A model generated the notes under the pieces. The model was not told the DNA's origin. It did no database searches and saw nothing but the letters and a program-made list of their open reading frames with translations. The translations under genes were made by a program, and so were the position numbers. DNA of 64,000 nucleotides from Entomortierella parvispora E1425 (lineage: Eukaryota > Fungi > Mortierellomycota): assembly GCA_020891255.1 (NCBI GenBank), contig BQFW01000006.1, forward strand, positions 496,001-560,000, read 5' to 3'. This document shows positions 1 through 64,000 of the stretch, piece after piece (within the stretch, counting starts at the first letter, position 1; the number at the start of each line of letters is the position of its first letter).

Positions 1-2818
1 TCTTTGGTGATCTCTTGAGAAAGAAAAGGCGGGGCAGTTTGTCGATACTAGGGGCAGTAGAATGTGCATCCTCCAGATCTGCTGTTGAAATCTCTGAAAT
101 ATTACCCAGGGGGATACCCACTCTTGACGATGGTCTGCTCTCCTTGCTGTTCTCAGTCGAATCCACAAGTGAGCCCCAGTCTGTAGAAGATGAAGACCGG
201 GAGCTGGTGGGTCTTGCAGGTAGAGGTTTGGAGTCAGAATTCTGTTCAACCTCCGGTGTCAAAGACAATTCGGTACTCGACCCTGGCTCAGCTCTCGTAT
301 TCAAGGTTTCAAAGACAGGGATGAGGCCTCTAGATGGAAGCCTAGGTCGGCCCAGATCCAGCTTCTTGACCAGAGTTCGAAGACTGGCAAACGACTTTGC
401 ACCTCTTGGCGGGGATGGTAATTTTACACCATCAGGGTTATTTTGGGAGGACGACGTCTCAGTTGGCTCGGTGAAAGACACTGTTCGCATTGCCAAAGAA
501 GATGATTTGAAAGAGGGAAAATCATCTTTGTTGCCAAGTAGAGAGTTGCGTCGGCTAGGGGAAAGTTGTAGTACTGTGGGGGTGGAAGATCGTGAAACTA
601 GTGGTGTGGGGAGAGGACTGGTATTTCGACTTGACACTGCTTCGTCAGAGGCGGAGGTCGTGATTGCTGTTCTGACGCTTTCTCGTCGTGGAATGCTTGT
701 TCGATTCGGTCGGGGAAGTGATGACTTTGAGCTCACATTCCTCAAGGGGATGTCAATGTGGGTGGAGTGTTTCCGTGAAAGACTCTGTGCAGGAGTGATT
801 GGTCGTGAGCCATCGCCTGGAGACCTACAAAGCCGTGGAATCCTGGAGGGCTGCGCAACAAAGTCTTTAAGGGGGACCACTTGACGGTGAACACGAGAGC
901 CACTTCTTTCTCGGCCCATAATCTGAACCCTCTCCACCAGGTTCTTGTTGCGCCCTTGTCGACGGAACACACCAGGGTCGTCGACATCCAGTCCATCCCA
1001 AAAGTCATCCAGTTCGTCGTGAATGTGAGACTCCTTTCCAAAGATTGATGGCTCCATGTCAGGCCTGTATGGGTGGGTTGTGACAAGCTTGAGGGTTCCC
1101 ATCTCCTCTGGAAAGATGATCCCATCGAGCAAGTTCTCGTCTTCAGTGCTGCTATCTCTTGAGGAAGTGCTGCTGGTCTGACTATGGTTATCCAAAGGGG
1201 TCCCAAAATCCAAATCATCGATATCTGATCCTGAATCCTGCCACTGCAATAATGAAGACTGTTTCCGAGAGAGGCCAAGCCCTTCGGCCCCTGAAGATGC
1301 TCGCCGATATTGACGTGATTGCATATTTAGCTGTAGTGATCCAAAGTCATCAGCGAACTCAAAGTCATCGTCCAGAGTTTCGATTGTGTAAGATCCTGGC
1401 AATGTACTCGTACGGCCTGCTTTCTTATCGGTTCTATACTTAAGACCCTCAAGCCCCTCCAAGGAGCCGAAGGGAGCTGTTGAGGGAAGGTGTCTCTGCA
1501 ACTGCTGGACTTCCGTGCAATGACTCTCGCCTGCATATCCCGAGCCCTCGCTTTCGGTATCCCAATTCTCTATTGAACCAAGAGTGTCAGGAACTGAAGA
1601 GGACTTTGCTAGTGCAGACCTGACGTGGCTGAACCGCAGATCCTCTTCTGGAACCTGAAGATCATCAAGGTCGTCGACCCAAGCAGCAACACGTGTGAAG
1701 GGATTCATTCGGGTAATGATTCCAGAGTATGCAGGCAAGTTGGAAAGCATCATCTCCTGCGTGATCGTAGTCATTGCCTTTTGTGATAGAGTGGGGTTGT
1801 CCTCATCGTTTTTGTCTCCGTCCTTGTGAGTAGGCGAGCCTGTGGAGGTGACAGTGGTGGTGGAGGGAGCAGTAACAGATGCAGTGATCGCTCTAGGTGA
1901 AGATGCCGCTGACGAGCAGGGCGATGCTTCATTGAGAGAGGGCAATTGCGGTTGGAGAAGTTGGGTGTTAGTAGGACCTGTAAGACGCAAAATGTCTTCT
2001 CCTGTAGGTCTCGTCAAAGATGTAGGGTCCGCGGTAGGCGTGATTGTAGGAGGGATGGGAGGGAGCGAGTGGTTCAGGGTAGGGGTAACTTTGCCTAGGC
2101 GGACCTGAGCAGCAGGGGGATCAATATGGGGAAAGGTAGACGAGGTTGCAGGAACGGTGCGTTGCTGCTGGTTGATCTTCATAGGGGCCTTCCTGCCTGT
2201 GGAACGAACGCGGTGTGGAAACAAGGCTGAGGGCACTGGCGAAGCTTCTTTTGTTGACAGTATTGGCTCTGTTGTTGTTGTTGTTGTTGTTTGTGCTGCT
2301 GAAGCTGTGGGAACGGGGAGTGAGGCGTGGGGAGAAGACGACGAAGAAGTCGATAAGGAGGACTCAGGTTCAGAAGTTGACGACAAGGACGAGGTTGAGG
2401 ACGCGCATTGGCGGTGCAGTTGGCCGAGGAGGTGACGAAGTGAGCGGGCAGGGCCAAGGTCAAACGCGTCGTCCCAGGAGTCGATCGCAGGGCTACCATG
2501 GTCTGAATTGGCGGCCTGGTTGTCATTGTTGTCGTCATTCTGATCAATGAATTCTTCTTCATTGCCATCGCCATCGCCATGTCTGTCCGCACGAGGAGGG
2601 CGCTTGCTCCAGTTCTCGCGTTCATGTTCGTCCTGACTATTCGACAAGCGCGCTTTGGCGCCTGTTTTCATTATTGAAGGAGAAGATGCGGCCGCAGTTG
2701 ATGGAGTGAGGGAAGGGGAGTAAGTCGGCCGAGAGAGCAGACTGTCAGCACTGGTGCCGCTCCTGTTGCTGTTGCTATTGCTGCCGCCGCCCGAGGTGGA
2801 TAGAAGACGCGTCGTCAT
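1..2818 (-). CDS. Byr4/Bfa1-like SIN/MEN two-component GAP subunit (cytokinesis regulator), 3'-partial, runs off the window start
   Basis: ATG at 2818 (MTTRLLSTSGGG...). The minus frame reads open for 939 codons to position 1; it is missing from the ORF track, presumably because there is no stop in the window. Acidic aromatic motifs IENWD, IETLDDDFEFADDF, ENLLDGIIFPEE and DDFWDGLDVDD resemble fungal Byr4 repeats. The diagnostic C-terminus lies outside the window. Confidence 0.5.
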   Translation of the reverse strand, partial: MTTRLLSTSGGGSNSNSNRSGTSADSLLSRPTYSPSLTPSTAAASSPSIMKTGAKARLSNSQDEHERENWSKRPPRADRHGDGDGNEEEFIDQNDDNNDNQAANSDHGSPAIDSWDDAFDLGPARSLRHLLGQLHRQCASSTSSLSSTSEPESSLSTSSSSSPHASLPVPTASAAQTTTTTTTEPILSTKEASPVPSALFPHRVRSTGRKAPMKINQQQRTVPATSSTFPHIDPPAAQVRLGKVTPTLNHSLPPIPPTITPTADPTSLTRPTGEDILRLTGPTNTQLLQPQLPSLNEASPCSSAASSPRAITASVTAPSTTTVTSTGSPTHKDGDKNDEDNPTLSQKAMTTITQEMMLSNLPAYSGIITRMNPFTRVAAWVDDLDDLQVPEEDLRFSHVRSALAKSSSVPDTLGSIENWDTESEGSGYAGESHCTEVQQLQRHLPSTAPFGSLEGLEGLKYRTDKKAGRTSTLPGSYTIETLDDDFEFADDFGSLQLNMQSRQYRRASSGAEGLGLSRKQSSLLQWQDSGSDIDDLDFGTPLDNHSQTSSTSSRDSSTEDENLLDGIIFPEEMGTLKLVTTHPYRPDMEPSIFGKESHIHDELDDFWDGLDVDDPGVFRRQGRNKNLVERVQIMGRERSGSRVHRQVVPLKDFVAQPSRIPRLCRSPGDGSRPITPAQSLSRKHSTHIDIPLRNVSSKSSLPRPNRTSIPRRESVRTAITTSASDEAVSSRNTSPLPTPLVSRSSTPTVLQLSPSRRNSLLGNKDDFPSFKSSSLAMRTVSFTEPTETSSSQNNPDGVKLPSPPRGAKSFASLRTLVKKLDLGRPRLPSRGLIPVFETLNTRAEPGSSTELSLTPEVEQNSDSKPLPARPTSSRSSSSTDWGSLVDSTENSKESRPSSRVGIPLGNISEISTADLEDAHSTAPSIDKLPRLFFLKRSPK

Positions 2819-4198
2819 TTCCTAAAGAAGGGTGGCAGGTGGACTAAGAAAAGTGGGTGAGCTGGAGTAGAACTGCAGCTCGATGACGAAAGGTTAAGCG
2901 CAGGAGGAGCAGGAACAGGAGTATGAACAGGAGGGGCAATAACAAAAGAGTGGAGGTTGCCAAGAAGGGAGGACGGAAGGAAACAAGGAAGGATAGGTAA
3001 AAATACAACGTAAGGACAGAACGAGAGCAGCCAGGAGGCGGTGGATGGGGCAGAACAGGAAGGGGACAGGAGGCGAAAGAAAGAAAGAACGAAGATGAGA
3101 GAAGGAGAGAGGAGACGAGGCAAAGAGGAAGAAGAGAGATAGAGGTAGAGAGGAAGAGAGGAAGAAAGGAAGAGAGGAAGAGATAGAGAAAAGAGAGAAA
3201 AGAGAGAAGAGAGAGAAGAGGAAAAAAAAAAAAAGGTGGGCGAAGAGGGTGGAAGCACTAGTGCAGAGACACAGGCATGCACACATGCAATGTCATTCCA
3301 TTCATCTGTCCCATCCATCTCCACCTCGGTTCTCATCATCACAAACTGATACGCTCGTTCCCCTTCGTCTCTCTCTGTTTCCATTTCCTCCTCCCACCCT
3401 TCTTCTCGCTCCACACAACCTAACAAGGAATAGCACAGGATGCATGCGCTGTCAACTCTGCTCCGAAGTGTCTTTCTCCCAGCCAGAGATCCTGAAGACC
3501 ATGATATCCAAAGCAGAGACATCAGCTCCGTGCCGTTTGTGTGGCAGCCAGAGATCCCACTCTCCAAGGAGCCGTCGCAGTCCTGGTATGCTGCTATGTA
3601 CCCTGTTTGTCCCTCTCGTGGGTCCAAGGGGGCGAGCGAGAGAGAGAGAAGTAAGACAGATCGCTCCCTCCTCACGCTCGCTTGCGGGAAGAAAGCCGAC
3701 AGAGAAAAAGGGGCGATCGCCTCCTCTATCTTACCCATCTCTCCTCTTGGGCAGAGACAGGACAGGGTCAGATCTGCTCGCTCTCTTGGTCGTCTATCCT
3801 CATGCCAGGATTCCCAACTCGCTCCAAAGTGAGATGGCAGCCCTTCAATGTGGCACTCCATGGTCCACCCCTGGGTCATCCCCTATCTGCGGATCGCACT
3901 CCCTCTTGCTTCTGTTGCCCCTTCGCTAACCGGACCGTTTTCTTCGTCGTTATCCCTCTTTCTCATGCACTGCCCGTCTATCGTGCCCTCGCTCCCGACT
4001 ACCTCATCATCGTCTTTTTGTCGTCGGGTCGCCGCCTCTACTTTTGATGAAATGAAATTGGCTATGGTCCGTCCGTTCATACAACTCTAAAATGACCATT
4101 TTCGCCCATATTCATCATCCGGTTACGGTACCTCTCGCGTGTATCTTATACTCTCACCACCTCACCACTCTTTCTTTCTCCGTTTGAAAAGGGTCACC

Positions 4199-5912
4199 AT
4201 GACTGAGCTCGTGTTGCCATCGCATTGTGATGTCCGAGGCTTTTGTCTTGGAGGTATGGGCTTCATGTCTATAGGCTAGGGTTGTTGAAGCAAAAAAAAA
4301 ATCCGAGAATAGCCCTCATGCGACCAATGACCAATGACGCGTGTTTGTCTGTTTTTGTTGACCCTTTTCTTGTTTATTTTTTCCCGTCGGGAATATCGTG
4401 CATGTGTCCTTTCCTTTCCTTGGTGGTAACTCTAGGAACCGTGCTCTCCTGGATCGATATCGCCGCAGGTATTGCGGCCAAGAAACACGGTGTCTACCCT
4501 GCAGTGAGTCAGCATGTCTTTGGGTGTGTGTGGATATATAAGCTGCATGGTGTTTGGTCAAAACCAAAAACGTCATCTGCAGTTGAAACGTTGGATCGGG
4601 CCAAAGGATCGGGAAGACTGTGAAAAAAAAAAGACCTCTGGTTTGCTAACCGTTCGAATCGTCAATAATAGGTCACACGAAGTGTTGATGCCGTTCACTT
4701 CCTTGGTCCCATTACAACCCGAAATATCGTCATCCTCCAAGCATGCGTCAACAGAGCCTGGAAAACCTCGATGGAAGTTGGAGTTCGAGTCATGACAGAG
4801 GATCTACTTTCAGCAGATCAGCGATACTGCTGTCACGCTTACCTGACCTTCGTGGCGTTACCCCAGCCTCCGCTCAGTACACTCCTACCCCCTACTCTGA
4901 CTCCAGAACAACAGCGACAACAGCAGGATGAGGCAATTGCTGCTCGTGCTTCCCTAGCCAGCTCGCCTGCAGCAAGACGGTACAGCTTTTCATTGCCAGG
5001 TGCTGGAAAATCAAGCGGGATGTCTTCCAGTGGGCAGCGGTCTATTCAGTTGCCAGCCATTGAACCCATAACACCCATTGAAATGGAGCGATACACCATG
5101 GCTCAGTCTCGAAGAGAGAAGCGATTGCAACAATCTAACGAGGCTAAAGAGGAGGAGAACCAACTATTAAGTGATATTCGGGACCAGATGAGACGATGGA
5201 ATGTCGCCTCGACAACCAGCAGCAGAAGGACAAAACCTGACCTGGATCCTAGCTCCCCTGTCACCGACGGTCATCCGAAAAGGATTGCGATGCAAGCAAC
5301 GTTTGCAGAATCAGCCCAGTTGGTCTTGCCACAGCATGCCAATTCTCTTTCGATTACTTTTGGAGGGCAGGTGATGAAATGGATGGAGAATGTCGCAGCG
5401 GTCTCCGCAAGTCGTTTTGCCAGGGTGCCGATTGTTACAGCCAGGTAAGCGAAACTGTTGTGACCATCTACCCATACAGCCCAGATCTGACACGCACACG
5501 CTAAATCCCATCACCTTTTTTGCAACACCATAGTATCGATTCACTTCAGTTCCACCGAAAGACCATGATTGGCGACTGCCTGACAATGCGATCGGTCGTG
5601 ACGCGGGTCTTCCATTCAAGTATGGAGGTCTATGTCTTCGTGGATTCTGAAAACTTGGTCACTGGCAAACAGACATTCACAAACGAAGCCTTTTTTTCGA
5701 TGGTGGCGCTTCAACCCTCTCTGACCCCACCACTGCCAATTAAGACCTCACTCCCAACTCTGGTCCCAGGGTCCGAGCTAGAGATGGCACTTTCTCACGC
5801 AGGAGAGAAACGTCGGATCCGTCGACTGGAACAAAGAAAGGAGCTGGCGGATCGGGAGGCGCTCGCAGTGTTGATGTCCCCCATGGAGACCAATGACAAG
5901 AGGTTAGAATAG
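4199..5912 (+). CDS. Acyl-CoA thioesterase with two HotDog domains (ACOT7/YciA-like), 4 exons
   Basis: Spliced reading MTELVLPSHCDVRGFCLGG|TVLSWIDIAAGIAAKKH...|VTRSVDAVHFLGPI...SMEVGVRV, then a second repeat AQLVLPQHANSLSITFGGQVMKWMENVAAVSASRF...SIDSLQFHRK...SMEVYV. Introns are GT-AG. An additional upstream exon is possible. Confidence 0.9.
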
Positions 5913-5992
5913 TCAAATCTTAGAAGAGACGGTCCTCTCTATTCCCGCATTATGGCTCGTACAAGAAAATAGACCCTATTTATTGAAACTGA

Positions 5993-7840
5993 CTATGCCT
6001 GTCGAATGACCAGACCCCACACAGCAAGCACTGTTGTGTGGAAAAAAGCACGAGTTCAAAAAAATCCCGAATTAGTATGGTTGTCTCAATACAATTGGAC
6101 ATTGGATTATGACAAAAAAGAGTTATGCGATAAATACCTTTTTGACAACTGATACGACAATGACGTGCACGATCTGAGTCCCACTCGCCAGCAGCATAGA
6201 ACGCACGAGCATGCTTAAGACACGACTCCTCGTGAAACTTTTGGTATAACCGCGTATTGATAGTTTTCTATACGAATAAAGGAAATACATGATTTGTAAA
6301 TCATAGTGCCATGCATGGCGCAACGTTGTCAGGATTCAGTCCCTTCCAAATCGATATTAAAATGGGAAAGTACCTCACGCTCCGTGATTAAGGCTTCCTT
6401 GCGCTCTCCAGAGTTGACGGTGAAGTCATTGGGCAGCACCCAAAAGTCTGCTCCGCTAAGATAAAGTTCAAACAAACAGGCTGCTTGATTGTTGCCAAAG
6501 CGCTCAGGGCACCAGAGCATCTTGTCCCGACGAAGGATAACGGATGGGGCGAAAAAGGGGTCGTAGTTCTGGATGGAGCTCAGCCTCGATTGTTGAGTCG
6601 CCCAAGTGTTATAGTCAACGTTCCTGATTGTCCGCTTCCACGTTTTTTCAGAGAGCACCATCTGGGACTCATGCACCTGAGTCAACAGAGCGTCTTTGGA
6701 GCGAGGCAGTTGGCTTCCTTTTAGAACTGGGACAAGTTCCTTCGACTTATCCTCTGACGTCGTCATGCCCTCGCTTGCTTCGGCTACCATGGCCACATCG
6801 AATCCTGGGAGAACAAACACATTTCCAGATCTGAGCTTTTCCATCCATTGAGGGCGCTCTTTAAAGCTCTTTGCTACGTCGGTCATCGGCATTGATCCAT
6901 CCGCTTCCATCAACAGCACAAAGTCCGTCCTGGCAAAGAATCGTGCAATATTTCGGTGCAAATTTGACTGCTCTTGCACTGTTGTCGATTCGGGCTTGCG
7001 GTGAGTTTGGGGAGAGGTGATGAGGTGAACATCGACCTGTGCGCGGATTTTGGGATGACTAGCGAGCATAGTATGAAGGCGACTAATAGGATTGAGCGCT
7101 CCTGGTTCGTTCGATGCATGGTCAACATGCATTACGACAGAGATGGGGCCTAAAATAAAATAAGAAAACCACAAGATATTAGCCTTGTAACAATAAAATA
7201 GGGTCAAGAATGACGACGCAATTCTTGCTTTTTTTTTTGGACGCAATCTGCGTGGCACTTGTTCCTTGTGTAATATCAATCCGTACCAGGAAAATGCTCC
7301 ACCAGACGGATCAGCTCTGAGAGGTTATCCTGAGGCACAAAAGTCGCCAGCGTAATATCCTCTGGGCGTGGGGTTGATTCGGATCTGACAAAGAACGGTT
7401 GGATATTGTCCGTGAGATCTGGAGTGGAGAACGTAAACATCTTTGAAAGGATCACTCCAGTTGACAACTCTGATACAACTGAGTATGGCTTGTCTAGAAA
7501 TGAGCAAGGGGGCGGAGGGTTTAGTAAAATGGAAAACAATGATGAGACAATGCCAAACCGTGATCGGCTAATCCCTGTCGAAATCCTCTTTACCTGCATC
7601 ATAGGTTCGTTCGAGGTCGTAATGCTTGTAAACGATGGGTTCAGGTTTGGACTCGTAAGTGACGATGTGTTTCAGGGTGAAAAGGGCACAGAATCCGACG
7701 TAGGCCATAAACACGGTGCGGACGAGTCTGGACCGGATGAGACGGCCCAGGGGATGATTGGCCCTGAATGTTGGCGAGAGTAAGGTCGGCGCAGACGCTG
7801 AGGTAGGCAGCAGCGAGGATGGCTTTGGAGGCTTGTACAT
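5993..7840 (-). CDS. Glycosyltransferase family 49 (LARGE/B4GAT1-like), type II membrane protein, about 5 exons
   Basis: ATG at 7840 (MYKPPK...) and an N-terminal TM segment (VFMAYVGFCALFTL). Motifs DITLATFV, GPISVVMH, ARTDFVLLMEAD and WCPERFGNNQAACLFELYLSGADFWVLPNDF; C-terminal exons YQKFHEESCLKHAR...CQK|VLAVWGL. Confidence 0.8.
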
Positions 7841-8097
7841 GCCGTTATAGATTGTTGGTGTCCAGAATGTGGAATGTAAATAAGAGATGGAGGTAGAGAG
7901 AAATGTTAAGCAGCTACGTGAGGTTGAAAGAGAGGGAGGGAGGCACCGACCGCAAAACAGAAGAATGAAAAGGAAAGAAAAATCCGCAAATTGTGCTCTC
8001 AGCTCTCGCAATATCCACCGGACCTTCTTTCTCTAAAGCTTAAGAATTCCTTTAATTTTCCAGGTGTTGTATGTACAAAGAAAAAAAAGCGAGTGGA

Positions 8098-9548
8098 AAA
8101 CGGGATTGTCAGGTCCTTTGGTCTAGAATCGACGGGTATTTGTGGTCTTCTTGGATCCCCCACGCTTCAGCCCTAGATAGTTTTCGTTGGTCAGAGGAGG
8201 TTGGAAGTGGCTATAGACTGCCGACGATGACGATCCCGCGGCCGCATTAGCTGCTGCTGCTGCCGCCCAGCTGGACGAGAATGAGCTATCGTTCCCAAAC
8301 AAGTTGCTAGTGTCTCCAAAAATGTTGGATGAGCTTGAGGGTGAGCCACTCAACCCTGAGAGTGCCGTCTGGAAGGCCAACGGACTGAACCCGGCCGCCG
8401 TCAGATCCTGTTGCAATCGCTTCTTGCTCTCTTCTTGACTCAAAATCTGCTGGATGCGTTTTTGCTCCAGGAAATAGGAAAACTCCTGTTGCTGCGCTGG
8501 TGTCAACAGCATCTCTAATCCAGAAGGGGTCGAGGTCATTCCGGAGTTGACACCAGGGAATGCCGAGGGCGATGAAGCATTGTTTGTGGGCTGGAGCATC
8601 CGCTCCAACAACTTGGGATCCTTCTGTAACGCGATCGTGAACACATCTGCAAGATCCAGCTCAGCCTTGTTCTTGTTGTTCTGCGAGAACAAAGACGATG
8701 AAGTCGACTTTGCCTTTTGACGCTTCAACAGCCATTCTTGCAACAAATTCCGCATCTCCTGCGCCTGCTGCTGTTGGATCTGGAGCTGGTACTGTTGTTG
8801 CTGACGTTGCATTTCCTGTTCGTGATGAAGCTTCATCTCCAATTGCATCTGGTATTGGCGCATCTGCTCTTCCCGTTGTGCTTGTTCGCGTTGCTCGTTG
8901 ACAATTTGTTCTTGGTGACGAATGTATGCCTGCAGTTGTGCGAACTCTTGAGGGAATTCGCGGGAGAACGTGTTCATGTGAACGAGAAACGCCTGTGGGT
9001 TCGAGAGGTTGAGCTGATGAAGGAATTGAAGATACTGGACTCGAAGTTCCTCTTGCTCCTTTTGAAGTCGAATAGATTCGCTCGACATCCACTCATTGTT
9101 GCCATTGTAAGCAGGCAAGGCCCGGAAGAGTGAAGGAGGATCATCAAAGACAGGAGAGGAGTTCTCAAAGGGATCGTGGGTGGTGGGATCCATCTTCATG
9201 AGATAGGCCAGATCAATGTCCATAAACGACTGCTTGGTCATACGACGGAGCATTCCAGGGACCTTGGCTGGGCCGTTGGAGCCATCCAAGCCAGGGACGG
9301 TGCGATGACGACTCTGGAGAGGCTTGTTGGGGGCCATTTGAGACTTCATTGTTGTATGTTGGGTTCTGTGAGAGAGAGAGAAAGAGAGAGAGAGGGAGAG
9401 GGCGTGTGTATGTGTTGCTGTGTAAGAGTCGAGAGCAGTAAAGAATCTGGGGAATTGAGCAAGAGTCGCGCTCTTTTTATACCTGACGGTGTGTGTTTGA
9501 CGATGGCCTGATTAGGAATTTGAGCGACGCTTTCTCGATTGACTAGAA
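8098..9548 (-). repeat. Left arm of a 1451-bp inverted repeat
   Basis: Reverse complement of 17342-18792. Both ends and a microsatellite-containing UTR segment match base for base, and all overlapping ORF translations in the track (408, 143, 138, 111, 67, 64 aa) are identical between the arms. Confidence 0.97.
8123..9349 (-). CDS. Uncharacterised Q-rich, coiled-coil-prone 408-aa protein (copy A, inside the IR)
   Basis: Intronless ORF with ATG, an upstream TATA box (9474-9481) and a pyrimidine-rich 5' UTR. Identical to 17541-18767. No family recognised. Confidence 0.8.
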   Translation of the reverse strand: MKSQMAPNKPLQSRHRTVPGLDGSNGPAKVPGMLRRMTKQSFMDIDLAYLMKMDPTTHDPFENSSPVFDDPPSLFRALPAYNGNNEWMSSESIRLQKEQEELRVQYLQFLHQLNLSNPQAFLVHMNTFSREFPQEFAQLQAYIRHQEQIVNEQREQAQREEQMRQYQMQLEMKLHHEQEMQRQQQQYQLQIQQQQAQEMRNLLQEWLLKRQKAKSTSSSLFSQNNKNKAELDLADVFTIALQKDPKLLERMLQPTNNASSPSAFPGVNSGMTSTPSGLEMLLTPAQQQEFSYFLEQKRIQQILSQEESKKRLQQDLTAAGFSPLAFQTALSGLSGSPSSSSNIFGDTSNLFGNDSSFSSSWAAAAAANAAAGSSSSAVYSHFQPPLTNENYLGLKRGGSKKTTNTRRF

Positions 9549-9612
9549 CATGATTACAAGCACCGCCACATATTCCGTCCAGTGTCATTTGACATCGCCC
9601 CGCAGCAGATTT

Positions 9613-12600
9613 TTATTCACTGTTGACTGTAGGTTCAGGGGCTTTGCTTGTCTTTGTCTCCTTAGTAAAATGGCTAGGAGAACTGCTGCCGTGAACTTTA
9701 CCATCAGTATCTGCGCTAGACTCCGCTGGAGGTGAGCGCGATTTCTCTTTGGGTGGACTTTCATCGTGGTCAGAATCATCCGACTCACCAGTCATCTCGG
9801 GCATATGCAACGCGGGGGGACCTCCACCAGTTGATAGAAGACACAGACCATTAACCAAAACGCGAAAAGCGAATGTAATGGATTCGCTTTCTGGTTGGAA
9901 AGTCACGGCTATACAATTGAAGAAAAGTCAGTTACTTTGATTTTGGAAGGTGGTGACAGAGAGCTACGTAGGCAGAGAAGAGACTTACTCAAGGATGGCA
10001 CTGTTGGATTCATGGGCACCATGCGAGTGCGGTCGGTTCCTCCAAAATGAACTAAGGTATATCCGACCATCGGCTCGGTCTTCCATCGATGACCAAAAAA
10101 GTCCCCAACAGCAGCCTCACTTTGGAAGGTACTCTTAATATCTTTGTTCTTCATCCGTGCAGGGGAGTTTAGCGCGGTCTTTGCAGTCAAAGACGAATCT
10201 TCATCGTCAGAATCTTCGATCTTGATTACCACTTTATCCTCGTGCCCCTCCGTGGTAGAGCTGGATATTGTGTTTCTTTTGGTCCCGTCGACTTGATCGA
10301 CCGCAGCTTCTGAGATAACGGAGGCGCCTCCTAGCCCTTCAGACAGCAGTTGAAAGTTTTGGGCTGAAATGTGGTCCTCAATCTCCAAGACCTGCGCATC
10401 CTGCCATCCCTGAAATCGAACGATTTGCAGCTCCTTCTTAAACCGACAATGAATCTTTTTCAAGAAGTTGACGCTGAACGGCGGAACGGGTCTGCAGTGA
10501 CCATGGGCCTGGAGGTATTGTAAGCACGCTGTACAAAGATATCGACCCTCTATGGAGGCAAGTCTCGATGAGGGCGAGGGCATCGCTGAACTGCCATCCG
10601 ATATTGGAAAAGATGACAATGAATCTGACGTTCGAGGTCGCCAAGTCAGTGAGTCTAATGCCATGCAATTAAAGCATTCCACAGGCCATTTCTTCTTTTT
10701 TTTGGAGGTAGAATCTACTGACGGTGATGGACTTGAGCTGGACGTTCTGAGGCTCAGCGTTGGAGACGCCAAATGTTTTAGTGATCCTGTACCATTTGAA
10801 GCAGCAGATTTGCTTGACAGACCACGTTGTCGCAAGTATAGTAATTGGCGCGCCTGTTGTTGTTGGAAGAGCAATTGCCTTTGCTGTTGATATTGCTTGA
10901 GCCGTTGCTGATGCTGCTGCGGCGGCGACATGATGTGTAAGGGAGAAGTGCCGATTTGTGGCTGGAGTGCTTCGGATTTCGTTGAGGACGAGTACATCTG
11001 CTGGTGGGACTGGTAGTGCCTTTGAATTGGTTTAAAAGCTGGTGACTGATGGTGCAACTGTTGCTGCTGTTGTTGATGCTGTTGCTGCTGCTGTTGTTGA
11101 TGTTGCTGTTGTTGTGCTAATAGCGCTGCTCTCTTTTGGTCCATCATTCGCATGTGTTTTTGCAAGTGGTACGATCTTGAGTAGTCGGATTGAGCTTGCT
11201 GCTGAGCACGGTGCTGACGTTGGTGGAATGACTGTCGTTGCTGGGCAGCAGCAACAGCAGCTGCGGCAGCGGCGTTAGCAGACTCAACGCTTTCAACTAT
11301 AGCCGGCTGCTTATGAGAATGGGAAGGTGGCGATGTGCGACCAGTACTGGCATGGATTGGGGCGTCTCCATTGGGCAGAATCGGCCTAGGCTGAATTGCA
11401 GGGGGTTGGGCAGGTGCGACTGGGAGGCGCTGAACTCTAGGTGAATGCCCGACAGAAGTCGAGGAGACTCTGCTCCCACTAACATGTCCCTCCGTATCCA
11501 TAAGTGTGCTTGCAATTGGGTGTTGTGTTCTGGACGCCCGATGGTGCTGCTCCCTTTCGCGCTCGATTGTTTGAGGGTGTCTGGCAGTATAAGGAGGGTT
11601 CTGCGAGCGATGGTGGCTGAAGAAAGCCTCAGGAGAGTACCAGGAGGGATAAGATGCTGATGGACGAACGCCTGTACGCATTGATCCTGAATTAACTACG
11701 CCTGCGTAGTGTGGATGCTCAGGATGGGGAGGATGGTGATGTGAAATGTGGTGATACGCCGATCGCTTGGAGGGGCGACTCAGGTCCGTGCCGGCGAAAT
11801 GACCAGGTGTATTCGAGAGGGGTACAGAGTAGTGATATTCATCTAATGGTGCCAGCCGATCTGCGGGACGTTTAAACGATGTCCGATTGAAAGGGGCGTA
11901 GTTCACAGTTTTAGCTTCGAGTTCGAAGATCCTATTACGCATTGCGATGTACATGTCCGTAGTAAACTCCTTCTGTTCCTCGTCTAACGAGAAGAGAGCT
12001 GCATCGAAATGAGGAGCGAGGGAGAGAGTCAGTAACCAGAATCACAGTGTCAGAGTAAAAGCACAGTATGTTGGGCACAATATATACCTCCGCCAAGGGT
12101 GGAAAGTGTGTGTTGAGATGATATTGCGTGTCTTGTCCTAAAATGTGGCTCTTGTGAAGGAGCGGTCTTCTAATGACAGGAGGTAATGCAAGGTGAGTTG
12201 AACAGAAAAAGTACTTAGAGTCGGAACAATCACTGTATGCAAAGAGCTACCTTCCACAGAGACGACAATGCATCGCTGCCTTCGACTGGGGCTGCACGCT
12301 TTTCTGGGGACAATGGCAGCTTTGCTGACAGACCTGAACAAACACGCAACAAAAACAAAAACAAAGACGGACGGATCAGCTCAAGAAGGCAGTAGCCCCA
12401 TGGGTGCAAAAGAATGCGGGGATGTGGGTTGCAGCAACGAAGGGGCTAGAGCCTTTGTTTGTTCCACAACAGCGCGAGATGTGATGGTGTGTGGATCCAC
12501 ACGGCCAACAAAAGGGTCTTCAGGATTTAACGTTTTCTTCTTTCTTCTTTTGGGTGTTTACTTGGTCTTACCTTTTGTCCTATGATTGTCGTCCTCCAAT

Positions 12601-13343
12601 TCTTGCGCTTCATTCTGTTGTGTCGAAGTTACCATCGAGTAAGCAATTGCTAGCTCCTGTGAGGTATAGGATGCTGCCGCGGCTGCAGCGGCTGCCGCTG
12701 ATACCATAGAAGATATGCCTGATGGCTCTTCGGAAACTCCGTTCGATTGGGGTCGAGTGGAAGGAGAGGAAGAAGAAGCAGTTGCAGCAAGTGGGGGAGA
12801 GGGTGGAGGCGTTGATGTTGAGGACGGTGTCCTTGATCGCCCTGGAGTGCTATTACTATCAAAAACTGGAATTGCTGCACTAACTGCCAACTGCGAAGGA
12901 GACACTATTGTGGAGCTTGTGGATGTGGTGGAGGGAACCATCATGGCGCTCTGCTGTGAACACTGCTCCCCCGAGCGAGCGACTCTGCCAGGAACAGCAA
13001 CAGTATGGATATCAGGGTCAGAATAGCACCGAGGCAATGGTAGTGGCGATGGTGATCTGCGTCCCTTCAGAGATGTGGAGGGAGAGAGTGAGCTGGGTGA
13101 TATGGGGTTTGTGGAGACAACTGAAATGGGATTGGTGCTGTTTGCTGCAGTTGGCTCAGGGGTATGGTCCATTGTGGATGGTGAGGTCGAGGTTGGGGGT
13201 ATATCAAGAACAGAAAGGGCAGGGGAAGTGGGAGAAGGAAGACCCTGCTGGAGTGAAGCAGCCGAGGACGAAGACGAGGAAAAGGGAGAGGAAGCAGAAG
13301 CAGGAACGGGACAGGCAAAGTACGACGAGGGTGGTTGGGTCAT
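9613..13343 (-). CDS. GATA-type zinc-finger-like transcription factor with low-complexity S/Q/H regions, at least 3 exons
   Basis: Exon about 13343-12572 (MTQPPSS...RTK, donor GTAAGA) joins in phase to about 11984 (DEEQKEFTTDMYIAMRNRIFELE). The main exon has CFNC...TWRP...LCTACLQYLQAHGHCRP. A GTAAGT intron near 9988 leads to TVTFQPESESITFAFRV..., with the stop at 9613. The 5' exon linkage is inferred from phase. Confidence 0.65.
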
Positions 13344-13939
13344 TGATAGCAGGGTATTTGTGCGAGGGAGGGAGAGATGAAAGAAAGAATGAAGAACAAG
13401 CGAATGAGAAAAGAGAAATGAAAAGAGAGAAGTACTCATGCACTGATGCTTGACCATGCATTCGTCTGTTCGTTCGTTTGCTCACTCGTTCTGTCCTTCG
13501 GGGCACCGTCTCGAGGCCAGGGAAACCAGCAGCCAACCCCGACGCGTCTGTGTCTGTGTCTGTGTCTGTGCCATGAAGGAGGGAATCGGGCTGCAAGCAC
13601 GTCCTGCGGGCCAAGTGTGCTTGAGGGGACACAGCGAGAGACACCCACCCGGGCCCGACCGGGTCACACTCGCACACGGGATGTGAAAAATCAGCGAAAA
13701 AAAGTGGGGCCTCTAAACTGGGGTTTATTTTGGCTCAGTTGCCGGACAACCATCAATAAAAGCACAGCACAACTAGGTTGTGGCTCACGGAGGATGCCTC
13801 GGGTACCCATCTCCCCTCCCCGCATCCTTGTCCATAGTCCCTGGTGGACGAGAATAGAGAAAAAGTGGATCTCAACTTTTTTTTCTCTCTGTGTCCAGTC
13901 CAATCCTCAACGTCTCGAACGTGGCTGTCGGGTCTTTTT

Positions 13940-15376
13940 TCATTGCCAAGAGCTAGAAACTTGTCCTTCGGGCTGCGGCCGTTGCTGCAGCTGCTGCATC
14001 AACATTTGCTGATGCTGATGCTCTTCAAAACACTCGCTTGACATTACTGAAAAGACTGAGCCAGCAGCGCCACACAACTTTTGGTGGCGGTGCAGTGCAT
14101 CATTCCTCATAAAGCCTGCCCCGCAGACCTCGCAATTGTATGGTTTTTCGCCAGTGTGCAGCCGTACATGTCGTTCACGGTCATGCCGTCGTGCAAACGC
14201 CAGCGGGCAAATCCCACAGAGGAAGGGTCGGTCTGCAGAATGAGTCTTCATGTGTGAAGTGAGGTTGTACGCTCTCGAGAAGACCTTGTCGCAGCCGGGT
14301 TCGGCGCAGGGAAACGAAGTCGGCTTCATTTTTTTGGGCTTCTTGACCGTTGGAGGTCGAACTCGATGTCGGCGGCGTTTCGGAGAAGAGACAGTTGAAG
14401 ATGAAGGAGAGGTGGGGGTGCTTGGTACCGTAGGAGACACAGTACCAGCAACCATAGAATTTTGAAAATACTCCAGCGACTGATTCGGAGACCATGAGAG
14501 GAGAGACGACGGAGATTGCATTGCCGAGCAATCCATGGAAGCTGCCACTGGATCGCCCACTGTAGGCGGAGGGATGGAAAGAGTCAGTGAGGAGAGCATC
14601 ATCAAGTCCATGTCTTGGTTTGCAGCTGGGATGGTGTTCTCGAGCCCTGGGCGATCTGGGGAATTAAGCGTGGAAAGATATCGGTCAAGTATATCGACGT
14701 CATGATCTCCCTGATGCCCAGCCTGATCGACAGTAAAGAAGGGCGCGGATGGCATCAGACTTTGCTGCTGCTTTTGTTGCTGTTGCTGTTGCTGAGCCAA
14801 AAAGTGCATTTGTGATTGCTGCGGTGGCGCGGCTGAATAGATTGGAATAAGAGGGTGCGAAGGCTGATGGTGATGGGAAAGAAGGCAGGCCTGCTGAGGT
14901 ATCTGCTGCTGGGATTGGTGCTGGTAAAAGAGTGAATCCAGCGATGACATGGATTGAGTCCTTTGGAGAACCATAGGATGGTTTGGTCGGAGGATTTGAA
15001 GAGGCGTCATAGGCTTGTCCTCTTCAGAAACTAGCAGGTGATGGGAGTAAAAACGATGCTGGTACTTTTCCATTGGCTCGTCCGCTTGAAAATTCTGGTG
15101 GCGGCTATGCTTTGGGCTTTGACCTGGTGGGCTAATGATCTCATACTCGTCCATATATTCGTCGTCGTCTTCCATAACATCCTCTGGAAAGCTGTGTCGC
15201 GAGGGGTCGGGAGACATGAGGCTGGGGAGGTTCTGAAGATGAAGGCTGTCGACAAGAAGGTCGCGAGGAATGCTCAAATCGAAGTACGGCACTGAAGATA
15301 TCGTCGATGCAGAGTTGGGATGGGTTATCAGGTAGGTTGAGCGTTGATCGGAGAGTGAGGCCGAGGAGTGAGGCAT
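13940..15376 (-). CDS. C2H2 zinc-finger transcription factor (three fingers, Crz1-like finger sequence)
   Basis: FPCAEPGCDKVFSRAYNLTSHMKTH-SADRPF-LCGICPLAFARRHDRERHVRLH-TGEKPY-NCEVCGAGFMRNDALHRHQKLC, preceded by a basic NLS-like stretch (PKRRRHR...KKPKK). First ATG at 15376; the track start at 15424 is a TTG. Confidence 0.88.
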   Translation of the reverse strand: MPHSSASLSDQRSTYLITHPNSASTISSVPYFDLSIPRDLLVDSLHLQNLPSLMSPDPSRHSFPEDVMEDDDEYMDEYEIISPPGQSPKHSRHQNFQADEPMEKYQHRFYSHHLLVSEEDKPMTPLQILRPNHPMVLQRTQSMSSLDSLFYQHQSQQQIPQQACLLSHHHQPSHPLIPIYSAAPPQQSQMHFLAQQQQQQQKQQQSLMPSAPFFTVDQAGHQGDHDVDILDRYLSTLNSPDRPGLENTIPAANQDMDLMMLSSLTLSIPPPTVGDPVAASMDCSAMQSPSSLLSWSPNQSLEYFQNSMVAGTVSPTVPSTPTSPSSSTVSSPKRRRHRVRPPTVKKPKKMKPTSFPCAEPGCDKVFSRAYNLTSHMKTHSADRPFLCGICPLAFARRHDRERHVRLHTGEKPYNCEVCGAGFMRNDALHRHQKLCGAAGSVFSVMSSECFEEHQHQQMLMQQLQQRPQPEGQVSSSWQ

Positions 15377-17408
15377 CTGCAGAGCAGGCAGGTCAGCGAA
15401 TAGATTAGAAATTATGGAGTGCAATTAGAACACTTGTAAAAAGCTGCAGAGGAAAAACGAACAGAATAGTCGGGAAATGGCGCCGTTGCAAGTAATGGTG
15501 GACAGAGGAAGAATGGTGAAGGAGTGTAGTGGGAAACTGAAGAGGAATAAGGACAACTAAAGGCAGAACAGCGCGTTGATGGTCTTGAGGATCGAAGATG
15601 ATGAAGATAAAAAATATGAGCGAGAAAATGGGGGTGCCCATGCCTTTTTATAGAAGATTAGAAGATTGACCGATCGTTTTTTTTTTTTTTTTTTTGTATC
15701 ACGCACTTCATTTGGTTACTCATTGCTAGCTGTACAATGGTGTTCTGTGTTCTACGCTGCAAGTTTCAATGCTGTGCTCCTGGCGAGTCCCGAGTGCTGC
15801 CATTAGCCGCAAGACGGATGGATCAACGTGTTCTTCTCCGCTGAGAGAATGAGATCCGTGCCCCCGCAAGTGTTCACTCGTGATAATTGTTTTGACAGGG
15901 ATAACGGGGGACTTTAATTGCTTGAGTTGCTCTTCACCAGAGTAACAGACTGCAGTGATGGTATAGGTTCTGAGAGGTCATGAGCTGCCGTAGTCAATTC
16001 CTGCGGACTGTATTAACGCCACCTCAATGTTCGTCTCCAGACTTCGATGAGGCAAAAACAGGGAATCTGGTTGTTACAGAGCTGCGAAGGATGATATGGA
16101 AGACCAAAAATGTTTTGGTGTTCTGGAGTTATCTTGACAAGGGAGCAGCATCGGATATGGTCAATTGGAACGTTCCTGTATCATACCGCACGTTGGTCAA
16201 CGACGAGAATGACCAGAAATGGACGACAATCCTTTCCCAAGATAGAAACCTGCATTTCTTTTCTCCAGTTCCTCGCAGAGAGGAGATTTTGCTTAACTCG
16301 ACTAAGCCATGTTTTGTACCACCATCCTTGCTGTTTTTGGTGTTGTCTTGCAAAGCCCCGTCTCTGCTATTTTATTCTGGCTCTACTCTTTCCACTCGCT
16401 TCAATGAGTCGACGGTACAAGAATAAGGGTCCATGCTGCGTCACACTCCGAGTCTTGGACTCTTGGTTCTTCTTTAGCATCGTTCGCCTTCTGATGTAGT
16501 GTGCGGAGCAAGTATTCTTCGTTTCTAGAGACTTCGTATCCTGAAAGCATTTGGTCAATTGGGAGTGCTTGAGTTAATAATAAAGATTGATGGATGAGTG
16601 CTGAAGGGGTTGAGTGCAAACAAGTCGTCTTCGTTTGCCGTATCAGCAGCTCATATGCTGATATAAAAAAAATTCGAGATCTCAAAACCAGTGTAGATCA
16701 AAACTAGCCCGGCTTGATGGACGGAGGCATCATCGCCTAGAACGCAACCAGTATGCAGTTGAGAGGAGGCGTATACAAGGGTTATATTGAAGTCTTCAGT
16801 ATGGTTCATTCCCTAGGCTGCGGCATCATACAAACGTTCATAAGAACAATGAGCGCGCCACCATTGTCACTGCTGACATAAGGCATCCTGAGTGGTAAAA
16901 GGGGGGGGGGGGAAGGTGTTGAATTTCTAAATGAAACCAGTGGACAATGGGGGCGAAGCTCATTGTCATTGATTGCGGCCAACCCCTGGATCCTTCGTGG
17001 CTGTGCCCGCGGAGAAGACTGTGCTTCGTATGCTTTCACCGCTATTCTTCCCCGGAGCATAGTCGCTGTTGTTGAATTGATGTTGTGGTGCAGGGTTAGT
17101 TACTCAGCCCGGCAGGACAGGGTGGCGATCAGCATCAAGGACTTGCGTTTTTTTTTTCTTCTTGACAAACCATGGCAAGAGGAAGAATCTCCGGCTTCGC
17201 CACAAATAATAATCTTTGGAGCAGAATCACCAAGATCAACAATGCCCCCCTGATGGCATCCAAATTCGTCAATCGAGATGGACGGCGTATTTCCATAATA
17301 GGAGCGTGCTCTCACGCTTTCTCAATCCGTGAGCACAGTGATTCTAGTCAATCGAGAAAGCGTCGCTCAAATTCCTAATCAGGCCATCGTCAAACACACA
17401 CCGTCAGG

Positions 17409-17416
17409 TATAAAAA
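17409..17416 (+). promoter_or_regulatory. TATA box (TATAAAAA) of the duplicated 408-aa gene; mirror copy at 9474-9481
   Basis: Consensus TATA about 130 bp upstream of the ATG, followed by a CT-rich leader. Confidence 0.6.
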
Positions 17417-17540
17417 GAGCGCGACTCTTGCTCAATTCCCCAGATTCTTTACTGCTCTCGACTCTTACACAGCAACACATACACACGCCCTCTCCCTCTC
17501 TCTCTCTTTCTCTCTCTCTCACAGAACCCAACATACAACA

Positions 17541-18767
17541 ATGAAGTCTCAAATGGCCCCCAACAAGCCTCTCCAGAGTCGTCATCGCACCGTCCCTGGC
17601 TTGGATGGCTCCAACGGCCCAGCCAAGGTCCCTGGAATGCTCCGTCGTATGACCAAGCAGTCGTTTATGGACATTGATCTGGCCTATCTCATGAAGATGG
17701 ATCCCACCACCCACGATCCCTTTGAGAACTCCTCTCCTGTCTTTGATGATCCTCCTTCACTCTTCCGGGCCTTGCCTGCTTACAATGGCAACAATGAGTG
17801 GATGTCGAGCGAATCTATTCGACTTCAAAAGGAGCAAGAGGAACTTCGAGTCCAGTATCTTCAATTCCTTCATCAGCTCAACCTCTCGAACCCACAGGCG
17901 TTTCTCGTTCACATGAACACGTTCTCCCGCGAATTCCCTCAAGAGTTCGCACAACTGCAGGCATACATTCGTCACCAAGAACAAATTGTCAACGAGCAAC
18001 GCGAACAAGCACAACGGGAAGAGCAGATGCGCCAATACCAGATGCAATTGGAGATGAAGCTTCATCACGAACAGGAAATGCAACGTCAGCAACAACAGTA
18101 CCAGCTCCAGATCCAACAGCAGCAGGCGCAGGAGATGCGGAATTTGTTGCAAGAATGGCTGTTGAAGCGTCAAAAGGCAAAGTCGACTTCATCGTCTTTG
18201 TTCTCGCAGAACAACAAGAACAAGGCTGAGCTGGATCTTGCAGATGTGTTCACGATCGCGTTACAGAAGGATCCCAAGTTGTTGGAGCGGATGCTCCAGC
18301 CCACAAACAATGCTTCATCGCCCTCGGCATTCCCTGGTGTCAACTCCGGAATGACCTCGACCCCTTCTGGATTAGAGATGCTGTTGACACCAGCGCAGCA
18401 ACAGGAGTTTTCCTATTTCCTGGAGCAAAAACGCATCCAGCAGATTTTGAGTCAAGAAGAGAGCAAGAAGCGATTGCAACAGGATCTGACGGCGGCCGGG
18501 TTCAGTCCGTTGGCCTTCCAGACGGCACTCTCAGGGTTGAGTGGCTCACCCTCAAGCTCATCCAACATTTTTGGAGACACTAGCAACTTGTTTGGGAACG
18601 ATAGCTCATTCTCGTCCAGCTGGGCGGCAGCAGCAGCAGCTAATGCGGCCGCGGGATCGTCATCGTCGGCAGTCTATAGCCACTTCCAACCTCCTCTGAC
18701 CAACGAAAACTATCTAGGGCTGAAGCGTGGGGGATCCAAGAAGACCACAAATACCCGTCGATTCTAG
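17541..18767 (+). CDS. Uncharacterised Q-rich 408-aa protein (copy B, inside the IR)
   Basis: Identical translation to 8123-9349. AATAAA downstream near 18841. Confidence 0.8.
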   Translation: MKSQMAPNKPLQSRHRTVPGLDGSNGPAKVPGMLRRMTKQSFMDIDLAYLMKMDPTTHDPFENSSPVFDDPPSLFRALPAYNGNNEWMSSESIRLQKEQEELRVQYLQFLHQLNLSNPQAFLVHMNTFSREFPQEFAQLQAYIRHQEQIVNEQREQAQREEQMRQYQMQLEMKLHHEQEMQRQQQQYQLQIQQQQAQEMRNLLQEWLLKRQKAKSTSSSLFSQNNKNKAELDLADVFTIALQKDPKLLERMLQPTNNASSPSAFPGVNSGMTSTPSGLEMLLTPAQQQEFSYFLEQKRIQQILSQEESKKRLQQDLTAAGFSPLAFQTALSGLSGSPSSSSNIFGDTSNLFGNDSSFSSSWAAAAAANAAAGSSSSAVYSHFQPPLTNENYLGLKRGGSKKTTNTRRF

Positions 18768-18953
18768 ACCAAAGGACCTGACAATCCCGTTTCCCCCCTC
18801 TCTTTCTCTCTGTATATATTGTGCTTTGCACCTAAAAAAAAATAAACTTGCAGATATCATGGTGACATCAGGCTGACAGGCTAATCATCACCCAGCATAA
18901 AAAGGTTCGACTCCACAGAACAGACAACTTCTGTATTCTCACACCCATCCACC

Positions 18954-19514
18954 ATGTCCAGCATCTCCAACAGCTCCAGTAACGCCGACTCTCTCTCCCA
19001 GAACACGAGTCGAGGCATCACTCCTCAGACCTCAAGTTCCATCGCTCGCGCTTCTCCTACCAAAGCCATTCACTACCCTGGCGAGAGCACTCACACGACC
19101 ACAGATGCCTCAGGCTATCCAGACAAAAGAGATGGATTGACAGCTTCGAGCCCTCCTCAAGCAATGCAAGACCCTCACGAGCATCACAAGTACAACCAAG
19201 TTCAAAACGATCCCTCAGTCAACCATGGTACCATTGTTTCAGACCCTCACGATCGTGATAATTATTACCAAGTTCAAGGCTCCAAGCAAGATGCCATTGT
19301 TGCAGACACTGCCGTATCGTCTGGAGGTGGCCACACTGCCAAGGGCGCCAAAGGAAGCACCCTGCATGACAAGGACCATGATCATCACCACTCAGTCAAC
19401 AGTGCAAGCGACCCTCTTCAAGACCCACTGCACCAGCCTCTCGTTGAAACCATGGAGCAGCTCGGCCATTCAGGCTTGCGAAAGGTTACTGGTGTACCGA
19501 ACTACATCAAGTAG
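18954..19514 (+). CDS. Hypothetical hydrophilic 186-aa protein (S/H/D-rich, likely disordered)
   Basis: ATG in a CACCATG context, C-ending codon bias and an AT-rich 3' flank with AATAAA. No family recognised. Confidence 0.65.
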   Translation: MSSISNSSSNADSLSQNTSRGITPQTSSSIARASPTKAIHYPGESTHTTTDASGYPDKRDGLTASSPPQAMQDPHEHHKYNQVQNDPSVNHGTIVSDPHDRDNYYQVQGSKQDAIVADTAVSSGGGHTAKGAKGSTLHDKDHDHHHSVNSASDPLQDPLHQPLVETMEQLGHSGLRKVTGVPNYIK

Positions 19515-19688
19515 TTTTTTGTAATATTATTATAGATATCCTGAATAAATTATAAAATAAAATAAATCTGGTGGCTTTGAAGAGCCACAGATCCCTTTTC
19601 TTTTGGCATGGGAATGATCTCGTTTGCCTATTACTTCGTTTCTCTTCCTACTCATACCACACACGACCCATTCCCATCTATTTCAACC

Positions 19689-21763
19689 ATGCCACGGGAT
19701 CGCAGCGACAACTCTGTCTCGCTCTATGTCAGCGGGTTCAAGGACAACATTCGGTACAGATTCATTGAGCTTGAGTCGTCAATCGAAACGTTGCATCATA
19801 GTTTTTCGTTTACTTGTCACTGATTTCCTGTTTGACATTTCTTCACTCAGTCCAAGCGATCTAGCTGTTCTTTTTGAACCCCACGGAAAGATTGCCGATG
19901 GTATATCATCGCAAAGTTTAAAAAGAGACACCAGCCATGGGAGGACTAGAAACCAACTAACCGCTACTTCCGTTCTTTATAACCCACCTTGTCGCATTAT
20001 CGCGCAGTTTACATCCCCAAGGGTAGGTTTCTATCTTGTGACGATCAATCGTGAAGTGAGATGGTCTAAACTCTCAGTATAACTTACTGTGCCTGCTTCT
20101 TCATAGACTACTACACTGGAAACCCTCGAGGATTTGCCTACATCCAGTACGTTTGAGCCTCTCTCTGTCGAAAACAAGCCGCGTGAAAGAGTGAAGAGAT
20201 AAGGAGAGAGTGAGAGAAACCCCACTGGAGGCGGCGGACCTACATGGTGCCGCAAACATCCTTGTAATTGCACTCAAGCGAGACCAATGATGGAATGAAG
20301 GAGCTGGGTATTGCATCCCGTATCCCTTTTCGTCTCGACGCCTCCTTGCCGCCCTTCTTTGGGCACGAGCGCGTTTGTTTACCGCGCCCCCTACGTTTTT
20401 ATCTTCCTTCCTCCTTTTGATATTGCGTGCCAAGTCAAGATACTCAATGGACGTGATCCTATAGCAAGACGGTTCTTCACTTCAAGTGTTTATACAAGTT
20501 GTTTGACAAGAGTGTGCAGAGATGCGGTGGCACGGACAAGCAAAAATGACTGCAGGACGCAAAACAAGGAGGCCTCACCTCTTTGCGATATTGCGATTTG
20601 GACCAACGGGACCCCCCAATGACCTTTTATTATGGAAGAGACAGGTCATTGACCATGGGAAGCAAGATCGGCAGAGAGTTTCAAGAGTGGTCTTCTCCCT
20701 TTTACCTCATTTCACCTTCAAGAACCTGGAGTGACATCCCCAAGAATCAGTACATTTTCTTCTCCCCCTCTCCCCCTCTCTCCCTCTCTCCACCTGACCA
20801 AGTCAAGCGGATGCCCTTTCTGGACAATGGAGCAAGACGGCGGGCAAGGCAAACAAGAAGAGATATCGTTTCCTCAAGACCCTAACTCCACGCTCCTCCA
20901 TTACCAACCGGCTCCCTGCCTTTATTTTCGTCCCCTTCAGGTACCACGATGACGAGGATGCAAGACGCGTCTTTGAGTCTGGCGAGAAGTTCACACTGGA
21001 CGGTCGCAAGCTCGATTTGCAGTACGCCCAGGGCAGAAGAAAGAGTAAGTTTACTGCATTTTTTTTTTTTTTTTTTTTTTTTTGTGTAGCTTTGCATAGC
21101 AATCTAACGGGCTTTTCATATGCAACTCTAGGCCCTAATCAGATGAGAGGGTAAAAAAGAGCTGCTGCTTATACTGACTATGCTCTGTTTTGTTCAGTCT
21201 TGAACCAGTTTGCTCTGATGTAGGAGGCTAACTTATGAATGTGCTTTTTATAGTGGTGGAGGTCGTGGGGGAGACAGAGAACGCGGTGGTGGTCGTCGCC
21301 GCTCTCGCTCTCCTGATCGCTACCGTCCAAGGTAAGACGCATTTGCGATTGACTTAGATAGATGGAAGATAGAGCACTGGCTAACAGAGAACTTTTCCTT
21401 AGCTCTCGCCGTTACTCTCGCTCTCGCTCTCCCTCGGGCGATCGTCGTGCTCGTCGTCGTGATAGCCGTAGCCCTGTTCGTCGTGGTGGCAGATCTCGTT
21501 CGCGTTCTCCCCCTCGTCGTCGCTCTCCTTCGCCTCGTCGCCGCTCGCCTTCTCCCAGACGTCGCCCCTCCCGATCTCGCTCCCCTATTGGTAGCCGTGG
21601 CCGCAGCGGCTCACGGGATGTCCGTCGTCGCGGATCCATCTCTCGTTCACCTCCAAGACACGATGGCGGTGGTCGCTACAGTGCAACACCCGAGCGTGAA
21701 CGCAACATGTCGACTGGAGAGCAGGGCGAGATTATGGAACAGGGAGAGTTCGGTGGTCAATAA
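19689..21763 (+). CDS. SR splicing factor, RRM plus RS domain (SRSF10/SCL-like), about 8 exons
   Basis: Spliced reading MPRDRSDNSVSLYVSGFKDNIR|PSDLAVLFEPHGKIAD|VYIPK|DYYTGNPRGFAYIQ|YHDDEDARRVF...LDGRKLDLQYAQGRRK|SPNQMR|G..., followed by a long RS/RSP-repeat exon. RNP2 and RNP1 are present. Confidence 0.9.
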
Positions 21764-23266
21764 GCTGTCCCGATTGCGCTTGGATTTTTTCTCTTTGATT
21801 TTGCGTAGCAGAACAATTGATCAGTAAACATTTCTTTTTTTTGTATCTGTTTGTTGATAATGATGTTGAGCGAGTACGTGGGATTATCTCGAGATGATAT
21901 GACAGAATATCAGTCTAATAACAGCCTTGTCTAAGCAGCTCGAAAGAAGAAAAAAAAGGTGCAGTCTGGCCTTGCTTTTTAAGACCGGAACTGCACAACT
22001 TCGATGTCTGGCAGAATAGCTTGCTTTTTTTTTGTTTGTTGAGAAAGATAAAGAGGCAGAGTAACTCTCAGAATGTGCGACCGCCCTTATCATAGCCCAC
22101 AAGTGGACTAGACAAGATCATCAATAAGCAACAAAGGACTCTTCCGAAGAAAAGAACTCTGAGCTTCGCTTCCCTCTATGGGCAGCGCACTTCAACTCAT
22201 CGTCGAGAGTAAACTGTGTGTCTAAGTTGGAAAACAAAGACTGGAGATGAACTAGACAGAAATCCTGTAAAGTACGATCATAAGGAGAAAAAAAGTTCCT
22301 GTTGCTCCCTTTCTTTTATAGTCCACTGGGACGGCTCTTTCAGCAGTCATGCATGCGCCACAAAAAAAGAAAAAAAAATCATCAAACACCGTTACGATGG
22401 GATGCTGGTCTCAATTCTCATACAAGTTGCAGCGGTCAATTTCATTTGGAGTGTCTCGATGAAAGTGCATTCCGTCCTCAATCCACCTGCTTGAGACCCG
22501 GGAACTACCTTCTGGCAAAAATCCATGCGCCACAGGCGCCTCTGATTTGCTGCCATCACTCTAATCTTACAATCGGATCTCCATTCCATTATATTTGGTA
22601 ACAAGATCAAAGATCGCCTCCCTTTGGAAATTATATCACATCTAGAAACTACATCGAAGCTGCAAAGGGCGTGTAGTCACATTTTTGTTTATTTTCTTTT
22701 TTTTCGTTAACATCATTTTTAACTGTTGTTATTAGAAGAGGAGAGAGTATCTATGGAGGGCTGGGCGACACAGAAGTAGTAGGGTTAGACACAAGTACTT
22801 TTCCGGTAATCATTGAATGAAGTTATAAGTGTGAGGGGGAGGTTCGTCGCACTCGTTGATCCACGATACAACGAGAGGATCGGAAGTGAGAAAAGTCAGA
22901 ACTTCTTAGAGATTATACGGAGTCATAGGATGTTTGGTCCTGGTATAGTAATAAAGTTGTCATCATACAAGCCAGTAGCTTGTTGCAGGAAGGGGAAAAG
23001 AAGAGTGTTCGAGAAAAGTAGATCAGAGTGGGTAACTTACATTGAGAAGGGGTTGGTGAAGAAGAGATCAGTTCGGCGCGCAAAGAAAATTTATGCAGAA
23101 AAAAAAAAAAATCGGTACTGTCACGGAAGATATTTCGAGTCGTAAGGGCTGCGATCTGATAAGCTGGTTCCTTTTTCTACCTCTTTTTGTTCTCTGTCCT
23201 GGCCGCAGTTCTTCCTCTCTTGTTCATCCTCAAGCTCTGCTAACATTCATTTCATACCTAGCACAC

Positions 23267-24787
23267 ATGCCACGCCTCGAACAACTCGCCGTGCTGCAAG
23301 GTGCCTTCATTATGTTTCGTTCGCCTTTCATCGCCTTTTTTTGGTTGTGTCTTGCTCATCTGACTAATGCCATTTCACCGCCCCTCAATGTATCCGCAGG
23401 CCACGAAGACCGTGTCTGGTGCGCCAGTTGGCATCCCACAAAGCCCATCCTCGCCACATGTAGTGGTGACAAGACTGTTCGAATTTGGCAAGCAACCAAT
23501 GCCAGTGACCCAACGCAGTGGCAATGCATCAATGTTCTGGAAGGCGGTCACAAGAGAACCATCCGCTCAGTTGCCTGGTCACCAGACGGTCGTCAACTCG
23601 CCACAGGATCCTTCGACGCTACGACTGGAATCTGGGAACGGGATGAGGACGAAAGTGGAGGTACGGTATTTAATTCCGGTGCTTTTTTTCATGAGCAGTG
23701 GTGGTTCATTGTTTGTGCTCTTGAATTTGTAATATGCCCGCCCCGGGTGCAGGAAAGGAGTCAACGGATCAGATCGGGAACAAAACGACAAATTCTAAAT
23801 GCTCTGTCAACAAGGGGGAACAAAAAATATATATCCAGGGCATGGGATCATTTGGACTCACCTTAACTGTTACGACTCTTCCTTAGACTACGAGTGCGTG
23901 GCGACGCTGGAGGGACACGAGAACGAGACAAAGTCAATAGCGTGGTCCAAGAGTGGCGCCTTGTTGGCGACCTGTTCCCGTGACAAGAGTGTTTGGATCT
24001 GGGAGGTAGAGGAGGATAATGATTTTGAATGTCTGAGTGTCTTGCAGGAACATACCCAGGATGTGAAGATGGTTGCTTGGCACCCTAATGAGGAGGTAAG
24101 CTGACGTACTCCAGAAGACAACCTTGGAGGATCATCCTGAACCTATTTACTAATCGGTTAACTCATGGTATGAATTCTTGCTTCTTATGTTTTTAGCTAC
24201 TTGCTTCTGCCAGTTACGACGACACTATTAAAATTTGGAGAGACGATGATGACGATTGGTACTGCGCAGATACTCTTCAGGGACACGAGTCGACTGTTTG
24301 GGCTATCGATTTTGATCCTTCTGGCAACCACTTGGTGTCTGCTAGCGCGGATCAGACCCTGAAGATCTGGCGACGGTATGCACCAGGAAACGCTACAGGG
24401 ATCATGACTCCTCGTCGAGGAGAGGCAGTGTGGAAGTGTGTAGCCACCGTCAAGGATCAACATGAACGTTGCATCTACTCGGTTTCATGGTCCAAAGTTC
24501 ATGGAATGATTGCATCCTCTGGAGCAGACAACATAATCCGCCTCTTTTCAGTTCAGGAGGTGGACGAGTCGGCAGCCGTCGAAGGAAAGCTGACGCCAGA
24601 ACAAATCAAGGCCACGAACGAGCCTGGAGTGCAGCTGCAAGCCATTAAAGTGACTGAGGTCCCTAGCGCACATGGAACCAGTGATATTAACTCCGTAGCC
24701 TGGTACCCCAATGAAGACCACGCAGACTGGTTGGCATCAGGAGGAGACGATGGCTCTGTCCGGATCTGGAGAGTTGTCAGAGATTGA
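23267..24787 (+). CDS. CIA1: WD40 cytosolic iron-sulfur assembly protein Cia1/CIAO1, 4 exons
   Basis: [12 protein letters not shown]|[12 protein letters not shown]...[16 protein letters not shown]...[12 protein letters not shown]; [20 protein letters not shown]...[11 protein letters not shown]; [13 protein letters not shown]; [12 protein letters not shown]...DDDWYC; LASGGDDG. Confidence 0.93.
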
Positions 24788-25666
24788 TAATGTTTGCTCA
24801 TAGAAAAGAGAGACCGAATAGCACCTGCACACCTAGAGTCAAAGGACCATAACTGTAATAAACTATAGCCTGGCGTGACAGCTAATGTTCGGGAATATGA
24901 CGGGCGTTTCATACGAAGTGATGCATTTTTGTTATTGTCCTTGTCCGTGTAAGTTAGGAAATGGTTATTTTGACCCGCAGTTTCCAAGACTCAACAACTT
25001 CAAGGGATGGATGTCAATGCCTAGCAGTATCTTCCTTCTCTACGGAAGAATGCATACCCGGACAGAATTCGATTCAGAAAAGAAGGAAAGAAATGAAATG
25101 CATGGAATAGGAGGGCTCTCTACCAGCATGGAGATGTTACGAGGACCTTCAAATTATTACTCGACTGCCCGTTTGTTTTGTTTCTTTCTTTTTGCGTGCT
25201 CTCATTCGGGACCCCAATCCACATTTACTGGGTTCGGGGGCGGGTTTCTTAGACCAGGGCCTTTAAAGCAGGGAAAAGGGCGTACGGGAATAAAATGATT
25301 TGAAGTTTCTTTCATGATTGAATGGGCCGGGAAGAAAATGAGAGAGACACGACCATTTTTATAGAGTAGTTGTTATTGAGGCATGGTTGTAAAAAAGTCA
25401 TGACAATCATTAAATGATACTTCCACCTGTCCTATTTCAGAAAGCAGGGGGAGAGAAGATGAAGTGATAAAACTATATAAAAAAGAATATTAGACTACAT
25501 GAGGGTTGCATTTGTCAAAAATGATCAATTGAAAGGCAGTAGCAAGGGAACGATAATAACAGGATCGAAGAAAACAAAGAGGCAAGTAAAGAATGAAAAG
25601 AAAACGGCAAAACAAAGAGCAAAGGGGAAAGGGAGGAAAGAGAAAGGAGGGAGTCTTCTTTTTTTT

Positions 25667-27219
25667 TTAAACTGCTGTTGCGGATGTAGAGGTAGATCCT
25701 TGAGACTTGACAAGGGCGGCGTACTTCTTGGAGGGTCTTTGAGGAGTTGATTGAACCGTGCCCTTAGACTCGATTTTGGGCAGGAACGTGACCTGGGGAC
25801 GGTACTGGCAGATATACTCCAGGGATCTTTCCTTGAAGTATTTGGGGACCATCTTCATAAGCAAAAAGCGACCAGCCGTATCCAACCACGTCTAGCAGGA
25901 TCAAGGTGAGAGTAGATATTTTCTTTGTTCAATAACTCTGTCAGTTCTTCCCAAAAAAAACAGGCAGTTAAATTCGTTTTACCTTTCCGGCTAAAATAGT
26001 GGCGCTTTGCTGCTTGGGCGAAAGATCCCGTTCGTCCGTGGGGAAACGCTCTGCATAGAATTCCTCAAAGGCACGAGTGATGTTCTTGTGATTGGCATTA
26101 GGCATCTCGTACAGCGCGTTGGACAAGATGATAGCGTCGAGGATGGCATTCAAGGCACCGAAGTTGGGAAGAACCTTTACGAGTAGAAGAGAAAGTTAAT
26201 GAGATGCAGTGCTAGGTGGTGTGCACAGGTAGTTTTTTGCTCAGAGCTACACATGTCAGTCAATCTTACTCGGTGGGCAGCTATTTTCGAACACGACATT
26301 GAGAGATATAATCGAGTCAGAATATACATGCTTGTCGGATAGAGAGAGAATCGAGACAAAATAGAAATAAATTAAGTACCATCGCCAATGAGAACAGTCC
26401 TCTTGTGGTACCAGCTCTGGGGAACATTCTCCTCAAGGACGACCTTGGAAAGACGCTCCTTGGGTGTGGCATCAAACATCTGTCCAAGATTGCCCATGAT
26501 GGCCAGCTCATATTTGCGAAAGTCAGGGTTGATGCTCTCCTTAGGGAAGGCCAGGTAGTCCGAGTTCTTCCATGCCTCAATATCTTCTGGAGTCATCGAG
26601 TTGCTCTGGTAGTCGAATCTCCAGCAGACCCTGTTATCGGTGGCCGTGAAGTATCTCCAAGTCTCGCCACGACCTTCGCCAATGATAGTGTCTGAGTGTG
26701 ATTCCTCCTCGCCCAAACCTTCGTAATTTGCAGGGTCCAAGTTCTCAGCAACGCCGAGATAACTCATGATGTGAATCTGAGGCTCATCAACCTTGATCTT
26801 GGGCGTCATTCCATCCTTCTCCATGTCTTTGTACATGGCTTTGCGAACGTCACTGTAAGCGCCATCTGCTCCAATGAGGAGATCACCTGTATAAGTAGAC
26901 TTGTCCTCACAAGTGATCGTAACAGTCTCAAGGTCTTGCTGCAGTGAAACAATCTTCTTGCCCATGTGGATCTTTTCTTTTGGGACGTGCGACAAAAGCA
27001 GGGCATGGAACTCTGGACGGGATGTTACCAAAGTATCATAGCCAGTTCTATCGGGAGGAGAACATCACCAAATGTGAGTTGGATGCAACAACGGCTGTTG
27101 TGTAAACCAGGAGCAAACAATGGTTCTATTGCTGACAGAGCCATGTGCTGTTGTGCATGGTGCCACAAAACACGTTGTGTATTAAGCAACAGGATTGATT
27201 GAACGCCCATGGCATGTCC

Positions 27220-27255
<36 letters not shown>

Positions 27256-27579
27256 AGCACAAACGAAAGTTGATCACGAAGCTTACCCCAACTTGTTCTC
27301 TCTGAGGCGGATCTCACGAATGACCTCCATGTCCTGCTTGAAGATCGTGTTGATCTCCACAGTAGTAGATATCTTTTTGAGGTCCTCGAGCATCCCAAGT
27401 TGATCAACGGCGGCCATGATGTTATAACTGAGGCCGCAGGCAGCACCCAGGGGAAGAAATTCTGTGTTGCTTTCGAAGATCTGGTAATCAAGACCGGCTT
27501 TCTCGAGCAGAATACCCATAAAGAGACCACCGATGCCGCCGCCAGCGATAAGAATTTTTGGTGATGTGGGAGTGGACAT
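25667..27579 (-). CDS. FAD-dependent monooxygenase (FAD_binding_3/UbiH-like family), multi-exon
   Basis: GxGxxG (KILIAGGGIGGL), DLLIGADGAYSDVR, RTVLIGD|AAHR|VLPNFG, YRPQVTFLP; stop at 25667. Confidence 0.9.
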
Positions 27580-30500
27580 GGCTATGGCACGAATAGGTTG
27601 GGAAGCGAGATTGGGAGGAACAGAGCGCGCGGTATTGGTAGAGTATGAAGAGAGGACTCTGTTTGTAGTCGAATGGGATCAGATGGCGAATGGGATCAGA
27701 TGGCGAATGGAAGGATGAAATGAGGCGAGGAAGGGAAAGATGAAGAGAAATGGGGGGATGAGGCGCGGACAAGGAACAACGGATGGACAACGTCGATGGA
27801 GGCGTGCGATGGGTGAAGAGAGCCAGGTCAGAAAGAAACCGAAAAAAGAAAGTTTATGGATCCATAGCATGCAGCCCGCCTCTGTTGATGATCACATATT
27901 TAAAGTGTAATGCAACGGTTGCAAATGAGGTCCACTTCACGTCGCAAACCGGTTGTCCCTGGGTCTGCGTTCCTTCTTCGCCGACCTTCTGTTCCTTGCT
28001 CATGCTCGGCCGATGCTGGTGCTGCAATCAGTCCATGCTTTTCTTTCTCCCAGTATACTATTAATCCTTGACTTACCCTGTCGCACCCCGCTCTGTACAC
28101 CCCTCTGCATCGAAATGTTACTTACTACCTCCATCATGGTTAGCATCGATGCTGCAACAAGATGGGCCAGTCTCTCTTGCGCCTGCGAGGATGGCTCTCG
28201 GAAGCGTCCCAGGTCCTCTTTCCGTTCCCTGCTCCCTTTGCACAAAAATAAATGAGAGCCATTGTTGCCCGCCCGTCAGCAATCGAGCACAGTCAACCTG
28301 AAGTTTTTGGCTTGAACTTTGAATATTTTTTTTTGAGCCACTTCGAGACACCATTGTTTGGCTATTGCTTTTGCATTTTGGCAGGTTGATACCGCGATGA
28401 TTTTTTCCGCTTTGTTTGCCTATCTTCAGTAAAAAGTTGGCTCAGTTGAAGACGGCAAATAAAAAACCAGTCAAGCCTAGCCAACGATGCGACAGAAGCC
28501 CAAATTTTTTTACTAGGCCAGTCAGTTCGCGTTCGAGCTGGCAGCACCATATTGATGGATCCATTGGGACTGGAGCCCTATAAGGCTCATAAACCGATTT
28601 TTTTTACCAGATCGTGGCCCTCCAAAAAGCCATGTTATTATTATTGATTCGCGCTCCCTATCGATCAATACAACTTGTTTGGCAAATCCTTCGGCCCTCC
28701 TTGACCACCTTGTCCAACATTTACACGAAGGACTTGCTAAACGCAAGGGGTGTAAGCCATGTGCAGCAGAAGGACAGCAACACGATGGCCACACGTGAAT
28801 CATCATACCAATCTATGTTTACGATTTGCCATTCGATATCTCCACTCCGTCCTCCTCTGTTACTATTGCACCATGTGTCTCTCAGGACTGGTCTCTTGCG
28901 TCCATTTCGACTTTAATAAATTTTTCGCTACATGCTATTTTGACCTAGTCCACTGATTTGTCAATGGTGTCGCTGTGCCAGGGTCGTGCATGTGTTGCTC
29001 CGTTACCTTGGGCTGGAGTCCGTGACATGGGTTGATAGGATTCAACTCCACAAAGACGATGGCATTTCTATGGTTAATGGTTGGAGAATGTTTGGAGTAT
29101 GAGCTGGTAGTTGTGTCCCTTGGTGCCCTTCAGAACCAATTCTGTCTCTCTCACTCTGCTCATACGATCTTTCGGTTGTGTTAGGATCGTTTCGCATGCT
29201 GGGCACAGTAGAGCAGCCTCGAAGCCCCGGTTTGCACATCTTACATAAAAATAAAAAAAAACATCTGTGGATCGATCATTTAAAAACAACATCCAAATCA
29301 CAGGTACCAGGAGCCTGGAGGACATAGACCTACGAGAACATGTAGTAACGCAGGCCTATAACAGAAAACTAGGATCAGTATTGGTGCTAGGGGTAAAGAC
29401 TCGTTCCTGGATAAGAAACTGCTTTGGACTGATACCTTCTCTTGAGATCCATGAGTGGCTGTACGTGTCAGCAGGTTGCCTGCAAGTTGGGGGCGTAGAG
29501 TGAATACGGGCCATTTAAGACCAGAAAGGCTAACAGAGTACATCCGTCATACACTTTAGCTCCTGTTCAGCCATTAAATAAGAGCGTGAATGTGAGGAGC
29601 AAGTGTGTAGATGAAATATGTAACCTTGGGAGGCAAGGACAGAGGGAGAGGAGCAAAAAAGCGAAGGAAAGAACTCTCGAAACGATGCCTGACTGATTTA
29701 TCCGCCACACAAAGCGTCTCCTCTTGGATCTTGCTCTTCTGAAGGTCACTCTTTCTTTCCTCAGGTAAACCTCGTTCCTATCCTCTATCCAGGCTACAAG
29801 ATACTGATGGTCCCTCATCCGTCCATGCATATTTTTTTTTTGGCCATGCTCAATTCTCTTGACGACAAATTATAAATTCCATGTCGCATGTGCTTTGTGG
29901 CAACCTCCACAATTACAACACCAATTGAATCGGACATTATTGTTGAGAAGGAACAGGGCATGGCGGGGCTGGAGATTTGTTTTTTGAGAGGCGCCGCTCT
30001 TGCCTCGTGTAGTGTTGCATCTCGCTGCAAGAACAACAGCTCGATCGTGGTTGCTCTTGTTGCTTTTTTTTGTGCTACGCCCGTTCTTCCTTTGCGGCTC
30101 TCTCTCATTGGAATCCAACCCGCTCTCCTTCATTATTCATTTTAGATCCCAGCAGACTAATGCCACATGGCCTTGTCCTTATGCAGCCCTCTTGTCCTCC
30201 GGTGTCCTATCCATCTCCTGGCCCCATTGCGCTCCAACTGGTCCACCACCATCAGTGAGCCGAGGTCTTCTTTTGCATCGAGTAAACAACCCGCTGTGAT
30301 CTTACTTTGTATGACAAGTGCCTCCCGCCCACGCAAGTGATCGAGTGAGAATACCCTCCCGTTTCTTCATTTCAAAAAAGAAAAACAGCCTGCATGTCGC
30401 ACACAAAAAACAGAGTTGGCTCCAACCAGGACCGTTTGTTTTCTTGGTCAGTTGCCTTTCCTGTTTCTGCTAGCTAGGTGCACTCCAGAAAGCACTTCGC

Positions 30501-30834
30501 ACAAAAGAAAAAAGACTAGAGACGGGAGACCAGCTGGAAGTTTGCAGGTCCTTTCCTCGACGCGATTAATTCAGAGATGGAGTGCTCGTGCCTGTAAACT
30601 CTTCGTTTAACCGTATGCATGTCCACATGCATGCGGTCACTGAAGGTCAGAGTCACAACATATAGTCTATAAAAGAGAGACGAATCCTCTCTCTTCGCAA
30701 CAATTCCTTGATCACAAAACTCCTTGTCCTTGCCCTTGATCTTGATCTTCAGCTTTACTCTCGTCTCTTCCACTACCAGGTAGTCTTGGACCTTAAAATC
30801 TCTTTTTCTCCACGGTCCTTCAAGAAACCCCCAC

Positions 30835-32025
30835 ATGCTGCTTCGCTCTCGTTTAGCCGCCACTTGTTGCTGTTTAGCACTCGCAACCGCCCTTTTCTCG
30901 CTGCCACAGGCAATTGCGCAATCACTTGCACCAAAATCGGATGTAGTCAAGCGGGCCTTCTCAGGCGACGCACCCGACGACCCAGGCCCTCTCGCCACAG
31001 ACCTCTCATCCAAGCTGAAAAGTCCTGACATTCAGTATGCAATGAAGAAAGTTGCTGACTGGCAGCTTCGCGTCGCGGAGTCAAAGTTCAACTCGCTATG
31101 GACCTTTGCTGCACTCTACGATGGCCTCATTGCTGCTTCTGCCACCACCGGCAATCCCGCTTACCGCAAAGCTGTAGAAGAGTATGCCGACCAACAGCAT
31201 TGGATCCTCATTGACGATCGTTTCCCTCACGCCGACGACATGGCCCTCGGTAAATCTTACACCGAACTCTACCTCACTGAAGCTCCTGCCGAGCAGAAAC
31301 CAGATCAAATCGCCAACACCAAGGCCAACCTTGACCGCTTACTGGTCCGTCCTGATGACCCGGATAAGAACCTTTGGTGGTGGTGTGATGCCCTCTACAT
31401 GGCGCCCCCCGTCCTTGTCCGTATGGCCAAAATCACTGGCAACCACAAGTACATCGACTATATGAATCACGAGTGGGACCTCACCACAGCCGATCTCTAC
31501 AGCCCCATTGAGCACCTCTTCTTCCGCGACGACCGCTACTTGAACCAAACTGAGGCCAACGGCAAGCCGCTGTTCTGGTCGCGCGGGAATGGCTGGGTCA
31601 TGGGCGCACTAGTGCTGATCCTGCAGGACCTTCCCATCCACGATCCCTCCCGTTCTAAATTTACCACCCAGCTGCAAGACATGGCTGCGACCCTGGCCGC
31701 AATACAGAGCCCGGATGGGCTTTGGCGTTCAGGTCTCCTCGACCCTGCCTCCTATGATCTACCCGAAATCTCTGGCTCCGCCTTCTTTACCTTCGCGATG
31801 GCCTATGGCATCAATGAACACATCCTCGATCGCAAAAAGTATGAGCCCGTCGTCGCCAAAGCCTGGGCCGGCATGCTAAATCACATTTACGCCGACGGTC
31901 GCCTGGGCTCGATCCAACCCGTCGATGCTGCACCTGGAAAATTCAAACCCTCAGCCAGTAGCGTCTTTGGCGTTGGAGGCTTCTTACTTGCAGGCTCCGA
32001 AGTCAACCGCTTGGCTCGCCGCTAA
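30835..32025 (+). CDS. Secreted unsaturated (rhamno)galacturonyl/glucuronyl hydrolase, GH105 (Glyco_hydro_88 clan, YteR-like), intronless
   Basis: Signal peptide. Motifs HADD, WWWCDALYMAPP (catalytic Asp position), HLFFRD, FWSRGNGWV, QSPDGLWRSGLLDP, EISGSAFFTFAMAYGI and FGVGGFLLAG. TATAAAA at 30668-30674. Confidence 0.92.
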   Translation: MLLRSRLAATCCCLALATALFSLPQAIAQSLAPKSDVVKRAFSGDAPDDPGPLATDLSSKLKSPDIQYAMKKVADWQLRVAESKFNSLWTFAALYDGLIAASATTGNPAYRKAVEEYADQQHWILIDDRFPHADDMALGKSYTELYLTEAPAEQKPDQIANTKANLDRLLVRPDDPDKNLWWWCDALYMAPPVLVRMAKITGNHKYIDYMNHEWDLTTADLYSPIEHLFFRDDRYLNQTEANGKPLFWSRGNGWVMGALVLILQDLPIHDPSRSKFTTQLQDMAATLAAIQSPDGLWRSGLLDPASYDLPEISGSAFFTFAMAYGINEHILDRKKYEPVVAKAWAGMLNHIYADGRLGSIQPVDAAPGKFKPSASSVFGVGGFLLAGSEVNRLARR

Positions 32026-32693
32026 ATCCTTCGACTCTTAGGTGTCCTCCAGGACTACCCGCTTTGTTCCCATGGCCAATTTCAGAAAGCGAACTTTTTA
32101 GCCCCAGAGTGCTTCCCCGGCAATCGACTCCAAAAGGGCACCAACCTCTACGCCGAAGCGTGCATATTCCGAAACAATTCTCACGCCGAAGGTTCCACAT
32201 CTAACTACCTGCAAAAGATGCTTCTACACGTACACACACAACACACACACACACACACCTCACAAAGTAAACTTCGGTACTTGACAAAAAGTGATGCATG
32301 ATGAACTAGGGCAATTGTAGTTAGAAGCTTCTGGAATCTGCATGAGGGAGGCAAGAAGTAGAGGGGAGAGGTGCTCAATTGTTGTCGGGAAAGGGTATGG
32401 GCAAGGAAAGCGGGGTGGACTTTGGGTGTGGGACAGGAAGTAGTAGAAGAAGCATATCAGGCAGTGAGAGGAGCCATTGGAGGCAAAGAAAAGGGTGACA
32501 GTGTAACGCCCAGGGTATGGAGGGGCTGAAAGATGAGCGAGACAATCATCGAATCAGAGCCGAACTGAAGTCCCTTGCTCATTTCCACGCGTAGTCGGGC
32601 GCGTGTCTCACAGCGATAACGCGACTCTGGATCCTTGTCGCCCTCAAGTCCATGTCAGGGAGTGCAAGCGCCGCTTGTCGTAGCTCCAATTTT

Positions 32694-33375
32694 TTATTTG
32701 GATTTTGGAGTTGAATCTGCCGATGAGCGCTGCTTGAGTGCTTCTTTCTGTCTATCCAAGCGTGGCATTTGACGAAATGTTGCTGTTTGAGGTAATGTCG
32801 GAGGATCGTTTGTTGAGGGGGAGGGCCTCTTTGCTGAGTACCATGCAAAATGCGCCATGGTTATCTCACCCATTGGCTGCAAGCCGCCATCGCCGATTAC
32901 TCCTCAGCAGATGCTTGGGTGCGGCTTTTTGATGTTCTTCTGATTTGATCCTGACTCCCGGAACCGACTGCTTGAGGCCTAATATCTGTCAAGTACGCGA
33001 AGATATCCACAACTATGTCGTCTTCATTTGGCAACCACCTTGCCTCAGTAGTCCAAGCACGCTTGGGTTTCACTTGCCAATACGGTTGATAGTATTGTGT
33101 GCTACAGTAAGTTATGTGTGGGGTTAACATGGAGCGCCTGATCCTGCGGCCATACAAGTCTTTCAGTAAAGAGGCTGGTGCCACCTTGGCAGCTAAAGAG
33201 TCAATGTCGTCTTCCTCTCTTCCTCCCATTTAAAACTCCAGACTTCAGGTTCGGGCCAACTTTTTCGAATTCGGCTCCTTTGGAGAGGGGCGCCATAGTA
33301 AAGGTCAATCCAGTTCAGTACAGTGGGGGTCATTTCCTTCATCAGAGGGTGATCTTGTTGAAGCTGTGTGTACAC
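32694..33375 (-). pseudogene. Probable pseudogene remnant of an unidentified protein family
   Basis: A 54-nt GTATGG...CTGTAG intron (33155-33102) joins LLKDF-TQYYQPYWQVKPKRAW...DIVVDIFAYLTDIRPQ...ASAEE. An in-frame TAA follows (32897-32899), then a frameshifted continuation GEITMAHFAWYS. Confidence 0.4.
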
Positions 33376-34120
33376 CCTCTCACATCAAATTATTTCATAC
33401 ACACAGCTCTATTGGACCCCCTACTTTGCGACCAGCCCCAAGAAATGAGGGTTTCCTCTTTGGGATGAAATTCCGCGCTCACTGACTGTCGGAGGGGATG
33501 GCGACGAGCCCACACAATAAAGATATCGAGGCACGTTTCCAAGATGAAAGGCTACCACTTCCTCTCCAGAATGAGGGTGTCTCCCCGCATTGTGACTCTC
33601 TGTCTTTGACCTGAATGGCTGCAGAAAAAAAAGCTCAGGTTACACACTTGGCGACAATGCATTCTCAAGACGTGCTGTGGACGGCGGGCGTCCAGGGGAA
33701 CGAAGGCACGTTTGGTCGACCGATGCTCGCTGTCTCGACAATGCAATTGCTGCTCTCAATGTTGCTCACCCATCAATCATTGAATTGACCCATCAATTCA
33801 TCATTCACTTCGTTAGCTCCCTTCATCTGGATGCTGTGCATTTGTTCCTTCAACCCAGACGACAGAACTTCCTTCTCATTTCTCACTGGCCTTTCTACAC
33901 CATTTCGACCCGCCACCTCTCTCTCATACTCTCTCTATCTCCCTTCCAACTTTGCTTCCACCATCTGTCCCACTCTTTTGCAAAGCTTCAGAGTCGCTCT
34001 CTTTTTTCTTAGTTCTGGAGGTTCTAGTTGAACTTTCTCTTCGGCGGAAGATTGTTTCCAAGTCTGTTGAGCTCGACTTTCTTTTTTTTTTGTGCTAGTC
34101 TTAAGGAATATTACCAGCCG

Positions 34121-34783
34121 ATGAGCGACAAACCAACGGTTCTGATCGTGGGAGCTGGCCTGGGAGGCCTCACCATGGCTATCCTACTTGAGCGCGCTGG
34201 GTTCGAGTATAGGGTCTTTGAGCAAAGCGAAGAGTTTCGGCCATATGGATCGGCGATTGGACTTGGATTTAATGTCATGCCTCTGATGGAGCAATTGGAC
34301 CTGCTAGAGGACATCCGGGCCATCTCCAAAATCATTGAGGTGACTTCTATCTGGAAGGATTCTATGGACCTGATCAGGAGCGTCCGACTCAAGGACAATC
34401 GAACTCTGTAAAGTAGCTTTTCTGGATGTTTCTTTTGTTGACGTTGTTGCCGTTGTTGTTTGTTGCGGCAAAAGTTGAACACAAGCGTAAACGTTCTTTC
34501 AGACCACATGGACTCTGACATGTTCTTTTTCTGTATTTCAGCACAGGATACGACTCTCTGATGATGTCAAGGTTCGATCTTCACCAGATCTTGCTATCTC
34601 GTGTTCCCAAGGAGAGAATCTTTATGAACCATAAGATTGAGTCCATTCTGCAAGACAAGCACAGAGTTACGATCCGATGCACCAACAATACGTTCCATCA
34701 GGCAGACATACTGGTGGGTGCAGGTAAGGAAAAAAGACCGAGGCGGATGAAAAAAAAGGCGGTAGACAGTCATTCATCCCCCC

Positions 34784-34820
<37 letters not shown>

Positions 34821-36522
34821 GAGCAGACGGTGCCTACAGTGCGGTGAGGCAGAGTCTTTATGACAGATTGAGCATGACAGGAAAACTACCAGAAGCAGAC
34901 TCAACTCTTCTCAAGATCCGACATACTACATACCTCGGCACAACCCAGCCGATGAATCCAGCAGACTTTATGGGATTGGACGAGCCCATATCCCATTGCG
35001 ATACCATTCTTGGAAGCAACGGACCAGAAACCGTAAGGACCCACTCATTTTTGTTTGTTTTGCGGCGTTCTCCTTATTGCCAGATGCTAACCCACATGGT
35101 GCAATTTATTTCGGCTATTTTTTTTTTTTTTTTTTTTTGACAGTGGAGATATTTCACAATACCAAACAATAGAATCAGCTGGAGAATTGATGTACAGGTC
35201 ATGGACGATGAAATGGTGGACCCCTATTGCGATACATCACGGAACTCTGAATATAGCCCGGACAAGGACTTTAAAGTACCGGAATCATGGAGAGGGTTCA
35301 AGCTTCCGATTCAAGGAACGGTTGGCGACCTGATTGATGCTACCCCAGCAGAATATCGGACGAAGGCAACGATAGAGGAGAAGGTCTTTGAGACGTGGTA
35401 TAATGGACGAACGGTACTTATCGGAGACGGTAAGATAGAAGCGGAAAGAGACAGCCGGGGACGGGATATGCCTTGGGAACAGTACAGTGCCAGATTATTG
35501 ACAATCTCTTTTTTTTGTGATACTTTCTCTTTGACGTACTGGGCACTGGTAATAATTTATCCACCTATGGGTCTCCTCTCCAGCCTGCCATAGGGTAAAG
35601 TGCTTTTCCGTTCTTGCTACTCTAATCATAACGGGCATTTTGAGATACGGTCCTTAACACGCGTGTATTACTGTCATCACTCGATTAGATGTTACCTAAC
35701 TTTGGACGCAGTGGTTTGAATGCCATGCTTGACGCTGTCATTTTGGCTAATGCCCTTTATGAAATCAATCCTCCCACCCCGTTTTCTTCTTCAACTACCC
35801 CGATGTCTCCAACAGCCGGCGCCATGCTGCTGCCGTCCTCCTCATCCTCATTTTCATCCACCACCACCAATTCATCTTCCTCCCGACGACCATCCACCTC
35901 CACAGTGACCACCACGAGTACCAACAACCCAACGACGGGCGGCTTCGGATCTCCAACTCTTTTCTCTAATTCACGCGGTCAAAAACTGATCAAGGCTGCG
36001 TTCGAAACATACTACAAGGAGCGATACCCGATCATGATGTCCGAACTGGCTGCCAGTCAACAAATGTTTCGCGTCATGGCAGGTCAGAGCAAGACCGAAT
36101 CCATAAAACGAAGCGTGATGCAGAAGGTGATGCCCAAATGGCTCTCGAACAAGTCAGAGTTCAAAGCCTCCTATCGACCTCAGGCGGCGTTCTTGGAAAG
36201 GCTCGAGAACAAAGGAACGTTGCCGGTACAGGAACAGAAACTTTCCAAGAAGTATCTGGCTATGCAGTTTCACTTACGGGCCGAGAGAAACCAACGGGCG
36301 AGGGCGACGAGTCTGGCGAGACACAGCATGGCCATAGGCGCTGGGGAAGAGTTTGGCGTGCGCTCGAGTGAGAATTTGAGCACATTGAAGGCAACGCGGA
36401 CCAGGACTCGATCCACGACGACCTCTTCGATTGATGAAGAGCTACCTCGCGGAGGCATCGCACCGGGATCCAGTTTGGATCTTTTTCAAAGGTCGCTAGC
36501 ACATATGATCACCAAAGACTAA
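34121..36522 (+). CDS. FAD-dependent monooxygenase, paralog of 25667-27579, multi-exon
   Basis: TVLIVGAGLGGLTMAILLERAG, DILVG|ADGAYSAVRQ, GRTVLIGD|ACHR|MLPNFGRSGLNAM, YRPQAAFLE. It has an S/T-rich insertion and an extended C-terminus. Confidence 0.9.
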
Positions 36523-36762
36523 CGGAAGGAGCCGAGGAGAAAACAAAATGAAAAAGAGAAAAAAAAAAAAAAAAGGACGGAAGGAGCGTGCATTTGGGGC
36601 TCCTCGATAATAAGAGGCGCTGGAATCGTTTCTTTAGGACTAAGGATATATCATTTTTGTTTGCTTATCATAACACCATTCATATTGAGAGACCATTGCA
36701 CTGCAGAGAAGATGATTAAAATGCAATTGTTATATTATGTTGGGACCGGAGGGCCACTGATA

Positions 36763-37780
36763 TTATTGCTCCTTCTTCGCGTTCTCAGATGCCTTGCGCT
36801 TCAATTGCTCAATGCGATCAGACATTCCTCCTGCAGATTGTCCCTTGGGCGTCTCTGAACCCACTGCCGAGGGTTCTGTAGGGGATCCAGATGTCGCCGA
36901 CATCTTTGCTGCTGAAGGAGTGGAAGGTGCCAAATGTTGGTTCTGTTGTACCTCTGCCATAATAGTCCTCAGTGGTTCTTCCTCTGTGAGCTCAGCATGC
37001 AGATAGAATCGCTTCTTGAACTGGTTTCCATCTGACAAGATTCGGCCGCGACCATCTCTCACTGTGGATCGTTGTCCATCCCGAATTCGAATGGACGAGA
37101 AAGGCGCAGAGCTAGGTTCCAGATCCGAGACTTTCACGGTCGTGATCCTCTTGCCTCCCAGGAAGGATAACGTCTCAAAGGAGACGGGTGTTGAGCGGTT
37201 GACGATCGCATTGTTGTCGCTATCCATGGGTAAGGTGTTGGGGATGGTGATCTTGCGAACGTACGATCCCAAGCACCATTGGACCAAAGCCGTTGAGGAT
37301 CCACTTGTAAACACAGCTATTGTCAACGGCGGCAGAGAAAGACAAAGCAGACAATGTTAATGGGATTTCAAAAAAAACAAACACCCTACAAGATGTTTCT
37401 GTCCGATCCAACATACCAGCAGCGGCGAGGCCACCACGGGCACTGGTGGAGAGACCAGCGTCCAAAAGGAAAATGAAGGGACAGAGAGCAACGGTGGCGC
37501 CCAATGACGAGATAGAGAAAAGTTTGAGACGCTTCGCAGTCTGGGAGAAGGGGCCTTCATAGATGGACAACTGACTGTCTGTATGGTGAGGTGAAGGAGG
37601 CGAGGAAGGCAGGGGGTTCGAGGGTGCGGCTGAGTGCTTGGTCCTGGACGAGGCGTGGAGAGGTGAAGCTACGACGGGCAGCTGTCCGTAGTGAGCACGG
37701 ACAAGGCCACGGATGGCTGGAGTCGATGGGAAGATGACACCGATGCGGCGGGTGGAGCAGGCTGCAGTGGTGATCAGCAT
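36763..37780 (-). CDS. TMEM70/TMEM186-family mitochondrial membrane protein (ATP synthase assembly factor-like), 2 exons
   Basis: Arg-rich, acid-poor presequence-like N-terminus. IYEGPFSQTAKRLKLFSISSL...TM...A|AVFTSGSSTALVQWCLGSYVRKI; FETLSFLG...T.V; FYLH. Confidence 0.75.
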
Positions 37781-38275
37781 GATGAAGATGGAGCAAAGGG
37801 AGAAGTGAAAGCACTTGCATGCTTTCAATGGTGATCAGATCAAAAAAGCGAGATCGGGTGACTGCGTTTCGCGGATGTGCTCAGGTCAGTTCTGGCGGCC
37901 GTTGAGTGGACGGAACGCGGCAGTCGAAGAACCAGAGGGATGAAGAGGAGGAAACCATGTGATGAGAAGAAGAGATGAACTAGTCAGGGGATGGACGAAT
38001 GATGGACCAGAAGTGAACAGAGAGGAGAAGAAGAGGAGGAGCAGGCAAGGTAGTGCTGATGCAGACAGTCCGTCCGTTGGACAGAAAAGAAATGGGATGA
38101 ACAAAGAGGACTTTGTGCCCGTGTCGTTTTTGGTCTGCTCCCAGCAGGTGCAGGTGCGGGTGACGTCAAATGCAGGGCTTTCGACTCTCCATCTGCCCCG
38201 TTTGCATCTCTTTCATTCTCCATCTAGCCCCCTTTCGTACATTCATCCCATCAATCCATCTCTTCTCACACAGCC

Positions 38276-39602
38276 ATGATCATTCTCGAGTACAGCAACC
38301 GCATCATCGAGGACACGCTTAATGCGCGCTTCAATCCGTAATGTCCGCCGTGCCCCGCCCTTTTCTCGACTTTCTATTCTTGCCCCAATGGACCAGAACG
38401 GACGAATATGTAGCAATGCAACTACAGAACTCAGCTCACAGTGACTAACGACTTCTTATCTGCCTTGCCTGTTTACCGCCTTGTTTCCACTGGTAGTGAG
38501 AACAAGCCAAAGCCCATCGAAATGTCGTTTGTCGACTTTGATGGCGTCTCATACCATCTCTCGACTCTTGAGGGTCAGGACACCAAGCTGCTCTTATCTA
38601 TCCGCTGGAAGTGCTGGCCTGAGCTCGTCAGCTATGGCGCCAACGATGTTCTCCAACGTGAATACGGTCCTTGGATCACTTCCCCCGAGTCCGGCTATGA
38701 CTTTTCACTTCAGTTTGATCTCGAGAACCTAGGAGCGGATCCAGGTACGATTACACCGGCAAAGAATGACTTTTTCAAACGGACAGGATTGAGGAGAGCG
38801 ACGTTTCCTTAGCCTGTATCTTTTCTTGGATGATCTTGTCGACTCACCGTATCGTATCATTTCTCACTTGTAGAGGAGCTCATCAAGAAGGTTGGACTTT
38901 TGAAGCGCAACGCCATGGCTGCTCCTTATGAACGCGCTTTTGATGCCCAGGCTATGGCCGAGAAGGAAGAAAACTGGGACCCCTCGTCTTCGCAATTAAT
39001 GGCTGTTCACTACCGTGACGGAGAGGCTGTTTACATTCAACACCAGCAGGATCGTGTCACCGTCATCTTCTCGACCTTGTTCAAAGAGGAGACTGATCGC
39101 ATTTTTGCCAAGGTCTTCTTCCATGAGTTTGCAGAGGTCAGAAAGAAGTCCATTTTCAGCCATTGTCCCCAGGTTTTGTACTCTAACAGAGAGCCACCAC
39201 TGGAAATTCGCTACGTTCCCGGTCTTTTGGACTCGGAGAGTCAAGGATATGTCACCTTTGGTAAGAAATAGGCAGTTTTCATGGGCGATATACTGACCGC
39301 ATTGTTGTAGATTTCTCGTATTTTTTCTGTGATCATGGACACTGACTGACGCTATCTGTTTGCTTGGATTAGTTCTCTTCCCCCGCAATTATATTCCTGG
39401 AGCCGTTCGTGAGGAGACGATTTCCCGTATCCAGATCTACAGAGACTACCTGCACTACCACCTCAAATGCTCCAAGGCTTACATGCACTCGCGTATGCGT
39501 GCCCGTGTCTCTGAGTTTTTGAAGGTGTTGAACCGTGCCAAGCCCGAGGATAACTCTGGAGAGAAGAAGTTGGCCAGTGGAAGAACGTTCCGCCGATCAT
39601 AA
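38276..39602 (+). CDS. ARPC2: Arp2/3 complex 34-kDa subunit, 4 exons
   Basis: [11 protein letters not shown]...|...[11 protein letters not shown]; [13 protein letters not shown]; IHYRDGE-type motif, [27 protein letters not shown]; [34 protein letters not shown]. Confidence 0.96.
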
Positions 39603-39939
39603 GGATAAATACAAGCTGCATGGAAAGCTCGACCGTGACAGACGGGACAGACCCATGAAGGAAGTTTACCCAAATTGGACATGCGAAATGGACATGCGAT
39701 ATGTCGATAGCTACCACAGACTACAGCGACAGCAACAGCAAGAGCACAGGTGGAATGGACATTGCAAAGAGGATTTAAAAAAAGCTTTTACATACCCAAT
39801 CTGGCGCGAACAATAAAAAACGCGAAAACAATCAAAAAATATTTTCTCTGTCCAACAAAAACGCACAGCCTGGGGTATTTGATCCGTTGGTTCGCATCAA
39901 GATTTTTTTTTGGTTTTGTTTGTTGCTTTGCAAAGCACT

Positions 39940-41183
39940 CTACATGGAAACTTCTCCTGAGTTGACAATCTTGACCTCCTTCACGGGGCGATCCATTCTG
40001 TTGGTCTCGGAGCCTTCAATCTTCTGCACAATGTCAAATCCCTCGACAACCTCACCAAAGACAACATGGCGATTATCCAACCAGTCAGTCTTGACGGTGG
40101 TGATGAAGAACTACAGAGGGAGGGACAGACAAAAACAGGGAATAAAGGACGAGAGGGTCATTAGTATCAAATTGTCATGGTTCAGACATATACCCAGATC
40201 CACCAATATGTACCTGGGAGCCGTTGGTGTTGCGGCCGGCATTAGCCATGGAAACAATTCCAGGGCCAGTGTGATGAAGCTTGAAGCTCTCGTCGTCAAA
40301 CTTGGATCCGTAGATAGACTTTCCTCCAGTTCCGTCTCCTCGGGTAAAGTCGCCCTAGTGAACAAGGACAAAAGTGTGAGCATCCGAACGCAACGTCAGG
40401 ATAATGTTGTTCAGTTACGCTATGACACAGTTCTTACTCCTTGAATCATAAAGTCCTACAGTCAAGCAGTCAAATGGCGGTGGCAGTTAATACCTCATAC
40501 GACAAAATAGATTGCTTGTCCAATTTGCAGATAGTGAGCAAAAAAAAAAAAAAAAGGATCAAAATCAAGCAATTACCTTGATAACACGGTGGAAAGGGCT
40601 TCCCTTATATCCATAGCCATTGACACCAGTGGACAACTCAACAAAGTTTTTAACAGTTATGGGGACATCCTACCAAAATGAACAGTGAACAAACGAGAGA
40701 ACTCGGCGAGTCAGTATCCCATGTCGTGGACCCTTTTGGTTCATCTGCATTCTCTTTGTGCTACATATGTCTTTGTCCTCGAGGTTTATCCATATGCTTA
40801 AACTTACGTTGCCATAGAGTCCAATGACCACGCGCCCAAGGGACTGGCCACCCTGTTCGATATCAAAGAAGACTGTGAAAGACGTAACCGAAAAAATGGG
40901 AAAAAATAAGAGGGCGTAGAGGATGATGGGAGGACCAAAAGATGTAATGATGTGTTGAGGTTAGGCACGAAAAGCAACACTGTACAACATTACTGCCTTC
41001 GGTATCATCGAATTAGTCCAGTCCATCCCTCAGTCATGTCGGACGTCAATGGTCATCAGGTGGGGAGGAAGAGGGGGTTATTTTGGGTGAATGCATACCC
41101 TTTTGGGTCACGGTTGCGGCATTGACAGAAGCGGCAAGTGCAGCGACAGCAGCGAAGAATGCGAAAGTGTGTTTGAAGCCCAT
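39940..41183 (-). CDS. Cyclophilin-type peptidyl-prolyl isomerase with signal peptide (cyclophilin B-like), 6 exons
   Basis: [28 protein letters not shown]|[22 protein letters not shown]|DVPITVKNF...[11 protein letters not shown]|DFMIQG|[16 protein letters not shown]...[13 protein letters not shown]|[21 protein letters not shown]. Confidence 0.95.
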
Positions 41184-42417
41184 GGTCTTAAACAGGAATA
41201 GAGGAATGAGGAGAGGAGAGGAGGAGGGATGGAGAGGTTAGTAGAGAACGAAGAGCATGCAAATAAATGCCAACGACTGTCTGTCTGCAGGTGGGGCATG
41301 TCAAAATTATCCTCTCCACAAGTGCACGCCACGGAGCAAATTGAGGGCGGCGTGCACTTGTGGAGTGGCTTTCGTGGGGATGTGGGCCAATGAGCGCGAG
41401 ACTCGGCCCAAGGAAGGACAACGCGTGTGGTGGTGGTGGTGTTTCGCGAAGAGAATGGGCTATCTGCGAACTATCTGTTGAGTGCTGTTTGCAGGAGTAA
41501 GGAAAACTACGACGATTGTGCCCAACAGGATGCGGAATAGTCAACGCGAAGAATGTCCTTCACCTCACCCTATCTATTGAACATGGTGGATGCCTGTGTG
41601 AACCGCTCCCTTGCCTCGCACAGCTGTTCCTTTCTCGACCATAGACTCCTCCTCGAGACCACATTGCGGACTAACAAATCGTAAACAAGCACGTCAGGGA
41701 TGTGATGTGCAGGGCAGGGTTTGGGAGGCCGGATTGCTGGGGTCGGTCAGATTGCAAACCCCCGCAACACCGATGAAAAGAATCGATGACAACATTTGCC
41801 AGCGGAAAATAGGACAAAGGAAAACGGAGAGGAGACAAGAAAAAAATCAAAAAGCAGTAAGGGAGCAGCACAAGAACAAGGGGAAAGCGCGATTGTGTTT
41901 GCGTTCATGTCAGCCAATGGACAAACAACAGGGCTGCCATCCATCCTTTCAACACCCGACAGCCACCCCCACCAGATGAGAAGATGGAGATAGAGATGGA
42001 GAGAGGGGGATGGATGCTGATGCAAGGGCCATCCTGCCCCCCTTTTGTCGACCTCCTTCGGATCTCAGCGATGACGACGGCCTCGTCGGAGATTTGACTT
42101 CATCAGTCTGGTGCGACAGGGGTGTGTGCCCCAAGCGCGTCCTTTTTTTATTGTCTTCGTCGTTTGTTGCACTGGATCCTTCCATCCATCCATCCTTCCA
42201 TCTCTCCGACCATGGAGGCACCAGGCGCGCGGTATAAAAGGGCAGAGTGCTGCCCTACGCTCGTTGTCAACCCTGCTGCAGTCGCATTCTTCACTCCTCT
42301 CCCCTCTCCCCTCTTTTCCTCACCCCTCCTGCAATCCAGGCCAGACAGATCGACCACTCGTCGACCCCATCTCTTCTCTCTGCTGTCCCCACTCAAGAAC
42401 CCGTACCGTCCACCATA

Positions 42418-45400
42418 ATGACCGCCAATCCTTCCTGTCCATCCACCCCCTCGCAAACTCTGCAGAAATCTGCACCACAAACAGAGTCGTCCCGAAAGAA
42501 ATGCAGTGCTTGCCTGCAGCGTCGACCGCACCATCACCACGCAGAACATCAACAACAACGACTCCCGCAGATGACTGTTGCAGCCACCGCAAACACATCC
42601 ACCCTTCAACAACGATCCCCAGAATTCTCGCGACGCTCTAGTGTCTCCTCTCTGCGTTCTACAGGACCTCATGGTACTACTATAACTGTGAACAAAGCGC
42701 CATGCTCTCCTTCTCCGCTGCGACCTTCCTCGCGCGCTTCCCTTTCCCACGCAACCCCAAAGAGCTCGCAACCCTCCAGCAGAAGCTCTTCAATGAGTCG
42801 CAGCTGCAACAGTCCATCTACATCTCTGGCAGATCGGCCTCGCTGGGTAGGGACATGGTCCGCCGCCAGCAGTGCCTTCCCGTCCTATTCATCCTCCGCC
42901 TATCCACCTTCACCCTCCGCTGCGTTGAATCGTCAATCCCCGTCATCATCTCTATCTTCTCCTGTCATATCCTCCCCAAAATCAGTTCGGCGTCGTCAGT
43001 CCATGCCCACCCCAAACGCATCGTACTCTTCATCTGCCTCCTCTCCATCATGTGCCACCTCTACTACCCCCAGCATGCGACGTGCCTCTGCCTCCAAGAT
43101 TACGCAAAGTAGACATGGAAAGCCGTTCTCTGACAAGGAGGCTGGGCGTGGAAGATCGCTTGAAACAGGCAAACGTAAAGAAGATCAAGATCGCCAAGAT
43201 GCCGCACGTTACAAGGCCGCCGCCGCTCGTACTGCGAGGGGTCAAGAAATCCTGCAAGGTGTGTCGCCTCAACTCCTGCAGCCGAGCTGCCTCCCTCAGC
43301 CCGGACAGCATGAGCCAACAGCCTTGTCGAATGAAGAGGCCGATGCAGAGTCTAGAGCATATCAGTCAAATGAGGAAGAAGTGTTGGTAGAAGTATTGGT
43401 AGGGGATGATGAAGATCATAGCGGCGATTCCACTTTTTGCCATCCCTCCGTAACCACTACAACTACTACTTCCGATACCACCTCCTCAAGATCCTCTACA
43501 CCGCCCCCTACATTATTCCCATCCCCTCTCCGATGGAGCACAACCTCCACGCCGACCCTAGCACCTGCTCTCATCCGTCGCTTCTCCTGTGCAGAGGGAT
43601 CTCTCGGCGGACCAGGATCTATTGCACCTCCAGTTGTGGACCCCGTTCAATGCCAGGATCCTGCTTCGAAAGTCCAAGAGACGTCCGTTGGCGAGGCCTC
43701 CAACTTTCGACGGAGACCGAGTCTCGCAGTCAACCAGTATTCACGGGATGTCTCTCCTGCAAGACAGTTATTCCCTCGGCTCTGGGATACACAGGAACCC
43801 TCCTTTGGACCACACAATGGCGAAGATGGGTACACGCAAGAACAACGAAACGCTGACATGCTTCGTGAACAATATCAACAGCAGCAGCAACGTAGACAAA
43901 GCGTCGGGTGCCTGAGAGACATTCTGGTCCGCAAAGGATCAAAGGCATCTCTGCTGAGCAGTCCGTTTGTCGGCCGGTCCGATACTACGGGAGCAGCAGC
44001 AGATCATCCATTGTCGCCCTCTACTGTCCTGCCATCTCAAGCTCAGACGCGCACACTGTCAAACTGCAGCAGCATTGAGTCCTTTCCCAAAATGACGCGC
44101 GAGAGAGTATCCTCCTCTAGCCTCAGGATGCAGTTTATCCGCGATTTGTTCGTGGCTACTGCTAGCTCTGCAGTCAATTCATTTTCAGGGTCTTCAGAGA
44201 CTGTCCCGTCTGAAGGTAAAGTTAGTTGCAGATACCAATGGAAGAGATGAGTCGTTCATAGCTTGGAAGCTTGAGTTAACAATTTAGAGCCTGTCCTTCT
44301 AGATGCGCCGCAAGAAAAAGTCGATCATAGTCGACGGAACTCTGTGAGCAGCAACCTCACCGCTGCGAGTGCCATTACCACTCACAGTTCAAACAGCGGC
44401 AGCAGTGGCGGCAGCAATGGTGTGTTTTCACCTGTCCTCCAACGACTTCCTCGACTACGAATTGGTACTTCAGGATCTATGGACTCACCACTTCGAAGCT
44501 GTGTGACCTCTGTTGCTTCACCTTCGTCCACGGCACCTTCGATTAACCAATCCAACAATCGCAATACCTCACCAACACCATCCAACACATCATCTGGGTG
44601 CCCATCTCCCATTCTGAGATTGATGAAGTCCATCACGAACTTGAAAGGTGTATCCGACAACAGCGCGCCGACCGCCTCACCCTCGAATACTCAACTACCG
44701 TCACAGGCGGTGACACGACCTGGAACCGAGCAATCCACACAGCAGGACACCCTGCTCTTGTTTGGTGGAGAGCCATCAGTCCTGCCAAAGGTCACATCTG
44801 AACCTTCGGTTTCTTCTGAGCTAGATCTAAACTGGACACTACTTAAGCGACAACTTCAACTCCAGCGGCATGCGGCGAGGGACGATGAGGATGAGGATGA
44901 AGACGATGAAGAGGAGGGAGTTCAGCAACAGGGATCAGCTGCTTGTGCCAATCGACCAAGCCATTCACTCCAGCAGTCTCAAAAGAGTCGGGTGCTTCTG
45001 TATCACTCGGAGCCCTTGTACTCGCCAACGATCGTAAATGAGATTTGGAGCTCAGGCAACCTCAAGGACGCAGCCAGGAAATGCTGTGCCAGTGGCAGTG
45101 GGGCCGTCATGACCCCGGACCTTGTTTTGTTTCAAAATTTGTATGGCGAGAACGATAGTATGGCACGACCAGAATTGGCGGATGGTTTGTCTGACGAGGA
45201 AGAGTCATCGAGCATATCCTCAAATAATGCTGCTGCTGCTTGGACTTCTTGGGCGACCATCATGCAGGCAGATCGAGCACGCTGGGCAGAGTCCTTGGCT
45301 AGAACGGCGGCGAGCACCATTCAGTTGAAGCTCAATCTTAACAAGGAGAAGCTTGAGCCTCATCAATTGGCCTTGCCCCCGCTGCTGTTCTCTTCCTCAC

Positions 45401-45732
45401 TTGGCGAATGCGTTAGCGACAGTCATCGTCGCAACGATGGCGATGCCGACTATAGCCTGAATGGGTCTCTGACTATAAGAGACTTTTACGGTATTGAGCG
45501 CACCGTGGATCACAACGACGTCGATAATGATGACGACGACGATGACGATGATGAAGAATCAGAGGCAGAAACGGTCATCCGAGAGGGATCTTCTTGTCGA
45601 TATAGCGTCTCCCCCCTCGTCAATGCTGAGAAACAGGACCCTTACAAAATTTCCCTGCGAGCAAACGTACTGGGATATAGCGAGAAATTCTACGGAGCAC
45701 AAAGCAATGGCACATTCACCGTATATTCATAG
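42418..45732 (+). CDS. Large Ser-rich, low-complexity hypothetical protein (about 1070 aa), 2 exons
   Basis: ATG at 42418, open to the GTAAAG donor near 44216. The acceptor CTTCTAG near 44302 continues in phase into the 462-aa ORF. No domain recognised. Confidence 0.7.
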
Positions 45733-46492
45733 CGATATTAAAGATAGTTTTGCTCTCCGATTTTCCTTGTGAGGCGCGTGTTTGTCCCATATCTCACGGT
45801 AATATTTGTTCGTCCTGTACAGCTTGTTCAGACTTGTCTTTGCTTTGTGAAAAACGACCTTGCTTTGTGGTGAGTGCCTAGCGACTGGTGCAACCAGGTA
45901 CCAAACATTTTTTTTTATTCTCACCCCTGGTTCCTGAATTTCCACAACTCCTCATGCAGAGCTCAAGCAGCTGGAGATCTCAAACATGCTGATCACACAC
46001 GCACCCCCACAGCCCAATCTTGTAAGATGTTTTGGCAGCTCTTCCCACTGAGAGGCGTGTCTCATACCGCGAAAAAGTGATGTCTTTGAAGTGAAATAGA
46101 GTATTCTGACCTTGCTTGTCCATTCACCAGAACAGCCGAGAGCCCAAACTCAGCTACCTTAAAATGAAGAGCCAAAATTACCCCCAAGAGTCTCTCGCAC
46201 AGGATCGTCGTTGTTTAAGGTACTTGAGACAATCTCAAAATATGGTTCGCGCACTCCTTTCATTGTGAATGAAATGGATCATGGATCTTAATAGCAGAGA
46301 GGTTCTTGGTACCGCCATTCCGAGGGTGGAAAAAAATGAAACAAAGTCGATGCTTTTTGCACATCTGATCCCATCACTGAACTTTGTGCTGTCCGAAGGA
46401 ATATAAAATGACAGGCCTGCCCCCATGTCAAACGTCTCACCTCAAAAGACACCATTCTTCAATCCTCCTCCACTGCCGTCTCCTTTTCCTCT

Positions 46493-47188
46493 ATGAACTC
46501 CACTACCTCATTGCTCAATCGCAGCAATAGGCCGCTGCAGATCTTCCGTGCGGCCTTGCTATTCCTTGGAACCGTAATGCTTATCCTCGATATCATGTTC
46601 ACCGCCCGCATTGAGAACGTTTTAAAGCAGATCGATGACTTCAGTTCTGCTGGTGTCCTAACGAACAGAGGAGTGTATGTTCCCTCTATCCTACCAGACT
46701 TGTTCGCCATTTTTCTGTACTCTACACTTTTGTATGTGGTCTACCGCCGAAACCGCACCACGGCTGTTGAGCCAACCTCCTCCATGGCGGAGGCGGCTCC
46801 TCCGAAAGTTTTGTGCACCAACTGGTGTGCACTTCGAACCATTTTCACGCTGTTCCTTGTTGGGTTCATGTTATTCAAGCCTTTCCAGGACATTGACAAA
46901 ATCCGATCCGAGATGGCTCGTGAAGAGTCCTTTTACATGGGCGCCAGGCCTGTGGCATCTTTTAATTCGAGGTACTTTTGCGGTCCTCGGCCGATGGACA
47001 GAGGGTCCCCGTATGAAATTGTGATAGGGCTCTGGAATGGCTGCATTTTATATAGCATTCGAAGCATCTTGGCCATTATGACCGGTTTCTTGATCCTGGC
47101 CGAGTATATTTGGTCTGTGATTGCCACCAAGAACGCAAACAAGTCCCGGGTTCCTCCAACAACTGCTGGTAATGGTGAGAAGTGCTAG
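46493..47188 (+). CDS. 4-TM membrane protein, lineage-specific family (MARVEL-like topology), copy 1
   Basis: Four hydrophobic segments. Motifs SLL.RS.R.LQ.FR, LPDLF, LR.LFTL, YFC, W.GC and GFLIL.E are shared with 57596, 58754 and 60269. Confidence 0.82.
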   Translation: MNSTTSLLNRSNRPLQIFRAALLFLGTVMLILDIMFTARIENVLKQIDDFSSAGVLTNRGVYVPSILPDLFAIFLYSTLLYVVYRRNRTTAVEPTSSMAEAAPPKVLCTNWCALRTIFTLFLVGFMLFKPFQDIDKIRSEMAREESFYMGARPVASFNSRYFCGPRPMDRGSPYEIVIGLWNGCILYSIRSILAIMTGFLILAEYIWSVIATKNANKSRVPPTTAGNGEKC

Positions 47189-48137
47189 GAGTAAGAATAT
47201 GCCAACAATACACCAATCCATAGTATCAAACTAAAAACAGGAAATTCACTGTGAACTTGCTCTTGCTTCTGCACCGTACGAAGATTTTTCTATATTCTAA
47301 TTTTCGCCGCGTGCACGTACACTCACCTTGCATTTGCGCCTCCTTCAGTCATTTCCCCTTCGATCACCTCTCCAAATCACCTCCACTTGACCCCAACCCT
47401 GTTACTAAAAGACGACCCGTCTACACTTGTACCGCATTGGAAAGACATGATTTTTTTTGCACATCAACAGATTCTTTTTTTTTTTTTGTGCTGTGTTTAT
47501 TGCCTTGAGCAATTGAGTGCCAGAAATATGCTTTTACTTTTAATTTCCTAAGTAGAACATACAGGCTATGGTAATAGGAAGCGAATGGTTCAAGTTTTGG
47601 CATGATTGAATTAGAGGAGAAAGAGCTATGAGATCTGAAAATTTGAGATGTTGGGAGAGCAATACGAAGACGTAGGCTTTTGATCTCGAGAAACCTATGG
47701 TGCTAGGATGAGCACTGTCGTTCCAATTGGTGGGTCGCGAAGGAATGGCCATAACGAAGATCGTCATACAGAGTCGAACCAAATTCATGGTTGCCGTCCT
47801 ATAGTCCCTGTGATCCAACTTAATCCGATGCACGCCTTACGGCCAAAGGGTTGGCTCCAACGGTGTCTATATTCCGTCAACTCCAGCAGCTGCTGCTTCC
47901 AGGCGAGGAATGTTTATACGCAACTGGAAGAAAAAAGTGCTGAACGCCCAGTCATTATAGTGGCGGATGCGGTAACAAAAGTACGGATTTGTATTTGTTT
48001 GGTTTATTGTTTAGTATAGACCAATGTCAAGAATATCTTGGTAGGCTTCAATGACGGTTCATTTCTCTTTGTTTCATTAGACTGAGAAGATAAAGTGGGG
48101 ATGGATCGACTTGGCTACCAACATCCTGTTTGATAAT

Positions 48138-48347
48138 CTAATTTCCGATATAACAGCACGCGTCGATATTGTGGATGCAGCACAAGGGGAACAGCTCCTT
48201 AGGGACGGGCAGGGACTCGGGGCCATCCAATTTCTGAGGAACGGCTTCGACGGTAATAACCTTGGGCTCGGCGGGAGCAGCGCTCGTCATGGAAATCAGG
48301 CCAATGGCGACAATGGCAACGTAGGTGAGGCAGGTGCGGGTAAGCAT
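48138..48347 (-). CDS. Small secreted cysteine-rich prepropeptide (69 aa) with a C-terminal CC-x5-CC motif
   Basis: MLTRTCLTYVAIVAIGLISMTSA-APAEPK...KELFPLCCIHNIDACCYIGN*. TATATA at 48417-48422 upstream; C-ending codon bias. Confidence 0.75.
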   Translation of the reverse strand: MLTRTCLTYVAIVAIGLISMTSAAPAEPKVITVEAVPQKLDGPESLPVPKELFPLCCIHNIDACCYIGN

Positions 48348-49735
48348 GTTTGGAATAGAGGTTGTGAGTGGGTTGAGAAGTTTGGTTGAGCGTTTGAGGA
48401 GCGGGGGAAGGGGGGCTATATAAGGAATTGTATCCCACCCCAGCCCTAGTTCCCTGATCCCTTCAATTATGTCTTTGACATGACACACTTGGCGCTCGAG
48501 CGCAACATCAGAGTCTAGAAATACACTCAGTAAGAATCTCCCTCTTAATCAAATGATGGTGTCAAATGATGAAGAAAAATTACCTCTCCTGATCCGTCGT
48601 GAACCGGCAAGAGCAACATTTTACCTGGCTAGCCCACCGCCCTTTGGCCTGTCTTCGTTTTTTTTTCTAAAGAGAAGGGATACCGCGTCTGGGTTGTCGT
48701 CTTTCGCATCCGATAACTCACCGTGAACGGTCGGGGTCCTTCAGCCTCATCACTGCTCATGCTGAATATGTGCTTGATCGAAGCTAACTTACTGTGATCA
48801 CAGCGTATGCAATCACGGCGTGTGCAGAAACGCAGTAGCAAATCCTCAGCCCAGGCTCACATCAACAAATAGTAAAATGGAATGGCTCAAAATTTCCTGA
48901 TTTCCCAGGGTTTTACAAAAATGCAAACTTTCGCATCCTATGTAACGCAAACTTTTCCAACGTTCATAGCGCAGTGATATGTGATTGGCCCAATCCTTTC
49001 GGGCGTGGAATCCTCGGAAAACACAGGTGAATCAGGGGCTAAAATCATATGCATGCTTGGAAAAAAAGGAGATGGGGCTTGGAACGTGCATGGCGAAGTA
49101 ATCGGGCTTAGCTTTGGGGCGTAGATTATCGATCACTGGTGCGGATCGGCCTGGGGACCGTTTGGATGCGGGCTCGGCGTGGGGACCGCTCGGATGTGGT
49201 TTGGAATGCCGTTGGGCAAAGTGTGCATGCGGTATAGACCATGCAAAGGCCTGGGTCACTTTGCAAGAAAAAACAGATCATGCAATCCAGAATTCTGAGC
49301 CGTTCGAGCGCGCTGGTCAAACACTTCGCTGTGTCTGGGCAGGCACCCGGTTCATGTTCCGATTACCATCAGACCACTAGACATCCCGAACAATGCGCGC
49401 TCCCCAGCCCCGGGTAAAGAGACGATTTGGGAGGCGGCAGTTAGCCGCGCTCAAGACGAACGCCGAGACGGCAGACTGACAACAAGTCGACTTGTTTTTT
49501 TTTTCTCAGCCCTGCTCGAGTTTATAAAGAGGCCGCAATTCCTAGCATCTTGCAACGCACATCTCCCCATCCTATCTCAAATCTCAAGACTCAAGTCCCT
49601 CCACAACCTCCATCCTCAAGAACACCAAGCCAAACTCATGTAAGGCTACAGAACCACGCTCTTACAAATACAGCGACTGGCAGCAGTTGTTCGCGAAGGT
49701 CCTGTTTAGCAAGCTAACTTTAGATCCTTTACAGA

Positions 49736-50047
49736 ATGTTGAAATCCTTCTTGGTTGCCTCCGTTTTCGCTGCCGTTGGCTCGGCCGTTAACCTGATGAA
49801 GACCTGCACTGACAGCAACTTTGGTGGCAGCTGCATCATCTGGGCCGGTGATGTCCGCGTTTGCTATAGTGTTGGCGGCTACAAGAACTCGATCTCCTCT
49901 GCGGATATCTTTGGATCGATTCGCTGCGTGCTCTACGAATCTGACAACTGTACTGGCGCTGGTCCTATCATTTCAGGCCCCGCTTACAACTTGAATGACC
50001 AGAACTACAACGACAAGACCTCCACTTTCTACTGCTACTACAACTAA
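49736..50047 (+). CDS. Secreted 103-aa protein with a beta/gamma-crystallin (Greek-key)-like domain
   Basis: Signal peptide. Two Greek-key-like motifs, TDSNFGGSC...YKNSISSA and LYESDNCTG...YNDKTSTF; 6 Cys. TATAAAG at 49523 and a 5'-UTR intron (GTAAGG...TTACAG). Confidence 0.78.
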   Translation: MLKSFLVASVFAAVGSAVNLMKTCTDSNFGGSCIIWAGDVRVCYSVGGYKNSISSADIFGSIRCVLYESDNCTGAGPIISGPAYNLNDQNYNDKTSTFYCYYN

Positions 50048-52839
50048 GCGCTGAGCACAGTGCTTCACAGCGTCGCTCCTATGAGTTCGAAGCCTTCTGC
50101 CGCAATCCTCATAGTTGTAATAAACTCTAAAAATACGCTGAGTATTTATGTTAACGTTCTGAACGTCATGGTATATGACCACGCTAAGAATTCTGATCAT
50201 CTTACTGATGTATACAATGAGGCAGTAGCCAGTAGCCCTGTCGGTCAATTGGGTGTCGTGCGCCTTCTCTTGTCCCTGTCTTGTCTGACCGTAACACATA
50301 CAGCTCAGTTGCAACTTGGGGCCTTTGTTACTCATTATAATTCATTGCTCACACAAGCGTTGCTCTGCTTCTTCTCCACGCGGTCACACTCATCTGTAAT
50401 AGACATGCACAATTGCCAAGAACCCCCACACCTTCTATCCTCTTTTTCATCCGTCGCCCTCCCCTCCATCGTATCCTTCATCGGCTCTTTCATCATCTCC
50501 ATCGACTGCATGTGCCAGACTGCATGTACATCTATCTTGTTCACACAGATCGCACGATTTTTGAAATTTGGGCTGCCGAATAACATCAGCTTTGAACTTG
50601 GTTGGTATCCGACGAGTGCCTCCTGTCCCCTTGAAGGTATCTTTACAGCAGTGACCAGCTCAGTGATATTCGAATCTCAGAAGGACCGTTGGGCCAGAGC
50701 ATCCAGACTCCGAAAGAACTGTTTTCTAGTAACACCGCTACTTTTGAAGACCTGGGACCCCGGCAGCCAGATCAAACTCGCCATGGACTTTCTCTGGGCT
50801 CTTAGCAAGATATTTTAGGGTTTGCGTTCTAATCCCATGTAAACAATTTCATGATCTGTGGGATGAGAGATTCAAGGAGGAACGTGCGAGCTCAAAAAAT
50901 TACCGTCCAATGCACTTCTACTTGGTGTTGGACGTTTAGGTGACACAGGACACGGTTTTGCTCTCAAACAGCTCGCCCAAGATCTAGATCTCGCTTTCAC
51001 TTTCTTCCGCACTCTGACTTCGATGCATCATGCATGCACAACGTTGGCACGGATGCATGATCACTGGCTCGGACCTCATTTTTGCAAAAACGTTTACAAC
51101 TGTAACTGTTGACTGTTGTGTCCGTCGTGTCAGTGGAAGGTCCACTGCAATTAGCCTTGACACCGCACGCTGAGTGATCAGTAGACAACGAGGAATATCT
51201 TCCCGCCATGTACCCCACACTCTGCTCTAGTGATCGCTTGGTCGGAGTGTTTGCAACTCTGTCGTGTATATAGCACACATGCACACTCATACATAAATAG
51301 ACATACATATCTTTTAGCTGTCTAGATCTTGCAGATCGACAAAAGAACATTGCCCAGTGATACACACTTCACAGAACGCCGCGGAGTCAGGATTCATGAT
51401 TTTGCATAGGAGGTTTTGCAATGCCTGACAGATGACCAGACTATCCGTACCCTTGCATCTTGGATAGAGATTTTCTTGCAGCCCCACAAACGCTGCGGTA
51501 TACATGCCAGGCCAAATGATTCAAAAAGTACATGGCAATGCAGAGACTGGAAGAAAAAACACCTAAAGCACGCGACTTGCTCAGTAGTTTTTTCGACGAC
51601 AGGCGGTCCATAAGACGGGTGATTTTTCTATTGTTTACTGTCACAACCAAGCTTGCACAAACTCAAATGCAGTGCTGTTGTGTCGATCCAGGGAAGGAGA
51701 TCTCTAAATCTGCTTGGTCCGCGGAGGCAATGACAGGTTCTGCGAAGATCGAGATTGCCCTGTGCGATCGTTAGACGTGTGATCTAAACATTGTGCTCGC
51801 GTTGTGTATCGAATGCTATAAACCCGCTCTACACATGCCTCAAGCAAAAATGCCATAATTAAACAGTATTTTTCATAGCCCAAACATACTACTGAAAAGA
51901 GTTCCTGATGATGGACACACTGAACTTTTATTTCTTGTTGATGGCCTGCAAGCAGCTGGTTCAAAATATTAATAAAACTCTCCCCATCTGTACTGCCCGC
52001 GGAGCGTACACCTTCTGGACATGAAGCGAATTGATCGCCCCCGAGTTCGCAGCTTCTAGGCTTGACGCAGGGTCCGCACCTTTCGGGCTCGGCGCAAGGT
52101 TCCCTTCATGCATCCTTCATGCTTGGGAGCATAGTTTTTTTTTTCTCGTGGATTCGGGTGTTTCTTTTAGCTGAGAGGCCATCGGTGCCCGATGTCGGAT
52201 CTTTTTTTTTCTTCTTTATTCTAGTTCGGAGTGGAACTCCAACGTGGCCTGGGATATTAAAGTTCATAGCGCAGGTATTTTGTGTGCTTTGTGGGTGCAG
52301 TCTCCTGTCTTGTTTTGAAAGTTAAGGTTTCCTGCGTGTTTTTTTTTTCTTTTTTTTTTTTTTGGTGTCCAGCAGCACGGTACACATTCTGGCCATGCAG
52401 CTCAATTCAACCTCGCGTCTAGATGTGCAGTCCAGATCCACAAACAGACACATACCACACACCCTAATGAATAAGCGTAGAAACATCCAGATCTCTCAAT
52501 CGCCTAGATTCAGCAAAGCAATATGCAAACCACTGATCCACCACTGCACACGAAAGAAAAAAAAAAAAGAAAAAAAACAAAAAAACCCCCCGAGACGCAA
52601 TGGGATGCCAGAACTTGGGCATTCAAGCTGCACATGTACAAGCTACGGACAGTACAGCACAAGAACTAAGCAAGGAAATGCCACTTCAAAAGTGGAGCCC
52701 GCCGAATTTCAGTATAAATAGGCCTCCCTTATCCCAATAAAAGTCTCTTCACTTCACACCGCCTCGTCCACTTCAGCCTCGCGCCTAACAACCCTCACAC
52801 CCCACAGCTCTTACAAGCCCTCACCACCAGCTTTCCAAA

Positions 52840-53571
52840 ATGGCCATTACCAAGTTTACTCTTACGGTGACAAGCACTTCGATCAAGGCTGAACAGCTGA
52901 TGATTGTTTTGAACCCCAACCTCATCGCCCAGGAGGGATCCAACTATGAGAACTACTTCCCAGTTGCGTGGAAAATCCTGAGGTTCTCAAAGAACTCGAA
53001 CCATGGCGAACATGATGTTGGGCCAGCTGCCTCAAAGCCCATCGCTGTTAATTTTGACACCAACTTGACCGTCATCCTTCAAGAGATTATCGAAAACAAC
53101 GTCGTCTCCAGCGCCGACTATCAGTTCGTCAAGAGCACTGGCCAACAGTTCGAGCTCTATAAGCAGACCAACAACCAGTTTGCTTTGCAGCCCAATGGCA
53201 AAGCTCCCCAAGGATCGGCCTGCATCGTTGACCAAGTCGGTCGAGATTTCCCTGTTGGATTAGGAGACAAGAAAGGCGACTCCTACCTGACGATGCCAAT
53301 CGCCGACACCGAGACCATTGTCTTTGAATTCGACGCCGAGTTTGCGGTCGTCCCCATTGGACCAACTGTACAAGACCAATCTAAGCTGGTTAGCGGTTCC
53401 GTCCATAAGCCTTGGTACTCGTTCAAGCTTTCCGATTTGCAATCGGAACAGATTGCATTCACATTCGATGGCTCCAATCTCAGCCTTGAGAAGGGCTTCA
53501 AGGTCCCCGTTGTTCATCACCCTTCCAATGACCCAGTTTTCCCCGGCAAAGCCTCTTACAAGGAGGAATAA
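52840..53571 (+). CDS. Intronless 243-aa hypothetical protein, predicted beta-rich, no signal peptide
   Basis: Strong TATAAATA at 52713-52720, a C-rich leader, AAAATGG start context and biased codons. Motif YFPVAWKILRF. Confidence 0.8.
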   Translation: MAITKFTLTVTSTSIKAEQLMIVLNPNLIAQEGSNYENYFPVAWKILRFSKNSNHGEHDVGPAASKPIAVNFDTNLTVILQEIIENNVVSSADYQFVKSTGQQFELYKQTNNQFALQPNGKAPQGSACIVDQVGRDFPVGLGDKKGDSYLTMPIADTETIVFEFDAEFAVVPIGPTVQDQSKLVSGSVHKPWYSFKLSDLQSEQIAFTFDGSNLSLEKGFKVPVVHHPSNDPVFPGKASYKEE

Positions 53572-56500
53572 TGGGTGAAGAGCAGGTGGATAATGATGGA
53601 AATGGCAGATAAGATGAGGCGACATTTGCAAAGTACCTAACATCCCTGGACAAACGAGGACGCCCAAAAAAAAAAAAAAAGAATGGAGCGGAAAAACATT
53701 ATCAGTGTAGCTACTTCGAAAGTGAGAATAAAGATTCGTTTTATTGAACGGCCTCCAGAATGCTGAATCTTTTGAGTTCATAGGCTGGCCCAGGCCTTTT
53801 CACTGTGCTCCCTCTATCATTGACGGAATGAAAGTGACTCTCCCACCTCTTGTCAAGCTGAGATCCCTCGCGCCCCGCTCGGTGGTCAATATAGAATCGG
53901 GTAGAGTTCCATCAGTCAGAAGAGCCGCTGCAGCCCTTTTCAGGAGCGATCCAACTAATCCTTCTCCTTCTGCTATTGTGGGATATCACTTGGTGGTGTC
54001 CAAACCCTTGTCCTCCAAATCGTAAAGAATGGCGGCGTTCAAGCGTACCGACTCTTTTTGCTGTCTCGCATAGACCAACCGAGTTGTGGTGGTAGGTTTA
54101 AATTCAAAGATTGCAACCTCATGCTTCCATTTGCCATAGAAACGAATCCTAACCGACATGTCAACACGAAAAAAGGAAGGAGGCTAATATATGGCAAAAA
54201 AATATCAAATGGGGGAACTTTGTTAACTCCAATAAGATATTCATATACAGAGACGAAAAGCTCTTTTTCGATTCCTAGGGGTATGCCTCCTGCGCGAGAC
54301 GAGCTGTCTTGGCCGTAATAGTCAGAGATCTGTAACTCTCTGTTGGCATCTTAACGTGAGAACTGCTGGGGGCAGCATTTCCGGAAATTACGTAAACGGT
54401 ATTTGCTGAACGACGTATATTCTTGGCGGAGTGTTTCGCGCCTGAAGGCGGGTTCGGATGAGATCAGCAATTTCTCATAACTGCACCGCACGTCGCGCTG
54501 GTCTTTCTGTTTTCCTTTGCCCATGCAATGAATATATCCATCGCAACTAAGCCAACGAGTCAGACAAAAACGAAGCTGTTAATGAAGCTACCTCGTCCTA
54601 ATGCCTCTTGTCTTCATCCAGTGTGGTGACATCTGAAAGACTGAAAGATAAAGAACAAGTAAGTCAACACCTTCACCACCACTGCTGCTGCACGAGAGAG
54701 CTCTCCACCCTTGAAGAAGAAAAAAAAAGTCATCCCCTCATCACCTTAATGCAAATAAACGCATAAACGTGCTGATCAGAAATCATTCCAACGCTCCAGG
54801 CGGAGAGCCCACGCGGTCTGAGCGCGCGCAACGTTTGGGCGCGAAGTCGCTTGTTTCGGAATGAGGGCACATGTGCCTGTTCCTGAGACAGACGAATGTC
54901 GCAACCTGTGAGGGAATGTTCAATCAGACGAGGCAATGCAATGCAGTCTTGCCATTCTTTCTGCATTTCAGCTTTCACTTGGCGTGGGAAAATGGCTTTT
55001 CAGCCTATGCATGTGTGCGAAATGGGGCTGACATTGACCTCCATGTCGCCATTGTTGTTGCTCATTGCCAGCAAATGCATTCTTTGGGACCAAGAGTAGT
55101 TCATAGCTCAACTGTCTGCATGTTTATTTCGTTCATCATTTCTATCTAGTGGTCTGCTCTCAGTCAACCCAGCTCTTTGATCAAAGAACCGAGGGTCGTG
55201 CAGGATGCGCCAACGAGCAGGCGGCAGACCTTTCGCATCCCAATAATGTGCGGTGGCAACCCATCATCGTGAGGAACATCGAGGACGTGTCTTATTCAGA
55301 CGATTCATCTCCTTCATGAACTTACGAGGCTCCTTCCGGAACCGTTTGATCGGTATCCTTCTCAGAGAACTGATCTCGCCGACAATCTTGCCACCTTATA
55401 CCCGAGCTTCCCCTAAGCCAAGTAGAGATCCGGCGGACGTAGCGCCTTCATGTCAATAGTGCATAGGTCATTTGTATCATCGACCAAGGAAGGAGGTTTA
55501 CGTCCTTGTTCAGGTAACTCCTCTGAAAATCGGTAGTGGTGATCGGGTCCGAAGCCTCAATAATAAAGTGAGCTGCCTTCAAGAGGAACATACTACACTG
55601 GCAACTAGTACACCGCACTCCTCTCGTCAGCTCGGCTGGGATACGAGGATGCTCGTTTCAGCGCCGCTATGTAGTGGCCGTGAAAGAACTCGCCGACAAT
55701 ACAAACTCTTCCCTCAAGACATACCTTCTGACCGCACTAATGAAGTCCTCAGACTCCCTCATGTGAAAAGGGAATCCTCAAAAAGTCCACGGTCAGCCAC
55801 ACAGAGCTGTCACCCTTCCTTTGTATTGGAGAGAAGAGAGGTGGTCCTCAAAAAAGCACAACAAAAAAGGACATGAGCTCCCTTCAACTCGCACCGGTGA
55901 ACTTCAGGTCAAAGTAGATACTCACACATCCACTTGGGCCTTGCGACTCTCAACCAGACAAAGACTTGGGTATCAACCCAAAGATCTAAACTGGCCCCGG
56001 GTAGAAAATCACTGGGCTTGGGCATCACCCCAGAGCCGTTGATTTTCCACCAGGGACTGGCCCACACTTCCCGCCACGCTCAAAGGAAGAGCTACCGACC
56101 AAAGGTTGTGACAGCGAAGGATGTTGTCCGGGGTAGGGCAGAGGGGGGAGCGTGAAGTTACCTTTGGTGCTTCTCTGAAGGCTTTCTTGCCGAGTCTTGG
56201 AGGATGGCGGTGAACGAACCCAGTATCGCGAGAACAGGGTAAGAACAGAGACAAGGATCTCTAAGACAGAACAGACAGTATGTGCAAGCAGAGAACTTAA
56301 AGTATAAGTGAAGATGCGTGGTAGGTAGTTGGGAAGTGGGAGGTGGGATGGGTGAAGAAAGAAGGAGAAGGAAGGAAAAGGAAGGAAAGAAAAAAAACGG
56401 CTTTTTATGGTGACCTTGCAACAGGGTGCAAGGGTCCAGCGCTCCTTAATTGTCAACAACGCGTGCCTGCAACGAGCTCACAACCCACACTGATGTCCAT

Positions 56501-57595
56501 GTGCTGCATGGCAGTTGCACTACCGTGGCACCATTGGAACCAGCCTTATCGATGGATGGCTGACCATGTTAGCATGCGACTCTTCCACCTTCTGGGCTAA
56601 TGCGTAGAGACGTTGAGATGGTTAGAGAGCTTTTGTGATCCACTGCACAAGGACGTCTCCATCTTTATAAGGTTCCTCGCCGGGATCCGATCTGTGCAGC
56701 CACTCACTCCCCCTAAATGGCACAGACGGGCTCTCAGTTCTCTCCTCCTTTTGGCAGTCGCCAGCATGGGTTCATGCGAGTATCTTTCATTTCGTGAGGC
56801 TACCATGAGCAACGGCATCTTTTGCCACCTTCCCCCACCTCGACACAAACAAGAGATAACTCTGCGTCTTTTCTTGACTGAGTGAGTGCAAGTACCTCCC
56901 TATTTTTGGCTGCCCTCACTCAAAACTACTCGAGAGGCTTGGCCGCAGAATAAGCTTTCTTGCTCTCCCATGAACAAAATCGAATGATCTCATGTTGATA
57001 TTTTGAGGATCTTGCTTGCTCAAGCTGAAATGAATGCAAAACGCGACATGTCATCAAGCACAACAGTTGCTGTAAGCTCTGCGACTATGGATTTCGTATA
57101 TGGGTAGAGTTGCAGCATGCACATCATTTATCTATATTTTCAGACATTTTCCTTTTTTTTTTTTTTTTTTTTTGGCCTATTAATATTTTATCGTCTCGGT
57201 TCAGTGAGGTCAGGAAATAGTTATAAGGCATTATAGCGCCAAGTATAACCTATAGCTTGTGCAAGAGTGGAGGGCAGAGAATGAACACGCCTGTCGACTT
57301 TAGACGGAGGGATGGGATGGGCTCCTAATCACATTCACCTGTTTTGGCGCACAGTTCTCTCAGGGCGCGAAACTGAGGGCGAGAGTAAGACTCGAAGTTC
57401 AGCAATGGCCCAAGCCACTATGGATTACGCGGTAAAGAGCTTTACACTCCGCTGGCTCATTTGCCATCGTCGACTTTCAAAATACACCACTATATAATTT
57501 CAAAAAAAACTCGAGAAATGTAGTAACGTTGTCCTTTCTGAGGTTCCCTGATTTCTCCCTCCTTACACACAAAAATTTCCCCTTTCTATTCTCAA

Positions 57596-58330
57596 ATGAC
57601 TGCCTCTTCTCTCCTTCACCGCAGCAGCAAGAGCCTGCAGATCTTCCGTTTGATCTTGGTTTCTCTTGGCGCCTTGATGCTTGTCTTGGACATCGTTAGC
57701 ACTGTTGCGCTTGAGGACTCTTGGGCTTACAAGATCCGTGCACTCCCCCCAGGGTCTCATTCTTTAAATCGAACGTCTGCCGATATGGCCTACTACTCTG
57801 TGCAGTTCCTCCCTGACCTCTTCACCATCTCGCTGTACACCCTACTCGTGGTTCTGGCCCGCCGCGGCAACCGTGTCAGAGACTCTCCCTCTACCACCCA
57901 GACGTCAAGAATGTTCTCGCACTGGCCCGCACTCCGTGTATTGTTTACCCTGTTCTTGTCCGGCTTTATGATGTTTTGGCCCTTCAAATCAATCGACTCG
58001 CTCCGGATCTTTATCGCAATGATGAACTCATTCTTGAGCAGTATGCAAGTCGAAGGCGGTGCTAAGAACCCAACTTTCTCGCAGCTGTACTTCTGTCAGC
58101 TTAAACCTACTCCAGCTGACTTGGCTAATGAGCCCAACGAACCCCTCTTGTGGTACTGGAGTGGATGTGTGGTCGCGCGTGCACGCGACATTGTCGCTAT
58201 ATTGACCGCCGTCCTGATTCTGGTGGAGTTAGCCTGGTCTTTGAAGGAGGCTTACCTCAAGGAAAACAAGGCCGTTCACAGAGAGCTCCTTGACGCGGTC
58301 AGCATCGATGAGAACTGTGAGAAGATCTGA
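57596..58330 (+). CDS. 4-TM membrane protein family, copy 2
   Basis: MTASSLLHRSSKSLQIFR..., FLPDLFT, LYFC, WSGC, LILVELAWSL. Confidence 0.85.
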   Translation: MTASSLLHRSSKSLQIFRLILVSLGALMLVLDIVSTVALEDSWAYKIRALPPGSHSLNRTSADMAYYSVQFLPDLFTISLYTLLVVLARRGNRVRDSPSTTQTSRMFSHWPALRVLFTLFLSGFMMFWPFKSIDSLRIFIAMMNSFLSSMQVEGGAKNPTFSQLYFCQLKPTPADLANEPNEPLLWYWSGCVVARARDIVAILTAVLILVELAWSLKEAYLKENKAVHRELLDAVSIDENCEKI

Positions 58331-58753
58331 TCGAGTACAGTGCGCGCACCTTAGCAAAATAAAGAAACTGCTTGCTCACCATCAAAAGTTGTATCCTGAA
58401 TAATATATACGCAGAGTAGTCAATTGAGAATGAGCCTTTTTCCATATGCCGTACCATCCCTGGTTCTTGGATAGGACAGGGCGGCTTTGTCCAAGTTGTC
58501 GAGCAACTGAAAAAAAAAAAAAAAAAAATGAAGCCAGTGCCCCTTTCAGTATGGTTGGAAGATTCCATGAAATCATGAAATCGAGAGTCGACAACCGTGA
58601 CAGCCCCGCGCCCTCGTTCCACAAGGCCTTTTCCCGGGAGAGCCTCGTCAATCATAAAAAGGACAGTTCCTCTACTCCAAAACTCCTTTTTTTTCTTTGT
58701 CCCTCTCTCTCCCCACCCATTCATCCACAGCCACCTAACTACACTTTTACCCC

Positions 58754-59470
58754 ATGGCTACCACATCATTGCTTTGTCGCAGCAACAGACCACTGCAGAT
58801 GTTCCGTCTGGCATTGTTATTGCTAGGAGCCATGATGCTCATCTTTGACGCCATCGGATTTGCCAGCTACAAAGACTTCATCATATTTGTTGGCGAAACC
58901 GACACAGGAATGCAGCAGGATATGGACGATAGCAAAGGGTTCTACGCTCTTCCTTTCTACCCGGATATTCTTACCACGGCCTTTTATACCCTCATTCTGG
59001 CCCTCGTTTACCGTCGTAACCGTGCCCCAAGCTTTTCTTCTGTTGCCGAGGTGCCAGCCTCCTCCTCTCCCTTTCTATCGTTTTCGGCATGGTGTGTCCT
59101 CCGAATCCTGTTTACATTGGTCCTATCCGGACTCATGCTTTATGCACCTTTCAAGGAGATCGGTGATATCCTCCGCGTGGTCCGAATTTTTAAAAAGATT
59201 TCTGAAAGCAGGGGCAAGGGTTTTACCCAGAACTTCGGTACTTGGTACCTTTGTGGCTCCCGACCCTCCTCAGACGATCAAGGATCAGCCGTGTCTGGGA
59301 TGTGGCTCTGGAATGGATGTGTGATCCGGCGCACTCGAAGCATTATTGCCATCGCTGTTGGGTTCCTAATCCTGGTCGAGTTAGCTTGGTCTCTGAAGAA
59401 GGCCCAAGAGAAGAAGAGGAGCGTCAGTCCTCGGACTACGGCCATCGAGAACGAGAACGAAAAGAAGTGA
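58754..59470 (+). CDS. 4-TM membrane protein family, copy 3
   Basis: MATTSLLCRSNRPLQMFR..., FYPDIL, WYLCG, WNGC, GFLILVELAWSL. Confidence 0.85.
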   Translation: MATTSLLCRSNRPLQMFRLALLLLGAMMLIFDAIGFASYKDFIIFVGETDTGMQQDMDDSKGFYALPFYPDILTTAFYTLILALVYRRNRAPSFSSVAEVPASSSPFLSFSAWCVLRILFTLVLSGLMLYAPFKEIGDILRVVRIFKKISESRGKGFTQNFGTWYLCGSRPSSDDQGSAVSGMWLWNGCVIRRTRSIIAIAVGFLILVELAWSLKKAQEKKRSVSPRTTAIENENEKK

Positions 59471-59582
59471 AGGAAAGATATATCAGTCCTTAACCCCTGA
59501 ACAAATAAAGTACAGCACCGTAGTCCAATCTTACATCTCCAAAAGGAGTGACCTGTTGAAAAACAATTGTGTCCAGGATTAG

Positions 59583-59706
59583 TCTGCCCTTCTGACTTTG
59601 GTTAAATAGACCTGGTCGTGGAAAGAGGCCTACCGGAAGAACAACGCTCTCGACCATAGACAGTTCCTTGGTGCCATTGGTATCGATGAGTATCATAAAA
59701 AGCTTA
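59583..59706 (+). pseudogene. Truncated 3' remnant of a 4-TM family paralog (copy-2 type)
   Basis: SALLTLVK*TWSWKEAYRKNNALDHRQFLGAIGIDEYHKKL aligns without gaps to the copy-2 C-terminus TAVLILVELAWSLKEAYLKENKAVHRELLDAVSIDENCEKI. TAG at 59607-59609. Confidence 0.8.
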
Positions 59707-59790
59707 GGAACTCTTCCAGTTAATCTTGTCAACGCCACAAGTGCAGGTCATTGCACGATCTGATCCCTTCACTTCACCCCCAGGATGTCG

Positions 59791-59955
59791 ACTGCCTTCT
59801 TGACTCTGGTTAAACTGACCCTGGTCAAAGAATGAGGTTTGTTCACAAGAACAAGCACTTCCGGTCACATAAAGCACCTTGACGTAGTCAGAGTCGATGA
59901 TGATCATGAAAAAGACTTGAGAAGGATGCGAACTTCAGCAAAATAAAGAAACAAC
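59791..59955 (+). pseudogene. Second truncated, frameshifted 3' remnant of a 4-TM family paralog
   Basis: TAFLTLVKLT[+1]WS...HIKHLDVVRVDDDHEKDL, followed by GCAAAATAAAGAAAC, which also follows copy 2 (about 58355). Confidence 0.7.
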
Positions 59956-60268
59956 TTCGCCTACGATGGACTCTTGAGATAAGTAGTTTTTCAACTGCTC
60001 CTGCCTCGTCTCTTGCAGGCGTCATTCCCGAACGTCAAGACAGATGCTGCAGTCATCCCAAACAAGCACGCGTGCGGTTTTGCAAATGGAACCTCTTTGC
60101 CCGTCTGAACCGGCCGGAAGATTCTATGAACACCGAGAGTCGACCCTCTTCCAGCCTCGGAGCCCGTGTTCCACATTAGCCGCCTGTATGAGGCACCACT
60201 TCCTCTCCTAACTTTCCCTCTTTCGGACCATCACATCATTACTTAGTCGTAGCGACAGGCCTCTGCAG

Positions 60269-60916
60269 ATGTTCCGTCTGGCTCTGCTATTTTTTGGGGC
60301 CATGCTGTTGATCTTTGATGCCATCGGCCTTGCCAGCTATAAAGGCTACTGGTCATTTATGACGGAATTTACGAGAGATGGGGGATACTTTGCTCTTTAT
60401 TTTCTCCCAGATCTTTTTACCATGGTCCTCTATACCCTGATTCTGGTCCAGGTCTACCGTCGCAACCGCGTCACTGCCTTTTCCTCGGCCCATGAGGCAC
60501 CGTCCTCATCCTCCCTTGCGTTCTCGGTTTGGTCTGTCCTGCGCGTCCTATTTACACTGGTTGTGTCTGGTTTCATGCTCTTCATGCCCATCAACGAGAT
60601 CGACTCTATCCTTGCCGTGATCCGGTACAAAAAGATAATTGCCCAAATGAGAGGCATTGACAATCCCCATCCCACAGCGTTCGATACATACTACTTTTGT
60701 GGCCCTCGACCCTCGTTTGAGGAAGCACAGACATCAGATATACCCGTGATGTGGTTCCGGAATGGATGTGTGATCAGACGTGCTCCAAGCATTGTCGCCA
60801 TCTTTGTTGGGTTCCTGATCCTGGTCGAATTGGCCTGGTCTCTGGCGAAGGCTCATCACAAGAACAAGAATGATGTCCGTCCTCAAAATATCGCCAATGA
60901 GGGTGAGAAGTGGTGA
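60269..60916 (+). CDS. 4-TM membrane protein family, copy 4 (ancestral ATG absent; first in-frame Met is internal)
   Basis: MFRLALL..., FLPDLFT, YYFCG, FRNGC, GFLILVELAWSL. The upstream codons TITSLLSRSDRPLQ match the N-terminus of the paralogs. Confidence 0.78.
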   Translation: MFRLALLFFGAMLLIFDAIGLASYKGYWSFMTEFTRDGGYFALYFLPDLFTMVLYTLILVQVYRRNRVTAFSSAHEAPSSSSLAFSVWSVLRVLFTLVVSGFMLFMPINEIDSILAVIRYKKIIAQMRGIDNPHPTAFDTYYFCGPRPSFEEAQTSDIPVMWFRNGCVIRRAPSIVAIFVGFLILVELAWSLAKAHHKNKNDVRPQNIANEGEKW

Positions 60917-61234
60917 GAAAGAGAAAGATGGCAGATTACAAATCCTTGACCATTGACCAAAAAAAGGATCACGGTCCAACTTCCTCCAGACTGCAACTTG
61001 TCTCCATACTAGGGAGTAGCAGAGCCCCGCAAGGGCATGGACCATTGATGACAAAGGGGAGACCCGTCTGTCTGTGATGGCGCACTGCCCGCCTGAGATC
61101 TCCGGGTGCGTGCACAAGGAAAATAGTGCCTTTTTTTTCCTGGTTTTACTGCATCAGCACCGTCTGTCCATCTCTCTCCATCCCTTGTCTCCATCCCTTT
61201 TCTTTCCCCATCTCTTTTCCCTATTCTAATCAAC

Positions 61235-63241
61235 ATGCATGAATCGACAGTCTCGCACCCCTCATCGCCATCATCTGCTGCATTGATTTTTTTCGGCATC
61301 CCAGAGCTGACCGCTCATGTGGCCCTCTACCTGCAGAAGCGCGCGCTCGGGCGTCTACGACTCGTCTCCAAAGCCCTGTACTATGCCTTCCCTATAAAGC
61401 TGGGTCTCACCCTCTCCCCTTCAAAACTGACCGAAGGCAACACTCTGGAGTGGAATCTTATCACTGGACGTCGTCATGCAATCCGATCCTTGACCATGGA
61501 TCTAGACGGCTTTCAGTCCAGCCCGCGACAAAGGCTGTTCCTCGAAAGTCTCTTTCATCACTTTTCGGGATTAGAGTCCAGGACAGGTCTTGAGCGACTT
61601 CAGGTCTCATATTGGGGTGGAGTGGAGAAAGACGAGAGCGCTCGCGTGAACCTTGAACTTCCAGTCCTGGAAAATATCCTGAGTACCCTCTCCACCATCA
61701 AGGAAGTGTCTGTCATTTTCATGGCCTCTGGCGGACTCCCCCGTTGGTTCTTCAAGTTGTTGACAAGGATGTGTGATCCCCATTACGGCCCACAAAACTG
61801 CATTCGCAGCAGTAGCAGCTCTTTGAATCAATTGACGCAGCTCAATTTGGAAGCCAGGGTAACGTCGTCCCAGACGGAACAAGTGGAGTGGTCCGACTTT
61901 TTGTTGACTCTGAAGTCCTTACCCAACCTCAAGGGACTATCCTTCACAAATGTGACTCTGCGACCAACAGCTGATGCGGTACCCATTTTGGCCAAGGATG
62001 CCTGGTGTCCGTTTGTTGGATTGAAATCTCTAAAACTGGCCTACAAGTGGCTCGGGCCTGACCGCCTGCTGGAGTTCCATTTGCTGTTCCCGATGCTTGA
62101 AGAGCTTCAGATAGTGGATTGTCAAGGGGGCTACAGCTCGGTCCTAATCCGAAGCACCAATGAAATCCTTCTGGCGGCACCCTCACCACTGTCGACACCT
62201 GGAGGCTCGGCATTCACGGAAGACTTAGTCACAAGAGAGCCAGTCCTTTTTCCACAGCTCAGGACTCTCCGTATTGCGAGCAAATACCCAGGGAACCATG
62301 GTCGACTTGTTGATCTGGTCAAAGGACGACCTCATTTGAGCGACCTCGAGGCGGACATTCTGCCTTTTACACGGAGCGATGTTTATGAACTGGCGGAACA
62401 ATGCTCGTTGCCAGCAGCTTGTTCCTCCTCATCAAAGGCCCGGAATCGGTTCAAGCGGCTGTTTATTCATACGGATATGGTGACAGAACTCGACGAGTTT
62501 TATAGTGCACCCTGTTTCCAACAACTCGAGTCCGTGTTCATTCAATCCGTAAGTCTCGGCTCTTTTTATCCTTGCCCTGTTGACAAGTATTCTTCCACAT
62601 TCACACACCATCCTTAACACTTTGCCCAATAGCGCCAGCTTTCAATGAGCATGTTTCCGTTTGCCATGACCTTGAAGACTCTACATCTGGGAGGGATAAA
62701 TGAGCTGCTGGGAGTGGATGAGGAGCGCATTTTGAATGACGTGCTGCTTCAATTGACCAATCTTGAGGTGCTTATTCTGGATCGGTATATCAGTAACTAC
62801 AACCCGTTTCAATCCTTTGGCCTGGATCCCAAGACGTCACCCCCATCTCTATCATCATCTTTATCAGTGAGTGGTCATGTTGGCCGGGCACAAAAGCGGC
62901 GCTGCTTGTCCGAGCTCAGCATCTACCTACAATATCCGCGACAAGAACGACTTCATACAGCCTCTGTCTTTGCTCCTATCGCGTCCAAGACTTTCTATGC
63001 AGGAGGGAGCTTTCGGCCACTAAGAGATATCGGCTTAATGGCGTTCAAACGAACGGACAAAAGTCTGGATCTAAATCAACTCGAAGTCCAGATTTTGAAT
63101 AGGTTTCCAGGTCTGGAGCGACTGACGGTGCATCTTCACGCCGAAACGCGGGAGCCGATGGATGCGGATGTGAGGACACTCATGTCGCGACATTCTCATG
63201 TGGAGGTGCACATTGTTAAGAGAGATGGAGACAAGAAATAA
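61235..63241 (+). CDS. F-box-like / RNI-like leucine-rich-repeat protein, 2 exons
   Basis: N-terminal IFFGIPELTAHVALYL...LGRLRLVSK (F-box-like). LRR-like units LPNLKGLSF, LKSLKL, FPMLEELQI, FPQLRTLRI, LKTLHL, LTNLEVLIL and FPGLERLTV. Intron GTAAGT (about 62549) to CAATAG (about 62632). Confidence 0.8.
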
Positions 63242-64000
63242 AAGACTTTGGTGCGCGGCAGATAGAGCATGCTTTCTTTTCTTTTTTTCTTTTTTTTTTT
63301 ATTTTGAAGAAAGAAATAAGGTGGGGTCGGCGTCAACTTGGAGATAGTGCAATACCAAGGACACCCGTGCAGGCCACAGATGGCAAGCCAGGGCTGGGCC
63401 CGCGCAAGTCAAAAATCAAATTAATCGTATTGACCCCCGTAGGGGCCATATTATTCGATTAGAATAATAAGAACAGATACTACACTTGATCTTAGCCAAA
63501 AAGCTAGAGCGGGTAAAGAACAAAAAAGGTCCAGGGAGAGTGCTGCTTTTATACTGCCAAGGGGCAGCTGCCTGTGACTGGCATGCTGGTGCAATTGAGA
63601 GAGCAATGGCAAGAAGCAGTACCCAACAATCTTCTGAATGAAAAGTGCACTGCATGTCCATTGAAGAGGAGTTGCGGCAGACCAATTTCATTTCAGGCCC
63701 AGAAGCACAAAAAAAACCTTGATATTTTTGAAAAAGAGTTGTTGGAGGCAAAGCAAAGTTCAATCCTGAAACTGTACGTGGTGCAATGTATTGTACGTGG
63801 TGCACGAACAGGCCAAAGGTAGCACAGGCAGCGGGAATGAGCAACAAAAGCGGGTCAGGGGGTCTGTCTTGTGTTGGATCAGAGCCAAAACTTCCGCCTG
63901 AATGGGATGCGGGGGGAGGGGGAGGGGGAGAAGGAACCCAACCCAACAACGCGGGGAGCGCGGATCATTTTTTTTTTCTGTCTCTCTCTCTTGCAGCGAA

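Follow-up and report, generated by a model that had tools for sequence, protein, structure and literature searches.

In the 64-kb stretch of Entomortierella parvispora E1425 DNA analysed here (hereafter, the window), two transcription-factor genes lie between two identical, oppositely oriented copies of another gene. The locus is probably an old inverted duplication of one gene with homogenised arms, forming a passive flip/flop structure rather than a programmed switch. Sequence comparison among strains and species indicates that the arms are under long-term concerted evolution, with recombination maintaining their identity from a time before the divergence of related species.

Structure and verification of the inverted repeat

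The locus is situated ca. 0.50 Mb into the 2.44-Mb contig BQFW01000006. The first-pass annotation had described two inverted arms of 1451 bp with unique flanks, each holding a complete gene with its TATA box and matching microsatellites in the untranslated regions, and our analysis agreed on each point. The arms are exact reverse complements over 1451 nt with 0 mismatches (Table 1), although Pilon polishing could mask one or two true arm differences; the arm depth ratio given below allows no more. Both contain a complete 408-aa ORF, a TATAAAAAG box, and an identical (CT)n tract in the 5′ UTR. The 1-kb flanks on the four sides were searched for decayed homology past the arms, and their local alignment scores equaled those of shuffled sequences. 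The repeat search extended the pair to 8071–9548 and 17342–18819, with just 15 of the outer 27 nt matching in E1425; in this extension, the two copies are still identical in a second strain, X3 (+25 nt), as well as in species Y, a metagenomic sister species (boundary at ca. 18822). No other inverted repeat in the window reached 60 nt, no target-site duplication was visible at the right arm, and the window contained 0 tRNA genes that could serve as breakpoint markers.

Table 1 Features of the inverted-repeat locus in E. parvispora E1425 (positions in the window).
Feature	Position	Strand	Description
Left arm	8098–9548	-	Ancestral copy as judged from gene order; GT49-side and GATA-gene-side ancestral junctions both retained
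Arm gene, left copy	8123–9349	-	Complete 408-aa ORF
GATA-like gene EMPS_04178	9613–13343	-	1025 aa (public annotation); stop codon 65 nt from left arm
C2H2 zinc-finger gene	13940–15376	-	478 aa (public annotation); three C-terminal fingers
Non-coding spacer	15377–17341	.	ca. 1.9 kb, upstream of C2H2 gene
Interior	9549–17341	.	7793 bp between arms; would-be inverting segment
Right arm	17342–18792	+	Derived copy as judged from gene order; 1.9 kb upstream of C2H2 gene, adjoins 186-aa gene
TATA box TATAAAAAG	17410–17418, mirror 9472–9480	+	Within arm; RNA coverage begins downstream
(CT)n microsatellite, 5′ UTR	17490–17520, mirror 9370–9400	+	Identical in both arms
Arm gene, right copy	17541–18767	+	Complete 408-aa ORF; CDS identical to left copy
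Degenerate outer arm extension	18793–18819, mirror 8071–8097	+	15/27 match in E1425

Since the E1425 assembly is Nanopore-based and Pilon-polished, the Nanopore assembly might have created a false duplication. However, in independent Illumina contigs of E1425, the arm had a depth of 150 versus 76.5 in the flanks (ratio, 1.96), a 1x contig crossed the right outer junction, and the interior was recovered as a single contig of 7853 nt, exactly the predicted length (7793 + 2 × 30 nt). The short-read depth check proposed in the first pass thus gives two real copies and rules out mis-assembly. With the same structure recurring in other samples as well, the probability of an assembly or polishing artefact is negligible.

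Arm gene

Both arm genes face outward, with their promoters and CDS within the arm. The arm protein is Gln-rich and largely helical, and its family is restricted to Mortierellaceae. It showed no match to Pfam, every match in the atlas search was below 0.7, and its AlphaFold model consists of long helices only (mean pLDDT, 61.5). Among 1.84 billion representatives, a profile search matched 14 proteins; the five lowest-scoring of those looked up by name are from Mortierellaceae, as are the strong ones. The dN/dS of the arm gene against relatives was 0.06–0.10, and an RNA contig with a depth of 325 covers the right copy from 17534 to 18792, stopping exactly at the arm edge. The arm gene is functional (dN/dS ca. 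0.1; expressed).

Interior and neighbouring genes

The public annotation agrees with the first-pass placement of a GATA-like gene and a C2H2 gene on the minus strand of the interior. The GATA-type finger of the 1025-aa protein contains a 41-residue loop (CFNC...CTAC) and is recognised by no Pfam model. The C2H2 gene had been labelled Crz1-like, but its fingers match generic EGR/Krueppel-type C2H2 arrays only, and we dropped the label. The approximately 2 kb upstream of this gene had been considered non-coding; indeed, RNA coverage was low up to ca. 15.6–15.8 kb with a depth of 0 from 15762, and the indels in this spacer relative to X3 are not multiples of 3. Short motifs at 15985–16324 in the spacer are conserved as far as G. 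cystojenkinii.

The interior and flanks encode the GATA-like and C2H2 proteins, GT49, 4HBT, a 186-aa protein, and an RRM protein, and no mating-type (HMG or MAT) domain was found among them. No recombinase or integrase Pfam family was found on the annotated genes within 10 kb, the range over which the reported absence of a recombinase gene holds. Both flanks are gene-dense and expressed with normal GC content, and the right flank is highly expressed. Judging from GC content, gene density, and RNA, there is no evident sign of silent chromatin beside either arm.

Ancestral gene order and origin of the duplication

GT49, the arm gene, and the GATA-like gene are neighbours with adjacent locus tags in many genera, and throughout Mortierellaceae they keep the order GT49–arm gene–GATA-like gene. 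The left side of E1425 follows the gene order of G. cystojenkinii (C2H2–GATA-like–arm gene–GT49), and a contig from a distant member of Mortierellaceae (L013) is also collinear with the left-arm order. Because this order is conserved, the left copy is, on gene order, the ancestral one and the right copy the derived one. G. cystojenkinii has one orthologous arm-gene copy at the locus and 0 copies within 10 kb upstream of its C2H2 gene. The right-arm junctions are missing from G. cystojenkinii and present in strain X3 and in species Y contigs L010, L011, L012, and L016. As judged from such junctions, the duplication is shown to predate the split of E. parvispora from its sister species. In this event, an inverted copy of a 1.48-kb piece with the Mortierellaceae-specific 408-aa gene would have been placed 7.8 kb away, beyond the adjacent GATA-like and C2H2 genes.

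Staggered breaks can leave inverted duplications at the breakpoints of an inversion (Ranz et al. 2007, PMC1885836). As in that study, a sequence present once in the outgroup, here G. cystojenkinii, has become an inverted duplicate at both ends of a segment, and its length of 1.5 kb fits the reported range (up to ca. 1.9 kb). In contrast, the staggered-break model predicts inversion of the enclosed segment with respect to the outgroup; the E1425 interior keeps the gene order of G. cystojenkinii and would need one re-inversion. In addition, the Drosophila duplicates decay (PMC1885836), while the E1425 arms stay identical.

Concerted evolution of the arms

In strain X3, the arm was assembled as a collapsed contig with a depth of 247 versus 118 (2.09x), and at the right inner junction, the interior contig shared exactly 30 nt with the arm. 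Relative to E1425, the X3 arms have 63 substitutions and 10 gaps (4.3% diverged). The right outer flank appeared to be absent from X3 (depth, 0), which was rejected as a filter artefact: X3 holds 17% of the words of the stretch, as elsewhere. Species Y is far more distant, with a CDS dS of 0.81 and 83% nucleotide identity to E1425. Its contigs contain the spacer-to-arm junction (L010) and the junction from the arm to the 186-aa gene (L011, L012, L015, and L016). In one species Y sample, arm contig L010 forks at the outer boundary of the arm, continuing into GT49 in L006 and into the 186-aa gene in L016, with exact overlaps of 141 nt to both. The CDSs of the two species Y copies match at 1222 of 1227 positions (99.6%), an identity that bubble merging could overstate by up to ca. 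5%. Their promoter parts are just 84% identical; therefore, the duplication is old and its homogenisation limited to tracts.

In E1425, X3, and species Y, the arms resemble each other more closely within a genome than they resemble their orthologues in other strains or species. This within-genome identity despite between-genome divergence shows that the arms recombine. Homogenisation of the arms in relatives, which had been set beforehand as a test, was borne out by the collapsed X3 arms and the species Y CDS identity of at least 99.6%. Since the duplication, the copies have been homogenised time and again by intrachromosomal gene conversion, namely homologous recombination between the arms, as the concerted evolution shows. 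GC3 was uninformative as a signature of biased gene conversion, with values of 0.61–0.65 in repeat-bearing and single-copy species alike. We also sought a GT49 contig in the species Z sample for one versus two copies, and the matches came from other samples.

The absence of any difference over 1451 nt and the sharp boundaries would also be expected of a very young duplication whose arms, having had no exchange, are identical merely because they are recent. However, the same junctions occur in X3 and species Y despite the arm divergence and dS given above, and the species Y copies are 16% diverged in their promoter parts. Sequence divergence also excludes E1425 contamination as the source of the X3 and species Y junction contigs. 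A recent origin is thus highly improbable.

Inversion of the interior and its consequences

Conversion between inverted repeats normally comes with some crossovers. Because some conversion events would resolve as crossovers, occasional flips of the 7.8-kb interior are expected over evolutionary time. Given that the arms recombine, the segment is probably able to flip, and inversion from time to time would be a reasonable outcome. Of the recombinational inversion switch proposed in the first pass, the real two-copy, gene-bearing repeat with recombining arms was retained, while nothing indicates a regulatory switch. Metagenome contig L011 has the inverted linkage (GATA side–arm–186-aa gene) and contig L004 the reference linkage; both derive from low-coverage short-read metagenomes, in which identical arms are walkable in either combination. 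Since walks through identical arms are arbitrary, these contigs were rejected as proof of orientation. The E1425 and X3 contigs were built with k = 31, and k-mer contigs cannot phase a perfect repeat of 1.45 kb.

Alternatively, the locus may be a palindrome of fixed orientation, in which the arms are homogenised by non-crossover conversion only and the interior was never inverted or never persists inverted. The E1425 orientation has the ancestral gene order on the left, and no trustworthy molecule of the other orientation has been seen, both of which are consistent with this explanation. On the other hand, some crossovers are generally known to accompany conversion of inverted repeats, L011 carries the inverted linkage, and an origin by staggered breaks (PMC1885836) would give the inverted form first, so that E1425 would need a later flip. 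We consider a fixed orientation unlikely.

A flip would be nearly silent, with the promoter core, CDS, and stop codon all within the identical arms and the cis-elements of both transcription-factor genes presumably all within the interior. From this anatomy, it is expected to change only the pairing of the outer 3′ flanks with the distal upstream regions. A regulatory effect of inversion, as proposed in the first pass, is not supported: every promoter–CDS unit would stay intact. Because a flip would leave these units intact, the locus appears to be passive rather than a programmed switch.

In a programmed flip-flop switch, regulated arm recombination would invert the transcription-factor cassette and alter expression, as in the mating-type switching of Ogataea polymorpha. 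Long, perfect, gene-bearing inverted repeats do bracket two regulators, the arms recombine, and one metagenome contig has the inverted linkage. However, MAT/HMG genes are absent, and no recombinase was found within 10 kb. Located 0.5 Mb into a 2.4-Mb contig, the locus has expressed, gene-dense flanks with no evident silencing asymmetry; each promoter–CDS unit would survive a flip, and a yeast analogue that shares its sequence signature is stable through ca. 54,000 mitoses. Such regulated switching is quite improbable. It is similarly doubtful, to the point of improbability, that both orientations coexist among coenocytic nuclei or isolates with orientation altering the expression of the GATA-like and C2H2 genes or the arm gene, for example by re-pairing distal spacer enhancers with different 3′ flanks, as would be the case in a working flip-flop; if true, it would be a recombinational regulatory switch outside yeasts.

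The locus provides a clean case outside Dikarya of gene conversion preserving the identity of a nuclear gene-bearing inverted repeat through speciation (dS ca. 0.8). It shows that Mortierellaceae nuclei carry out ectopic homologous recombination over 7.8 kb, and the locus marks a likely inversion polymorphism. The arm gene is conserved, lineage-restricted, and always linked to the GATA-like factor. Its protein sequence is held identical in two copies, and in the sister species, the promoters of the copies differ.

Comparison with known systems

In human Y-chromosome palindromes and plastid inverted repeats, intramolecular conversion keeps the arms near-identical while orthologous arms diverge between species, and plastid inverted repeats flip their single-copy regions. 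Unlike these, the present repeat is a single small nuclear locus, differing in scale and genome compartment. A literature search combining Mortierellaceae, inverted repeat, and inversion found nothing. In contrast to recombinase-driven elements such as FLP/FRT and bacterial invertons, no recombinase is present among the annotated genes within 10 kb.

Ogataea polymorpha and Komagataella phaffii switch mating type by recombining long identical inverted repeats, which inverts the intervening DNA (PMC4238957, PMC5720833). These repeats flank MAT loci, one copy of which is under centromeric or telomeric repression; the orientation sets which MAT genes are expressed, and starvation induces inversion (PMC4238957, PMC5720833). 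The present locus likewise has long identical inverted repeats that recombine. However, neither repeat copy has MAT genes beside it, no silent flank is evident, and expression is not predicted to change.

Chromosome XIV of Saccharomyces cerevisiae has a 24-kb flip/flop region with a 4-kb inverted repeat containing the YNL018C/YNL034W gene pairs (Salzberg et al. 2022, PMC9731477), which is stable over ca. 54,000 mitoses and documented in both orientations (PMC9731477). In both systems, complete, expressed genes of a lineage-restricted family form an inverted repeat around a unique segment, the arms are homogenised within strains and divergent between strains or species, no recombinase is involved, and the interior carries ordinary genes. 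The present locus differs in having arms of 1.45 kb with one gene each, an interior of 7.8 kb with two transcription-factor genes, and a Mortierellomycotina fungus as its host. By this comparison, the structure fits a passive flip/flop of the S. cerevisiae chromosome XIV type (PMC9731477) better than a switch of the Ogataea/Komagataella type.

Structure of the inverted repeat and its duplicated gene

The 1451-bp inverted repeat reported in the first-pass annotation was confirmed: positions 8098–9548 and 17342–18792 are perfect reverse complements over 1451 nt (0 mismatches), and no other inverted repeat of 60 nt or more occurs in the window. A repeat search extended the pair by 27 outer bases, of which only 15 matched. 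The four flanks are unique as described, with no residual similarity among the 1-kb flanks on any side. Each arm contains a complete gene (a 408-aa ORF) with its TATA box (17410–17418 in the right arm), and the (CT)n microsatellite in the 5′ UTR is the same in both arms. The locus lies ca. 0.50 Mb into the 2.44-Mb contig BQFW01000006 of Entomortierella parvispora E1425. The GATA-type finger of the 1025-aa protein is split by a 41-residue loop and was missed by Pfam. The label "Crz1-like" for the C2H2 protein was not retained, as its fingers match generic EGR/Krueppel arrays only.

Gene order at the inverted repeat locus, taken from the public annotation
Feature	Position	Strand	Length
GT49 glycosyltransferase (EMPS_04176)	left of left arm	-	465 aa
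Arm gene, left copy	8123-9349	-	408 aa
GATA-like gene (EMPS_04178)	9613-13343	-	1025 aa
C2H2 gene	13940-15376	-	478 aa
Non-coding spacer	15377-17341		1.9 kb
Arm gene, right copy	17541-18767	+	408 aa
186-aa gene	18954-19514	+	186 aa
RRM gene	right of 186-aa gene	+	243 aa

The arm-gene family had only 14 matches in 1.84 billion representatives, and every member with a source name is from Mortierellaceae. The N-terminal half of the protein is strongly conserved, its predicted model consists of long helices only, and neither a Pfam nor a structural assignment was obtained. Between E1425 and a metagenomic sister species (species Y; arm proteins ca. 82% identical), the coding sequences are 83% identical with dS 0.81 and dN/dS 0.10, and the gene is under purifying selection. 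The family representative P0154, a 1277-aa gene model of a relative, fuses an arm homologue to a Gti1/Pac2 (WOPR) domain and is probably two neighbouring genes merged.

Near the right inner junction (17265–17365), the arm motif GTCAATCGAGAAAGCG (17347–17362) has an 11-nt direct partial copy ca. 77 nt away in the spacer and a 12-nt inverted partial copy, CGCTTTCTCAAT, at 17316–17327; these could be left over from the duplication mechanism or could be coincidental. A 49-nt dispersed repeat (18817–18865), with no second copy in the window, lies right where the right arm originally had its outer boundary. It is matched, with 2–6 differences and unrelated flanks, by several further contigs from the E1425 Illumina run X1 (one at ca. 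337x), the same-sample run X2, the second strain X3, and a further run X6. Its core TCATGGTGACATCAGG is kept at the same site in species Y.

Copy number and origin of the arms

The E1425 assembly is Nanopore-based and Illumina-polished (PMC8759367). We placed independent k = 31 contigs of X1 on 15400–20800 and examined short-read depth over the arms, as had been proposed: it was 150 against 76.5 in the flanks (ratio 1.96). The interior formed one contig of 7853 nt, exactly 7793 + 30 + 30, and the right outer junction was bridged by a 1x contig. These results show that two copies with four distinct junctions are present in the genome, with one or two hidden differences between the arms at most.

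Synteny was compared as suggested. Contig JAAAIG010000098 of Gryganskiella cystojenkinii is collinear with the reverse complement of 15–15268, in the order C2H2, GATA-like gene, arm gene, GT49, and 4HBT, and no second arm copy was found within 10 kb upstream of its C2H2 gene. GT49, the arm gene, and the GATA-like gene have adjacent locus tags in many Mortierellaceae genera, and the same order occurs on a distant metagenome contig (L013). This conserved order indicates that the left arm retains both ancestral junctions and that the copy in the right arm is derived. The E1425 interior has the ancestral orientation relative to GT49. Across Mortierellaceae, the three neighbouring genes GT49, arm gene, and GATA-like gene (5990–13343 in the window) form two paralogous blocks per genome, for example FBU30_005538-40 and FBU30_011099/011101/011112 in Linnemannia zychae.

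Age and homogenisation of the arms

X3 carries the same species label as E1425 and is ca. 5% diverged. At the right inner junction, the X3 interior contig (depth 118) reaches exactly 30 nt into the arm. The X3 arm itself is a single 1469-nt contig of depth 247 (2.09x), which continues 25 nt past 18792 before forking; compared with the E1425 arm, it shows 63 differing positions and 10 gaps. All derived junctions were found in species Y: the spacer (16148–17130) is joined to the arm in L010, and the arm to the 186-aa gene in L011, L012, L015, and L016. In sample ERZ27249417, L010 splits at the outer arm edge, and its two continuations, GT49 on L006 and the 186-aa gene on L016, each overlap it by exactly 141 nt. 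Since the inner (ca. 17342) and outer (ca. 18820) boundaries match those of E1425, the duplication event is shared.

The GATA-side and spacer-side copies of species Y agree at 1222 of 1227 coding and 59 of 59 3′ positions, and at only 155 of 185 positions in the promoter and 5′ UTR. Within genomes, the copies are thus identical in E1425, collapsed in X3, and at least 99.6% identical in species Y (or at least 95%, should megahit have merged bubbles), so that the arm homogenisation looked for in relatives was observed. Had the copies been independent from a time before the species separated, they would differ no less than the species do; their near-identity instead shows concerted evolution of the arms, with gene conversion occurring repeatedly. 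In E1425, conversion has taken in the entire arm, and in species Y only the coding sequence and 3′ end. Overall, the arms form a genuine and old inverted repeat that carries a gene and undergoes ongoing arm-to-arm conversion.

In species Z, a more distant metagenomic relative (arm CDS dS 1.7), the downstream neighbour of the arm gene is neither GT49 nor the 186-aa gene; on L002 (1–11403) it is the reverse complement of ca. 45365 down to 34120. The start of L002 lies ca. 30 nt from the position corresponding to the inner arm edge, and L005, which carries the C2H2 and GATA genes of that sample, stops ca. 20 nt before the same edge. The outer arm edge seems to have served more than once as a rearrangement breakpoint. 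Elsewhere in the window, direct repeats D1–D3 (61–82% identity; 46504–46619 and 57620–60869) represent a related gene family, tandem at 57.6–60.9 kb, plus a single member at 46.5 kb; in G. cystojenkinii, a homologue is located ca. 8 kb upstream of the C2H2 gene.

Expression, orientation, and the switch hypothesis

X2 is RNA-like, with a GT..AG skip at 19752–19850. Its arm-gene contig (1259 nt, depth 325) ends exactly at 18792, which fits a fork into two different 3′ flanks; both copies are therefore probably transcribed. RNA coverage sets in 3′ of the TATA box, and none extends to the inner edge. Expression is high in the right flank. The intronless 186-aa gene, whose Ser/His/Asp-rich product had no Pfam match, showed the top expression within the stretch examined (RNA contig depth 496).

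The first-pass annotation proposed that inversion of the interior may switch a regulatory cassette. Both arm genes are transcribed outward, and the identical arms contain their TATA box, 5′ UTR, coding sequence, and stop codon, the last 25 nt from the edge; the interior holds the transcription-factor genes and conserved motifs upstream of the C2H2 gene (15985–16324). A flip would therefore only re-pair distal upstream DNA with the outer 3′ flanks. The motifs, short, collinear, and non-coding, are kept as far as species Z (L005, 4088–4420) and G. cystojenkinii (L003, 7669–7847), and a longer non-coding block (16148–16492) is 80% identical in species Y; these are probably C2H2 regulatory elements. 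No MAT or HMG genes and no recombinase genes were found within 10 kb, GC content is uniform over the window, and the right flank is highly expressed. The switch proposal was not borne out, and we consider a regulated switch at this locus very unlikely; the locus is probably a passive flip/flop structure.

Because a flip via the arms makes no new k-mer, X1 and X3 contigs are blind to orientation. In species Y, L004 and L011 share the GATA-side flank and promoter type (99.6% identity over 1650 nt) and leave the arm towards GT49 (reference linkage) and the 186-aa gene (inverted linkage), respectively. This split resembles an orientation polymorphism and is a hint only, as arbitrary walks through the 1.25-kb identical stretch in low-coverage short-read graphs give the same pattern. 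An origin by staggered-break inversion yields the inverted linkage as first product (PMC1885836); if the repeat arose so, the E1425 arrangement needed one later flip, an argument that depends on the model, as ectopic templated insertion would give this arrangement directly.

Comparison with known systems

The Ogataea switch works through asymmetry (PMC4238957, PMC5720833), and none is evident at this locus; with no MAT or HMG gene and no recombinase within 10 kb, the locus falls outside both mating-type switches and recombinase-driven inversions. Its best match is the flip/flop region of Saccharomyces cerevisiae chromosome XIV, where gene-bearing inverted repeats are homogenised within strains, and orientations shift over evolutionary time yet are stable over ca. 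54,000 mitoses (PMC9731477). Two of the three testable features of that region are found here, and the L004 and L011 linkages hint at the third, the occurrence of both orientations.

Follow-up and report, generated by a model that had tools for sequence, protein, structure and literature searches.

An intronless GH105 gene of Mortierellaceae and the evidence for its transfer from Acidobacteriaceae

The transfer of a GH105 gene from Acidobacteriaceae to the fungal family Mortierellaceae is strongly supported. In the window, the 64,000-nucleotide stretch of the Entomortierella parvispora E1425 genome analyzed here, the gene occupies 30835..32025 on the plus strand, runs uninterrupted and without introns from ATG to TAA, and encodes 396 amino acids of a predicted secreted unsaturated uronyl hydrolase. 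The best overall explanation, which is judged very probable, is that an ancestor of Mortierellaceae acquired the gene from a Granulicella/Edaphobacter-type bacterium on a piece of at least about 2.1 kb of a polysaccharide-utilization locus, bearing GH105 and a convergent PF05426 ("alginate-lyase-family") gene, lyA; the accompanying mechanism and substrate are put forward by analogy. GH105 would have retained its bacterial start and signal peptide, acquired a fungal promoter, remained intronless, and been held by purifying selection. The lyase would have decayed, leaving a truncated, frameshifted relic in Podila and vanishing from the window, Linnemannia gamsii, and M. alpina. An initial annotation had proposed horizontal transfer from soil bacteria, a proposal now supported by database search, by phylogeny with a topology test, and by chromosomal continuity.

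The gene and its chromosomal setting

The GH105 gene is present in a single copy in the 38.9-Mb, 20-contig E. parvispora genome (position C6:526835) and stands in a 6.4-kb gap between two divergent FAD_binding_3 monooxygenase genes, the gene-poor gap that the initial annotation had described. The left monooxygenase, on the minus strand, has a first recognizable exon at 27283..27576 (Pfam PF01494, E 3e-7 and E 2.8e-4) and a further exon at 26372..27028; the reading frame changes between the two, so introns split this gene. The first exon of the right monooxygenase is found at 34028..34408 on the plus strand (PF01494, E 4.9e-9). Both flanking genes are split into exons, as is a WD40 gene at 23093-24787, which bears out the picture of an intronless 396-codon frame among intron-rich neighbors. 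The only repeats near the gene are runs of poly(A) or poly(T) and dispersed elements of low copy number, and a repeat search around the gene found no terminal repeats bracketing it.

A TATA-like box, TATAAAAG, is read from the sequence at 30668..30675 (plus strand), 160 nt 5' of the ATG; the fungal TATA box reported earlier is thus present, and a promoter role is plausible for it. The predicted signal peptide is likewise recovered as a hydrophobic segment of about residues 1-28 (30835..30918, plus strand; ...PQAIA|Q) that is homologous to bacterial signal peptides, with the cleavage site (AIA|Q) placed by the A-x-A rule only.

Transcription of the gene is probable. Run X2, from the same sample as the DNA source, yields a transcript-like unit as one uninterrupted 1973-nt contig (30799..32771, plus strand) that begins 36 nt upstream of the ATG and ends 746 nt past the stop, and the run covers the region in islands only, with a depth of 156 at the GH105 island versus 0-24 in the flanks. 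The kind of run that X2 represents is a guess, no run being on record as RNA, and the conclusion draws both on this contig and on the RNA-seq library reported from the same cured strain in the genome announcement (PMC8759367). Other runs under the same species label (X3 and X4) matched short dispersed repeats only.

Acidobacterial ancestry and the donor locus

Among the best 120 of 5692 protein matches, the fungal relatives are Mortierellaceae only (70-82% identity), with no fungi from outside the family. Acidobacteriaceae proteins (from Granulicella, Edaphobacter, and Tunturiibacter) follow in their hundreds at 63-76% identity, and the bacterial relatives overwhelmingly belong to this family, including the isolates Tunturiibacter lichenicola MP8S11, T. 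psychrotolerans X4BP1, and Granulicella mallensis X5P3. When the PF05426 lyase family of this fungus is searched in the same database, Mucoromycotina, Glomeromycotina, Ascomycota, and Basidiomycota all appear, so other fungi carrying the GH105 gene would have shown up. A search of 50%-identity representatives returned fragments and matches of at most 51% identity, without names, and served only to supply outgroup and alignment sequences. The motif likeness to Acidobacteria and Bacteroidetes noted in the initial annotation survives in its first half: the motifs GDAPDDPGPLA... and WWWCDALYMAPP occur also in Acidobacteriaceae proteins, and Bacteroidetes drop out as a donor.

In a maximum-likelihood tree, the 14 fungal sequences form one clade (100/99; stem 0.147) nested deep inside Acidobacteriaceae, with the bacterial protein P0006 as sister (98/89), further nesting nodes at 98/94, 94/91, 93/97, and 100/99, and Verrucomicrobiota and Planctomycetota as the outgroup that roots the acidobacterial radiation. 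None of 200 bootstrap trees recovers the acidobacterial sequences as monophyletic, and the AU test rejects a topology in which the bacterial sequences are forced into one clade (p = 0.00014, delta lnL 92.6); the groups for this test were set after the first tree had been seen, and the hypothesis itself came from the earlier annotation. Branching order among the fungal sequences is weakly resolved (supports 81-86). The gene does not nest in a broad, vertically inherited fungal clade of the kind that does appear for the PF05426 lyases.

The bacterial homologues P0006, P0012, and P0021 sit in clearly bacterial contexts, with NadABC or an RND pump nearby. In the donor-type gene order, GH2 is followed by GH105 and then, in the opposite orientation, by lyA, lyB, and the gene for a CarboxypepD_reg outer-membrane protein, with IclR beyond; the convergence of GH105 and lyA is the usual order in the Granulicella/Edaphobacter-type loci nearest the fungal clade. 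Four Podila-type assemblies retain a truncated lyA (PF05426 lyase) relic directly 3' of GH105 in the donor position and orientation, covering lyA residues 191-396 in P. humilis (about 80% identity, one frameshift), 273-396 in P. minutissima, 131-391 in P. epicladia (by tblastn, with the DNA match extending to about codon 112), and 349-396 in a Logan assembly. The transferred piece therefore spanned at least 2.1 kb and two genes. No relic of lyA, lyB, or GH2 and no donor-derived flank was detected in the window (best E 0.046, at an unrelated place), nor was a GH2 relic found in any fungal locus examined; the evidence for co-transfer thus comes from Podila and not from the E. parvispora genome.

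Against the bacterial locus L092, P. humilis reaches 82.5% DNA identity across 1057 nt of GH105 and 82.45% across 604 nt of the relic. The relic has kept the same similarity to bacterial lyA as GH105, a constrained gene, has to bacterial GH105. Such equal similarity is hard to fit with neutral decay since an ancient family-wide transfer: either lyA was long functional in the Podila lineage, or the gene moved more recently between fungal lineages. Between Podila species the relic decays faster, at 75.8% identity with 13 gap openings versus 89% for the GH105 coding sequence. The signal peptides tell of the same source: bacterial P0006 ('...LALSLPLFTLPSALAQ'), Podila ('...LALAIALFILPSALAQ'), and the window ('...CLALATALFSLPQAIAQ') can be aligned, and by this alignment the predicted signal peptide of the fungal GH105 is the bacterial one, inherited.

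Fungal copies and competing accounts

The transfer is common to at least seven Mortierellaceae genera and is not species-specific; Podila (Mortierella) verticillata NRRL 6337, for one, has an orthologue. No copy of the gene turns up among the proteomes listed for Linnemannia elongata, Lobosporangium, Gamsiella, and Dissophora, all four of which appear for the lyase family, these apparent absences being drawn from clustered protein sets and not from genome searches. Introns are absent from every fungal copy. Annotated introns in two species were considered as intron gains and rejected: the M. alpina gene is an uninterrupted 413-residue open reading frame, and the P. epicladia "intron" spans a frameshift near residue 274.

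Among fungal copies dN/dS is 0.12-0.34, showing that they are under purifying selection. NG86 estimates of dS are 0.66-0.76 between Podila and bacterial P0006 and 0.8-1.3 between fungal genera, values distorted by the C3-rich codon bias that Podila shares with the donors. With a GC3 of 0.63 and C3 of 0.44, the window gene sits at the upper limit of host values (GC3 0.43-0.645); in its bacterial relatives C3 is 0.50-0.58 and GC3 is 0.71-0.79. This codon usage fits partial amelioration, and alone it is no evidence of residency. The host-like C-ending codons that the initial annotation read as amelioration are therefore real, in that the gene falls within the host range, but they are rejected as a diagnostic because the donors are C3-rich too.

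Flanking sequence tells less of a shared history. In tblastx and blastn comparisons, the window flanks match the L. gamsii, M. alpina, and Podila loci only at the gene itself, and the 90.7% DNA identity between L. gamsii and P. humilis is confined to a segment that starts 7 nt upstream of the ATG and finishes 95 nt beyond the stop codon, outside which the flanks are unrelated. Without shared flanks between genera, a single integration followed by vertical descent needs later relocations.

Bacterial contamination or a chimeric assembly, for instance from a co-sequenced acidobacterium, might be suspected of an intronless gene with a GC content of 0.56 against about 0.49 locally, whose product is 76% identical to bacterial proteins. 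However, the gene lies 527 kb inside its contig with split eukaryotic genes on both sides, and a 7.6-kb short-read contig spans 28800-34200 with zero differences, crossing both junctions at an even depth of 73. The strain was grown axenically after curing with antibiotics, and its assembly was built from Nanopore reads; the announcement places the raw RNA-seq and Nanopore data under DRA013164 and DRA010776 (PMC8759367). Orthologues are also found in over 13 Mortierellaceae assemblies that are independent of one another, some lying on scaffolds of 0.8-3.7 Mb. The fungal copies group apart in a clade marked by substitutions of its own, and 76% is the highest identity reached by any bacterial sequence. 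Continuity with the intron-containing neighbors, a point the initial annotation had singled out, is thereby established, and contamination is effectively refuted. Scarcely more credible is vertical descent of an ancient eukaryotic GH105 lost in nearly all fungi, or transfer from a fungus to Acidobacteria. GH105 does exist in Dikarya (Thielavia terrestris, 4XUV), but ascomycete GH105 is about 20% identical to the window protein versus 63-76% for Acidobacteriaceae. The fungal clade is moreover separated by many supported nodes from the Verrucomicrobiota/Planctomycetota root of the acidobacterial radiation, the bacterial gene is embedded in a conserved operon-like locus of which the lyA part travelled into Podila, and the fungal copies are uniformly intronless.

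A more serious competitor, though still an unlikely one, accepts the transfer and questions its purely vertical inheritance: one lineage, perhaps a Podila-like ancestor, received the gene, which then spread by fungus-to-fungus transfer or introgression, or else the gene was acquired repeatedly from a narrow donor lineage. The missing synteny between genera, the confinement of the L. gamsii/P. humilis similarity to the gene and its immediate edges, a Podila-P0006 dS no larger than that between fungal genera, a relic only 18% diverged from bacterial DNA, and the patchy distribution in listed proteomes all lean this way. Yet the fungal clade is monophyletic (100/99) on its 0.147 stem despite very dense bacterial sampling (5692 matches), which makes independent acquisitions unlikely; dS is distorted by the shared codon bias, the absences derive from clustered protein sets, and microsynteny may simply be poor at such divergence. 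A single acidobacterial acquisition by a Mortierellaceae ancestor is preferred.

A related proposal, tentative and held at slightly under even odds, is that GH105 and the PF05426 lyase arrived in Mortierellaceae together on one fragment and worked as a two-gene module, with the unmodified bacterial signal peptide serving for eukaryotic secretion; the lyase would then have been functional for long and lost recently and independently, or else the cassette was mobile between lineages. If so, these fungi would have borrowed from Acidobacteria the means to live off a uronic-acid polymer, perhaps an exopolysaccharide of acidobacteria or fungi, and the Podila relics would be a rare, datable snapshot of the domestication of an operon fragment in a eukaryote.

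The enzyme and its known counterparts

The GH105 assignment of the initial annotation is secure at the family level. The PF07470 profile (Glyco_hydro_88, which spans GH88 and GH105) matches residues 71-393 over profile positions 11-351 of 352 (E 1.1e-66; 225.7 bits against a cut-off of 26.6), and the best solved relative is Nu_GH105 (4CE7, E 6e-66). An AF2 model of the protein is all-helical (pLDDT 91.3), and Foldseek places it nearest 4CE7, 4Q88, and 5NOA (target-normalized TM 0.87-0.89), then YteR (TMq 0.70, TMt 0.75-0.76), with GH88 UGLs at only about 0.6 and 13-16% identity, closer to GH105 than to GH88. The modeled fold is an (alpha/alpha)6 barrel superposable on solved GH105 structures.

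Residue-by-residue alignment to 1NC5 equates Asp185 (codon GAT at 31387..31389, plus strand; within the WWWCDALYM motif) with the catalytic Asp143 of YteR. D185, W183, M189, W248, and W254 are invariant in all 72 aligned sequences, as is D185 in alignment A1. The HADD motif (H132-A-D134-D135; 31228..31239, plus strand) is conserved with Nu_GH105 by alignment to 4CE7 and probably contains the equivalent of YteR Asp88. D134 and D135 occur in all 13 fungal rows covering the site, and in 58 and 57 of 58 bacterial rows, respectively. Tyr95, shared with 4CE7, is a candidate counterpart of YteR Tyr41; like the HADD motif it lies in the N-terminal half, which did not align to YteR by sequence. The active-site set as a whole (W183, D185, M189, W248, R250, W254, and HADD 132-135) is kept in the fungal copies, with few substitutions, all at H132. 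At the position of YteR His189 the window protein has Arg231, as do 4CE7, 5NOA, and 71 of 72 clade members; because the active Nu_GH105 has the same replacement, Arg231 is read from the alignment as a subgroup trait and not a functional defect.

In GH88 and GH105 enzymes, the catalytic Asp protonates and hydrates the C4=C5 vinyl ether, and collapse of the hemiketal frees an unsaturated sugar acid. The window enzyme probably trims 4,5-unsaturated uronates off oligosaccharides that lyases have cut. It would bind the 4,5-unsaturated uronate left by a polysaccharide lyase at the non-reducing end, Asp185 would protonate and hydrate the C4=C5 vinyl ether, and hemiketal collapse would release an unsaturated sugar acid and a shortened oligosaccharide. 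By analogy, the likely substrate, in preference to rhamnogalacturonan, is lyase-cut polyuronide oligosaccharides of the glucuronate type, derived from polymers of bacteria, fungi, or plants and algae, because the closest characterized relative is the beta-glucuronyl Nu_GH105 and the gene shares its donor locus with PF05426 lyases, a GH2, an outer-membrane transporter, and an IclR regulator. The substrate options of the initial annotation are accordingly narrowed: rhamnogalacturonan loses ground to the beta-linked unsaturated glucuronyl residues on which that relative acts, and bacterial and fungal polyuronides stay as candidates.

The E. parvispora genome holds three PF05426 lyase genes and one GH28. 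A genome search gave no match for PL1, PL3, or PL8, and searches for PL4 (PF09284) and PL7 (PF08787) were uninformative, as their positive controls gave no match; PF05426 is the only lyase family present among those tested. These resident lyases, or the lyases of neighboring soil microbes, would supply the substrate. Co-acquisition of the three resident lyases with GH105 was considered and rejected, since they are 30-45% identical to lyA/lyB and belong to a broad, vertically inherited fungal family; the spliced resident gene was queried by its first-exon open frame (L006:2133-3203:-, residues 200-356), with exons unjoined.

These results also draw attention to an uncharacterized locus of Acidobacteriaceae that combines GH2 and GH105 with a pair of PF05426 lyases, a transporter, and a regulator of the IclR type. 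Acidobacteriaceae are abundant, poorly cultured soil bacteria. The putative polyuronide substrate appears important enough in soil for the fungus to retain the enzyme under selection, and the fungal copy, being easy to express, offers a practical route to that substrate.

Nu_GH105, from Nonlabens ulvanivorans, is an unsaturated 3S-rhamnoglycuronyl (beta-glucuronyl) hydrolase. It aligns with the window protein over residues 66-392, superposes at TM 0.88-0.89 (rmsd 2.0-2.2 A, 38% identity by structure), and shares with it HADD, WWWCDAL(Y/F)MAPP, FWSRGNGW, GR(L/V)G, and the Arg at YteR His189. However, identity is only about 38-45%, and Nu_GH105 is a marine Bacteroidota enzyme acting on ulvan oligosaccharides, whereas the window protein falls in a clade of soil acidobacteria whose loci pair the gene with PF05426 lyases and not with ulvan lyases. 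YteR and YesR of Bacillus subtilis (1NC5, 2GH4), the founders of GH105, have the same fold, and YteR W141, M147, W211, R213, and W217 have equivalents in the window protein by the published active-site residue list used for comparison (PMC4528949). They are nonetheless distant (E 9e-17, 22-23% identity), and the substrate of YteR, alpha-linked unsaturated GalA-Rha derived from RG-I, is probably not that of the window enzyme. The T. terrestris enzyme is fungal, secreted, and of the same CAZy family and fold, yet at 19-20% identity (E 3.4e-6) it represents a different GH105 lineage.

Transfer of carbohydrate-active enzymes from bacteria to fungi is a known process, and most cases rest on the tree alone. 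A survey of bacterium-to-early-diverging-fungus transfer in 44 genomes, including P. verticillata NRRL 6337, documents events of the kind seen here, where a soil fungus has fixed an intronless metabolic enzyme that originated in bacteria (Ciach et al., 2024; PMC11291939). Burkholderiales and Actinomycetia are the chief sources of transfer into Mortierellomycota that it names; Acidobacteriaceae are absent from that donor list, and the text and portion of the supplement consulted make no mention of GH88/GH105/PF07470, Acidobacteria, or KFH69223 (PMC11291939). A literature search found no published report of an Acidobacteriaceae-to-Mortierellaceae GH105 transfer. Unlike the survey cases, this one preserves a relic of the donor's neighboring gene together with the donor signal peptide, and it combines a tree and topology test with 82% cross-kingdom DNA identity and a neighbor-gene stub in sister species.

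The GH105 gene and its locus

The GH105 gene is read from the sequence as one uninterrupted ORF of 396 codons (30835..32025, +), with a TATA-like box, TATAAAAG, at 30668-30675 (+). Residues 1-28 form a signal-peptide-like hydrophobic segment ending AIA|Q. Split eukaryotic genes for FAD_binding_3 monooxygenases lie on both sides, with left exons at 27283-27576 and 26372-27028 (-) and a right exon at 34028-34408 (+); a WD40 gene lies farther left. The initial annotation had described an intronless 396-codon ORF with a TATA-like box, a signal-peptide-like N-terminus and FAD-monooxygenase neighbours, and since all of these are as described, its account of the locus is correct. GH105 is single copy in the 38.9-Mb, 20-contig assembly (window, C6:496001-560000), and a 7.6-kb DNA contig spans 28800-34200 with 0 differences. 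The E1425 genome announcement reports 38.66 Mb in 19 nuclear contigs plus the mitochondrion, a Nanopore-based assembly of an axenic, antibiotic-cured culture, and an RNA-seq library made from the same mycelium (PMC8759367).

A run made on the sample that also supplied the DNA covers the region in islands alone, one of which is an unbroken 1973-nt contig (30799-32771) at depth 156 against 0-24 alongside. This contig looks like GH105 mRNA from the described RNA-seq library; because the kind of run (RNA or DNA) is a guess, expression is graded as probable.

Short dispersed repeats lie on either side of GH105 (29867-29924 and 32936-33510), with low-copy relatives on contigs C11, C13 and C16. Other runs labelled as this species match these repeats, with very high coverage, and nothing else in the region. 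Long poly(A)/poly(T) tracts of ~30 nt mark where the gene-poor gap ends on each side (27220-27260, 34792-34821 and 35115-35138), and a (CA)n microsatellite (32226-32268) lies 200 nt past the GH105 stop. Elsewhere in the window, 462-codon open frames of identical composition form an inverted repeat (8126-9511, -, and 17379-18764, +).

Acidobacterial relatives and donor traces

A protein search, named as a check in the initial annotation, was run against a 5.8-billion-protein collection, with the best 120 matches listed. The top matches are Mortierellaceae at 70-82% identity (Podila humilis, P. minutissima, P. epicladia, Linnemannia gamsii, Actinomortierella ambigua, Mortierella alpina, M. antarctica and Lunasporangiospora selenospora), with further species among the cluster members: P. 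verticillata (reference strain NRRL 6337 among them), P. horticola, Haplosporangium bisporale and Mortierella sp. AD032. No fungi outside Mortierellaceae are among the 120 best matches listed, and hundreds of metagenomic and genomic proteins follow just under the fungal ones at 63-76%, mostly of Acidobacteriaceae type. As a positive control, the genome's own PF05426 proteins (the query for the spliced lyase being its first-exon open frame) returned a broad fungal family from the same collection, spanning all Mortierellaceae genera, Umbelopsis, Calcarisporiella, Glomeromycotina, Orbilia and Basidiomycota. In a scan with a single genome for each bacterial species, nearly all matches are Acidobacteriaceae at 55-71%, namely Granulicella, Edaphobacter, Terracidiphilus and, with complete chromosomes, the Tunturiibacter isolates; Verrucomicrobiota and Planctomycetota come next at 40-46%. 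Every ESM Atlas look-alike (100%) is bacterial, Acidobacteriota making up most of them. Three bacterial relatives (P0006, P0012, P0021) are 74-76% identical to the window protein and sit on clearly bacterial contigs carrying RND pumps, NadABC, CarboxypepD_reg outer-membrane proteins and IclR regulators.

FastTree (194 sequences) and a careful IQ-TREE analysis (LG+C20+F+G4 PMSF, 72 sequences x 413 columns, fragments and most near-duplicate metagenome sequences excluded) agree. In the latter, the 14 fungal sequences form a single clade (UFBoot/SH-aLRT 100/99) with weakly resolved internal branching (81-86). Bacterial P0006 is its sister (98/89) and P0019 is next (98/94), followed outward by more acidobacterial groups (94/91, 93/97) until the Verrucomicrobiota outgroup branches off (100/99). 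Acidobacterial monophyly appears in 0 of 200 bootstrap trees, and constraining it lowers the log-likelihood by 92.6 units (AU p = 0.00014). The ML phylogeny that the initial annotation had named as a further check nests the fungal clade inside Acidobacteriaceae, and among the 120 best matches listed there is no sign of a broad fungal clade of vertical descent.

Fungal and bacterial signal peptides are alignable, '...LALSLPLFTLPSALAQ' of P0006 aligning to '...LALAIALFILPSALAQ' of Podila; the start codon and export signal of the bacterial gene came across with GH105. A conserved acidobacterial locus, seen in ENA metagenome contigs L092 and L093, in L005 and in genomes L012-L030, comprises GH2, GH105, two PF05426 ('alginate-lyase-family') lyases, a CarboxypepD_reg/OMP_b-brl_4 outer-membrane protein and IclR. 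The loci closest to the fungal clade run GH2 (-), GH105 (+), convergent lyA, lyB, outer-membrane protein and IclR regulator; Terracidiphilus-type genomes differ in that the lyase points the same way as GH105.

A broken piece of lyA, read from the opposite strand, sits just past the 3' end of GH105 in four Podila-type assemblies: a P. humilis MAG (aa 191-396, ~80% identity, one frameshift), a P. minutissima isolate (aa 273-396, 69-76%), a heavily decayed copy in a P. epicladia isolate (aa 131-391, DNA match to ~codon 112) and a Logan assembly (aa 349-396, 83%). The contigs are fungal (GC 0.47-0.49), with HET- and RCC1/PHD-domain genes adjoining the relic. Between P. humilis and bacterial L092, DNA identity is 82.5% in GH105 (1057 nt aligned) and 82.45% in the relic (604 nt), with ~90 extra bases between the two. 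Comparing P. humilis with P. epicladia gives 75.8% identity and 13 gap openings for the relic, against 89% for the GH105 CDS; this decay is pseudogene behaviour. No lyA relic is left in the window, L. gamsii or M. alpina loci, and no GH2 relic is present in any fungal locus compared. As traced in sequence, GH105 and the lyA relic point to a transferred segment of at least 2.1 kb with two genes. The transfer from soil bacteria put forward in the initial annotation is strongly supported by the nested tree, the AU result (p = 0.00014), the lyA relic and the shared signal peptide.

One entry or later spread

GH105 flanks are unrelated from genus to genus, and in Podila versus L092 the relic has diverged from bacterial DNA no more than the constrained GH105, yet synonymous divergence among fungal genera reaches 0.8-1.3. 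Two accounts are compatible with these observations: lyA kept its function in Podila until not long ago, or, after a single entry, the cassette moved among Mortierellaceae lineages, a secondary spread that is judged unlikely. Because fungal GH105 is monophyletic (100/99) and occurs in at least 7 genera, a single entry close to the base of Mortierellaceae with later losses is favoured.

As a separate observation, the L. gamsii (L002) and P. humilis (L004) MAG loci share 90.7% DNA identity over GH105 together with 7 nt ahead of its ATG and 95 nt beyond its stop codon, and nowhere else; their flanks are wholly unrelated, as if GH105 alone had relocated.

Enzyme, substrate and known systems

GH88 and GH105 enzymes act on the unsaturated uronate that a polysaccharide lyase leaves at the non-reducing end: they add water across its C4=C5 double bond, which frees the uronate. 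For the window protein, family, fold, active-site residues, selection and a secretion-type N-terminus are all shown. It matches PF07470, the Pfam model for GH88 and GH105, at 225.7 bits (cut-off 26.6). In a sequence search against structures the closest solved relative is Nu_GH105 (4CE7, E 6e-66), followed by Bacteroides structures 5NOA and 4Q88, with the founding GH105, YteR, at E 9e-17. An AlphaFold2 model (pLDDT 91.3, input alignment of 37 sequences) superposes on 4CE7 with a target-normalised TM of 0.88-0.89 and rmsd of 2.0-2.2 A. Asp185 corresponds to catalytic Asp143 of YteR, whose active-site residue roles are described (PMC4528949), and is invariant among aligned sequences, as are W183, M189, W248, R250 and W254. 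The HADD motif is nearly invariant: D134 and D135 are present in every row but one, and H132 is substituted in 2 fungal rows among those covering it. dN/dS is 0.10-0.34, both among fungal copies and against bacterial genes. In the P. epicladia orthologue (L095:1193-2435, JAAAIK010001017.1) the reading frame shifts near aa 274, which the published gene model covers with a 34-nt 'intron'; the cause is an assembly error, the genome being of low coverage, or else recent loss of function.

The genome encodes three PF05426 lyases (among loci L006-L011: C11:1673666-1674675, -; C2:631114-632107, -; C9:1219746-1220610, +), each of ~590 aa with an N-terminal membrane-anchor-like segment and a single intron, which falls at the same point of the profile (about 121-125) in all three; the L006 copy has a long N-terminal extension. 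The same genome has zero matches to PL1, PL3 or PL8 and one GH28. Nu_GH105, the nearest characterised enzyme, targets beta-linked unsaturated glucuronyl residues, and the donor-type locus groups GH105 with PF05426 lyases and GH2. By analogy with that specificity, and given the donor partners and the genome's lyase content, a glucuronate-type polyuronide of bacterial, fungal or plant/algal source is the more likely substrate. Rhamnogalacturonan, one of the options listed in the initial annotation, is less likely.

The window protein has Arg231 at the position of YteR His189, as does the active Nu_GH105, and shares ~20% identity with Thielavia terrestris 4XUV, the single Dikarya GH105 compared. 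A full-text literature search found no paper tying GH105 or GH88 to horizontal transfer in Mortierellaceae. A 44-genome survey of early-diverging fungi takes in P. verticillata NRRL 6337, and PF07470, KFH69223 and acidobacterial donors are absent from its text and from the part of its supplements covered (Ciach et al., 2024; PMC11291939). The acidobacterial GH105 transfer is an event of a type already known, with unusually good documentation.
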